64,000 nt of DNA from assembly GCA_964251885.1 (NCBI GenBank), contig CAXUMK010000001.1, positions 22,598-86,597 on the forward strand, given 5' to 3'. Made by a program: the position numbers and the translations under genes. This stretch comes from an uncultured Segetibacter sp. (GTDB lineage Bacteria; Bacteroidota; Bacteroidia; Chitinophagales; Chitinophagaceae). Each line of letters begins with the position of its first letter. Positions within the stretch are counted from its first letter, which is position 1. Positions 1 through 64,000 of this stretch are shown in pieces. The notes under the pieces are model-generated. The model saw only the letters and a list, made by a program, of their open reading frames with translations, did no database searches and had not been told where the DNA came from.

Positions 1-137
1 GCCAGTTCACTGCTGCCAAAACTAATGTCCCGGTTAAGCAGTTCCGAAAGGGAACTTTTTGTAACAGTGGGAGACACAGGTTTTACCTGCCTGGTTGTTG
101 TTTTTGGTTCGTAACGGCTAAGGTCTATCGAAGGCAT
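1..137 (-). CDS. 5' end of a CDS running off the window; possibly the GspF/PilC-type platform protein of the adjacent secretion cluster
   Basis: ATG at 137-135 (minus), 4 nt after the stop of the upstream pseudopilin gene. The frame MPSIDLSRYEPKTTTRQVKPVSPTVTKSSLSELLNRDISFGSSELA stays open to the window edge. Function is guessed from position only: the platform protein is the one core component not seen elsewhere in the cluster. Confidence 0.3.
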   Translation of the reverse strand, partial: MPSIDLSRYEPKTTTRQVKPVSPTVTKSSLSELLNRDISFGSSEL

Positions 138-141
138 AGTT

Positions 142-681
142 TTAGGGTTTAATAGCCATCAGGCTTTCTGCACTGTATTTTTTTTTGTAGTGAAAAGGGA
201 TTGTTATATTTTGTAAACTGATAGAAAAAGTGATCTCGTCGATAAGCGGCCTTATATCACTTTCAGTACCTGTCCCGGCCGCTTCGCTTGCCGCCTGTCC
301 ATTATCTTCCACGGACCCGCTTATAGCCTTTCCTTCAAAATAAACCTGAAAAGGGGACGGATCCACTTTAAACGTGTCTATTACACTGCTTATGCGTACC
401 ACTTGTTCCAGCCCGATCTGGTAATGAACCGTTAGTTCCCCATCCTGTATAATGATACCGCCCTGTTCCTGTTCCACGAAAGACGCCTTTTCAAAGTCCC
501 GCCTTAACAGTTCGTCCAAACGTAAAACAATAGCCATCTGTTGGTTTTTTTCTGTAAAACCCAGCCATGACCTGGTAATTATACCGTAAGCAGAATAGGT
601 CATGGCAACGACAATAGCGGCAACGAGCATCGATATGGTTACTTCCATAATGGTAAAAGCAGGAACTGTTGTTTTTTTCAT
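142..681 (-). CDS. Prepilin-type N-terminal domain protein (minor pseudopilin/pilin-like)
   Basis: N-terminus is MKKTTVPA|FTIMEVTISMLVAAIVVAM. It has a short basic leader, Glu at +5 and about 20 hydrophobic residues, which is a class III prepilin signal. It overlaps the upstream gene by 4 nt. Confidence 0.75.
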   Translation of the reverse strand: MKKTTVPAFTIMEVTISMLVAAIVVAMTYSAYGIITRSWLGFTEKNQQMAIVLRLDELLRRDFEKASFVEQEQGGIIIQDGELTVHYQIGLEQVVRISSVIDTFKVDPSPFQVYFEGKAISGSVEDNGQAASEAAGTGTESDIRPLIDEITFSISLQNITIPFHYKKKYSAESLMAIKP

Positions 682-1064
682 GGGCTTACACTTTCTGTTA
701 CGGGCCTGATCTTTTTGACTGAGTCGAGCGGCACGCCTTCTTCATCAAAGGCAGTCAGGCTAACCTGCTGCAAACCGTTGTTTCCCTTATAGGCATCCAC
801 CTGTTGCTCTACTCTTAGTTCGCCCTGGTTAAAGTTTTGGCTACTTACCGAGCTCCCGCTGTCAGCACGAAGGGCAAATTCGGAAAGCACGGCCCTTGCT
901 TTGAGCTTTCTGATTGAAAGGGACAGTTTGAGGACATTGGTATAAATTGTAAGGGCAGTCGTAAAAACAACAACGATCAATACCATTGATACCACAACTT
1001 CCAGCAAAGTGGAGGCCCTTAGCTTTACAGTTAAGCTGCTTACCTTCGGTTCGCTTCCAGCCAT
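678..1064 (-). CDS. Prepilin-type N-terminal domain protein (minor pseudopilin/pilin-like)
   Basis: N-terminus reads ...VKLRA|STLLEVVVSMVLIVVVFTTAL, with Glu at +5 followed by a hydrophobic helix. It is translationally coupled to its neighbours. Confidence 0.7.
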   Translation of the reverse strand: MAGSEPKVSSLTVKLRASTLLEVVVSMVLIVVVFTTALTIYTNVLKLSLSIRKLKARAVLSEFALRADSGSSVSSQNFNQGELRVEQQVDAYKGNNGLQQVSLTAFDEEGVPLDSVKKIRPVTESVSP

Positions 1065-2344
1065 TGCAGTATTTTTTTGTTTTTTCCTGCTACCGGAAGC
1101 AGGCCCGACGTAATGTAATATTTTGAAAGGCCTTTTTCGTCCAAGCGCACATTGATCAAATAATTTTCGTACAGGGTATAAGCAGTTTGGTAAACAAATC
1201 GGTTGGCAAAGACGCTGCCGTTGACCTCAACGCCGTCTTTTAACCGCACAATCCCTTTGGCGTATATTTGTCCATAAATTTTGCTGTTTTTACCCAGTTC
1301 GATTATGGTCTGTGCCTGGCTTTTTTCTTTCTCCCAGCTTATCACTGCGCCCCTGACTATACTACCCTCGCCAATACTAACTTTGGGCTGGCTGCCTTTC
1401 GTACTGTTGGTACTGTTTGCCTTTTCTTTCCCGCCACCCTCCTTTACAGGACGAACCACAGCGAGCGCAGAAGGGTAATCAAATTTGCAACCGCTTTCAA
1501 CTATTAGTGAGTCACGTGCAAATAGCTGGCAAGTACCCCGAAAACCTTTTTTTACGATGATTACCCGTGCAAAAACCAGTACCTGATCCAATTTTGCCGT
1601 ACTTTCAACAACAATGGTGGTATCAGACAAAAGCACAATATTGCCGGATAGCTTGATACCACTGAGGGTAACTGCCTTTTCCCTGAACCCTATAACTTTC
1701 GCCGGCAGTAAAAAAGAACGTTTAAATGAATCCCGCAGGTTAAAAGCGGTGTCGGGGTTTGGGAAAAGCATTTCAGGCGCACTCAGCTTCTCCATGCTTT
1801 TTGCTTCCAGTTCAGGCAACTCCTTGCCACTGTTCTTTTCTTTTCCGATGACTAAACGCTTGTCCCCCTGGTAAGACTTACCGTCAACGTAAGCTTCTCT
1901 GATACCGGCTTTAGGAATAAAAGCCGTCCCGCGTATCAATGTCTTGCCACTAACCGAAAGCGGCCGGTCTTCATCGATCAGGTAAAGTGCGGCCCATTTC
2001 GTAGAATCTATGTCAGAAGCAATTAGGAACGTTTTATATAGCGTATCACGCTGCTGAAAGGCTTTGGCAATCCCCAGATCATATAGCCCCCAGCTTCCTT
2101 TCTCCAACGAAACAGAATCCTTGCCATCCCCAAAAAGGTCTACTACCATTTCCCTTTGACCGCCATAGTCTTTGCTTAACAGCAGGTTTATGGCCGAACC
2201 CAGGTTTAACTGCAGGCGGTCCATCCGAAATTTCTTCTGGTACTGCAATTTGTAAAAGTAGGCGGCGGTAATTAGCGAAGAGCAGATAATGCCTATGACC
2301 AGGGCAATGACAATAACGATATAAAGGGCAGAAGCTTTTAGCAT
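1040..2344 (-). CDS. Membrane-anchored protein in a GspK-like position (large minor-pseudopilin-like); function uncertain
   Basis: 434-aa ORF with one N-terminal hydrophobic helix (ALYIVIVIALVIGIICSSLITAAYF) and no Glu+5. It overlaps the downstream pseudopilin gene. The internal + strand ORFs look spurious. Confidence 0.55.
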   Translation of the reverse strand: MLKASALYIVIVIALVIGIICSSLITAAYFYKLQYQKKFRMDRLQLNLGSAINLLLSKDYGGQREMVVDLFGDGKDSVSLEKGSWGLYDLGIAKAFQQRDTLYKTFLIASDIDSTKWAALYLIDEDRPLSVSGKTLIRGTAFIPKAGIREAYVDGKSYQGDKRLVIGKEKNSGKELPELEAKSMEKLSAPEMLFPNPDTAFNLRDSFKRSFLLPAKVIGFREKAVTLSGIKLSGNIVLLSDTTIVVESTAKLDQVLVFARVIIVKKGFRGTCQLFARDSLIVESGCKFDYPSALAVVRPVKEGGGKEKANSTNSTKGSQPKVSIGEGSIVRGAVISWEKEKSQAQTIIELGKNSKIYGQIYAKGIVRLKDGVEVNGSVFANRFVYQTAYTLYENYLINVRLDEKGLSKYYITSGLLPVAGKNKKILQWLEANRR

Positions 2345-2355
2345 AAGGCCGCTAA

Positions 2356-3102
2356 TTAGTGTTGGTTGTTGTTTACCGGCTTGTTACCGGGTAGGGCCAT
2401 TCCATCGGGTATGATGGCTTTTTTTGCGGCCTCTTTAGCTTTCGACTTTTCTGATTTTTTCTTCGCCCTTAATTCCTTTTTACTTTCCTGCCCGGGTGCG
2501 TTTACCCCTTGCCCTTTAACCTTTTGTGCTTTGTTAAAAGGGTCATGCTTTTTCCAGAATAAGTTACCAGTCTTTTTTTCATCTATCAATACGCCATTTT
2601 TATACCTGCTATAGCTAACGGAATCCATTCCGTTGTAGGCCTCTACCTTGCCATTTAGCACGTCACCCCGGTATTTTCCTTTCCTTTTGAGCCCCCCTTT
2701 CGTGTCATACTCTTTAAAAGTACCCTGTCTTAAACCAGCTTTATAGGACACCTGTTCACGTAGCGAACCGTCCGGGTACCAGTAGCTCCAGTCCCCGGCC
2801 TGTAGCCCTTTTTTGTACCTGCCCTGCGCTTTCAGATTCTTGTTCAGGTAATATTCCTTGTAATTGCCATTAAGTAATTTGCCACTATAACCACCCTGTG
2901 TGCTTCGTACCTGCCCACTGCTGTACCAGAAGTACCTTTTTTCCGTACTGATCGAAGGTGCTGATTTTACCTCTTTGATTTCCGCCAGGATAGTCTTGTC
3001 CTTTTCATTCAGGCAAACTCTCTCAAGCCCGAGATCAGGCATTTTTTGTGCCTTTAAACTAAGTGCAGGGAGTAGGCACAGCAGGTAAAATATTTTTTTC
3101 AT
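2356..3102 (-). CDS. Secreted MORN-repeat-variant (YwqK-like) protein with a Lys-rich C-terminal tail
   Basis: Signal peptide MKKIFYLLCLLPALSLKAQ. Repeated G-x-Y-K-E-Y / G-x-W-x-Y-W-Y-P-D-G / G-T-F-K-E-Y-D units match the MORN variant repeat. The tail is KKELRAKKKSEKSKAKEAAKK. Confidence 0.7.
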   Translation of the reverse strand: MKKIFYLLCLLPALSLKAQKMPDLGLERVCLNEKDKTILAEIKEVKSAPSISTEKRYFWYSSGQVRSTQGGYSGKLLNGNYKEYYLNKNLKAQGRYKKGLQAGDWSYWYPDGSLREQVSYKAGLRQGTFKEYDTKGGLKRKGKYRGDVLNGKVEAYNGMDSVSYSRYKNGVLIDEKKTGNLFWKKHDPFNKAQKVKGQGVNAPGQESKKELRAKKKSEKSKAKEAAKKAIIPDGMALPGNKPVNNNQH

Positions 3103-3635
3103 AAGCCCTTACTGATGGTTGTACTGTTTATCTTGATTATTTTCGATTGCCCCTTATACCAAACCCTGACCGAATCCTGTAGGTTCTTAACTAAGCGTAC
3201 CTCGTCTGCCGTTTCCCCCTCACTCATCATCATGTCCTTACCCCGTATGTTGACCATAGCGATAAGACGTTTGTTTTTCGGGTTCCTTACAAAACCTGAG
3301 TAGCGGATAAAAGCCCAGTCTGTCTGAACAGGCTTTAAAGAAAAAGCCGGAACCGGATGAAAAATTGTTAAATGGTTGGCTAAATGATGTGCCGTGTCCG
3401 GTAGCGTTGACCCGCTTCCAAAAGGGTCACGGTAGTTAAGCCTGAGGCGGGCCGTATCAGGCGTGATGCTGTAGTCGTTCAACACTTCTTTTGGTGCGGC
3501 AGCAGGAGCTGCACCAAACCCCCGCTCCTCAACATCAGTATGAAAAATACGGTACAGGATCAGCCCCCAAACTACGAGGACAGCAAAGCCAAGCGCATAA
3601 GTAGCTTTCTTATTTTTCATTCTCCAAGTTTTCAA
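3099..3635 (-). CDS. Bitopic inner-membrane protein (GspC/PilP-like position)
   Basis: 178 aa with an N-terminal TM segment (YALGFAVLVVWGLILYRIF). The C-terminal beta-rich domain (IRGKDMMMSEGETADEVRLVKNLQDSVRVWYKG) resembles secretin-interacting HR/PilP domains. Weak call, mostly positional. Confidence 0.45.
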   Translation of the reverse strand: MKTWRMKNKKATYALGFAVLVVWGLILYRIFHTDVEERGFGAAPAAAPKEVLNDYSITPDTARLRLNYRDPFGSGSTLPDTAHHLANHLTIFHPVPAFSLKPVQTDWAFIRYSGFVRNPKNKRLIAMVNIRGKDMMMSEGETADEVRLVKNLQDSVRVWYKGQSKIIKINSTTISKGL

Positions 3636-3637
3636 AC

Positions 3638-4600
3638 TTACTGTACTACAAAATTCCGTAGCTCGCTTCCCTGGCTTTCATTGCCTGCCGCATCAATGGC
3701 CGTAATCCGCCAGTAGATCCGTTCGTTAAAAGTCCCTAAAGCGAAACTATAATTTGTTTGTGTTTGAATCAGAGGAAACGTATTGTTATACGTCGTTACC
3801 GAGTCGCTTTTAAATACATAAAGCCTATATTTAGTAGCTGTGGCTACTGCAGCCCATTGCAGGTTGACCGGCATGGAAACGGTAATGCCTTTTGCAGGGG
3901 AAGAAAGCGATGGTTTTGCCGGCGGCGTATGGTCATAGGTAATAACACTGATCGGGGACCAAAGGGAACTTGCCGTATCGTTTTCTGCTCTAACGCGCCA
4001 CTGGTAGCTCTGGTCTTTTTGTAGGGTAAACTTAATGGCAAGCCCGGGGGTTATTTGGTTGTAAACGAGCTTACTGGTATCTGTAAAATTAGCCGTATCA
4101 ATTTGCAAACGGAAGCGGGTCGCCCCGTAAACGTCCCCCCAGGCAAAATTTACCGCTGGCTGGTTCGTCGTTGTACCATTTCCGGGACTTTGCTGCTGGA
4201 CTTTTTGCTGTTTGATCGACGAGGAAAGGATGGTGAAGTTACGTGCTTCAGAATAAGCTGTTTGCGAACTGCCGTTCTGCGCCCGCAGGTGCCACTGGTA
4301 TTTTCCGGGATCAAGGGAAATGGTAAATTTATTAGTGGCAATGATGGTGTCGACTACCAGTGTGCTGATTGAATCAAAGCCGGGGCTAACAATCTGAAAT
4401 CGGTAGTTCAGCGCGTCGTCCGCCTGCTCCCAGTTAAAAGTAATAGCATATTTACTGCTTTGCAGCCCGTTGCCGGGGGCAACCAGCACGACTTTATTAC
4501 CGGCAATATTAGGTTCGATAAACTCCTTACAGGAAACCCAAAACGAGGTTAAGAACGATAAAAAAAGTAAAGTAAAAAGAGCCCCGTGACTTTTTTTCAT
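3638..4600 (-). CDS. Lipoprotein with about four FN3/Ig-like repeats
   Basis: Lipoprotein signal ...FLTSFWVSC. There are four repeats of about 75 aa, each with a Y/F-R-[FL]-Q-I start and a Y-x-W-x-[LV]-R-A...N-F end (YRFQIVS.., FRLQIDT.., YRLYVFK..). Confidence 0.65.
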   Translation of the reverse strand: MKKSHGALFTLLFLSFLTSFWVSCKEFIEPNIAGNKVVLVAPGNGLQSSKYAITFNWEQADDALNYRFQIVSPGFDSISTLVVDTIIATNKFTISLDPGKYQWHLRAQNGSSQTAYSEARNFTILSSSIKQQKVQQQSPGNGTTTNQPAVNFAWGDVYGATRFRLQIDTANFTDTSKLVYNQITPGLAIKFTLQKDQSYQWRVRAENDTASSLWSPISVITYDHTPPAKPSLSSPAKGITVSMPVNLQWAAVATATKYRLYVFKSDSVTTYNNTFPLIQTQTNYSFALGTFNERIYWRITAIDAAGNESQGSELRNFVVQ

Positions 4601-4737
4601 AATGCTAACAAGTAAAACGACAGTTTTTTATACTACAGTTAAAAACTTTTGTACGGAACCTGGAAAAGGTTGTTGTGAAATTCGGGAACTAAATTCATAA
4701 ACCGGTACGTTGCTACATTGGGTAGTTTATAATACTT

Positions 4738-5550
4738 TCATTTGCACTTTTGCATTTGTAATTTAGATTTTAATAGGTTGATCTGTTTTTGCTGTGACCT
4801 GTTCGTCAAGATTACCATCTTTTTTAAATCAAAATATTGTTTATCCTTTTCGATCATATAAAGTGTAAGCTCTTCCACCTTCTTTAGCAGCAATTTGTTC
4901 ATTTCGCCTAAGTTTACACCATTAATTTCCACATCGTTTTCAGAAGGCACTTCAGGTAAATGCCTATTCTTGTCGATGTAATTTTTGAGTAGGTTTAAAC
5001 CAATTGGTTTGTATGTGCGCTTAAAAACATAATCGGGCCAGTTGTTTGCATCTACATTTACCTCTTTCGTATGAATATTGCCATTAACAGCTAATCTATA
5101 ACCGTGATTATCATTCGTACCAAAGCCAACGTTACCATTTACAGATAACATATTGCCATTGGCATTTAAATACCCCCCTAAGGCTAACCCGCCATTGCTG
5201 TCAATAAATACCGGGTTTGCAGAATTATTGGATATTGACTTATCAATACTAAACCGTTGAATGCAACAGTTGCTGTTAACATTTGGGCTCGGGTATTCCC
5301 ATACCTCAAAGGCATTGGGCTTAACACCGTAACCCCCACCTACTGCTGCTGTGTAAATATTCCACTGGTAAGTACTTCCATTTTGCCCCCGGTTTCTCAT
5401 GATAATAGGTGTAAGCCCTTGAGCCTGATCACTACCTGGGTCCTGTTGCACAAGTACCGATTCGCCCGACCAGTTTTGAGCCTCTACCAATGTTACAGAT
5501 AAAAGGATTGTTATCACTGTTAATAATGCATACTTGTTTAATGCTATCAT
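4738..5550 (-). CDS. Secreted fibre-like protein, paralog 1 of 5 (shared C-terminal W-[SP]-D-Y-V-F ... HLP-x-x-PS ... EELTLY module)
   Basis: Signal peptide ...SVTLVEAQ. Contains GNVGFGT..YRLAVNGNIHTKEVNVDANNWPDYVFKRTYKPIGL..NRHLPEVPSENDVEINGVNLGEMNKLLLKKVEELTLYMIEKD, followed by a coiled-coil tail. Confidence 0.75.
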   Translation of the reverse strand: MIALNKYALLTVITILLSVTLVEAQNWSGESVLVQQDPGSDQAQGLTPIIMRNRGQNGSTYQWNIYTAAVGGGYGVKPNAFEVWEYPSPNVNSNCCIQRFSIDKSISNNSANPVFIDSNGGLALGGYLNANGNMLSVNGNVGFGTNDNHGYRLAVNGNIHTKEVNVDANNWPDYVFKRTYKPIGLNLLKNYIDKNRHLPEVPSENDVEINGVNLGEMNKLLLKKVEELTLYMIEKDKQYFDLKKMVILTNRSQQKQINLLKSKLQMQKCK

Positions 5551-5557
5551 AGCCGTA

Positions 5558-6472
5558 CTATAATTTATTAAGGTATTTATTCTTATCCTTTAATATCTTA
5601 ATTTCCTTTTCAATTTTTTTTATTTTCTTGTTATACGCGTTCAATTGTTCGTCCTTTTCAATCAGGTACAATGTCAGCTCCTCAATCTTTTTAAGCATTT
5701 GCATGTTGAGTTCACCCAGGTTTAACCCATTTTGAGCCATCAATTTAGCTGAAGGGATTTCGGGAAGGTGGCTGTTGGTACTGATGTAATTAGCTACTTC
5801 TCTCAAAGGTTTGATCTTATAGTTCTTTTCAAAGACATAATCAGGCCCTGGAACATTCAGGTCCACCTTAACTTCCTGCGCATGGATATTTCCTTTAACC
5901 GCTAAGGTTGCATCTGGGTTCATCGTACCAATACCAACACGTCCATTATTTAAAGTGAGTTCATTCTTATAACCTCTTGCATAAGAACTTAAAACAAGCC
6001 TTGAAACTGAATTATCATACTCAGCATAATCTAAAAAACTTTTGATCATTGGGCCTTTCATATTGTCAGCATAAGAAGTAAAATGGATGCTTGCCCCTGC
6101 ACCGGAAATATTTTGGTAATTCCTTAGTGTTTGATTCCCGGAAACATCTAAGCCAGTTACAGGGCTTAGTGTACCAATACCAATTCTGCCACTAATTAGC
6201 GCGTTGCCCTCGTCATAAGAAATAGCATATCCGGCCGAACGGTAGCCAACCAATAAACTTGTATTAATTATTTTAACAGGCTGTGCATTGGTGCCGGACA
6301 AGTTTAACCCCCAATTTTCTTGAATTGAAGTAGGGTCGCCACCGCTGGTAAATCGAAGCCAGGAACCAGTACCCAAAGGCCCGCCATTTCCTGGGTTCTG
6401 TACGTCCAGTTGGGCAAAGCAGGTAAATTTGAAAATTAAAAAGGAAAAAAAGATAAGATAAGTCTTTTTCAT
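5558..6472 (-). CDS. Secreted fibre-like protein, paralog 2 of 5
   Basis: Signal peptide ...KFTCFAQ. Contains GRVGIGTMNPDATLAVKGNIHAQEVKVDLNVPGPDYVFEKNYKIKPL..NSHLPEIPSAKLMAQNGLNLGELNMQMLKKIEELTLYLIEKD. Confidence 0.75.
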   Translation of the reverse strand: MKKTYLIFFSFLIFKFTCFAQLDVQNPGNGGPLGTGSWLRFTSGGDPTSIQENWGLNLSGTNAQPVKIINTSLLVGYRSAGYAISYDEGNALISGRIGIGTLSPVTGLDVSGNQTLRNYQNISGAGASIHFTSYADNMKGPMIKSFLDYAEYDNSVSRLVLSSYARGYKNELTLNNGRVGIGTMNPDATLAVKGNIHAQEVKVDLNVPGPDYVFEKNYKIKPLREVANYISTNSHLPEIPSAKLMAQNGLNLGELNMQMLKKIEELTLYLIEKDEQLNAYNKKIKKIEKEIKILKDKNKYLNKL

Positions 6473-6639
6473 AAGCAGTTTTTCAACCCGGTCAAATTAT
6501 TAAGGTTTTTCTTCTTCCGTTTACGCCATAGTTCAAAAATAAGTTACTTTGACAGAAAGTAGCTTGAGATAGCAACTCCAATACAAGGTAAGACATCCAT
6601 TTATCTAATTAACTGAACTAATGGAAATTACCTTTTAAA

Positions 6640-7608
6640 ACCCGTAGTGCATTTAAGAAAAAGTTGTGCAACTGCTAAAAAAGCAGTAAATTGAAGTAAC
6701 GACCGGGGCAATTAAGATGCACAACTTTAGGGTAAATTACGATAAAATATTAGAAGTATTGAAAGGTTTAGGTTTTGAAAGTGAGAATTTTCTTTATCAG
6801 ATCAGAAAACCAAAGTTATCTGATTTAAGGGTTATCGCTTTAACGTTTACAGCCGAGTATATGAGCATAGACAGCGAGCACCAATTATTCAGAATTCTAC
6901 CCATTGAATTACGTACTGTTATAGAAAGAAGTGTTTACAACAGGCGTAAAAGGCGGCTGTTTTTTTATCTTGAAATGATAAGACGTAAACTGGCAGTAAG
7001 TTTAGGACAAGATGAAAGCTGTCTTATCGTAGACAGTATGCCTTTAGAAGTATGTAAATTAGCCAGAAGTGGGAGGAGCAAAATTTGTAAAGAAGCTGAT
7101 TATGCCCGGCCTGATATTGGTTATTGTGCTGCTCAAAAGCTGCATTACTACGGTTATAAGCTACATGCCGTATGTACCAAAAAAGGTGTTTTTCAAAGCC
7201 TGGACATCACACCCGCCTCCGTGCATGATCTGCACTTTCTGAAAGACATCAAAACACAATTCAACAACTGCCTTTTGTTGGGTGATAAGGGTTACTTATC
7301 GTCAGAATACCAATTGAATCTTTTTGAAAATAACCAGATCAAACTCGAAGTTCCCATGCGCAAAAATCAACTCAGCTATCAAAAGCAAACTTTTATATTC
7401 CAAAAATCAAGAAAGCGGATTGAAACATTGTTTTCCCAACTTTGCGACCAATTCATGATCAGAAGAAATTACGCCAAAAGCTTTGCCGGTTTCAAAACCC
7501 GAATCTTATCCAAAATAACAACCCTTACTATTATTCAATTTATCAATAACAGTCTGAACCGAAATATAAACAACCTTAAAATTAATATTGCCTAAATGCA
7601 CTACGGGT
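6640..7608 (+). mobile_element. IS982-family insertion sequence, complete (969 bp)
   Basis: 16-bp perfect terminal inverted repeats: acccgtagtgcattta (6640-6655) and taaatgcactacgggt (7593-7608). An 8-bp direct target duplication cttttaaa lies at 6632-6639 and 7609-7616. Encloses one DDE transposase ORF. Confidence 0.88.
6717..7595 (+). CDS. IS982-family DDE transposase
   Basis: 292 aa. Motifs IVDSMPLEVC, YYGYKLH and LLGDKGY are typical of IS982 transposases as I recall them. This is the only + strand gene in the first 27 kb. Confidence 0.85.
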   Translation: MHNFRVNYDKILEVLKGLGFESENFLYQIRKPKLSDLRVIALTFTAEYMSIDSEHQLFRILPIELRTVIERSVYNRRKRRLFFYLEMIRRKLAVSLGQDESCLIVDSMPLEVCKLARSGRSKICKEADYARPDIGYCAAQKLHYYGYKLHAVCTKKGVFQSLDITPASVHDLHFLKDIKTQFNNCLLLGDKGYLSSEYQLNLFENNQIKLEVPMRKNQLSYQKQTFIFQKSRKRIETLFSQLCDQFMIRRNYAKSFAGFKTRILSKITTLTIIQFINNSLNRNINNLKINIA

Positions 7609-7739
7609 CTTTTAAACTATACTTTTAATGGATAGGATGATTAGCGGATACTTTAGATGCTTCTTTTACTATACAAAAACCTTTCCTTCAAATGATAAGT
7701 TAACGAAAGCTTATTTTGACAAAGCCTTTTGTTTATCAA

Positions 7740-8633
7740 TTACATTTCTACATTTTTTTGGTGACCGGTTACAAGCCGTAGCTGCTTTTTAATTAATTTT
7801 ATTTCAGCCGCTTGGCCTACAAATCTTTCCTGCTGCGCTTTTAGCTTTTTTATTTCTTTATCCTTCTCGATTAGGTATAACGTGAGTTCCTCTATCTTTC
7901 GGAGTAATAGCGCATCAGCTTGTCCAACATTAATACCTTTTTTTTCTACTTCTGTCGCCGAGGGTACGTCCGGCAAATGTTTGTTTTTGATAATAAACCG
8001 TTCTACTTCTTTTAAGGGGCGCAAAGTATAGTTATCAAAGAAAACATAATCAGACCAGCCTGCATCAACTTTAATTTCTTTCGCCCTGACTGTCCCGTTG
8101 ACAGAAAGCTTATAGGCAGGATCAGGCGCGGAAGTATTAATGCCTATATTCCCTTCACTACCTGTTACCAATACGGGTATGATGTTTAATGGTGTAATTT
8201 CTGAGAGTCCGGCAGGAGGCGATAAAGACGTTGTATTACTGATTAAGCTGGTTGCGTTACCCCCTAACATCACAGATTTTACTGCAATTGCTGTAAAATT
8301 ATTTGTAAGCAGGTAAAAATCAATTCCTCCTCCGGAGTTGTTGTAAGCGTGCAGGCTGTACCGGTCCGCATTGTTACTGGCCATGGTAATCTGCCTTATT
8401 TGTAAACGGTCCCTGTTAGCAATAAAATAAGTGGTTTCCCCTGTAAAATTAGATTCCCAACCCCCTCCCAAAACGTCAACTTTTATTTTATGCAGATTGC
8501 CAGCATTACTTACCGGCAAGCTTCCTAGATAAATATATGTTGCATTCCAGGGGAAAGTGGTGACTTCAGTACCATATTGCGCTTTGGCAAGTATTGGGGC
8601 TATCACTAAAATACAAACGAATAACTTTTTCAT
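7740..8633 (-). CDS. Secreted fibre-like protein, paralog 3 of 5
   Basis: Signal peptide ...APILAKAQ. Contains GNIGINTSAPDPAYKLSVNGTVRAKEIKVDAGWSDYVFFDNYTLRPL..NKHLPDVPSATEVEKKGINVGQADALLLRKIEELTLYLIEKD. Confidence 0.75.
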   Translation of the reverse strand: MKKLFVCILVIAPILAKAQYGTEVTTFPWNATYIYLGSLPVSNAGNLHKIKVDVLGGGWESNFTGETTYFIANRDRLQIRQITMASNNADRYSLHAYNNSGGGIDFYLLTNNFTAIAVKSVMLGGNATSLISNTTSLSPPAGLSEITPLNIIPVLVTGSEGNIGINTSAPDPAYKLSVNGTVRAKEIKVDAGWSDYVFFDNYTLRPLKEVERFIIKNKHLPDVPSATEVEKKGINVGQADALLLRKIEELTLYLIEKDKEIKKLKAQQERFVGQAAEIKLIKKQLRLVTGHQKNVEM

Positions 8634-8686
8634 ATCAATAGGTTTTTTAACAGTAAGACAACATATTTACCGGGTTAACATTTATT

Positions 8687-9319
8687 TCAATTTCTCTTTT
8701 TCGTTAATTTTTCAAGCCTGCTGATCCGCAAACCCTGCGCTTTTACTTCCGCATCTTTTTCAATTAAATAAAGTGTCAGCTCCTCCACTTTTTTAAGCAG
8801 TAGCTTATTCATCTCACCCACATCAATCCCCTTTTCCGCCACATCCTTTTCTGTTGGCACATCCGGCAGATGATGGTTTTGTCCGAGGTAAGTTTTGAGT
8901 GCCGGTAAAGCCATCACTTGGTATTTTCTGTTAAAAACATAGTCCGGCCAATTGTCCCTGAGCTTTACAGTAACGGAGTTAGCAATTGTATTACCATTTA
9001 TGGCCAACTGAAAACCATAGGGTATGGAATTCGTGTTAATCCCCATCCCGTTATCCGTAATTATAACGAGATCGCTAAGGTTTGGCGTATTCCTAAATGC
9101 AAAACCATTACCTGTTACAGATCTGAATTTTAATTGACCGCTGTTATCAAGCCATATTCCGGCCCGAGGGTCATGTGTCCATCCTGTCGCATCAGAATTG
9201 AACAATGCAATGTGGGGGCTATCGCCGGCAGCACTGTTAAGCGTTATGTTCTGAATTTGGCTATAACCGGCTGTAATAAAGACCGAACAAAACAGGGTAG
9301 AGAGGCCGGTGAACTTCAT
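8687..9319 (-). CDS. Secreted fibre-like protein, paralog 4 of 5 (shortest)
   Basis: Signal peptide ...FITAGYSQ. Contains GMGINT..FQLAINGNTIANSVTVKLRDNWPDYVFNRKYQVMAL..NHHLPDVPTEKDVAEKGIDVGEMNKLLLKKVEELTLYLIEKD. Confidence 0.75.
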   Translation of the reverse strand: MKFTGLSTLFCSVFITAGYSQIQNITLNSAAGDSPHIALFNSDATGWTHDPRAGIWLDNSGQLKFRSVTGNGFAFRNTPNLSDLVIITDNGMGINTNSIPYGFQLAINGNTIANSVTVKLRDNWPDYVFNRKYQVMALPALKTYLGQNHHLPDVPTEKDVAEKGIDVGEMNKLLLKKVEELTLYLIEKDAEVKAQGLRISRLEKLTKKRN

Positions 9320-9563
9320 AGAATTTGGTAGTTAGGGCTTAAAAAAGAAGTTAGTAACTGTTCGTGTAGAAATTAATAATTTCTTACCAAGTTTATTGTT
9401 AAGTAAAAGCTTATCCTTAATCAAACATATTTATAGGCTTTCAGCCTTTTGTGTAGTATCTGGGTTAAGTTTTGATGCCTTAATCTACAGTTGTCTGTAT
9501 AACTAATAACAGCCTAAGAATAGTTTTCAGGGCAAAAAACAGCCATTATTACTTGAGCAACGC

Positions 9564-26957: not shown

Positions 26958-27338
26958 GCAAAAATCTTTTTCTGAAGGATAATTAGATAGCCCTTGAGTT
27001 AAATTTTTACTTGACTTTATCAAAAAAAGTTACATTTGTTTTGATGGTTTATTCACTTTTCAGATTAAAACTTCAATTATCGGAAAAGACTGAAAGCGTA
27101 GGTTGCTATAGGACTTATAGTATTAACTATTTTTTAAGAATACCAAACTTCATCTACTTTTAGGCTGCGTTCATTAGGAAAGGCTCAAGTGTCACTATAA
27201 CCGCGTTTTTAGGTAGTATAGGTGGAAAGTTGATAAAGGGTTATAGGTGGAGAATTCGCTGATATTAGGTGATAAAATAAGTATACAGAAATAATTAAAG
27301 GAATATACTGCTTTATTGGCCTTTAACGACATTACTTA

Positions 27339-27668
27339 TTAATCCATTTTACCAAGGTTAAGATAAGGAAGTTTAAACCTGTCGTAATGAAAAATCATTT
27401 CAAACCATTCCCAAAATATCCAAGGTTTTATGGTAAATGTACGATATAGTCTATTATCGCCCTTGTCTTTTTCCGGGTGCTGACATAAGAAATAGCCATA
27501 CATCCGCTGACAGCCCCAGTAAGATTTACCTTTACCCCCTTCCTCACTATACGTAAAGCTACCATCGGCATTGCTATAGGTATAGTTTTCCTGTAGTAAA
27601 AAAGAAAAAAAAGGAAGATTGCTAACAACAATAATTGCTAATATAGTTAAGATTATCCGCTTTTTCAT
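27339..27668 (-). CDS. Small secreted/membrane-anchored hypothetical protein
   Basis: 109-aa ORF with an N-terminal hydrophobic segment (IILTILAIIVVSNLPFF). Trp/Tyr-rich. I recognise no domain. Confidence 0.5.
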   Translation of the reverse strand: MKKRIILTILAIIVVSNLPFFSFLLQENYTYSNADGSFTYSEEGGKGKSYWGCQRMYGYFLCQHPEKDKGDNRLYRTFTIKPWIFWEWFEMIFHYDRFKLPYLNLGKMD

Positions 27669-27685
27669 TTTTATAGTCTTAAAAA

Positions 27686-29068
27686 TTAATTACATGGCCC
27701 TTTACTGTTTGGTGTTGTTCCGCCGTTAGTATTCACGTTACTTGCCCCTTTTAAATTTTCAATACTACTGCCTAAGCCGTTCGGGGTCATGCTATAATCC
27801 AAAGACATTGTAGCTGCATTAAAACCGGTTACACTATTAGCGTCAGGCAAGGTAATACTACCAGCCTGGCATGCACTATAGACAAAATTTGTGCAATTGA
27901 ATGTACTTAGGTCATAAGTTGAAGGCGGGTTAGAAATATAGCTTGTAATTTGATTAAATTGAGTTGCACTTACTGTATAAGTAATACTAACATTATAATC
28001 AAGGTCGCCGCCATTATTTACAATTTTAGAGGGTGCGTTAAGCTTAGATAAGCCTGTAGCGTCCGGATAGAAGCCTAAAACTTGAGTTACCGAGGTAATG
28101 CCATTACTTTTTGTTAAACCAATAGCTACATGACCAACACTATTTGGGCCAACAGCAAAAGAAGTTCCCGGAAACGGCTCTTGGACATATACAGTCACCT
28201 GCATCGAAGCACCGGCATTTGCAATGTTGCCAAAACAATCCATAAATTGTTTTGAGTTCACTTTCGTGTGGTCTTCACCGGGTAAATTTACAACAGGAGG
28301 TGCTGTACTGATTTCTCCGCCACCGCCGCCGCCGCCGCCTAAATAATCTCCGCCGCCGCCATCAAATCCGCCTTCTCCACCACCCCCTCCATCATCATAA
28401 ATATAGGTGCTACATATTTGTTCAGAATAAACTGTAAGGATGCCTTCCGCATCAACATAGTTAGCGTCATTCCATTCACATTCCTGTGAAACCTGCACCA
28501 TGTCAGTTTTTAACATCGACTGGGTAGTGGTGGTGGAAACAGCGGGTTTAATCTTTCCTATTAATTTGCCATTTGATAACACCTCGCCGCCAAGCAACTT
28601 ATAATCTTGGCCATATATAAATACCCTTCCGGTAAAGTCTGCTGTAGAAACTTTTAGCTTTCTTTGGATGTATAGGACATCAGGAATGATCTCAAGTATT
28701 CGTACTTGGATATTCCCATTCGTATCTCGAATAAATACGAGTTTACGATACCCTTGCTTTACCTTTTGAAATGTTGGTTGCCCTTCGAGATGACCTATCC
28801 AGTAATTACCCTTTTTATTCTTTAATGACTGTAGTTTCCCCCATGAAATTGCTAATGATGAAAGAGAAAACGTTTTACTTGTTGATTGTCCCTGAAGATT
28901 AGTTGATGCAGGCACGTAAGTATCATACCATTCTTTGACCTGTTTCAAGGATAGGTTTTTTACTGAATCACCAATTTGGAGATTTGTTGGGGTAACTAAA
29001 TGCTGATCTTTTTTACATGATACAATACCAGTCATAATCAGCATTAAACAAATTAATTTTGTTTTCAT
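27686..29068 (-). CDS. Lipoprotein with a central poly-Gly tract and a C-terminal His...Cys (NlpC/P60- or LRAT-like?) domain
   Basis: Lipobox is MLIMTGIVSC. The Gly tract is DDGGGGGEGGFDGGGGDYLGGGGGGGGE. The C-terminal domain contains GHVAIGL ... TFNCTNFVYSACQAG. The domain assignment is speculative. Confidence 0.6.
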   Translation of the reverse strand: MKTKLICLMLIMTGIVSCKKDQHLVTPTNLQIGDSVKNLSLKQVKEWYDTYVPASTNLQGQSTSKTFSLSSLAISWGKLQSLKNKKGNYWIGHLEGQPTFQKVKQGYRKLVFIRDTNGNIQVRILEIIPDVLYIQRKLKVSTADFTGRVFIYGQDYKLLGGEVLSNGKLIGKIKPAVSTTTTQSMLKTDMVQVSQECEWNDANYVDAEGILTVYSEQICSTYIYDDGGGGGEGGFDGGGGDYLGGGGGGGGEISTAPPVVNLPGEDHTKVNSKQFMDCFGNIANAGASMQVTVYVQEPFPGTSFAVGPNSVGHVAIGLTKSNGITSVTQVLGFYPDATGLSKLNAPSKIVNNGGDLDYNVSITYTVSATQFNQITSYISNPPSTYDLSTFNCTNFVYSACQAGSITLPDANSVTGFNAATMSLDYSMTPNGLGSSIENLKGASNVNTNGGTTPNSKGPCN

Positions 29069-29117
29069 AGCTTTTCATTAAAGTTTAGCGCCTAATTTTC
29101 TGTCTCTGTTTTTTGAT

Positions 29118-29702
29118 TTATGTCAAAATTCTTTTTTTCCCACGGACACGGCTTAACGTTTCCTGGCTTATTCCTAAGTAAGAAGCAATTTGGCCGAGCG
29201 ATGCTTTCTGAAAGATAGTAGGATGTGATTTTAGCAATAACTCATATCGTTCTTTTGCTGTTAGCGTTCTGAGTAATATGGCCCTTTCTTCACTTTGTAT
29301 ATAATATTTTTCAGTAATGATCCTTCCTATATAATTGAACTCTTTAAAATCGGCATATATAGATTGCAGCTGGTTCCATGTAATAGATTGAATTATGCTT
29401 TCTTCTAATAATTCAATATTTTCCGCCGCAGGCTGTTGCGTAAAAAAGCTGTAAACCGAAATCATTATATCACCCTTCCCCATAAACCATGAAGTGCATT
29501 CTTTACCGTCATGCGGGTAATAAAATGCACGGGCAAACCCATTTTTTATAAAAAATATTTTCTTGGCTACCTGGCCTTCTTTTAATAATAAATGCTTTTT
29601 GGCGTAAGGTTCTTCAACTATGTAACCCGAGAGCGACTGCTGTAATTCTGCAGACAAAGGAGCAATAAAATTCAGGGTTTGTATCAATAAATCCACATCC
29701 AT
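29118..29702 (-). CDS. Crp/Fnr-family transcriptional regulator
   Basis: A cNMP-binding-like domain (LLLKEGQVAKKIFFIKNGFARAFY) with a C-terminal HTH (GQIASYLGISQETLSRVRGK). The start chosen is MDVDLLIQ; the ORF track extends to 29744. Confidence 0.8.
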   Translation of the reverse strand: MDVDLLIQTLNFIAPLSAELQQSLSGYIVEEPYAKKHLLLKEGQVAKKIFFIKNGFARAFYYPHDGKECTSWFMGKGDIMISVYSFFTQQPAAENIELLEESIIQSITWNQLQSIYADFKEFNYIGRIITEKYYIQSEERAILLRTLTAKERYELLLKSHPTIFQKASLGQIASYLGISQETLSRVRGKKRILT

Positions 29703-29957
29703 ACCGCACAAAAACTTATTTAAGACGATTTTGATAATTGTCAAAGTCCTTTACAGCAAAGGGTTTTTACTTTGTAATTAAGAATTGATCGGAATAATAA
29801 CAGCATTATCCGAGAAATATTGCATAGTAACTAATAAACAGAAGTTCACCGATAAACCTAAGAAATCCTAATATGATTAAATTTTACCAAGTGGCTTTGT
29901 TGGTCGTGTTACATTGAAGTAACAGGCGAAGCAACCTTAATTAATATTTTATTTTTT

Positions 29958-30918
29958 ATGTCAAGTAATTATGATGATGAGTTGTACTTCAAAACAGAAG
30001 ATCGGCTGGGGCAAATTGCAAGTGGTGAAAAGGAGCCGTTAAAAAAGTTTACCGCATCGCTGTTAATTAACCGAAAAAAATTAGATGAACTAAAAAAGCA
30101 TGTTTCATCAAATCCTTTTAAAGAAAAAAAGGAAGAAATCTTCTTTTTTAAAAAAATCAAGCTCAGGTTCTACAGCCTTCTCATCTTTGAGATAGAATAC
30201 TACCGGCTTGTAAATTATCTTCCTTCAGGTAATAAGGAACAGCTTACGGTGTACTACCAGAAGGAGTTGAAATATATTGAGTGGCTTTTTATGCAAAACC
30301 AGTTCCAGTACCAGTATTTCAGGCTGGGTGCGATTGAGCTTGACCATTTGTACTTTCTCCGCGGGGGCAGAAAAGCAAAGCGTGCTTGTGCCAGAGATAC
30401 CAGAAACCGACCCGGAATTCTCCACGAGCTACGCCCACCTTTTTTCTAAGTTTAAAGCTTATGAAATGTTAAGGGATCATTTACTAAACGAACTTGATAA
30501 CATCAATAAAGCAGACAAAAACACTTTTATCAGGTCCGGTAGAAATTATAAACCACCAAGTTGGACAGGGGATATTATCAATGCCACCGACTTAGGTTAC
30601 AGTTTGTGGGTATCCAATCAGCGAAACAGCAGGAATGCAGAACTAACAGACATCATGCATCGGTTAAGCACTTCTTCAAATGTTGACCTAACGCGTTATA
30701 TGTGTCTGTTCGTGGAAATTAGGGATAGAAAATTAATCAGTAAGACCCGCTTTATCGACCTAATGCGTGATGCTATCAATATACACATACCCTCGCCCCC
30801 CTTGGTATGTATTGTTTTATTGCTGGGAACTTGTTTGCAATTTTCCGCACTTCCTTTTTTGTACTTAGTCTTCAGTGGTAGTTATAAACCAGTTAACGGC
30901 GGGAAGATATCATCTTAA
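29958..30918 (+). pseudogene. RteC-family regulator, frameshifted copy
   Basis: ORFs 29958-30449 and 30277-30918 together parallel the intact RteC downstream (..EIFFFKKIKLRFYSLLIFEIEYY.., QNQFQYQYF.., then ..FSKFKAYEMLRDHL..SWTGDIINATDLGYSLW..). The frame changes at or near the G5 run at 30363-30367. Confidence 0.7.
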
Positions 30919-30929
30919 AATCAAAGAAA

Positions 30930-31829
30930 ATGAACATATTAAAATTCAGCGAACAAAAGTATGGAGAACTGGAAGACCGGTTAGAGACCGTAAACGGATC
31001 ATTGTCATCCGGCTTTGAGAAATTTTCCGAATCCCTTTATACCATCACGAAAAACATCAACGAACTAAAAAAAACGATCTCAGAACATCAATTTGAAAAT
31101 GAAACGCAGGAAATCACTTTCTTTAAAAACGTTTTTCCGAAATTTTATGCCCGGCTGATTTACACATCAGAAGAATACAATATTTCTTCCACAATTCCCG
31201 AAGGGACCGATCAAATGATAAGGGATTATTATTTACAGGAACTGGCGATTGTGAAAAGGAGTTTCAATCATCATCAGTTTGCCTATCAGTATTTCCTTCA
31301 CTCAGAGTCTGCCCTTGATGAAGATTATTTCCTGCGTAAAAACTTCAGGCCATACCATCCCGGCCTGCCACTGCTGGTTTTGGATGAAACAACCGAAACA
31401 AACATGGGCTTCCAGTTTGCAAGATTTAGGGCTTATGAAATGCTGCAGACATTCTTAATCAAAAAAATTCAGTCACTATATCAGCGCCCTGATAACACCG
31501 TCCTTTCAGAATTGCTTACAGGGAATAACAGGCGCTGGACGGGTGAAAAGATCAACTTGATTGAACTTGCCTACGGGATATTTTATACTGGCCAGATGAA
31601 CGATGGGAGAGCAGAAATTAATGATATCGTCGCATGGCTGGAAGAAAGCCTCCATATCGAACTTGGCCGTGCCTACCGGAAATTTGTAGATATACGCAGG
31701 CGAAAAACAGTCAGCTACACAAAATACCTTGATGAGATGCGCGAGGCCATCCTTTATAAAATAGATGAAAACAATCGTTATAAACCAAAGCCTTTTAAAC
31801 GGAAACCCAATGAAAATAACACCCAATAA
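30930..31829 (+). CDS. rteC: RteC-family regulatory protein
   Basis: 299 aa. QEITFFKNVFPKFYARLIY, HHQFAYQYF, FARFRAYEML, RRWTGEKINLIELAYGIFY and RKFVDIRRRK match the Bacteroides conjugative-transposon RteC family as I recall it. Confidence 0.75.
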   Translation: MNILKFSEQKYGELEDRLETVNGSLSSGFEKFSESLYTITKNINELKKTISEHQFENETQEITFFKNVFPKFYARLIYTSEEYNISSTIPEGTDQMIRDYYLQELAIVKRSFNHHQFAYQYFLHSESALDEDYFLRKNFRPYHPGLPLLVLDETTETNMGFQFARFRAYEMLQTFLIKKIQSLYQRPDNTVLSELLTGNNRRWTGEKINLIELAYGIFYTGQMNDGRAEINDIVAWLEESLHIELGRAYRKFVDIRRRKTVSYTKYLDEMREAILYKIDENNRYKPKPFKRKPNENNTQ

Positions 31830-32063
31830 ACACCATTCTTTAACACCATTTAAAAGTTGTCAAACGCTTTTTGCCACAATCCTAACCTTTGATACCATAA
31901 TACAAACAAGATCTTTGACATCCAGGAACGAAGCATTATCCAATTAACAATTGGAAATTTTGCGAAGCTGAGATTACATCAACATAGCGAACGCGCATTG
32001 GCAGCCGAGGGGCCGTATTGTAGAATACGACGTGAGTAGTTCCGAACAAAATATTTATAACCT

Positions 32064-32088
32064 AAAGGGGCCGTGTGCCCCTTTTTTT
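32064..32088 (+). terminator. Intrinsic-terminator-like hairpin (aaaggggc-cgtgt-gccccttt) with a T7 run
   Basis: Stem at 32064-32071 and 32077-32084, with T-run 32082-32088. It lies 13 nt before the ATG at 32101, which argues against the GTG-32032 start in the ORF track. Confidence 0.55.
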
Positions 32089-32100
32089 ATATCCGAAATT

Positions 32101-33012
32101 ATGGAAAATCATCAACTGAAAGCCAGGGAGGTCAAAGAAAATTATTCACTAGCTGACCTTTTAACCCGCCTCGGATACCAACCAGCCAAACGAACGCGAA
32201 ATGAACTATTGTATGTAAGTATGCTACGCGATTCAGACACTACACCATCGTTTTCTGTCAACGATAAACACGGAACTTGGTTCGACTTCGGCGAAGGCAA
32301 AGGTGGGAATATAATTGATTTCGCATTGCGCTATTGGCCGGGCTTAACTTTTGGAGAGGTGCTGGAAAAGATCGTTGGAACATGCGAAAGCTCTGTTTGG
32401 GGTATATCAAATACAATAAAATACAAGAAGCAGCCGGTGACTGAGAAAGAACCCAGCTATCAAATTTTGGATTTAAAAGACCTGGGCAACAATACCGTCA
32501 TTAGCAATTACCTCGAAAGCCGTGGGATCAGCAGCGTCGCCGAAGGCAGGCTAAAAGAGGTTTACTATTATGTTGAAGATGACAACAAAAAACGAAGCAA
32601 CTTCTTCGCGGCCGGCTGGCAAAACGAAAGTGGGGCCTGGGAGATCCGTAATAAGAATTTCAAAGGGTGCCTTGGACATAAAGCGGTTAGCTATATCCCA
32701 AATTCTGAAAAGGGGCTGGCCGTGTTTGAGGGATATTTTAATTACCTGAGCTGGCTCACCGAGAACCCGTTCGCACCGGACAGTGTGCTTGTATTGAACA
32801 CGCTCTCTTTGCTTCAGCCAGGGATTATTAAGGCAAAGGAATTCCTTGACATTGCCCTCTACTTCGATAATGACCCATCAGGACGTCAGGCAACCGCAGA
32901 TTTCAATGCCGCCTTACCTTGTGCCAGAGACTGCTCCGGTATATATAAAGGGTACAATGATTATAATGATTTGATTGTTGCCGAACGGACCGGTTACCAG
33001 ATGGACCGCTGA
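32101..33012 (+). CDS. Toprim-domain DNA primase-like protein of the conjugative element
   Basis: The N-terminal zinc-finger-like region is YSLADLLTRLGYQPAKRTRNELLYVSMLRDSDTTPSFSVNDKHGTWFDFGEGKGGNIIDFA. Toprim motifs are LAVFEGYFNYLSW and LYFDNDPSGRQA. Confidence 0.75.
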   Translation: MENHQLKAREVKENYSLADLLTRLGYQPAKRTRNELLYVSMLRDSDTTPSFSVNDKHGTWFDFGEGKGGNIIDFALRYWPGLTFGEVLEKIVGTCESSVWGISNTIKYKKQPVTEKEPSYQILDLKDLGNNTVISNYLESRGISSVAEGRLKEVYYYVEDDNKKRSNFFAAGWQNESGAWEIRNKNFKGCLGHKAVSYIPNSEKGLAVFEGYFNYLSWLTENPFAPDSVLVLNTLSLLQPGIIKAKEFLDIALYFDNDPSGRQATADFNAALPCARDCSGIYKGYNDYNDLIVAERTGYQMDR

Positions 33013-33179
33013 AAACCGAACAAGTTACCTTTTGGTTTTTTCCCTTGCAAGATGTGCGAATGTCCGACAAAAAACCGCTGCGCTCTATTTTTGCCAGCCA
33101 TCCGCAATCTTGCCCTGAACTTCTCTCCGTACCTCCGCGAAGATCAGGGGGTATCGAAAACTCGCAACTCGTTTTCTCT

Positions 33180-33590
33180 ATGATAGACAATCGCAGCAAA
33201 AAAGGCAGGCCTGTTATGGAGTCCGGCAAACGGACCCGAAAAATTGATGTGAGGTTCACAGAAGATGAATATGAGGCCATACTTGAAATGGAAAGGACGC
33301 TGGATATCCGAAAAACCGACTTGGTACGTACTCGGCTTTTGCAAGATGTAAGGCTTACGATTGTAAACGCCAAAGAATTGATCACGCTTTTAAATAGTAT
33401 TGGGGCAGAAATTGGCAGGTGTGGAAACAATATTAATCAATTAGCTAAATATGCTAATGTGCTTACATTAAAAGGTGTGTTGTCACCGGTAGTCAGCGAA
33501 CGGTTCAATTTGCTTTTCGAGCAATATATCGGCAATCAACAAGCTTTGGAAATTGCATTAAGGAAAGTCATCCGGCTTGCAGGAAAGTAA
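33180..33590 (+). CDS. MobC-like relaxosome accessory protein (ribbon-helix-helix N-terminus)
   Basis: RTRKIDVRFTEDEYEAILEMERTLDIRKTDLVRTRLL has an RHH-like beta-alpha-alpha pattern. ..IGAEIGRCGNNINQLAKYANV matches the MobC family motif. Start chosen at MIDNRSKKGRP; the ORF track starts at 33045. Confidence 0.7.
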   Translation: MIDNRSKKGRPVMESGKRTRKIDVRFTEDEYEAILEMERTLDIRKTDLVRTRLLQDVRLTIVNAKELITLLNSIGAEIGRCGNNINQLAKYANVLTLKGVLSPVVSERFNLLFEQYIGNQQALEIALRKVIRLAGK

Positions 33591-33600
33591 TTAGGTTACA

Positions 33601-33855
33601 GGTTCATTTAGATAAAGTTCGTCAAGAACAAGTTCACAAAGAACTGTCTGAAACTGTACTTGTTCGTTCCGCACTTGATCGGAGAGAATCTGTTCGCCAA
33701 GAACCTGTTCCAAACGAAACTGTCTGCGCAGCACTTGTTCAATAGGAATTTGTTCTAAAATAATTTGTTCACTGAAACCGGTTTACTTATGAACAAGTTC
33801 ACTCCAGACTTGCCCTCAGTGGACAAGTTCATAGTAAACAAATTCCCTCAACCAT
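33601..33855 (+). repeat. Array of 17 in-phase 15-bp units, consensus wGTTC-N5-GAACw (candidate oriT/relaxosome or centromere-like site)
   Basis: Units start every 15 nt from 33601 to 33841 without a phase slip. Examples: aGTTCgtcaaGAACa, aGTTCacaaaGAACt, tGTTCgccaaGAACc, tGTTCcaaacGAAAc, tGTTCaatagGAATt, gTTTActtatGAACa. The array fills the whole MobC-like/relaxase intergenic gap. No ORF of 60 aa or more on either strand. Confidence 0.85.
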
Positions 33856-35176
33856 GATCGTTCATATCCTGCCGACTGCCTCCGGCTTTCCCGCCGTTAA
33901 TTACAATATGGACAAGGTTGACCGGAATAAAGGGGAACTGATGAGGGTATCCGGTTTTGGCGCTTTGCAGGGGTTACAGCAACTGCGGCCTGAAGATTAC
34001 AAAATTTATTTGCGTATGCTTTCGGCAACCAATAAGCATGTCAAACGGCCGCAGTTTCATGCCGTCATTTCCGCGAAAGGAAAAGAATTTAATAAGCATG
34101 AATTAACAGAGATCGCTGAAAAATGGCTAAGTGCAATGGGTTACGGACAACAGCCTTATCTGGTTATTTTCCACAAGGATACCAATAACAACCATGTGCA
34201 TGTCGTGACGACCCGTGTTGATCAGGCAGGTAAAAAAATCAGTGACCGTTTTGAAAAGATCAGGGCAGTGCAGCAATTGAATATCATAATGGGTATTGAC
34301 GTTAAACATAACGCAGCAAACGACATTGCTTCCGCCTTATCCTATGGGTTCGCAACCAAAGCGCAGTTTATGATGGTCCTGGAAAGCTGGGGCTATGTTT
34401 TAAGAGAGATGGACGGTAAGCTGCAGGCGTTCAAATATGGCAAGCAGCAGGGTGAAATCGATTTAAAATCTATTAGCGAAAGGATGCTGACTTACACGCC
34501 CGATAACGACAGGAGGATGCAACTAAAAGCTGTCTTTCATAAATACACGGAGATTGCTTCTACTACCCTCATTAAAGGTCGTTCCGGTTACAGTTCTGAT
34601 TTTTCTGCCTTGCTGAAAAAAAAGTTCGGGATCAACCTGCTGTTTCATGCATCAGGCGATAAGCCGCCGTACGGGTACACGGTTATCGACCATGCCGGAA
34701 AACAGGTTTATAAAGGCGGTGAAATCATACCGTTGACGGAAATGCTGGGGAAACGACATACGAAAGCAGAATTGGCAGAGGAACCTGCATTTTCAGCTGA
34801 TCTAACTAGCGTTCCACAATCGGTCACTCCAGAACATGCCGCTTATTATGCTGCCTTGTTGAAGGCCGCCTTGCATAACTATCAGGAATTGGTTCAGGGC
34901 CTGCAGCACCAGGGCCTAATGATTTGCCGGAACGGCGAAAGTTTTAACCTGGTTGACCCCAGTACAGGTATATCCATTAATATAGAAGGATTACTCAATG
35001 GAAAAGACTACGCAGCAGTAGTCGAAAACTTCAGCCAGTTAAAGGAGACTGGCGAGGAGCTATACCGGCAGCCCCGTCCAGTCCATGGAGTTGACCTGGC
35101 TTCAGATATTGACGACGAAGCTATACATGGCCGCAACCGAAGACGAAAGAAAAAAGCCCGGACAAATTCACGCTAA
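33854..35176 (+). CDS. Relaxase/mobilisation nuclease (MobA/VirD2 superfamily)
   Basis: Histidine triad HKDTNNNHVHVV (HxDxxxxHxH), preceded by FHAVISAKG. 440 aa with a basic C-terminal tail. Confidence 0.88.
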   Translation: MIVHILPTASGFPAVNYNMDKVDRNKGELMRVSGFGALQGLQQLRPEDYKIYLRMLSATNKHVKRPQFHAVISAKGKEFNKHELTEIAEKWLSAMGYGQQPYLVIFHKDTNNNHVHVVTTRVDQAGKKISDRFEKIRAVQQLNIIMGIDVKHNAANDIASALSYGFATKAQFMMVLESWGYVLREMDGKLQAFKYGKQQGEIDLKSISERMLTYTPDNDRRMQLKAVFHKYTEIASTTLIKGRSGYSSDFSALLKKKFGINLLFHASGDKPPYGYTVIDHAGKQVYKGGEIIPLTEMLGKRHTKAELAEEPAFSADLTSVPQSVTPEHAAYYAALLKAALHNYQELVQGLQHQGLMICRNGESFNLVDPSTGISINIEGLLNGKDYAAVVENFSQLKETGEELYRQPRPVHGVDLASDIDDEAIHGRNRRRKKKARTNSR

Positions 35177-35191
35177 TAAACTCATTTATCT

Positions 35192-35821
35192 ATGGTCATT
35201 ATTATCGGCAACCAAAAAGGCGGGGCAGGCAAAAGCACGCTTACCGTCCTGCTTGCCAACTACCTCTCGGCTACCAAAGGCTGTACTGTAACGGTGCTGG
35301 ACATGGACTACCAGCAATCCATTTCGCAAAAGTTTGAAAAAGCGAAAATACTCGAAAACGAAGAGCATTACCAGGTGCTGGCTTTTAGCCTACACGATTT
35401 TCCGCAAATGGAAGGCACCATCCTACGGAACCCCAAAGAGCTTGTATTGATCGACCTCCCCGGAAAGCTGGATGATGATGGCCTGATCCGAGTCTTCAAA
35501 GCCGCTGAAATTGCCATTTGCCCCTTTTCCTACGATGAGTTCAGCTTTGAATCAACCGTTCCGTTCGCTTTAGTGCTTAAAAAGATCAACCCTGACGTTC
35601 AGGTGCTGTTCGTGCCCAACCGAATCAAGGCAAATGTAAGGTATGAGATCAAAGAAGAAGTAAACGAGCAGCTCAACCAGATCGGCATGGTAACAGCTGC
35701 CATTAGTGACCGTATCGATTTCCAGCGCATCGATACCTTTCAGACACCCGTTGCTGTACAGGCGGTCATTGTACCTGTATTTGAACAAATATACCGCGAA
35801 CACATTGAACCCAACTTATGA
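35192..35821 (+). CDS. ParA-family ATPase (TraA-like of conjugative transposons)
   Basis: Deviant Walker A IIGNQKGGAGKSTL. Further motifs LDMDYQQS and LIDLPG. Confidence 0.88.
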   Translation: MVIIIGNQKGGAGKSTLTVLLANYLSATKGCTVTVLDMDYQQSISQKFEKAKILENEEHYQVLAFSLHDFPQMEGTILRNPKELVLIDLPGKLDDDGLIRVFKAAEIAICPFSYDEFSFESTVPFALVLKKINPDVQVLFVPNRIKANVRYEIKEEVNEQLNQIGMVTAAISDRIDFQRIDTFQTPVAVQAVIVPVFEQIYREHIEPNL

Positions 35822-36153
35822 ACGAAATTAAAACTCTCGCCGATCAGCTCAGAAGCCGGATGGCCAAGCCGGATACGCCGGAAAAAACATTAAAGCCCGA
35901 TAAGAAGAAACCCGGCAAGCCGAAAGAAATTCCGGCGATCGTGGAGCAGTTGTGCACGCTCGATGTAAGCGCCAATAAAACAATGATCCATGCACGGGTG
36001 GATAGCCAGACGGCTCATCTGATTCATCACCTGAAGACGGCTACCGGCATCGAGGTCAGCCGACTGATCTGCTTTTCTATCCGTCACTTATTTGAGCAGC
36101 ACCCGGAACTGAAAACTATTATTAAAGAACATTTAGAAAAATTTGAATTATGA
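35818..36153 (+). CDS. Small conjugative-element protein (TraB/TraC position), paralog a
   Basis: 111 aa. The C-terminal half HARVDSQTAHLIHHLKTATGIEVSRLICFSIRHLFEQHPELKTIIKEHLEKF is paralogous to the next ORF. The genes overlap by 4 nt. Confidence 0.6.
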   Translation: MNEIKTLADQLRSRMAKPDTPEKTLKPDKKKPGKPKEIPAIVEQLCTLDVSANKTMIHARVDSQTAHLIHHLKTATGIEVSRLICFSIRHLFEQHPELKTIIKEHLEKFEL

Positions 36154-36413
36154 GCTGGAAATTTTTTCGCGACAGGCGCGACCCGCACTACGATGAGATC
36201 ATTGACCGCATCAAAGCTTACAGCAAACCCGGAGAGCGGCGCTTGGTGCATTTTCGGCTGGATAATCAGACGATATTTCTATTGAACCAGATAAAAGCGG
36301 CAACCGGTGTCAATGTACAAATGATGATGGCTTTTGCGGTTGGTGAACTTATGAAACAACATCCTGAACTAAAAACGATTGTCAAACAGTTTCTTCAAAA
36401 AAATGACATATGA
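36150..36413 (+). CDS. Small conjugative-element protein, paralog b
   Basis: HFRLDNQTIFLLNQIKAATGVNVQMMMAFAVGELMKQHPELKTIVKQFLQKN aligns with the preceding ORF. Confidence 0.6.
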   Translation: MSWKFFRDRRDPHYDEIIDRIKAYSKPGERRLVHFRLDNQTIFLLNQIKAATGVNVQMMMAFAVGELMKQHPELKTIVKQFLQKNDI

Positions 36414-36742
36414 ACTGGTCACATTTTTTAACCGTATTGGCCGGGATCTATGGTCTGTACTACATCATCATTATACTGTTCGACATGGCGACCGGTAAGC
36501 GGAACGCAGCAATAATGGAGGCGGCCCATGAGCTTACATTTTCCGAAAACATCGTACCTACAAAATTAACTGTAGAATCTGGGCCCGCAGAGATACATGA
36601 CGCATACACACGCGCAAACGAACCAACAGCCACCCAAAAAGATAATCCAGAAATGATCGGCTCGGGCGGTGTAGTCATCGACAAACTTTTCAAACTGTGC
36701 AAACAGGAAGCGGTCATTTTTACCCGCGCGGTAAGCTTTTAA
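36410..36742 (+). CDS. Small membrane protein (TraD position)
   Basis: 110 aa with an N-terminal TM segment (FLTVLAGIYGLYYIIIILF). Translationally coupled to its neighbours. Confidence 0.5.
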   Translation: MNWSHFLTVLAGIYGLYYIIIILFDMATGKRNAAIMEAAHELTFSENIVPTKLTVESGPAEIHDAYTRANEPTATQKDNPEMIGSGGVVIDKLFKLCKQEAVIFTRAVSF

Positions 36743-36747
36743 AGATT

Positions 36748-37038
36748 ATGAGATTCACAACGACATTTTGCTGCTGCCTGCTGGCATTGGGCGCAATGGC
36801 GCAGCCTGGCATATCTGAAATGCAGCAGGCACAGCAGAATTTAAGATCAACCTTCTTTTCGGCACTGGACTGTTCTCTCGTGCTGGGCACCATCTTTGGT
36901 ATTATTGGGGCCGTCCGCGTATACCATAACTGGCAGATGGGCCATCCGCGCATCGATGAGCAAGTGGCCGCCTGGTTCTTTGCCGCATTCTTTATGGTGC
37001 TGGCCGGCGTATTTTTAAAGGCAGTATTTGGCATTTAG
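36748..37038 (+). CDS. traE: TraE-like (VirB2/pilin-like) small membrane protein, copy 1
   Basis: Signal peptide MRFTTTFCCCLLALGAMAQ followed by two hydrophobic helices. ..GIIGAVRVYHNWQMGHPRIDEQV..VFLKAVFGI is paralogous to copy 2. Confidence 0.65.
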   Translation: MRFTTTFCCCLLALGAMAQPGISEMQQAQQNLRSTFFSALDCSLVLGTIFGIIGAVRVYHNWQMGHPRIDEQVAAWFFAAFFMVLAGVFLKAVFGI

Positions 37039-37066
37039 CCGATTAATGCCCATAATTACATTACCC

Positions 37067-37100
37067 AGCGGTTTCCTGATGATCAGGAGCCGCTTTTTTT
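37067..37100 (+). terminator. Hairpin plus T7 run between the two traE-like genes (internal attenuator/terminator)
   Basis: In agcggtttcctgat-gatcaggagccgct, the arms agcgg/ccgct and tcctgat/atcagga pair. It is followed by ttttttt (37094-37100). Confidence 0.5.
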
Positions 37101-37126
37101 ATTCCATAAATTTAAATATCCCTAAT

Positions 37127-37435
37127 ATGAACAAACTTAAAAAAATCTTAGCCACCGCGGTGGTCTTTGCTGTTGGCACAGCATCCTCCTTTGCCCAGAA
37201 TGGTGTAACCGGTTTAAATTCCGCAACCACTTCCCTTAAAACCTACGTAGAGCCGGTAACCAATGTTACGCTGGTGATCGGTGGAATTGTCGGCATTGTC
37301 GGTGCAATCCGCGTCTATTCCAAATGGAACTCCGGCGACCAGGACATCAATAAAGAGGTAATGGGCTGGGGGGGCAGTTGTGTTTTCCTCGTGGTTTCTG
37401 CCGTGGTGATCAAAGCTTTTTTTGGCCTAACCTAA
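37127..37435 (+). CDS. traE: TraE-like (VirB2/pilin-like) small membrane protein, copy 2
   Basis: Signal peptide MNKLKKILATAVVFAVGTASSFAQ, then ..GIVGAIRVYSKWNSGDQDINKEV..VVIKAFFGL. Confidence 0.65.
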   Translation: MNKLKKILATAVVFAVGTASSFAQNGVTGLNSATTSLKTYVEPVTNVTLVIGGIVGIVGAIRVYSKWNSGDQDINKEVMGWGGSCVFLVVSAVVIKAFFGLT

Positions 37436-37743
37436 TGGCTAAGCAATTCCAGGTATACAAAGGGCTGCAACGGCCCCTTGTATACCGCGGTTTTAAAGGC
37501 AAGTATATCTACTGGGGCGTAGGCGCCTTACTGGCAGGTCTGGTCATGGGCGCACTGATAATGGCACTGGTAAGTATGTGGCTGGGCCTCATTGTCCTGA
37601 TTGCAGGAATCGCCGGTGGGCTTGTCTTTATCGCCGGAAAGCAAAAAAAGGGGTTGCATATCAAAACCCGCCCAACAGGCATATTTATTCACCAGGTTAA
37701 CTTCAAGAAATTGCATCGCTATGGCCGTAAAACAAGTATTTAA
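37435..37743 (+). CDS. traF: TraF-like (VirB3-like) small membrane protein
   Basis: 102 aa. YRGFKGKYIYWGVGALLAGLVMGALIMALVSMWLGLIVLIAGIAGGLVFI forms a hairpin of two TM helices. TAATG overlap with traE2. It precedes the VirB4-like gene. Confidence 0.6.
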   Translation: MAKQFQVYKGLQRPLVYRGFKGKYIYWGVGALLAGLVMGALIMALVSMWLGLIVLIAGIAGGLVFIAGKQKKGLHIKTRPTGIFIHQVNFKKLHRYGRKTSI

Positions 37744-40516
37744 TATACCGTACATCGGTATAGATCATTATGCAGGCACTGATATTTTAATAGGATCCGG
37801 CGGCGAATGCTCGGTAGTGATCAGGGTCACCAACCCAGTTATACGATTTTCGGGTGCAACGGCCGCCTATGATGAGTTCCATGCGCTGATGATCAATATT
37901 GTCAAGATCATGGGGGACGGCTACCTGCTGCAAAAATCAGATGTGCTTAGTAGAGAAAGGTACCCCCTGAAAGAGAGCGGAGATTACCTGCAACAAAAAT
38001 ACAACGACCACTTTGCCGGGCGGGATTACCTCAAAGTTACTACTTACATCACCCTTACCCGCGAAGTTCGCAAGGGTGCCTTTTATGTATTTGATAAGAA
38101 CGCACTACGCGATTTCAGCCAGCAGTTGGACAAGGTGCTGGCCATCCTAATAGCGGCGAAAACAGCACCGGTAATACTCAAAGAGGCCGAGCTTAATTTG
38201 CTGGTCATGCAGTTCCTGGCCATGGACTTCAAGCCGGAAAGTATCGTACTTAATAACTTTTCGCCTAATAACATTGAGATCAGGATGGGCGACCGGGCCA
38301 TCCGTAATATCCCGCTGATCAATATAGATATTGTCGACCTACCGCCAACAGTTTCAACGCATATCGAGATGAACGAAAAGGAAACGCTGCGCGGTTTCCC
38401 GGTAGATTTTCTTTCCTTTTTGTTCCGGGTACCGGACTTTGAGGTAATTGTGTTCAACCAGGTCATTGAAATCCCTAACCAGTTCATGACGCTGAAAAAG
38501 TTGGAGCTAAAAAAGAAGCGTCATTCCGGTATACCTGACCCCGCTAATACTTTATGTGTTGAAGACATCGACCTGCTGCTAAATGATGTGGCACGCGAAA
38601 GCCAGTTACTCGTAAATTGCCACTTTAACATTGTTCTGGCAGCGCAGCAGGACAAGATCCAAAAGGCTGCGAACTTCATCGAAAGCGCACTTTTCGGTTT
38701 AGGGATCATAGCTAGCAAGAACGGCTATAACCAGTTAGAACTTTTCCGCTGTGCCCTGCCAGGCAATGCGGTGGAGCTGAAAGGTTATGATTGGTTCCTG
38801 ACCACCTGCGATGCAGCCATTTGTTTTTTTTTGAAGGAATCGATGCCACTCGATGAGCCGTCCGATTTTTTAGTACGCTTCACTGATAGACAAGGCATAC
38901 CTGTAGGCATTGATGTGGCCGACCTGCCCATGCGCACTAACCGGATAAATAACCGTAACAAATTTGTATTAGGCCCAAGCGGATCAGGAAAGTCTTTCTT
39001 TATGAACAGCCTTAGTGACCAGTACATGCGCTACAATATGGATATGGTGATCGTCGATACCGGGCATTCTTATTCAGGCCTCTGTTCCTATTACGGCGGA
39101 AAATATATTACCTATACTGATAAGAAGCCGATTACCATGAACCCTTTCCAAATCAGGGAAGACGAGTACAATATCGAAAAAAAGGACTTTCTGAGTACAC
39201 TCGTTGGATTGCTTTGGAAAGGTGCCGACGGTGTCTTCAGCCAGGTTGAACGTGACGTGATCAGCCATGTGATCAGTGCTTATTACCAGCAGTATTTCAA
39301 CAAGGAAACATTACCGCAGTTGTCTAAAAAAGAACAGTACGCCATCCGTAAAACTGTATTGGAAAATATGAAGGGCGGTACAGGGGTCATTCCCTTTGAA
39401 GGTTTCGAGATCGAGGTTTTGGATGAACAATTAGCCGACGAACTGTCAAAGGACGATCAAAGCTTGGTAGACGGGCTGCTTCACTCCGGGGATTCGCGCA
39501 AGCCGGGGGATGGCAACCCTTTCCGTGCCGCTTATGATGAGAAGTTCCACCAGGCAGTAAAGGAGGCACAACTGCGCCGCAGGAAGGCGCAGAACCACCC
39601 ACATATCGATGTATTGGATTTCAATAGTTTTTACGAATTCGCGCTTTGGAAAATTCCGGAGATCAAGCAGGAAGAACGCATACCATTTGATGTAGATGAG
39701 TTCCGCTACGTATTGAAGAAATTTTATAAAGGCGGCGAGTTCGCACCTATCCTAAATGAACCGGTCGATTCATCGCTGTTTACAGAGCGCTTTATCGTTT
39801 TTGAGATTGATGCCGTAAAGGAAAACCGGGTGCTATTTCCGATTGTGACACTTATTATTATGGATGTTTTCATCCAGAAAATGCGCTTCCGTTCATCCCG
39901 CCGAAAGGCCCTGGTCGTTGAAGAGGCCTGGAAAGCGATTGCCAGCCCTTTGATGGCAGGCTACCTATTATATCTATATAAGACCGTCAGAAAATTCTGG
40001 GGTGAGGCCATTGTGGTGACACAGGAACTGGGCGATATCATCGGCAACGCAGTTGTAAAGGACAGTATTATAAATAATTCCGATACGATCTGCTTGCTGG
40101 ATCAAACCAAGTTCAAGGACAATTACGGCGAAATAGCCGCGCTGTTGTCTATCAATGAGACCGAACGGAAGAAGATTTTTTCCATCAACCAACTTGAAAA
40201 CACGGAAGGCCGCGGCCGCTTTAAGGAAGTGTACATCCGGCGCGGTGCCATTGGTGAAGTTTATGGCGTGGAAGTATCCTTGCACCAGTATCTCACCTTC
40301 TCGACCGAAAAGCCGGAAAAATCAGCACTGGAAGTATATATCGAGTATTATGGCCGCTATCAGCGCGCGCTGGATCTATTTGTTGCTGACTTTCTACAAA
40401 GTAATTTAACGCTGGGCCAATTCGTCGGCCATATCAACCAAAATGAAAAACCATTTTCTTATGATCCCTATGAAGATAATTATAATCCTGATCCTCCTGC
40501 CCTTGCTGCTTTGTAA
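37721..40516 (+). CDS. traG: TraG-like conjugation ATPase (VirB4 family)
   Basis: Walker A VLGPSGSGKSFFMN and Walker B-like ALVVEEAWKAI. About 930 aa. Start chosen at MAVKQVFNIPYIGID (37721); the ORF-track N-terminal extension overlaps traF. Confidence 0.88.
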   Translation: MAVKQVFNIPYIGIDHYAGTDILIGSGGECSVVIRVTNPVIRFSGATAAYDEFHALMINIVKIMGDGYLLQKSDVLSRERYPLKESGDYLQQKYNDHFAGRDYLKVTTYITLTREVRKGAFYVFDKNALRDFSQQLDKVLAILIAAKTAPVILKEAELNLLVMQFLAMDFKPESIVLNNFSPNNIEIRMGDRAIRNIPLINIDIVDLPPTVSTHIEMNEKETLRGFPVDFLSFLFRVPDFEVIVFNQVIEIPNQFMTLKKLELKKKRHSGIPDPANTLCVEDIDLLLNDVARESQLLVNCHFNIVLAAQQDKIQKAANFIESALFGLGIIASKNGYNQLELFRCALPGNAVELKGYDWFLTTCDAAICFFLKESMPLDEPSDFLVRFTDRQGIPVGIDVADLPMRTNRINNRNKFVLGPSGSGKSFFMNSLSDQYMRYNMDMVIVDTGHSYSGLCSYYGGKYITYTDKKPITMNPFQIREDEYNIEKKDFLSTLVGLLWKGADGVFSQVERDVISHVISAYYQQYFNKETLPQLSKKEQYAIRKTVLENMKGGTGVIPFEGFEIEVLDEQLADELSKDDQSLVDGLLHSGDSRKPGDGNPFRAAYDEKFHQAVKEAQLRRRKAQNHPHIDVLDFNSFYEFALWKIPEIKQEERIPFDVDEFRYVLKKFYKGGEFAPILNEPVDSSLFTERFIVFEIDAVKENRVLFPIVTLIIMDVFIQKMRFRSSRRKALVVEEAWKAIASPLMAGYLLYLYKTVRKFWGEAIVVTQELGDIIGNAVVKDSIINNSDTICLLDQTKFKDNYGEIAALLSINETERKKIFSINQLENTEGRGRFKEVYIRRGAIGEVYGVEVSLHQYLTFSTEKPEKSALEVYIEYYGRYQRALDLFVADFLQSNLTLGQFVGHINQNEKPFSYDPYEDNYNPDPPALAAL

Positions 40517-41135
40517 AGCGGTATTCGGCCAGGAAATCGTTGTGGACCCGGCGACATCGGCAGCCATTGCGGTCAACAGCTCGGTGATAAACGGCCAGTT
40601 AAATACCACCAATAACAATCTCAACCTCATACAGAAAGGCCAGCTGGCCGTTACCGGGCAACTGGTCATTGTTAACGACCTGCAAAATAAAATATACACC
40701 GGACTTAGCCAGGTTGCATCAGTCATCAGCAACCTCACTTCTATTAAAGAAATAGCCAGTTGCGGCACCGATATTATAAATGATGTCGGCCAGGCGGTCA
40801 CCATTGCCAAATCAAACCCGGTGTTACTCTTATTTGCCGAAAAAGGCGCAAGAGAATTTCAAACGCGGGCAGTAACGCTATCGGCAGACGTCAATGCCTT
40901 TGTATTAAAGGGTGGAAATAATCTGATGGATGCCGGTGAACGCGGCAAACTGCTGAACCATATCGAGAGCGAGATGCAAATCCTGCGGGGCATTGCCTAT
41001 GGTATGGGCCGTGCGATGTACTGGGCCAGGATACGCGGGATCTGGGCTTCGCTCAACCCCTGGGAAGAATGGAAAAACATGGACGTGCAAATTGCCAATG
41101 ATGTAATCAATAATGCTAAATACTTAAAGCAATGA
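40470..41135 (+). CDS. Secreted TraI-position protein, tandem paralog 1 (C-terminus ..NNAKYLKQ)
   Basis: Signal peptide MKIIIILILLPLLLCKAVFGQ, then EIVVDPATSAAIAVNSS.. and a C-terminal RAMYWARIRGIWASLNPWEEWKNMDVQIANDVINNAKYLKQ. An alternative start lies at 40443. Confidence 0.6.
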   Translation: MKIIIILILLPLLLCKAVFGQEIVVDPATSAAIAVNSSVINGQLNTTNNNLNLIQKGQLAVTGQLVIVNDLQNKIYTGLSQVASVISNLTSIKEIASCGTDIINDVGQAVTIAKSNPVLLLFAEKGAREFQTRAVTLSADVNAFVLKGGNNLMDAGERGKLLNHIESEMQILRGIAYGMGRAMYWARIRGIWASLNPWEEWKNMDVQIANDVINNAKYLKQ

Positions 41136-41800
41136 AAAAAATTAGTCTAACGCTGCTTTTTGCTTTCAGCTTTTTGCTTTCGGCTTTTTCACAGCAAAGC
41201 ACCCTCGACATTGAAGCCATGCATCAGCTGATCGACCAGTCCAAATCCGAGCATACCCAACAGGTTAACGCCCGGAACAACCAGGCAACCATCACGGCTA
41301 ATGAACAAGCGAACCTGACACTTCTTACTAAAATGAAGGACTTATACCGAACCTTACAACAGCGCTACAATACGCTGGGCATAGCGATCAATATTGCCGA
41401 CATCGGTATTTACGCCACACCGGAAATAAGGCAGATCGTGCGGTACCAAGCCCAGATTATAAGCATGGTCGAGAAAAATCCGGCTATCGCATTTTTAGGT
41501 TACCAGACGGAGTTAGAATTTGTTGAAAAAGCGCAAGTGTTAATAGGTTACGTAACCGGGCTTACCCTATCGCTGGGCGATGTGAACCAGATGAAGGCTT
41601 CAGACCGCAAGCTACTATTTGATTATGTGCTCATGCAGCTTTCAGAGATACAGGAACTGTCAGGCAAACTCGTCAACACGCTTGCCTATTCCAATTTATC
41701 CTCGCTGCTGCATTCGATCAACCCCTTTCAGAATTATATAGACCAGGATAAAAGCGCTGCAGAAAGCATTATCCAAAACGCCAAATACCTCAAACAATGA
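41132..41800 (+). CDS. Secreted TraI-position protein, tandem paralog 2 (..QNAKYLKQ)
   Basis: Signal peptide ..LLSAFSQ. The C-terminus is INPFQNYIDQDKSAAESIIQNAKYLKQ. ATGA overlap on both sides. Confidence 0.6.
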   Translation: MKKISLTLLFAFSFLLSAFSQQSTLDIEAMHQLIDQSKSEHTQQVNARNNQATITANEQANLTLLTKMKDLYRTLQQRYNTLGIAINIADIGIYATPEIRQIVRYQAQIISMVEKNPAIAFLGYQTELEFVEKAQVLIGYVTGLTLSLGDVNQMKASDRKLLFDYVLMQLSEIQELSGKLVNTLAYSNLSSLLHSINPFQNYIDQDKSAAESIIQNAKYLKQ

Positions 41801-42465
41801 AAAACAGGTTCCTTTTCTTGCTTTCAGCCTTTTGCTTTACGCTTTCAGCTTATGGGCAGCAATACGTTTTTGACCCAAAATACTTTGCCTCCGTTGAAGC
41901 TAACCAGGCCGTGCGCAGCAGCGCCGAGGAAACACATAACCAATATTTGGGAAAGATCAATAACAATATTGAAGACTTGAACACCAACATTGGTTCAGTA
42001 GTATTAGCCCAGACGATTATTTACAATGGACTATCCAACGTAAATTCCGCGCTGAAGGATGGGTTGGAGGTCAAATACATGGCGACCATTACGGCTGACA
42101 TGATGGATTATCTCAACCAGTCATTGGCACTTGGAAAATCCGATCCGTACCTGCTTCTGTTTGCTTCCAACATAGCCAATGAGATGAAGACAAGGTCGGT
42201 TGCGCTGGTCAGCGAAGTTTCAAATTACATTTTAAAGTCGGGCGGGAATGTGCTTGCTGACTACAACGGCCGCGACCAGCTGCTAAAAAAAGTAACGACC
42301 GCACTGCAAATTTTGGATGGGCTGGCCTACGGTACATGGCGTGCGATGTATTGGGCGAGGGAACGACGCATAGTCGCCGCTGTTAACCCCTGGCAAAACT
42401 ATATCAACAAGGACAAATACTTCGTCCAGCAAATTATTAACAACGCAAAATACTTACAACAATGA
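41797..42465 (+). CDS. Secreted TraI-position protein, tandem paralog 3 (..NNAKYLQQ)
   Basis: Signal peptide ..FTLSAYGQ, then QYVFDPKYFASVEAN.. and a C-terminal RAMYWARERRIVAAVNPWQNYINKDKYFVQQIINNAKYLQQ. Confidence 0.6.
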   Translation: MKNRFLFLLSAFCFTLSAYGQQYVFDPKYFASVEANQAVRSSAEETHNQYLGKINNNIEDLNTNIGSVVLAQTIIYNGLSNVNSALKDGLEVKYMATITADMMDYLNQSLALGKSDPYLLLFASNIANEMKTRSVALVSEVSNYILKSGGNVLADYNGRDQLLKKVTTALQILDGLAYGTWRAMYWARERRIVAAVNPWQNYINKDKYFVQQIINNAKYLQQ

Positions 42466-43241
42466 AAAAAATATTATTGCTTTTAGCTTTATGCTTTAGC
42501 CTTTTTGCTTCCTATTCGCAAGCCCTTATCAAAGATGATGCGGTTGATAATCAAAGCCAGCGCATGGTTTTTCAACAATGGGACCAAAACAAGTTCTATC
42601 CCAAAGCCGGTTTTTTAAGTTTGAACCCTTACTACTGGCTGGTCTGGGGTTTGTTTGACCCTAATTACCATAAGAACGATCTACGTCCATTGAGCGCGGC
42701 AGGGCCACAGACCCAGCGGCTGGCGCTGGTCGGTACCATGAACGGTATCGACAACCGCTATAAACTCCAAGCCGACACTGCAAGGAACACGGCCCTATCC
42801 CAAATTGCTGCACAGTCAGGTTTATTATCGGATGCGGACCCTTTATGGCTGCTGTATTATAAAGAGCAATTTAATTCTTTACTGAATTATTCACCGGGCA
42901 ACATTTTAGGCGGATTATCGCCACAGGTCATCGGAAAATTGGTTTCTGAAGGGACGTACAGTTGGTATACGAGCGAACTTGACAAATTAAAGGAACGGCT
43001 TAATGGTGCCAGATTAGCTGATATGGACCACGGTTCCAGGATCATGGCGTATTACAGGATGCTGAATGAATACAAGAATTTATCGTCAGTTTGGGCGATC
43101 CGTACCTCCACCTCGCAGATGACGCTCGACATGGCAGGCCGCCAACAAGCACTTCATAAGGGCACGGTTACAATCCCCAACTGGACGCCTAACAGCGATG
43201 TTCAGATCGCCAACAAGATTTTGCGGGACGCTAAATATTAA
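42462..43241 (+). CDS. Secreted conjugative-element protein sharing the ..DAKY C-terminal motif
   Basis: Signal peptide ..FASYSQA. 259 aa ending in NSDVQIANKILRDAKY, related to the tails of the three preceding ORFs. Confidence 0.55.
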   Translation: MKKILLLLALCFSLFASYSQALIKDDAVDNQSQRMVFQQWDQNKFYPKAGFLSLNPYYWLVWGLFDPNYHKNDLRPLSAAGPQTQRLALVGTMNGIDNRYKLQADTARNTALSQIAAQSGLLSDADPLWLLYYKEQFNSLLNYSPGNILGGLSPQVIGKLVSEGTYSWYTSELDKLKERLNGARLADMDHGSRIMAYYRMLNEYKNLSSVWAIRTSTSQMTLDMAGRQQALHKGTVTIPNWTPNSDVQIANKILRDAKY

Positions 43242-43245
43242 CCAC

Positions 43246-44406
43246 ATGCGAAAGAAGATTATTTATCTATGCCTGCTCTTTTCCTTTTGGATAACGGCAG
43301 GATTTGCCCAGACGGCAACGGTAGATACGGCTATCAGCCGCAAGTCCCTGCAATATCTGCAGGGTGATGCGGTCTACGAAACGGGTATAATGGTGTTTTT
43401 AAAGGGCCTCAAAAATTCGATCTGGACACATTTCGATTTGTTCATTTCCGATGCCCAGGCGCTGGCGGCTATTTTTATGATCATCTTTTTTGCCATCAAA
43501 AGTTATGAAATGATGGTCGGCGACAAGCGCATGGAGATCATGCCGCTCCTTCGCCCGTTTGGGCTAGCCATGATCATTATCTGGTGGGGCGGGTTTGTCA
43601 AAATGATCGCCTTCCCAACCGATCTGGTTGCCGAGCAAACCGAGCAGATGTTTGATAGCGTGCAAAGCGAGGTGGACGGGCTTCGGATCACCCGGGCGAA
43701 CCTGATGCTACAGGTTGCTAATTCCTTGTACTCTTTTCAGGCCCAGGCCGAAGTGGCCGAAAAAGAAAGTGATTCCTGGTATGGACAAGCCTGGAACACG
43801 GTGACCAGCACGGTCAAACAGGGCATTGCCGATGTGGTATCGCCTTTACTGGAACTTAAAAACCGGCTGACGGTGGGTATGCAGCTATTGTTTACCCAAT
43901 TGCTGGAATTAATCGGCATTTGGATATTGCGGATTGCCGTCTATATCATCTTTATGATACAGATCATTTATTCCTCCATCCTGATCATATTAGGGCCATT
44001 CTCCGTGGCCGTAAGTATCCTGCCTGCTTTTCGGGATAGTTTCAGCACCTGGATCGCCCGCTTTATTTCGGTCAACCTTTACTCCGGTATCGCTTACCTG
44101 ATCATGTACCTTTGCGGTTTGATGCAGCAATATGCGCTGACGTCTGAGATCAGCAAATACCAGGAACTGGTCGGAAACAACGGCGCTGCCGATATGGCTA
44201 AAATGGCGGTTTTTGCGGGAAACGGTATCCTTTCTTTCGGTACGGTTATCATCGTTTTCGTGATCGGCGCCATTTGTATGTTCACCGTCCCCAGCATTTC
44301 TACCTGGATAATTTCCACTTCCGGAATCAGCTCTGCCGCTTCCAATTTTGGCCGGGGTGCCACCACCATGGCCGGGGCCACGCGAGTTGTCGGCAGTATC
44401 ATTTAA
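43246..44406 (+). CDS. traJ: TraJ-like polytopic membrane protein (VirB6-like)
   Basis: Signal peptide MRKKIIYLCLLFSFWITAGFAQ followed by at least 6 hydrophobic helices. It sits between the TraI-like and TraK-like genes. Confidence 0.75.
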   Translation: MRKKIIYLCLLFSFWITAGFAQTATVDTAISRKSLQYLQGDAVYETGIMVFLKGLKNSIWTHFDLFISDAQALAAIFMIIFFAIKSYEMMVGDKRMEIMPLLRPFGLAMIIIWWGGFVKMIAFPTDLVAEQTEQMFDSVQSEVDGLRITRANLMLQVANSLYSFQAQAEVAEKESDSWYGQAWNTVTSTVKQGIADVVSPLLELKNRLTVGMQLLFTQLLELIGIWILRIAVYIIFMIQIIYSSILIILGPFSVAVSILPAFRDSFSTWIARFISVNLYSGIAYLIMYLCGLMQQYALTSEISKYQELVGNNGAADMAKMAVFAGNGILSFGTVIIVFVIGAICMFTVPSISTWIISTSGISSAASNFGRGATTMAGATRVVGSII

Positions 44407-44423
44407 CCCTTTTCCTCTCTATT

Positions 44424-45038
44424 ATGATCGTTAAAAATATCGAAGCCAAGATACGGCTCGCAACACGAATAGCATTTGGCAGTTTTTTTACAGCTATCAT
44501 CTTATCAGCTATTTGCTGTTCTTATGCGTACCGACAAGTAAGCGATGCGCGCAGAAGTATTTACATCCTTAGCAATAATGTGCCGTTACAGGCCAGCCGG
44601 ACGGATGTGGAAATGAACCGGCCGGCCGAGTACCGCGCAGACGTGGAACTTTTCCATTCCTCATTCTTTTCACTTACACCTGATGATAAATTCATCGAAT
44701 ACCAACTCCGGAAAGCCATGTACCTGGTGGATCAGTCGGGGGTCGACCAGTACAACAACCTCAAGGAAAACGGCTATTTCAATTCAATCCTATCCTCCAG
44801 TTCCGTCATCACCTTGCAGACCGATTCCATTGCACTGGATATGTCCAGGCGGTACTTCCGCTATTATGGCAAATTAAAGATCGACCGGCGCAGCTCCACG
44901 GTGATCCGTTCGTTGGTAACGGAGGGTTATCTCAAAGACATCCCGCGCAGCGATAATAATCCCCACGGGGTGCTGATCATTAACTGGAAGACACTTGAAA
45001 ATAAAGACCTCGAAAATGTTCAAAAAAATACATTCTAA
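44424..45038 (+). CDS. traK: TraK-like protein (VirB8-like)
   Basis: About 204 aa with an N-terminal TM segment (IAFGSFFTAIILSAICCSYAY) followed by a globular domain. Start at MIVKNIEAKIR; the ORF-track extension overlaps traJ. Confidence 0.7.
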   Translation: MIVKNIEAKIRLATRIAFGSFFTAIILSAICCSYAYRQVSDARRSIYILSNNVPLQASRTDVEMNRPAEYRADVELFHSSFFSLTPDDKFIEYQLRKAMYLVDQSGVDQYNNLKENGYFNSILSSSSVITLQTDSIALDMSRRYFRYYGKLKIDRRSSTVIRSLVTEGYLKDIPRSDNNPHGVLIINWKTLENKDLENVQKNTF

Positions 45039-45441
45039 CCGCGATCCCAGGGATACGCTGTATAGTGAGTTAACAAAGGAGTTTTCTGTCTACGTCGGGA
45101 AAGGAAAAGGAATCTTTAAAAGTTTAATCTGCAGCTATCCGCGTTCTGTTCTTCTCTTTATGACCGTCCTGCTGGTGGCTTCCTTAATTATTGCAGTTGG
45201 ACTGCATTACAAAATAGTGCCTGAAGACCGGACGGCTAAACAAACAAAGGCCAGGCCTGCGCCGGCAAAAGAAGGGTTTGATAATATCATAGCCGTCGGG
45301 ATTGCCCTGAAACAAACCCTCCGGTTAAGTAGGCAGGTGGACAGTATCACGGCAAGGAAAACCTTAACAAAAACGGATAGCCTCATTTTATTTCAAGACC
45401 TGGACAGCCTGCAGCATATCCGTATCAATTTAAACCAATGA
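45016..45441 (+). CDS. TraL-position small membrane protein
   Basis: 141 aa from MFKKIHSNRD with one TM segment (VLLFMTVLLVASLIIAV). Lies between the traK and traM homologues. Confidence 0.55.
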   Translation: MFKKIHSNRDPRDTLYSELTKEFSVYVGKGKGIFKSLICSYPRSVLLFMTVLLVASLIIAVGLHYKIVPEDRTAKQTKARPAPAKEGFDNIIAVGIALKQTLRLSRQVDSITARKTLTKTDSLILFQDLDSLQHIRINLNQ

Positions 45442-46637
45442 CAGCTATGAACATCAACTTCAAACAACCCAAATATATTGTACCACTTATCCTGCTGCCC
45501 TTCTTATGTTTATTCTTTTTTGTTTACCACAGCGGCTCTGCCGCAAAAAAAGGTGAGGAAAAGAAACAAAACGGTCTCAATGGCACGGTCGGCCAGACCT
45601 CCGGCGATGTGCAGAAGAAACAATTGGAGGATAAGCTTGACGCCTACCGGAATACTTATAAGGAAGGCGACGGGTCAACAGCGGTGAATCCCTTGCCCTC
45701 CGAGAAAAGTAGCAATCCCGCTTATACTAGTGCTTATTCGGAAAAGGAGAAGCGGATGCTGGATTCTATTAACCAGGCCATGAAATCCAAATATGGTCAG
45801 ATAACAAAAGCACCTGACGGGCGCAGCAACCGGATGGCGAGTAACAATGACGAGGCAATGGTCAAAGCCTTAAACGGTTTGCGGAACAGGCGTTCCGAAG
45901 TAAGTGGCCCCGGCACAAACGCCCAGAGAGAAAATGACCCGATGGAAACCTTCCGCCATCAAATGGCCTACCTGGATAGTATGAACAAGGCCAGTGATCC
46001 GCATGTAAAGGCCGAACGTCAGAAAAAAGAAACGTTAGCAAAAGCTGCAGCGCAGAAAGCCGATGAACCAAAACTAACCGTAAAGCTGGCGGATGCTACA
46101 GCGCCCGAGTTTAATACCGTACGGTCGGAACAGCATCCTGATTTTATCAAAGTCGTGATCGACGAGAACCTGACCGGATATGCCGGGTCGCGTATCCGTC
46201 TAAGGCTACTGGATGATATCCAAGCTGGCAACTTTCTGATTAAAAAAGGGACTTATTTATTTGCGCTGATCACCGGCTTTTCGGGCCAACGCGTTGAGCT
46301 TTCGGTTAAATCGATCTTATATGAAAATAAGATCCTGCCTGTAAAGCTGAGCGTATACGACCTGGACGGCCTGGCCGGACTTTACGTTCCCGAATCCGCT
46401 TTCCGTGATTTCACCAAAGACCTGGGGACTAATACTGTCCAGGGCGTTACCCTCGAAGGCAGCGGCACTGGATCGGCAGCCAGCCAGTTTGCCATGAGCA
46501 CCGCCAGTAAAATGTTTCAATCGGCATCATCGGCGGTCGCCGGGTTGGTCCGTAAAAATAAAGCCGAGATCAAATACAATTCTTACCTCTATTTAATCGA
46601 TAACGAAGCGCTGGAAAAAGCGCAGCAACGCTACTAA
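45438..46637 (+). CDS. traM: TraM-like protein (VirB10-like)
   Basis: 399 aa with an N-terminal TM segment (YIVPLILLPFLCLFFFVY), a low-complexity Lys/Glu/Pro-rich linker and a C-terminal beta domain (..RIRLRLLDDIQAGNFLIKKGTYLFALITGF..). Confidence 0.75.
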   Translation: MTAMNINFKQPKYIVPLILLPFLCLFFFVYHSGSAAKKGEEKKQNGLNGTVGQTSGDVQKKQLEDKLDAYRNTYKEGDGSTAVNPLPSEKSSNPAYTSAYSEKEKRMLDSINQAMKSKYGQITKAPDGRSNRMASNNDEAMVKALNGLRNRRSEVSGPGTNAQRENDPMETFRHQMAYLDSMNKASDPHVKAERQKKETLAKAAAQKADEPKLTVKLADATAPEFNTVRSEQHPDFIKVVIDENLTGYAGSRIRLRLLDDIQAGNFLIKKGTYLFALITGFSGQRVELSVKSILYENKILPVKLSVYDLDGLAGLYVPESAFRDFTKDLGTNTVQGVTLEGSGTGSAASQFAMSTASKMFQSASSAVAGLVRKNKAEIKYNSYLYLIDNEALEKAQQRY

Positions 46638-46639
46638 CT

Positions 46640-47479
46640 ATGAATAGAATACTTTATTGCCTTGCCATCATTTGTATGGCAAGCCTGCATAACTATGCCC
46701 AGCATACGCCTTTCGCGAAGGGTTTGCGAAAAAACGCACTGCCTGTCGTTTACCTGCCGGAAAATGTTTCCGTGCAATTTATCTCGCCCGAACCCATCCA
46801 ATATGTAGATATATCGGCAAAGTCGGTCATAGGCGATCTTCCGCTTAAAAACGTCCTGCGGATCAGGTTCAAGGACTCGGTAAAATCTACAGATGCGGTA
46901 CTTACGATTGCGGGAGAAAAATTTATTGCCCAGTATCATATCGTCAAAGCTGATTCTATCACCGCCAGGGACTGCAGTACGAAAATCGAAATTGGGCCGG
47001 CTGATACCAAACCGCTCGATATCTCAGGCATCGGGCTTTCACAGGTTCAAATGAAGCGCATGTCACTGGCGCTTTTTTGTAAGCGGCCAGAGAGGGGAAT
47101 TGAACATACCAAAGCATTCGGTTTGAAAGCTTCGCTGTATCATTTGTATACTGCCGGTGATTACATTTTTGTCGACATAGGTTACCGGAACAAGACGAAC
47201 CTTTCATACAGTATCGAGAATTTCCGTTTTCACATCGATGATCAAAAGATCACCAGGGCCACTAACGTACAGTCAGTGGAATTGCACCCGGAATTTATCT
47301 TATTTGGCAACCCATTGTTTCAAAAAACCTATCGCAATGTTTTTGTCTTAAAGAAATTCACCTTTCCGGGCAACAAAATATTACATATCGAACTCAGCGA
47401 AAAGCAAATTTCCGGCAGGGCCATCACCCTGGATATCACCTACCAGGATGTGCTGGACGCAGACATTATCCCGCTATAA
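46640..47479 (+). CDS. traN: TraN-like protein (VirB9-like)
   Basis: 279 aa with signal peptide ..ASLHNYAQ. Its position after traM and beta-rich sequence (YIFVDIGYRNKTNLSYSIENFRFHIDD) fit the family. Confidence 0.7.
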   Translation: MNRILYCLAIICMASLHNYAQHTPFAKGLRKNALPVVYLPENVSVQFISPEPIQYVDISAKSVIGDLPLKNVLRIRFKDSVKSTDAVLTIAGEKFIAQYHIVKADSITARDCSTKIEIGPADTKPLDISGIGLSQVQMKRMSLALFCKRPERGIEHTKAFGLKASLYHLYTAGDYIFVDIGYRNKTNLSYSIENFRFHIDDQKITRATNVQSVELHPEFILFGNPLFQKTYRNVFVLKKFTFPGNKILHIELSEKQISGRAITLDITYQDVLDADIIPL

Positions 47480-47730
47480 TGAACCCTTTACACTTATTGG
47501 AACCCGACGAACGTGAGCGGTATGATTACCTGCAACTGGTTTTTGAGGAAGAATTCGAAGAGGCGCACTTGGCTTTTATGGTTAATGGCATCCTGGTCTA
47601 TGAGCTGCTGAACCTGCTGGCTGCCTGCGCTTACCTGTTTGATGAATTCGGGTTTCCTGAAAATGCTGACAGCCGCTTGCTACGCTACGCAGTTACCGGA
47701 ACTATTATCGAATACCTGGAAGGAGATTAA
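47479..47730 (+). CDS. Small, highly acidic protein (candidate anti-restriction/DNA-mimic)
   Basis: 83 aa with 18 Asp/Glu against 4 Arg and 0 Lys (my count). It includes the EEEFEE cluster. It lies directly upstream of the giant methylase-helicase gene. Confidence 0.55.
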
Positions 47731-47734
47731 TATC

Positions 47735-50700
47735 ATGGCTTTTAATAGTTCAAAAAAACTGGCCGGTAATATCGATGCGCTGCGCATAGCCTTATCCGGA
47801 CAGGAAAGTTACAGCTTTGAAGAAACCGAGATATTGAAAGGCTATTCCGGATTTGGCGGCCTGAAAGCAGTCCTGTTTGATCCAGGTGAAATAGAAGACT
47901 GGGTAAAACAAAACGCATCGGCTAACGACCTGCGTTTATTTCCGCAAATGGTCCGACTGCATGCCTTGTTGCAAGAAAAGCTGAAAGGTGAGGGTTATAA
48001 AACCGCGGTTGATGCCATGAAAAGCAGCATCACAACGGCATTTTATACACCGGACCTGGTGCCAAGCGCGCTTTATGCGGCCATGAAAGAAAATGAAATT
48101 GTGCCGCAACGGTTGTATGAGCCAAGCAGTGGGGCCGGCGTATTCATAACCGAGGCGCTAAAAACTTTCACCGAATTGCAGGAGATCAACGCGGTGGAAA
48201 AGGATGTACTAACCGGCAGCATTCTCACTGCAATCGCCCGTTCATTTCCCGTGAAGTCTCAGGTCCAGGTCCGTGGCTTAGAGGAAACGGCCGTAACGGA
48301 AAAGGGCAGGTATGATTTCATTACCAGCAATATCCCTTACGGGAATTTTCGGGTGTTCGACCCGGCCTACCAGGGCAGCGCAGTCACCTTAAAAATCCAT
48401 GACTACTTTTTTGCAAAGGGACTGGACAAATTAGGGGACGGCGGTTTGCTGGCTTACCTCGTTACCGATGCTTTTTTGAACACCGCTTCCAATTCACTGG
48501 CGCGCAAGCATGTGTTTACTTCAGCAAACTTTATTAGCCTTTCGGTCTTGCCGGACAACCTCATGAAGGACAACGCCAATACTGAAGCACCAAGCCATTT
48601 GCTGGTGGTTCAAAAGAACGATTTCAAAGAAGCGTTTACCGCAGCAGAACAGCTGCTGCTCGAAACAGTCGAACAGGAAAACAGTTACGGAAAGTTTTCA
48701 GTCAATGCCTATATCGAACGCCACCCGGAATTATTATTGGGCGATACCCGGGGCGATGGTAAGAACCAATATGGAAAGGCGAGCAGGATGCTTTGGCAAA
48801 AAGGCGACTTGCAGGCGATCCGGGAACCCCTTTTCCAGCAAGTTGCAGCTGGGCTAAACGCCAATTTTGATATGGACCGTTGGAAGGGCTTGCAGGAAAA
48901 GCTAGCTTCGGAAAAACAGGAAGTAACAAAACCGATAGCAAATGTCCGGCTATTTACCTTTTTAAATCTTCCGGAAGTTACGCCGGATAAAAATGCCGGC
49001 CAGGGGCAGCTCGGGTTATTTGATGCACCCAATATCGACAATAACCTTGCGCAGAGGTACTTGTCCGATTTGGACAGGTCCTTTATTGACCCTTCGACTG
49101 GCAGGCAGATCAGTACGGTCCGTACTACCGTAAGGCCGGACCATGATAGTATTGTCCTCGTCACCGCCAGGGCTAAACAGTCCGGGCGCTATCTCTACAA
49201 ATTATACAGCAATGTCCGGGAACTCGGCTTTTCCAATAAGTGGGTCAGTGGAAACACGCTGGGGTTTGAGTTAAAAGCATTGTCGGCGAAGCTTAAACAG
49301 TTCAGCCATGACTACCGCTATGAGGGTGACAAGAGCCTCGAACCGGCCTTCGAACTAATGGCTGACCGGCCAGTGGCTTTTACCGCGCTCAAACCTTTTT
49401 ATCTCAGGAATACTTTGGTAATCCATGAGGGAAAGGCCGGCCTGATCGATGTGATTGAGAACGGCCAGGCGGATTTTAAGCCGTTTGAAAACCAGCAGGA
49501 CAAGGATTTCTTTCGCATTTATACCGCTTTGCGGGACAGTTACCTCGAATTGCATGCAAAGGAGGCGGAAACTTTACAGGTGCAGCCCCACCTCCGCGTA
49601 CTACTTAACCGGAGCTATGAAAGTTTTACCGGCAAATTCGGTGGCCTCAATAAAAGCAATAACCGCAACCGTTTGCTGCAGGATGCCGCCTTTGGCTTTA
49701 CCATCTTGTCTTCATTGGAACGCCGTGAAAATGATGCCTGGATCAAAGCGGATATCTTTTTCGGTCCGGTATTTCCACACCAGGAAAACCTGCATACCGA
49801 CGATCCGGCAGAAGGGCTGGCCCGCTGCCTGAACGACAAGGGCTTTGTTGACTTGGGCCATATCGGCAAAATGACCGGGTTAAGTGAATTTGAGGTCATC
49901 CGTCAGCTGGACGGCAAAATACTGATGAACGCGGCCAGCAGTAGATGGGAAACAACGGATGGTTACCTGTCCGGTAATGTTGTTCAGAAATTGTCGCTTG
50001 CGGAACAAGCAGGGGCTGACAAACCCGAAGACTTACAGATCGCACGTAGCTTGGCAGCCATGCGGCGCGTTCAGCCGGAAAAGATCCCCTTTGAATTATT
50101 GGATTTTAACCTAGGCGAACGCTGGATGCCGCTCCGTTATTATGAACAGTTTGCCAGTGACCTGTTTAGCCTCGATACCAGCATCGAATATTTTTCCTCT
50201 GTAGATTCCTTTAAAGTACATTACAAAAACGGCAATGCCAAGACAGATGAGGAGTTTGCCATTTTGCCCAAATCAGGCATCAAAATGAAGGGCGCAGCGC
50301 TGCTGGAACATGCGCTCGAAAACACCAGTCCCTATTTCAGCTATAAAATCGGCTCCGGCGATACGGCCATCCGTGTTCCCGATAATGAAGCGATCCAGTT
50401 GGGCCACCAGAAAATCGAATCAATCCGCAGCCGGTTTGAGGAATGGCTGCGCGACCTGCCCGGAACAGAAAAAAACAGCATTGAAGAGTTATACAACAAC
50501 ACCTTCAACTGCTATGTTTTGCGCGAGTATGACGGCAGCCATTTAGTCTTTCCGGGACTGGACAAAAAAGCTTTGGGCATCGAGGACCTTTACAGTTCGC
50601 AGAAAAACGCCGCATGGCGCATCATGCAGAACCGCGGTGCACTCATCGACCATGAAGTAGGACTGGGTAAAACTTTGACCATGATCGTTGCGGCGCAGGA

Positions 50701-53245
50701 GATGAAGCGTTTAGGAATCGTGCAAAAGCCCATGATCCTGGCGCTGAAAGCTAACGTGGGCCAGATCACCGACACATACCGCAAGGCCTATCCGCAGGCA
50801 AAATTACTTTCACCTGGGGAAAATGACTTTACGCCCGTTAAAAGGCAGGGACTGTTTCACCAGATCAAAAACAACAACTGGGACTGCGTCATCCTGACCC
50901 ATGACCAGTTCTGTAAAATACCGCAGTCGCCGGAAATTCAACAGCAGATATTTGAAACGGAACTGGACAATGTCGATAACGACCTGGCAACGCTTAGGTC
51001 TTTAGGCGGCGAAATTTCACGTTCGATGCTCAAAGGCCTGGAACTGCGGAAGACAAACCTTCAAGCTAAGCTAAAATCGGTTTTGTATGCCATCGACAAT
51101 AGAAAGGATACGGGTATCAATTTCCAGGAAATGAACATCGACCACCTCTTTGTAGATGAATCACATAAGTTTAAGAACCTGACCTTTACCACCCGCCACA
51201 ACCGGGTTGCAGGCTTAGGCAACATGGACGGCAGCCAAAAGGCATTGAACATGCTCTTTGCAGTGCGCACCCTGCAGCAGAAGTTTGAGGCCGACCTGTG
51301 CGTTACTTTCCTTTCAGGCACGCCGATATCAAACAGCCTGACTGAAATGTATTTGATCTTTAAATACCTGCGGCCAAATGAGCTGGAAAGGCAGCACATC
51401 TCCAACTTTGATGCCTGGGCAGCGGTATTTGCCAAAAAGACCACGGACTTCGAGTTCTCCGTCACCAACCAGATCATTGCCAAAGAGCGGTTCCGAAATT
51501 TTATCAAAGTGCCGGAACTGGCTTTATTTTATAATGAGATCACCGATTACAAAACCGCTAAACACATAAACCTCGATAAACCTAACCTGGCAGAAACATT
51601 GGTAAATATTCATCCGACACCTGACCAGCAGGCCTTCATTAAAAAATTAATGGAATTCGCGCAGACAGGCGATGCCACCCTGATCGGCCGCGCACCTTTA
51701 ACGGACGAAGAGGATAATGCAAGGATGCTGATCGCTACCAATTATGCCAAGAAGATGTCGGCGGATATGCGGCTGATCGACCCGGGTTATGAAGACCACC
51801 CGGATAATAAAGTAAATGTATGTGCGAGAAAGATCGCTGAGGTTTACAAATTGAGCAACGATCATAAAGGGACTCAGATCGTCTTCAGCGATATCGGCAC
51901 GCCAAAGCCGGACGCATTTAACATTTATGATGCACTTCGGGAAAAGCTGGTCAGGGATTTCGGTATCCCGGGCCATGAAATAACCTACATCCATGAGTGG
52001 ACGGACAGGCAGAAGCCGGAACTTTTCAGGAAAATGAATGCGGGCGAGATCAGGCTGCTATTAGGCAGTACCGAAAAGGCCGGCACGGGGTTAAACGTGC
52101 AGGCGCGGGTTTTAGCGATGCACCATTTTGATACGCCCTGGCGGCCATCCGACCTGGAACAACGCGATGGGCGCGGTGCAAGGCAGGGGAACTGGCTCGC
52201 AAAAAAACATTATGATAATAAAGTGCTGAACTTTATTTATGGCGTCGAACAATCACTGGATGCCTACAAGTTCAACCTACTCAAGAACAAGCAGACCTTC
52301 ATTTCACAGATGAAGAATTGTGAATTGAACGTAAGGACGTTGGATGAAGGCGCACTTGATGAAAAGAGCGGCATGAACTTTTCTGAATACATAGCCATTC
52401 TTTCCGGTGATACCACCCTGCTGGACAAGGCAAAGGTAGAAAAGAAAGTAGCCCAGCTGGAAGGTTGGAAAGCAGCGCACTTCAAAGAAGTAGCGCGTAA
52501 CCGTCAAAACCTGGAAAGGGCCGAAAAGGAACTGTCAGGCACCAGCTTAACGCTGAAAAGCCTGGTCGACGATGAAGCGCTATATAAACAGCAGTTGAAA
52601 TACACTGCGGAAGGTACGAAGCTTAACCCGGTTTCGCTTACAGGATTCAGTCCGGTTGATTCGGAAGCGTTGGGAAAAAAGATCATCGACCTGTACCGGC
52701 AATGGAAACCGGAAAAAGGCCAGCCCGAAGAAAAGCAGATCGGCAGCTTATACGGCTTTGACTTGTTTATCCGGCAGCAGCGGGAGGGATACGAAGAAAG
52801 CGGGCTATTCAAATACCGGTTGCAGAACCACTTTTTTGCCGAAGGGCCGGGCGGTATCAAATACCAGTCAAATAGCGGCCACCCCAATATCGACAACCCC
52901 AAACTAGCGGCGCGCTACTTCCTGAATGCTATCGACAAAATTACCAGCTTGCGGGATAAGTATGAGAAAAAGCAAAGCGAACTCATTGCTGAAATTCCGA
53001 CACTGAAAGAATTAAGCCTGAAAACATTTGAGAAAGAAGGGGAACTTACCGAATGGCGGGTGGAAATGCGCAGGCTGGAAAATGAAATCTCTGCAAAGAT
53101 AAGGGAGACACAGTTGAAGGCCGTTCCCTGCAACAAGGTGGAAGAAGCTATTGAAGATACCCTTGACCATTCCGAGAACCTTAGACCGCTGCGGTTACAG
53201 TCGCTCATGCCCCGCGATTATCCCAGGGAAACCCTCGGCAGATAG
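47735..53245 (+). CDS. Giant N6-adenine DNA methyltransferase / SNF2-type helicase fusion protein
   Basis: MTase motif I is [10 protein letters not shown] and motif IV is TSNIPYGNF. Helicase motifs are DHEVGLGKT (I), [11 protein letters not shown] (II, DExH), [12 protein letters not shown] (V) and [18 protein letters not shown] (VI). 1836 aa from MAFNSSKK (47735). Confidence 0.88.
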
Positions 53246-53271
53246 ATCAACTTTAATTTTAACGATAAGTT

Positions 53272-53763
53272 ATGCCTGTAATTGAACATTTTCAGTGTCC
53301 GTTGCACCGCTATACCTTTTCAGTAAAACCCATCAGGTTTTGGGTTGAAGGCGTTTGTGAAGGCCGCGTGCTTAATCTTTTTGCTGGCCCTACTTCGCTT
53401 AATGTAGACGAAATCCGTAACGACCTGGATGGTTCCATGCCTGCAGATTTTCATGAAGATGCCCTAACCTTTTTGCGGAAATGGCAGGGCAGAAAATTTA
53501 ATACGATACTGTTAGACCCGCCTTATGCTTATCGTAAGAGCATGGAACTCTATAAAGGAATGGTTTGTAGCCCTTTTCGACAACTAAAGGAAGAAATCTT
53601 GCATTGCTTGAAGCCGGGTGGCCTTGTGATCACTTTTGGCTATCATTCTGTTGTCATGGGAAAAAACAGACAATTTAATTTGGAAAGGATTGCACTGTTT
53701 AGCCACGGCGGTGCAATCCATGACACGATTGCCACCGTCGAAAGATATAGCCCGAATATCTAA
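53272..53763 (+). CDS. Small orphan DNA methyltransferase (DPPY motif)
   Basis: VLNLFAGPTSL is an FxGxG-like AdoMet motif and ILLDPPYAYRKS is motif IV. 163 aa. No nuclease partner is adjacent. Confidence 0.7.
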   Translation: MPVIEHFQCPLHRYTFSVKPIRFWVEGVCEGRVLNLFAGPTSLNVDEIRNDLDGSMPADFHEDALTFLRKWQGRKFNTILLDPPYAYRKSMELYKGMVCSPFRQLKEEILHCLKPGGLVITFGYHSVVMGKNRQFNLERIALFSHGGAIHDTIATVERYSPNI

Positions 53764-53833
53764 ATGCATTTACAAGGTGTTTTAGGGGAGCGGCGAAACC
53801 CTCCTGACCTACCAATAAAAAACAAATCGTCTT

Positions 53834-55849
53834 ATGGAAGAAACACACGAGCAGCATAAGCTGCACGGCTTTATGCAATGCGGCGTTTACCTGTCAGTTG
53901 CATTGGAAGCCGCCATTTTTGTTTACAAGCAAGCCCCGTTCTGGGGCTTTTTTTATGGGCCGCTGGAAAAACTGGGCCATGTCATGGTTTACCAGCACTT
54001 GATCTACAGCAAGCTGGCAACACTCCTGCTGATCTGCCTGGTCAGCATCGGCACTTTAGCAAAAAAGAACCAGGAACTTGACCCCAAGAAACACGTTATT
54101 TACCCGCTTGCATTTGGACTATTGCTGTTTTTTGGAAGCCTTTTGCTATATGGCAGGGCATCGGCTTTCGTGTTTGCTTATACCACCTGGTTTAACTTCG
54201 GATATATACTATGTTCCTTGTTAGGTGCCGTAATAGTCAGTGTCTCTATGGACAATGTTTCTAAAATGCTGCACTCTGGTTTGGGCAAGGATATCTGGAA
54301 TGTAGAAGGTGAAAGCTTTATGCAGCCGGTCAAGCCATTAGTCACTCCATATTCGGTAAACATCCCAATGCAGTTCTATTTCAAGGGAAAAGTCCGTTCG
54401 GGCTGGATCAATATCGTCAACCCCTTTCGAGGGACAATTTTGATCGGGACACCGGGGTCAGGAAAGTCGTTCGGAATCATTAACCCCTATATCCGCCAAC
54501 TGATCGCCAAGGAATTTTGCTGTTGCATTTACGATTACAAGTTTCCCGATTTAGGCAAGATCGCTTATTACCACTACCTATTGGCTAAGCAACAGGGCAA
54601 ATGCCTCCACTATTCGTTTAACGTTATCAATTTAAATGACGTAGAGCGGAGCAGGCGGACCAATCCCTGGCGGGCGGACTACCTGCGGACCCTGGCCGAT
54701 GCTTCGGAAGGTGCTGAAGGCTTGGTGGAAGCTATGAAAAAAGGTGATAAATCAGGGGGGAGCGACCAGTTCTTTACCCAATCCGCGATCAACTTTTTAG
54801 CAGCCTGCATCTACTTTTTTAGCAAACATGAAGGCGGCACATACTCCAGCTTTCCTCACGTCCTATCTTTTTTGAACCATTCCTATGAGGATATTTTTAA
54901 TACGCTATTTTCCGAGCCGGAACTGGTATCGCTGTTATCACCCTTTAAGAGCGCTTATGTTACTAAAGCCTTTCCCCAGCTGGAAGGCCAGATCGGTACG
55001 TTGAAGATTTTTATTTCGCGGTTAGCTACGAAGGAAACTTTCTGGGTTTTCTCGGGTGATGATTTCAATTTGAAAATATCGGACAAGTCGGCGCCGGGCA
55101 TCGTGGTACTGGCGAACGACCCCAATACGCAGAATATCAATTCCGCCTGTTATTCGGTCGTCTTGAACCGGCTGACCAAGTTAATTAACAGTAAAGGCAA
55201 CCTGCCTTCGGCACTTATCATCGACGAGATCCCGACCATTTATACCTATAAAATCGAAAACTTACTGGCTGTCGCCCGAAGCAATAAAGTAGCGATTATT
55301 ATGGGCCTTCAGGAACTGCCGCAGTTCAATCAGCAGTATGGTAAAGATACGGCCGCGACCATCACTTCCGTGGTCGGTAATGTGCTGGCAGGTTCGGTAC
55401 GCAACAAAGAAACACTGGACTGGCTGGAACGGTTGTTCGGCAAGAACAAACAGATCGGCGAAAGCCTTTCCATCGACCGCAACAAAACCTCGATCTCCTT
55501 ACAGGAAAAGCTGGAACCCCTAATACCGGCAGGTAAAATGGCCGCACTCAATACCGGTGAAATGGTCGGGCTGATTGCGGCTGATGTACAGGAGGTTTAT
55601 ACAGGTAAGTTTGCAACATCGGCCATAAACTGTAAAGTTAACCTACCCGCTGCCGAACTCTCTGCCGAGGAAAAAGGTTACCGCGATCTACCCGTTTATT
55701 ATGATTTTGCCGGCCGCAAGGAAGAAATCCTACGCGAGAACTTTATGCGCATCAACAGTGAGATAGATGCCATCGTTGAAGGATTCCGCAAGCCGGTCCC
55801 GCAGGTCCAGGTGCTGCCTAAAGGCAGTATGAAAGCCAAAACCAATTAA
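53834..55849 (+). CDS. Type IV coupling protein (TraG/TraD/VirD4 family)
   Basis: N-terminal TM helices. Walker A ILIGTPGSGKSFGIINP and Walker B ALIIDEIPTIY. 671 aa. Confidence 0.88.
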   Translation: MEETHEQHKLHGFMQCGVYLSVALEAAIFVYKQAPFWGFFYGPLEKLGHVMVYQHLIYSKLATLLLICLVSIGTLAKKNQELDPKKHVIYPLAFGLLLFFGSLLLYGRASAFVFAYTTWFNFGYILCSLLGAVIVSVSMDNVSKMLHSGLGKDIWNVEGESFMQPVKPLVTPYSVNIPMQFYFKGKVRSGWINIVNPFRGTILIGTPGSGKSFGIINPYIRQLIAKEFCCCIYDYKFPDLGKIAYYHYLLAKQQGKCLHYSFNVINLNDVERSRRTNPWRADYLRTLADASEGAEGLVEAMKKGDKSGGSDQFFTQSAINFLAACIYFFSKHEGGTYSSFPHVLSFLNHSYEDIFNTLFSEPELVSLLSPFKSAYVTKAFPQLEGQIGTLKIFISRLATKETFWVFSGDDFNLKISDKSAPGIVVLANDPNTQNINSACYSVVLNRLTKLINSKGNLPSALIIDEIPTIYTYKIENLLAVARSNKVAIIMGLQELPQFNQQYGKDTAATITSVVGNVLAGSVRNKETLDWLERLFGKNKQIGESLSIDRNKTSISLQEKLEPLIPAGKMAALNTGEMVGLIAADVQEVYTGKFATSAINCKVNLPAAELSAEEKGYRDLPVYYDFAGRKEEILRENFMRINSEIDAIVEGFRKPVPQVQVLPKGSMKAKTN

Positions 55850-55909
55850 CCACTCCATTTAATCAAACATTTTCTCATGAATTAACAAGACGAATTAGCC
55901 GGCCTGTTT

Positions 55910-56290
55910 GTGCTGGTACACCCCAACCTGGTATTCGACCCGGCAGGTAAAAGAAACCAAATCGGTATCATATCCTCGGCAGAACTCGATAACGACAATG
56001 TCGTGGTCAGTTTCGGCAAAGATGGCCAGGCTTTATTTTCAGCGGATGCACTGCTTGTATTGAAAAAACCAAATGATATTCACTCTAATGCGGTAAGGGA
56101 TGCTACCCAAATGGAGGTAAAAGATTTTAAGCAGACATTGGAAGTTAGCTTACTGGCCAGTTCACCGCTTATGAAAGACAGGCGGCGGGCAGTAGAACTT
56201 TCAAGGGACAACTCAAACGTACAGCAATATAGTATGGCTTCCCTCGAAGATGAATTGGGCATACGCCAGGATCACAGTATGAGCCGATAA
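55910..56290 (+). CDS. Hypothetical protein (GTG start)
   Basis: 126-aa ORF co-directional with its neighbours. I recognise no motif. Confidence 0.4.
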   Translation: MLVHPNLVFDPAGKRNQIGIISSAELDNDNVVVSFGKDGQALFSADALLVLKKPNDIHSNAVRDATQMEVKDFKQTLEVSLLASSPLMKDRRRAVELSRDNSNVQQYSMASLEDELGIRQDHSMSR

Positions 56291-56297
56291 GAACCAA

Positions 56298-58031
56298 ATG
56301 GGTTTAACTACAAGAGATGGATCTATAAATAGATTCGTGCTACTGTGCATTTTTTGCCTGCCTTTGCAGCATTTAGAACTTACATCCGGATACGGTTACC
56401 GGTTGCACCCCACAACCGGAAAATATGCTTTTCATTCCGGGATAGACCTGCGCGCTAGGCATGATACCGTTTTTGCAGTCCTGTCCGGCCGTTTGGCTTC
56501 TGTAGGTTATGATGCCTTGACAGGCGTTCACATACGCCTAACCAGCGGCGAGTTCACTTTTCTTTATGGCCACCTTTCACAAGTCTTTGTGCTGCCAGAC
56601 GATTCAGTTAGGGCAGGCACCCCACTGGGCATAACGGGCGCCACCGGGCGTGTTACAGGTGAACATTTACATTTTGGTATCACCTACGACGGTTTACCCC
56701 TCAACCCACTGCTATTCTTACACCGCTTATTAAATAAAGTTAAACAAATCAAACAAGGAGAAAAATCAATGAACACACCTTTTAAACCACTGTCCGAACA
56801 GATTGCAGGAAAGATGATCGCGGACCTAAAAGCCGGAACCTCCATTTTTCAACGGCCCAACAACAGTATGAACTCGGCCCTGCCATTCAACATCGAGAGC
56901 GGTCGCCGCTATGCCGGGCCTTCCGCATTGGTATTAATCATGCAAAAGCGGGACGACCCACGATGGGCCACTTCTAACCAGGCAAACCGCAACCATACCG
57001 CTGTGGTGAAAGGCGCGACCGGTACGCTGATCAACTTTATGTCCAGCTATGAATATCAGAAGGTAGTTGACGAAAAAGGTGAGCCGGTATTAAAAGACAA
57101 CGGTAAACAAAGAACCGAACGCGTGAAACTGAATGAGCCAAAGCAGGTGGATGCCTGGCTGTTCAACGGCGAACAGCTACGCAAGCTGCCCAAATGGGAA
57201 AAGGAACCGATGGACTTATCTCCTGCCGAACGGGCACAGGTTATCCTGGACAACAGCAAAGCCGTGGTTGAGCATGGCGGCGACGATATGTTTTACGATA
57301 CCCGCTCGGACACCATCGTACTGCCCGAAATGGAACAGTTTAAAGACCCGGAACAGTATTTTGCCGAGGCGCTGCACCAGCTCGCGCATCGGATATCAGC
57401 TGAAGACCGCTTGAACCGTCCATTGAACGTGGCTACCGATCCCGTTGCAACGATCCGCGAAGAATTACGTACCAATTTGGCTTCACTGTTTTTAAGCAAG
57501 GAACTGAACTTGCCTTACGAACTTAATGACCATGTAGGGTATGTGAACAGTTGGGCGCAAATCCTGAAAGAAGAACCCGCTGAGCTTTTTAAAGCCGCAT
57601 CGGATGCCCAAAAGATTGTTGACCACATTATGGCCTTTGAACAACGGGTTGAAGAAAAACAGGAAATTGCTGAAATAAAAGAATTGCCGGAAGGTATAGG
57701 GCAATCCGGGGACATTGTCGATAACGTGCAAGACATCCCTATAATTAATCCGGAGAGGCTCAAAAAAGGCGAGGTCATCCCACATAATGGCACGGAGTTC
57801 AAGGTATTGGCCGAACTCAAAAACAATGTTTACAACATGCAGGACCTGTCTGATAAGCGTAAGTTTAAAATGGGTTCAAATTCAGGGTTATTTGCTTCCC
57901 TGATCGAAGCACGCAATAGCTCTCAGGAGATCAGCACGGGTATGGTAGCAGATCAGGAAGTGCATGAAGCCGAAGAAGCAGGTATGGAACAAGACAACGA
58001 AGTGGATAACGCCTATCAAATGCAGCGATAA
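56298..58031 (+). CDS. M23 peptidase domain fused to an ArdC-like (ssDNA-binding N-domain + degenerate zincin) antirestriction-type protein
   Basis: M23 motifs are TSGYGYRLHPTTGKYAFHSGIDL (HxxxD) and GEHLHFG (HxH). The ArdC-N-like part is SEQIAGKMIADLKAGTSIFQRP..SGRRYAGPSALVL..DPRWATSNQA..VVKGATGT. The metallopeptidase-like part is FYDTRSDTIVLPE..YFAEALHQLAHRISAEDRLNRP, with HQLAH at 57375-57389 where the family has HExxH. Confidence 0.75.
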   Translation: MGLTTRDGSINRFVLLCIFCLPLQHLELTSGYGYRLHPTTGKYAFHSGIDLRARHDTVFAVLSGRLASVGYDALTGVHIRLTSGEFTFLYGHLSQVFVLPDDSVRAGTPLGITGATGRVTGEHLHFGITYDGLPLNPLLFLHRLLNKVKQIKQGEKSMNTPFKPLSEQIAGKMIADLKAGTSIFQRPNNSMNSALPFNIESGRRYAGPSALVLIMQKRDDPRWATSNQANRNHTAVVKGATGTLINFMSSYEYQKVVDEKGEPVLKDNGKQRTERVKLNEPKQVDAWLFNGEQLRKLPKWEKEPMDLSPAERAQVILDNSKAVVEHGGDDMFYDTRSDTIVLPEMEQFKDPEQYFAEALHQLAHRISAEDRLNRPLNVATDPVATIREELRTNLASLFLSKELNLPYELNDHVGYVNSWAQILKEEPAELFKAASDAQKIVDHIMAFEQRVEEKQEIAEIKELPEGIGQSGDIVDNVQDIPIINPERLKKGEVIPHNGTEFKVLAELKNNVYNMQDLSDKRKFKMGSNSGLFASLIEARNSSQEISTGMVADQEVHEAEEAGMEQDNEVDNAYQMQR

Positions 58032-58033
58032 TC

Positions 58034-58816
58034 ATGATCAAACAAATTTATAAGGAACAGCTGCTGCCTATGGCAGACCTGGAACGCATTGGCCTGGCGA
58101 AAAATGGCCGCTTAAGTTTAGACGAAGATGACCTGCGCGCTCTGCTTTGCGGCAGGCGCACAGATATGCTGCGGCTGGAAAACTTGCAGGCGGACGGTAT
58201 CCATATCCCTGTGCTGGATGCCAAGTTGTCTCTGCGCCCAAATACTGAAGGCGCCTTGGAACTATTGGTGCATCCTATTTACAAGGAGATTGAACCGCCC
58301 TATTACCTGACGGCCGAGGAAGCGGAAAAATTAGAAAAAGGCGGTGCAGTTAATATCGATAAGGTCATCGTTGACAATGAGGGCAAGACTAAAGAGGTCC
58401 TGATCGAATTTGACAGGGAGACCAACGAATTCATTATTACGGACACTGAACAGATTTTAGCACCAGAAGAGATTAACGGGCTACCATTGACACTTGAACA
58501 GAAGGAGCGTTACCGGAAAGGAAAGGAAGTGGAAATTGACGATGGTACGGTTGTGCAATATGCTGCCACTGAAAAGCAGGGCATCCGTTCCGATAGGCTG
58601 GCTTTACTTGCTTCGGTTTTGATCGATGGCGGCGTTTCTTACTTATTATTTAGGGGCCTTAATGCTTTGTTTAACAAGACTCAGGAAAAAGAGCCTGGTG
58701 CCAACTATCACAAAGCTTTGTTGGACAAGGCTCAGATGGAAATTGAGGAACGTGGTAAAAATAACCGTGCAGGCAACGATTCAGATGACGAATACACCGA
58801 AACAATCAGCCGCTGA
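58034..58816 (+). CDS. DUF4099-like conjugative-transposon protein
   Basis: The N-terminus LPMADLERIGLAKNGRLSLDEDDLRALLCGRRTDMLRLENLQADGIHIPVLDAKLSLRPNTEGALELLVHPIYKE resembles the Bacteroides CTn domain of unknown function that I recall as DUF4099. Confidence 0.5.
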   Translation: MIKQIYKEQLLPMADLERIGLAKNGRLSLDEDDLRALLCGRRTDMLRLENLQADGIHIPVLDAKLSLRPNTEGALELLVHPIYKEIEPPYYLTAEEAEKLEKGGAVNIDKVIVDNEGKTKEVLIEFDRETNEFIITDTEQILAPEEINGLPLTLEQKERYRKGKEVEIDDGTVVQYAATEKQGIRSDRLALLASVLIDGGVSYLLFRGLNALFNKTQEKEPGANYHKALLDKAQMEIEERGKNNRAGNDSDDEYTETISR

Positions 58817-59448
58817 TGCACCCCTATTTAACGCGATTAGGGGTAAGTGAACCGGTGCAGCAATTCTTTGAACCTTTCTATACGTCCGATGAGAGCGGTA
58901 ACCTTTGTTTTTGGTATGGGGCGGATATGGAGCATTTCGGCTTTGGCTTTCACCGCGTGCCGGTACCCGCTGACCTATGGTTGGCGGGTAACCTGCATTT
59001 CTCACAGGTCAGGATGGTCGTTATTTCCAGCTCCGCACTTGACGCGGTTTCCTGGCTGAAAAAGAAAGCTAAATCCTTGTCCCATACCGAGAACCTACTG
59101 TTTATTTCTACCGGAGCGGGTTTAAAATCTGGACACATTAGCTTTATCCGAAAACAGTTTTATGGAAAAGCGTTTTGCTTGATCTATGGGAATGACATTT
59201 TAAGCAGGTTGACCTGTTTAAAGTTAACGGCGGGCCTGTGCCGTTTGCCGTTGGAGGTCTATTCCAATAGCCCGGGACAGGTCTCCGTTATATTCCGCTC
59301 ACAAACTTTTTCCTTCAGCCAGGAAACGTTTAGCCTGCATGCTTTTGAAAAAGTTGCAAAATTCCGTTTTGGTATCCGTTGCGAGCAGCCAAAAGGTTAT
59401 CTGACATTTTTTGACGAATTAAAGGCGGATGCCTTACTTAACATTTAA
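58816..59448 (+). CDS. Hypothetical protein with a degenerate toprim-like fold
   Basis: VVISSSALDAVSWL and CLIYGNDILSR parallel the primase motifs LAVFEGYFNYLSWL and ALYFDNDPSGR. The acidic Glu and the first Asp are replaced. Confidence 0.45.
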   Translation: MHPYLTRLGVSEPVQQFFEPFYTSDESGNLCFWYGADMEHFGFGFHRVPVPADLWLAGNLHFSQVRMVVISSSALDAVSWLKKKAKSLSHTENLLFISTGAGLKSGHISFIRKQFYGKAFCLIYGNDILSRLTCLKLTAGLCRLPLEVYSNSPGQVSVIFRSQTFSFSQETFSLHAFEKVAKFRFGIRCEQPKGYLTFFDELKADALLNI

Positions 59449-59457
59449 ACTAATTTT

Positions 59458-59916
59458 ATGAAACTTCCTGAAACCATTCAATTGAGGCCTGCGGGCATTT
59501 TTGCTTTTATTAAGATAATCCCAATAATCCTGCTTAGCCTTGGTTTTTTACTTTTGGCCTGGCGCGTTTTTCCAATGCTGATTTGGCCAGGCCTGATTGG
59601 CACCTTGCTGGCCTTTTACCGCTTTGCCTATATCCGCAATATCCGTTATCAGGTTAGCCCAGGAATTGTCCGGGTTAGCCGCGGGCTATTATTTAAACGG
59701 ATAGACCAGGTCGAATTATTCAGGGTCAAGGATTATGTCTTAACGCAGCCTCTTTTATTGCAGCTATTCCGGCTAATGGATTTGGAACTAAAAAGTACCG
59801 ACCCAGTAAACCCCATCTTATGGTTACGGGGAATCCCCTATTCCAACCTTGTTGATACCATCCGTTCGCATGTTCAGGAGGCACGGCAGTATAACGGGGT
59901 TTACGAAATCAATTAA
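59458..59916 (+). CDS. Membrane protein with bacterial PH (bPH_2/YdbT-like) domain
   Basis: Two N-terminal TM helices followed by RYQVSPGIVRVSRGLLFKRIDQVELFRVKDYVLTQPLLLQLFRLMDLELKS. Confidence 0.6.
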   Translation: MKLPETIQLRPAGIFAFIKIIPIILLSLGFLLLAWRVFPMLIWPGLIGTLLAFYRFAYIRNIRYQVSPGIVRVSRGLLFKRIDQVELFRVKDYVLTQPLLLQLFRLMDLELKSTDPVNPILWLRGIPYSNLVDTIRSHVQEARQYNGVYEIN

Positions 59917-59970
59917 ACTTTTTTTCGTCGAACCCTTTATAAAAACTAATTTATTTAGTATATTTAATCT

Positions 59971-60186
59971 ATGAAAACATTCGTATATCTGGCTTTTACG
60001 TGTTTTATTTCTACAGGTGCCATGATGGGGGCGCTGTATTCTAAAACACCAATGATCTTGTATGCAGTTGGTTTCGGGGTTTGGGCGCTGTTCCTCTGGG
60101 GCATATCACGCCGGATGAAAAAGGATTCAGAACGCCGTTACCATGAACGCCAGTTTAGGGATTTTATGCGCGCTAACCGTCGTTAG
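59971..60186 (+). CDS. Small two-TM membrane protein
   Basis: 71 aa with two hydrophobic helices and a basic tail (RRMKKDSERRYHERQFRDFMRANRR). Confidence 0.45.
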   Translation: MKTFVYLAFTCFISTGAMMGALYSKTPMILYAVGFGVWALFLWGISRRMKKDSERRYHERQFRDFMRANRR

Positions 60187-60394
60187 CATTGTTAATAATA
60201 TTGAATTGTTACGTTGCCATTTATGAATTGTGACCAGCCATTACGCTAATCCCGTATGCTACTCTCCTAATCTTCCATCTGTTGTTATTGATGAGCCCGA
60301 ATTATAGGCTTTACTAAATGCAGCGACAGAAACTAACATTATTGGGCAAGTATATGTTGTGCCTATTACGGAGGATACCCACAAATCTTCCTAT

Positions 60395-61407
60395 TAACCT
60401 GAGTTCGATTAATAAATTGGAATAGAAATTTGCCAATCAGGGGAAATGTAAGTATATTTAAGTATCTGACATTCAAATATTTAAATACACTTCCAATGAT
60501 TGACTTCAATAAAATTAGCGATATTTTTTGTCTTATTGACGAGTTTTGTAAAGATTTTGACAACACTACCAAAGGTTTCATCTTTGGGAAGCCTTCCAAA
60601 CGTCCTGCAGTTATGTCCAAAAGCGAGGTAATCTCTATCTGTATGCTTTTTCATTTAAGCGGTTTCCGGTGCTTTAAGCACTTCTATATGTTCTATGTCC
60701 AGAGGCATATGCAAGCTGAATTTCCCAGGACGGCGTCCTATAACCGTTTTGTCGAACTTAGCCAAGGCGTGCCCATGCCAATGGCCATCTTTTTGAAAAC
60801 CTGTTGTCTGGGGACCTGTTCAGGCATTTCCTTTGTTGACTCCACACCGATCAGGGCCTGCCACAACAAACGGATCAAAAGGGACAAAGTGTTTAAAGGC
60901 ATAGCAGAAGTAGGCAAGTCCACCATGGGCTGGTTTTATGGTTTTAAACTGCACATCGTAATTAATGACAAAGGCGAAATCCTAAACTTTGCCATTACAC
61001 AGCCCAATGTAGACGACAGGGAACCGCTTAAGAACGAAGGCTTTCTGAAAGCCGTGTTTGGAAAACTGTTTGCCGATAAAGGATATATCTCAGAAAAACT
61101 GACCAACATACTATTTGTGAACGATATACAACTGATCACCAGTATCCGCAACAACATGAAGAACAGCTTGATGACAATGAACGACAAAATCATGCTACGT
61201 AAAAGATCTGTCATAGAAACTGTTAACGATGAACTTAAAAACATCTGTCAGGTTGAACATTCCAGGCACAGGTCTTTTACTAATTTCACCGCAAACCTCG
61301 TTGCCGAGTTGGTTGCCTATTCATTCCTCCCTAAAAAACCTTCAATCTCCTATCAAACTATCCATTCTAATCAAATTATAGCCTTTTGATTAATCGAACT
61401 CAGGTTA
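60395..61407 (+). mobile_element. Second, different IS982-family insertion sequence
   Basis: 19-bp perfect inverted repeats: taacctgagttcgattaat (60395-60413) and attaatcgaactcaggtta (61389-61407). Alternative reading: 17-bp inverted repeats (60397-61405) flanked by a 5-bp duplication tatta (60392-60396 and 61406-61410). Confidence 0.8.
60496..61389 (+). CDS. IS982-family DDE transposase
   Basis: FVDSTPIRAC, WFYGFKLH and LFADKGY correspond to IVDSMPLEVC, YYGYKLH and LLGDKGY of the first copy. Start at MIDFNKISD; the ORF-track TTG start at 60430 lies inside the inverted-repeat-proximal leader. Confidence 0.82.
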   Translation: MIDFNKISDIFCLIDEFCKDFDNTTKGFIFGKPSKRPAVMSKSEVISICMLFHLSGFRCFKHFYMFYVQRHMQAEFPRTASYNRFVELSQGVPMPMAIFLKTCCLGTCSGISFVDSTPIRACHNKRIKRDKVFKGIAEVGKSTMGWFYGFKLHIVINDKGEILNFAITQPNVDDREPLKNEGFLKAVFGKLFADKGYISEKLTNILFVNDIQLITSIRNNMKNSLMTMNDKIMLRKRSVIETVNDELKNICQVEHSRHRSFTNFTANLVAELVAYSFLPKKPSISYQTIHSNQIIAF

Positions 61408-62052
61408 TTAATGAGATTGAAAAAGGTCTTAGTCGATTTCATGCGTGATCGCTTTTAGCTGTTGTTAAGATGCACTTTTACATGACACTCGGAATTCGTT
61501 TTATTTAACTATTTTAATTAATTAAATCTTGAAATTTCATTTGATCCTCAGTTTTAATCTTTAGATTTTCACTCCAACCATTAGTATATAGCATAAAATT
61601 TCTAATTCTCGTTCTTCCAATTCCTAATGATTGTTGAAAATAAGGGTCAGAAAAGTTTATATTTTTCAAAGGACTAATTCACGCGATAACCTCTTTGCTG
61701 AGGTTGAAAGTTTGGACGATGATGAATAACTAGTGAACTTATCAGTACTATACTTAAACCAAAATTATTAACAAAACCGTCCTTGTGATGAGGAAGTGGC
61801 TTTTTTTAGTTCCATTATTTCTGAGCAAAGGCAACGCTCTTCACTCTCCTACAAAGGTAGCCGCGCAGCAAAAAAGTCAAGGCTGCAGCAAGCGGGCAGA
61901 TGTTATTTGCTATTTTAATTTGGCTTCCCACCTATGGCAGGTTTACCGCTAACAGCAGGTCTGTTATTTACGCCTAGCGATGATAATGTCTGTTCGGTTA
62001 TACAAGCAAATTCCGTCCTGTAGGATTTTAGCTGCAGCTGATTATTCTGTTT

Positions 62053-64000: not shown

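What the first reader, a model, noticed from the sequence alone, without database searches (positions are those of the whole stretch)
33591..33856. 255-bp array of 17 in-phase 15-bp palindromic units (wGTTC-N5-GAACw) between the RHH MobC-like gene and the relaxase gene
Cutting the sequence every 15 nt from 33601 gives these units:
- ggttcatttagataa
- agttcgtcaagaaca
- agttcacaaagaact
- gtctgaaactgtact
- tgttcgttccgcact
- tgatcggagagaatc
- tgttcgccaagaacc
- tgttccaaacgaaac
- tgtctgcgcagcact
- tgttcaataggaatt
- tgttctaaaataatt
- tgttcactgaaaccg
- gtttacttatgaaca
- agttcactccagact
- tgccctcagtggaca
- agttcatagtaaaca
- aattccctcaaccat

The phase never slips. Positions 2-5 tend to GTTC and positions 11-14 to GAAC, so each unit is an inverted-repeat operator. 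Neighbouring units create GAAC-N2-GTTC junction palindromes.

The array is not coding. The only long frame (VHLDK VRQEQ VHKEL...) has no start and hits TAG at 33743.

The array is bracketed by a ribbon-helix-helix protein and the relaxase, and a ParA ATPase follows 1.3 kb downstream. Tandem iterons coated by RHH dimers are how type Ib/II plasmid centromeres (ParR/parC, ParG sites) and some relaxosome accessory sites are built.

Inference: this is an extended nucleoprotein platform, either an oriT scaffold or an ICE centromere. It is unusually long and regular.
Basis: partly seen in the sequence, partly recalled or inferred. Interest (0 to 1): 0.8.

Follow-up and report, generated by a model that had tools for sequence, protein, structure and literature searches.

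The report
Protein-docking repeat array beside ICE oriT
The 255-bp stretch is a real, strongly conserved, non-coding array of 34 short 'boxes' that most likely serves as a docking platform for small DNA-binding proteins of a conjugative element, and similar arrays occur beside the transfer origin in most related elements examined across Bacteroidota.

Summary
Window 33601-33855 holds 17 in-phase 15-bp units (wGTTC-N5-GAACw). Lag-15/30/45/60 autocorrelation has z of 7-8, the strongest periodic signal in the 64 kb.

It is not coding, matches no Rfam family, and shows no RNA covariation.

It lies in a CTnDOT-like ICE with the gene order RteC, primase, MobA (NikA-like RHH), ARRAY, MobB relaxase, ParA-like TraA, then two small RHH-like proteins, then tra genes.

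About 165 related loci show that such arrays are family-wide. 83% of full-length genome loci carry one. The period is 15 bp (box-N5-box'-N2), 16 bp or 8 bp, and the box is G-N-T-M. Arrays lie between mobA and mobB, or upstream of a conserved oriT-like core.

That core (33042-33177) has covarying hairpins and probably holds nic. A solitary box pair abuts it.

The array is 86% identical in elements whose neutral sites are only 57% identical.

Best reading: a centromere-like or oriT-accessory platform coated by RHH dimers. The likeliest binder is the ParA-adaptor-like 111-aa protein, with MobA as the main rival. The binder is inferred, not shown. This is a new variant of a known kind.

The parts
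33601..33855 (.). Array of 17 in-phase 15-bp units, each x-GTTC-N5-GAAC-x, giving 34 tetramer boxes with centre-to-centre spacing alternating 9 and 6 bp. It starts 10 nt after the mobA stop, and its last unit contains the mobB ATG.
33617..33644 (.). The two best units: exact GTTC-N5-GAAC at 33617-33629 and 33632-33644, joined by the exact junction palindrome GAACAAGTTC at 33626-33635. A third exact unit lies at 33692-33704 and a second junction palindrome at 33791-33800.
33018..33027 (.). Solitary junction-type box pair GAACAAGTTA, directly after the primase stop and abutting the conserved T-tract. Each related element has its own box type at this position.
33029..33177 (+). Conserved oriT-like core and promoter module. 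Its elements are: T-tract CTTTTGGTTTTTT (33029-33041); TGCAAGATGTG (33046-33056); inverted repeat GCAAGA (33047-33052) / TCTTGC (33108-33113); TGTCCGACAAAAAA (33061-33074); a Bacteroidetes-type -7 box TATTTTTG (33086-33093); hairpin 1 (33113-33149); and hairpin 2 (33155-33177) with invariant loop TCGCAACTC.
33180..33590 (+). mobA: a 136-aa NikA-like RHH plus MobC-motif relaxosome accessory protein, with beta-strand KIDVRFT.
33854..35176 (+). mobB: a 440-aa relaxase (PF03432). It is nearest to Bacteroid_MobB but scores below that model's cutoff.
35192..35821 (+). ParA-like ATPase (TraA-like), 209 aa, with deviant Walker A KGGAGKST and no N-terminal DNA-binding domain.
35818..36153 (+). 111-aa candidate ParA adaptor and box reader. 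It has a conserved N-terminal helix (K5, LADQLR12), a disordered Lys/Pro linker and a C-terminal RHH-like domain with invariant H58 and R60.
36150..36413 (+). 87-aa paralogue of the RHH-like domain that lacks the N-terminal tail. It is present in only some array-bearing relatives.
32032..33012 (+). Primase-like protein (CHC2 zinc finger plus Toprim). In most relatives the array starts right after this gene.

Best explanation
The array is a non-coding, cis-acting, multi-site protein-docking platform of a CTnDOT-like integrative conjugative element. It consists of 34 tetramer boxes (GTTC and its complement) arranged as 17 palindromic 15-bp units.

Proposed mechanism:
1. Dimers of a small element-encoded ribbon-helix-helix protein bind one per box and coat the array cooperatively.
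2. The most likely binder is the 111-aa protein encoded just after the ParA-like ATPase, possibly together with its 87-aa paralogue.
3. The binder's conserved N-terminal tail recruits and stimulates the ParA-like TraA.
4. The coated array then acts like a type Ib plasmid centromere placed next to the transfer origin. It either positions or segregates the excised circular element, or delivers the relaxosome-bound oriT to the type IV secretion machine.
5. In this clade the array sits between mobA and mobB, inside what is probably one transcript. A coated array would therefore also throttle read-through into mobB-parA-tra, giving negative feedback.

Shown here: the periodic array; its box architecture; its absence of coding or RNA-family signal; its family-wide presence beside a conserved oriT-like core; strong purifying selection; and a ParA gene followed by a small protein with a tail-linker-helical domain layout.

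Inferred: which protein binds, the cooperativity, the ParA recruitment, and the roadblock effect.
For: - **Real and unique periodicity:**
- **Non-coding:** no frame is open across the array in any of 12 related loci, and indels between orthologues shift frames. There is no Rfam hit.
- **Selection:** the array is 86% identical between the window and L082. Four-fold degenerate sites of the flanking genes are 57% (mobA), 58% (mobB) and 67.5% (parA) identical.
- **Family-wide presence:** 15-bp arrays occupy the same mobA-mobB gap in the Mucilaginibacter clade. Arrays of 8 or 16 bp follow the primase gene elsewhere. 83% of 70 genome loci exceed the 95th percentile of a control region.
- **Shared box G-N-T-M** (GTTC, GATA, GCTA, GTTA) in three geometries.
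- **Box pair beside the core:** a box pair of each element's own type abuts the conserved core.
- **Partition-like gene pair:** a 209-aa ParA is followed by a small protein with invariant K5/R12 in an N-terminal helix, a disordered basic linker and a helical C-terminal domain. Its top Foldseek hits are all RHH antitoxins, with target TM 0.55-0.65 but E>1.
- **Precedent for 8-bp boxes:** an 8-bp box period is the architecture of TP228 parH bound by RHH ParG, whose N-terminal tail loads ParF (PMC3130281).
- **A type Ib-like pair in the same genus:** Pedobacter plasmid pA27BH1 has a ParA plus an RHH-like gene (RHH-like by inspection of the translation only, no fold test) with about seven 8-bp GATAT boxes upstream.
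- **Array length and plasmid context:** on that plasmid, which has its own par system, the conjugation module keeps only about 3 boxes.
- **No competing site:** the array is the only strong periodic array in the 64-kb window that could serve a ParA adaptor.
Against: - No binding data exist.
- The RHH fold of the 111-aa protein is only weakly supported. It has no Pfam hit, no significant PDB sequence hit, Foldseek E>1, and no hhalign similarity to ParG or to the Pedobacter plasmid RHH.
- The inferred DNA-facing residues of both the 111-aa protein (H58, R60) and MobA (D, R, T) are invariant within the clade, while box positions 2 and 4 vary. Covariation therefore does not single out a reader.
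- Between clades, MobA's strand residues track box type at least as well: the K-x-K clade has CCAA boxes.
- The array lies 1.3 kb upstream of parA with the relaxase gene between them. It is not directly upstream as in classical type Ib loci.
- Conjugative plasmids that have a separate par system still keep this ParA pair. That argues for a role in transfer rather than in segregation.
- Conservation of the N5 spacers of individual units, and a period-3-like substitution pattern, are not explained by simple box reading.
Confidence: 0.5

Rival explanations
1. The array is a relaxosome accessory platform read by MobA. The NikA-like RHH protein encoded immediately upstream coats the array and the box pair beside the core. 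It bends or wraps the oriT region to help the relaxase nick, in the way TraY/TraM of F or TraK of RP4 do. ParA is not involved.
For: - mobA ends 10 nt before the array. MobA is a confident NikA-like/MobC-motif RHH protein.
- A box pair abuts the conserved oriT-like core in every class.
- Between clades, the MobA beta-strand residues change together with box type: E-R-S with GATA/TAT, K-R-T with TATA, K-K-T with CCAA.
- Arrays stay close to the core and to mobA in both arrangements.
- From my own knowledge: TraK covers about 180 bp of RP4 oriT, and StbA, which binds the stbDR repeats, is its homologue.
Against: - Within the Mucilaginibacter clade the MobA strand K-I-D-x-R-F-T is nearly invariant, while arrays use GTTC, GATA or CCGGG-type units.
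- The conserved core co-varies with MobA clade (TGTCCGACAAAA versus TGTCCGTACAGC). That suggests MobA reads the core rather than the boxes.
- From my own knowledge: known NikA/TraY/TrwA-type accessory proteins use one to a few sites, not 34-100 boxes.
Confidence: 0.25
2. The array is a replication or priming element: iterons of an origin for the excised circle, or a landing zone for the adjacent DnaG-like primase on the transferred single strand.
For: - In most relatives the array begins at the stop codon of the primase gene.
- Many of the 8- and 16-bp arrays in relatives are AT-rich, like unwinding elements.
- ICEs can replicate after excision (PMC4489591).
Against: - No Rep-type initiator was seen in the locus.
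- The related plasmid pBF9343 has classical 22-bp iterons next to its rep gene in addition to the box-bearing regions, so the two are separate elements.
- Periods of 8 and 15 bp and palindromic boxes are not typical of iterons.
- Primase identity does not track box class.
Confidence: 0.07
3. The array acts as a structured single strand: an mRNA leader controlling mobB, or a hairpin-rich region of the transferred DNA strand.
For: - The array is probably transcribed. The only -7 box between the primase and mobB is at 33086.
- The RNA fold has z=-3.8 against shuffles.
- All positions, spacers included, are conserved between orthologues.
Against: - The low folding energy is expected from in-phase palindromes.
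- RNAalifold on four orthologues finds 0 compensatory pairs, with a covariation term of -1.3 kcal/mol.
- Spacers of units paired in the fold are not complementary by design.
- In most relatives the array lies upstream of the promoter-bearing core, hence outside the transcript.
- There is no Rfam match.
Confidence: 0.05
4. The array is a functionless minisatellite-like expansion, or a decayed 5-codon repeat gene.
For: - 15 is a multiple of 3.
- A 47-aa minus-strand ORF (33591-33734) reads as V-L-x-E-Q pentads.
- Substitutions between orthologues fall 9, 23 and 38 times on the three codon-like phases.
- Unit number and sequence turn over between elements that are 72% identical in the relaxase.
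Against: - Every frame has stops. No frame is conserved among 12 loci, and 1-nt indels occur between close orthologues.
- The array is far more conserved than neutral sites.
- Arrays are present in 83% of related loci in three phased geometries built from the same box.
Confidence: 0.03

Closest known systems
TP228 ParF-ParG-parH (type Ib partition; PMC3130281)
   Same: - A small ParA-type ATPase is followed by a small protein with a flexible N-terminal tail.
- The cis site is an array of degenerate 4-bp boxes with short spacers, cooperatively coated, lying upstream of the operon.
- Relatives of the window element use exactly an 8-bp box period.
   Different: - No detectable sequence similarity to ParG.
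- 34 boxes here, against 12 in parH (PMC3130281) plus, from my own knowledge, 8 in the adjacent operator.
- Boxes are paired as inverted repeats with 9/6-bp spacing.
- The relaxosome genes mobA and mobB lie between the array and parA.
- The array is linked to an oriT-like core on an integrative element.
R388 StbA-StbB-stbDR (PMC3098194)
   Same: - A repeat array (two sets of five 9-bp direct repeats, 11-bp period) lies adjacent to oriT.
- It is bound by a small protein that works with a ParA-like ATPase.
- The system balances segregation against conjugation, and the motif also occurs at other promoters.
   Different: - From my own knowledge, StbA uses a helix-turn-helix domain, not an RHH.
- The repeats are direct and fewer.
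- The genes are not embedded in the relaxase operon.
- No homology was tested or expected.
Agrobacterium VirC1-VirC2-overdrive (own knowledge; papers listed, not read)
   Same: A ParA-like ATPase and an RHH-fold partner bind next to the nick site. They stimulate relaxosome assembly and bring it to the secretion machine.
   Different: Overdrive is a single enhancer of about 24 bp, not a phased array of tens of boxes. No sequence relationship was shown.
pSM19035 omega heptad arrays and pB171 ParB/parC1-parC2 (own knowledge, not checked here)
   Same: RHH dimers bind one per short repeat (7 bp, or 6-bp repeats in arrays of 17 and 18), in direct or inverted orientation. The sites serve as both centromere and operator.
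   Different: Different repeat lengths and motifs. Those are plasmid partition loci without linkage to oriT.
F TraM/TraY sites and the pAD1/pAM373 oriT direct repeats (own knowledge, not checked here)
   Same: Element-specific repeated protein-binding sites flank a conserved nick region and give transfer specificity.
   Different: Those systems have few sites, or 6-bp repeats at 11-bp periodicity. The proteins are different and no ParA partner is involved.
CTnDOT/CTn341 mob and tra regions (PMC3809561)
   Same: The same kind of element: RteC, MobA, MobB relaxase, traA onward, and oriT by the mob genes. The functions of TraA-D are untested there.
   Different: In CTnDOT the mob and tra operons are divergent, whereas here they are collinear. 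No box array has been described there in the literature I could search.

Membership tests
Type Ib plasmid partition locus (ParA + RHH centromere-binding protein + repeat centromere) | Small Walker-type ParA without an N-terminal DNA-binding domain | tested here: met
   209 aa with KGGAGKST. Pfam CbiA/ParA/MipZ match. NCBIfam ParA_partition gives E=2e-21, though its 76 bits fall below the 180-bit cutoff.
Type Ib plasmid partition locus (ParA + RHH centromere-binding protein + repeat centromere) | Small RHH centromere-binding protein with a flexible N-terminal ParA-activating tail, encoded just after parA | tested here: inconclusive
   The layout fits: a conserved N-terminal helix, a disordered linker and a helix-helix domain (model pLDDT 78). 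The top Foldseek hits are RHH antitoxins but with E>1. There is no Pfam or PDB sequence hit and no hhalign match to ParG.
Type Ib plasmid partition locus (ParA + RHH centromere-binding protein + repeat centromere) | Array of short repeats bound by the RHH protein, in cis to the operon | tested here: inconclusive
   The array is present and under selection. Binding is not testable in silico, and the array is separated from parA by mobB.
Type Ib plasmid partition locus (ParA + RHH centromere-binding protein + repeat centromere) | Stabilises an extrachromosomal replicon | not testable with these tools
   Needs stability assays of the excised form. Plasmids with their own par system still keep this ParA pair, which argues for a transfer role.
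oriT core (nic site plus relaxase-recognised inverted repeat) | Sequence conserved across the relaxase family, with an inverted repeat next to a conserved nick region | tested here: not met
   Array sequence and position vary between elements. The conserved inverted repeat and the hairpin with invariant loop TCGCAACTC lie at 33047-33177, upstream of mobA. The array is therefore oriT-adjacent, not the core.
Iteron-type replication origin | 17-22-bp direct repeats next to a rep gene | tested here: not met
   The units are 15-bp palindromes (8 or 16 bp in relatives). No Rep gene is present in the locus. Related plasmid pBF9343 has separate 22-bp iterons by its rep gene.
Protein-coding 5-residue repeat | An open frame conserved across relatives | tested here: not met
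   Stops occur in all six frames. No frame is conserved in 12 loci, and frameshifting indels separate orthologues.
Known structured RNA family | Match to an Rfam model, or covariation supporting a fold | tested here: not met
   No Rfam match at E<=1. Zero compensatory pairs in 85 predicted pairs.
ParG protein family (TP228) | Detectable sequence or profile similarity | tested here: not met
   hhalign probability 0.7% against a ParG sequence recalled from memory. No PDB sequence hit.

The most novel reading that the evidence does not exclude
Bacteroidota conjugative elements of the MobB-relaxase family carry a previously undescribed, phylum-wide class of giant box arrays: up to about 56 units of 8 bp, or 17 units of 15 bp (34 boxes) as here. 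In this reading the arrays are the docking site of the enigmatic TraA(ParA)/TraB-like module. A partition-type machine is used to couple the oriT-relaxosome to the secretion apparatus, not merely to segregate DNA. In the Mucilaginibacter clade the array has moved inside the mob operon, where the coated DNA also works as a dosage-sensing transcriptional roadblock. Box type and geometry (8, 15 or 16 bp) would then encode element-specific identity, in the manner of incompatibility groups.
Probability: 0.25. Interest if true: 0.75.

Novelty: new variant of a known kind. Interest (0 to 1): 0.6.

Why it matters
The functions of TraA, TraB and TraC of CTnDOT-type elements are unknown. These elements are the main carriers of antibiotic resistance in Bacteroidota, and the review read here says traABCD were never mutated (PMC3809561).

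This work links a ParA-like TraA and a tail-bearing small protein to a selected, family-wide array beside a conserved oriT-like core. That gives a concrete, testable model for how these elements position or regulate their transfer origin.

It also supplies three practical things:
- a sequence signature (G-N-T-M boxes at 8, 15 or 16 bp, next to GCAAGwTGT...CGCAACT) that could help annotate oriT regions and delimit such elements in genomes and metagenomes;
- natural variants, differing in box type, period and position, for specificity-swap experiments;
- a candidate nic region for this relaxase family.

Tried and rejected
- **Coding repeat.** I translated all six frames in the window and in 11 relatives. 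Stops are everywhere and no frame is conserved. The 47-aa minus-strand ORF is broken in L082 and L083.
- **Known RNA.** The Rfam E-value scan was empty. RNAalifold on orthologous arrays found no compensatory pairs.
- **Promoter or terminator in the array.** There is no sigma-70-like site, no terminator-like site and no Bacteroidetes -7 box in the array.
- **Finding the binder by covariation.** Pairwise identities of Prim, MobA, MobB, ParA and the 111-aa protein against box class follow phylogeny and do not discriminate. Beta-strand comparison across clades is ambiguous.
- **Homology of the 111-aa protein to known RHH or ParG families.** Pfam, PDB sequence search and hhalign were all negative. 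Foldseek was only suggestive.
- Looking up the window's own relaxase contig returned nothing.
- **TRF.** It under-detects the array, reporting 2.5 copies.
- **The extra exact GTTC-N5-GAAC at 55435.** It lies inside the coupling-protein gene and is treated as chance.
- **Own-array PWM test on the box pair beside the core.** It is positive on average (mean z=2.0) but not element-specific by rank, because many loci share the GTTC class.
Full report
**1. The observation**

Identity at lag 15 is 0.478, against 0.259 in 2000 dinucleotide-preserving shuffles (z=7.9). Lags 30, 45 and 60 give z of about 7, and no other lag is significant. In sliding 240-nt windows this is the strongest lag-15 stretch of the 64 kb: 0.496, against a next-best 0.379.

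Cutting from 33601 gives 17 units. GTTC is exact at positions 2-5 in 11 units. GAAC at positions 11-14 is exact in 4 units and within one mismatch in 12. GTTC/GAAC occurs 16 times against 2.0 expected. Units 4, 9, 15 and 17 are weak, and unit 17 contains the relaxase ATG.

**2. Context**

Pfam and NCBIfam scans and the ORF map identify a CTnDOT-like integrative conjugative element. Its gene order is:
- a truncated RteC and a full RteC (30930-31829);
- a CHC2/Toprim primase-like gene (32032-33012);
- MobA, a NikA-like RHH with the MobC motif (33180-33590);
- the array;
- the MobB-type relaxase (33854-35176);
- a 209-aa ParA-like ATPase (35192-35821);
- two small paralogous proteins of 111 and 87 aa (35818-36413);
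- DUF4134-type small membrane proteins (Pfam call for the orthologous genes in L081-L083) and a TraG/VirB4 ATPase;
- further on, an SNF2-type helicase, the coupling protein and an ArdC-like protein.

Relaxase homologues come mostly from Mucilaginibacter and other Sphingobacteriaceae.

**3. What it is not**

- *Not coding.* All six frames contain stops. No frame stays open in 12 related arrays, and close orthologues differ by 1-nt indels.
- *No known or supported RNA.* No Rfam family matches. The RNA fold is more stable than shuffles (z=-3.8), which is expected for in-phase palindromes. Four orthologous arrays show no compensatory change in 85 predicted pairs.
- *No promoter or terminator signal.* No promoter-like or terminator-like site lies in the array. 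The only Bacteroidetes-type -7 box between the primase and the relaxase is at 33086-33093. From this I infer that the array sits inside a mobA-mobB transcript.

**4. Comparative evidence**

I fetched 80 genome loci, 80 metagenome loci, five contigs of close relatives and three plasmids.

*Close relatives.* Elements with 94% and 75% relaxase identity carry an orthologous array that aligns unit for unit. The array is 86% identical to the L082 copy. Four-fold degenerate sites of mobA, mobB and parA are only 57%, 58% and 67.5% identical. The array, spacers included, is therefore under purifying selection as strong as that on the coding genes. At 72% relaxase identity (L084) the array keeps the motif, but its units can no longer be aligned one to one. 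It turns over by gain and loss of units.

*The Mucilaginibacter clade.* Nearly every element has a 15-bp-period array in the same mobA-mobB gap, but the box differs:
- GTTC/GAAC in the window, L002-5 and many metagenome loci;
- GGYTM/KAACC in L001 and L010;
- TTC/GAA in L009;
- GATA/TATC in L011, L013, L016, L018, L021 and L119;
- a CCGGG-containing unit in L007, L008 and L014.

Some elements instead have 8-bp direct repeats of GNTA plus four bases.

*More distant relatives.* In Pedobacter, Sphingobacterium, Parapedobacter and Algoriphagus, mobA abuts mobB. An array of 150-450 bp with 8- or 16-bp period, usually GATA/ATAT boxes, lies just after the primase gene.

*Frequency and box.* Of the 70 full-length genome loci, 83% have a periodic stretch in the 4 kb upstream of the relaxase that exceeds the 95th percentile of the 5 kb downstream. 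The most enriched tetramers across arrays are GAAC/GTTC, ATAT, GATA, GCTA, GTTA and GCTG. The common box is G-N-T-M. It is used in three geometries: box-N5-box'-N2 (15 bp), box-N6-box'-N2 (16 bp) and box-N4 direct (8 bp).

**5. The conserved core**

Upstream of mobA, or of a cargo gene inserted before it, almost all loci share a module of about 130 bp. Its conserved sequence is yCTTTTGGTTTTT, TGCAAGwTGTG, TGTCCGACAAAA, ATCTTGCC and a hairpin whose loop is TCGCAACTC. It is recognisable even in Bacteroides fragilis plasmid pBF9343.

An alignment of 45 diverse copies shows two paired features:
- GCAAGw pairs with wCTTGC about 56 nt away. The sixth pair switches A-U (24 sequences) to U-A (19 sequences).
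- All six pairs of the loop hairpin show double compensatory changes in 3-21 sequences each (five of the six pairs in 7 or more).

In the window these features lie at 33047-33052/33108-33113 and at 33155-33177. This is what an oriT core looks like: an inverted repeat next to an invariant nick region. It is a better nic candidate than the array, though a 5'-leader RNA role for the hairpin cannot be excluded.

Directly upstream of the T-tract, each element carries one to three boxes of its own array type. Examples are GAACAAGTTA at 33018-33027 in the window, GTAACTGGCTA in L010, ACCGGGTTA in L007 and CCGGATACATAGATAC in L021. Scoring that segment with each element's own array matrix gives a mean z of 2.0 against random segments. 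The array motif is thus a recognition element that is also placed beside the conserved core.

**6. Who reads the boxes**

There are three small RHH-type candidates.

*MobA* is confidently NikA-like. Its strand K-I-D-x-R-F-T is nearly invariant in the clade. The core sequence changes with MobA clade, so MobA plausibly reads the core.

*The 111-aa protein* has the layout of a type Ib centromere-binding adaptor:
- an invariant N-terminal helix (K5, LADQLR12);
- a disordered Lys/Pro linker;
- a helical C-terminal domain preceded by a strand-like segment with invariant H58 and R60.

Its top Foldseek hits are all RHH domains (ParD2, ParD1, PrpA; target TM 0.55-0.65), but with E>1. Pfam, PDB sequence search and hhalign against ParG are negative.

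*The 87-aa paralogue* lacks the tail and is absent from several array-bearing elements.

Both reading heads are invariant where the boxes vary only at positions 2 and 4. Covariation therefore cannot decide between them.

I prefer the 111-aa protein for four reasons:
- A ParA adaptor needs a multi-site cargo mark, and the array is the only such site in the window.
- Arrays of 4-bp boxes at 8-bp period are the known architecture of the RHH centromere parH (PMC3130281).
- A ParA plus an RHH-like gene pair (RHH-like by inspection of the translation only) on Pedobacter plasmid pA27BH1 has 8-bp GATAT boxes upstream.
- NikA-type accessory proteins normally use few sites (own knowledge).

Against a pure segregation role, conjugative plasmids that have their own par locus still keep this ParA pair, with only about three boxes by the core. 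That points to a role in transfer, as for VirC1/VirC2-overdrive, StbA/StbB-stbDR (PMC3098194) or the NAH7 Par proteins at oriT (PMC12421886). ICE partition systems also exist (SXT srpMRC, PMC4489591).

**7. Mechanism proposed**

RHH dimers bind one per box and coat about 255 bp. The adaptor tail engages the ParA-like ATPase. The complex positions the excised circle or brings the neighbouring oriT-relaxosome to the secretion machine. In this clade the coated array, lying between mobA and mobB, would also damp read-through into mobB-parA-tra.

The array, its architecture, its selection and its linkage to the core are shown. Binding, cooperativity, ParA recruitment and the roadblock effect are inferred.

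**8. Unexplained**

Orthologous units keep their individual N5 spacers. Substitutions between the window and L082/L083 fall 9, 23 and 38 times on the three phases of a triplet, which would fit a minus-strand frame that is nevertheless closed. The sample is small and the two relatives are not independent.

**9. Novelty**

Repeat arrays that dock RHH or other small proteins at centromeres and next to oriT are a known kind. Four things are new here:
- the 15-bp palindromic geometry;
- the size of the arrays;
- the placement inside a mob operon;
- the family-wide coupling of variable box arrays to a conserved oriT-like core in Bacteroidota elements.

I found no description of this in the searchable literature. 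I rate it a new variant of a known kind, with interest 0.6.

Noticed in passing
window 33029-33177: A module of about 130 bp upstream of mobA is conserved from Mucilaginibacter to Algoriphagus and Bacteroides plasmid pBF9343. It has a long-range inverted repeat GCAAGw/wCTTGC and a hairpin with invariant loop TCGCAACTC, all six pairs of which show compensatory changes. It is probably the oriT core or nic region, or else a 5' leader, of this relaxase family.
   Followed up: partly
window 33601-33853 compared with L082 and L083: Substitutions in the orthologous arrays show a period-3-like bias: 9, 23 and 38 changes on the three phases. Unit positions 6 and 9 are the most variable, and positions 7 and 10 are almost invariant. 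The pattern is not symmetric about the palindrome centre and is unexplained.
   Followed up: partly
window 55435-55447: The only exact GTTC-N5-GAAC outside the array (GTTCGGCAAGAAC) lies inside the type IV coupling protein gene (53834-55849). It is probably chance.
   Followed up: partly
window 29958-30449 and 30930-31829: A 163-aa fragment matching the N-terminal part of RteC lies just upstream of the full-length RteC gene. This suggests a partial duplication or a decayed copy near the probable left part of the element.
   Followed up: no
L167 (B. fragilis pBF9343) 3044-3165, 3400-4040 and 4567-5001: Five 22-bp iterons (AAGTTGGGTTTTTGTCCCTAGA) follow the rep gene. About a dozen TGATACC boxes are scattered on both sides of mobC. 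The 435-bp mobC-relaxase gap partly duplicates the region upstream of mobC and ends in an AT-rich stretch with 15-bp periodicity.
   Followed up: partly
L086 (Pedobacter pA27BH1) 135-1260 and L168 (M. robiniae plasmid) 120-1131: Both plasmids carry a second, separate ParA (248 aa) with a small downstream gene. In L086 this gene is RHH-like on inspection of the translation and has about seven 8-bp GATAT boxes upstream. It is a likely genuine type Ib partition locus, coexisting with the conjugation-module ParA.
   Followed up: partly
L025 2473-3597 (also L023, L026-L029, L032-L035 and others): In many Sphingobacterium, Parapedobacter and Pedobacter elements an ORF of about 350-370 aa is inserted between the conserved core and mobA. 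In L025 it is a cytosine-C5 DNA methyltransferase-like gene (GGFPCQPFS motif). The core hairpin therefore precedes that gene instead of mobA.
   Followed up: no
L001, L007, L008, L013 and L014, between mobA and the array: Some Mucilaginibacter-clade elements carry an extra ORF of about 100-124 aa between mobA and the array (for example ending ...KWIKGYKDLENDLRKI). It is absent from the window, and its function is unknown.
   Followed up: no
window 56298-58031 and 47639-53245: One protein fuses an M23 peptidase, an ArdC N-terminal domain and a zincin-like metallopeptidase. An 1868-aa SNF2/helicase protein lies downstream of the tra genes. Both are typical leading-region or anti-restriction cargo.
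   Followed up: no
window 22599-26004: A secretin (GspD-like) gene and a T2SSE/PilB-type ATPase gene lie on the minus strand, left of the RteC genes. They are probably host chromosome or a separate module outside the conjugative element.
   Followed up: no
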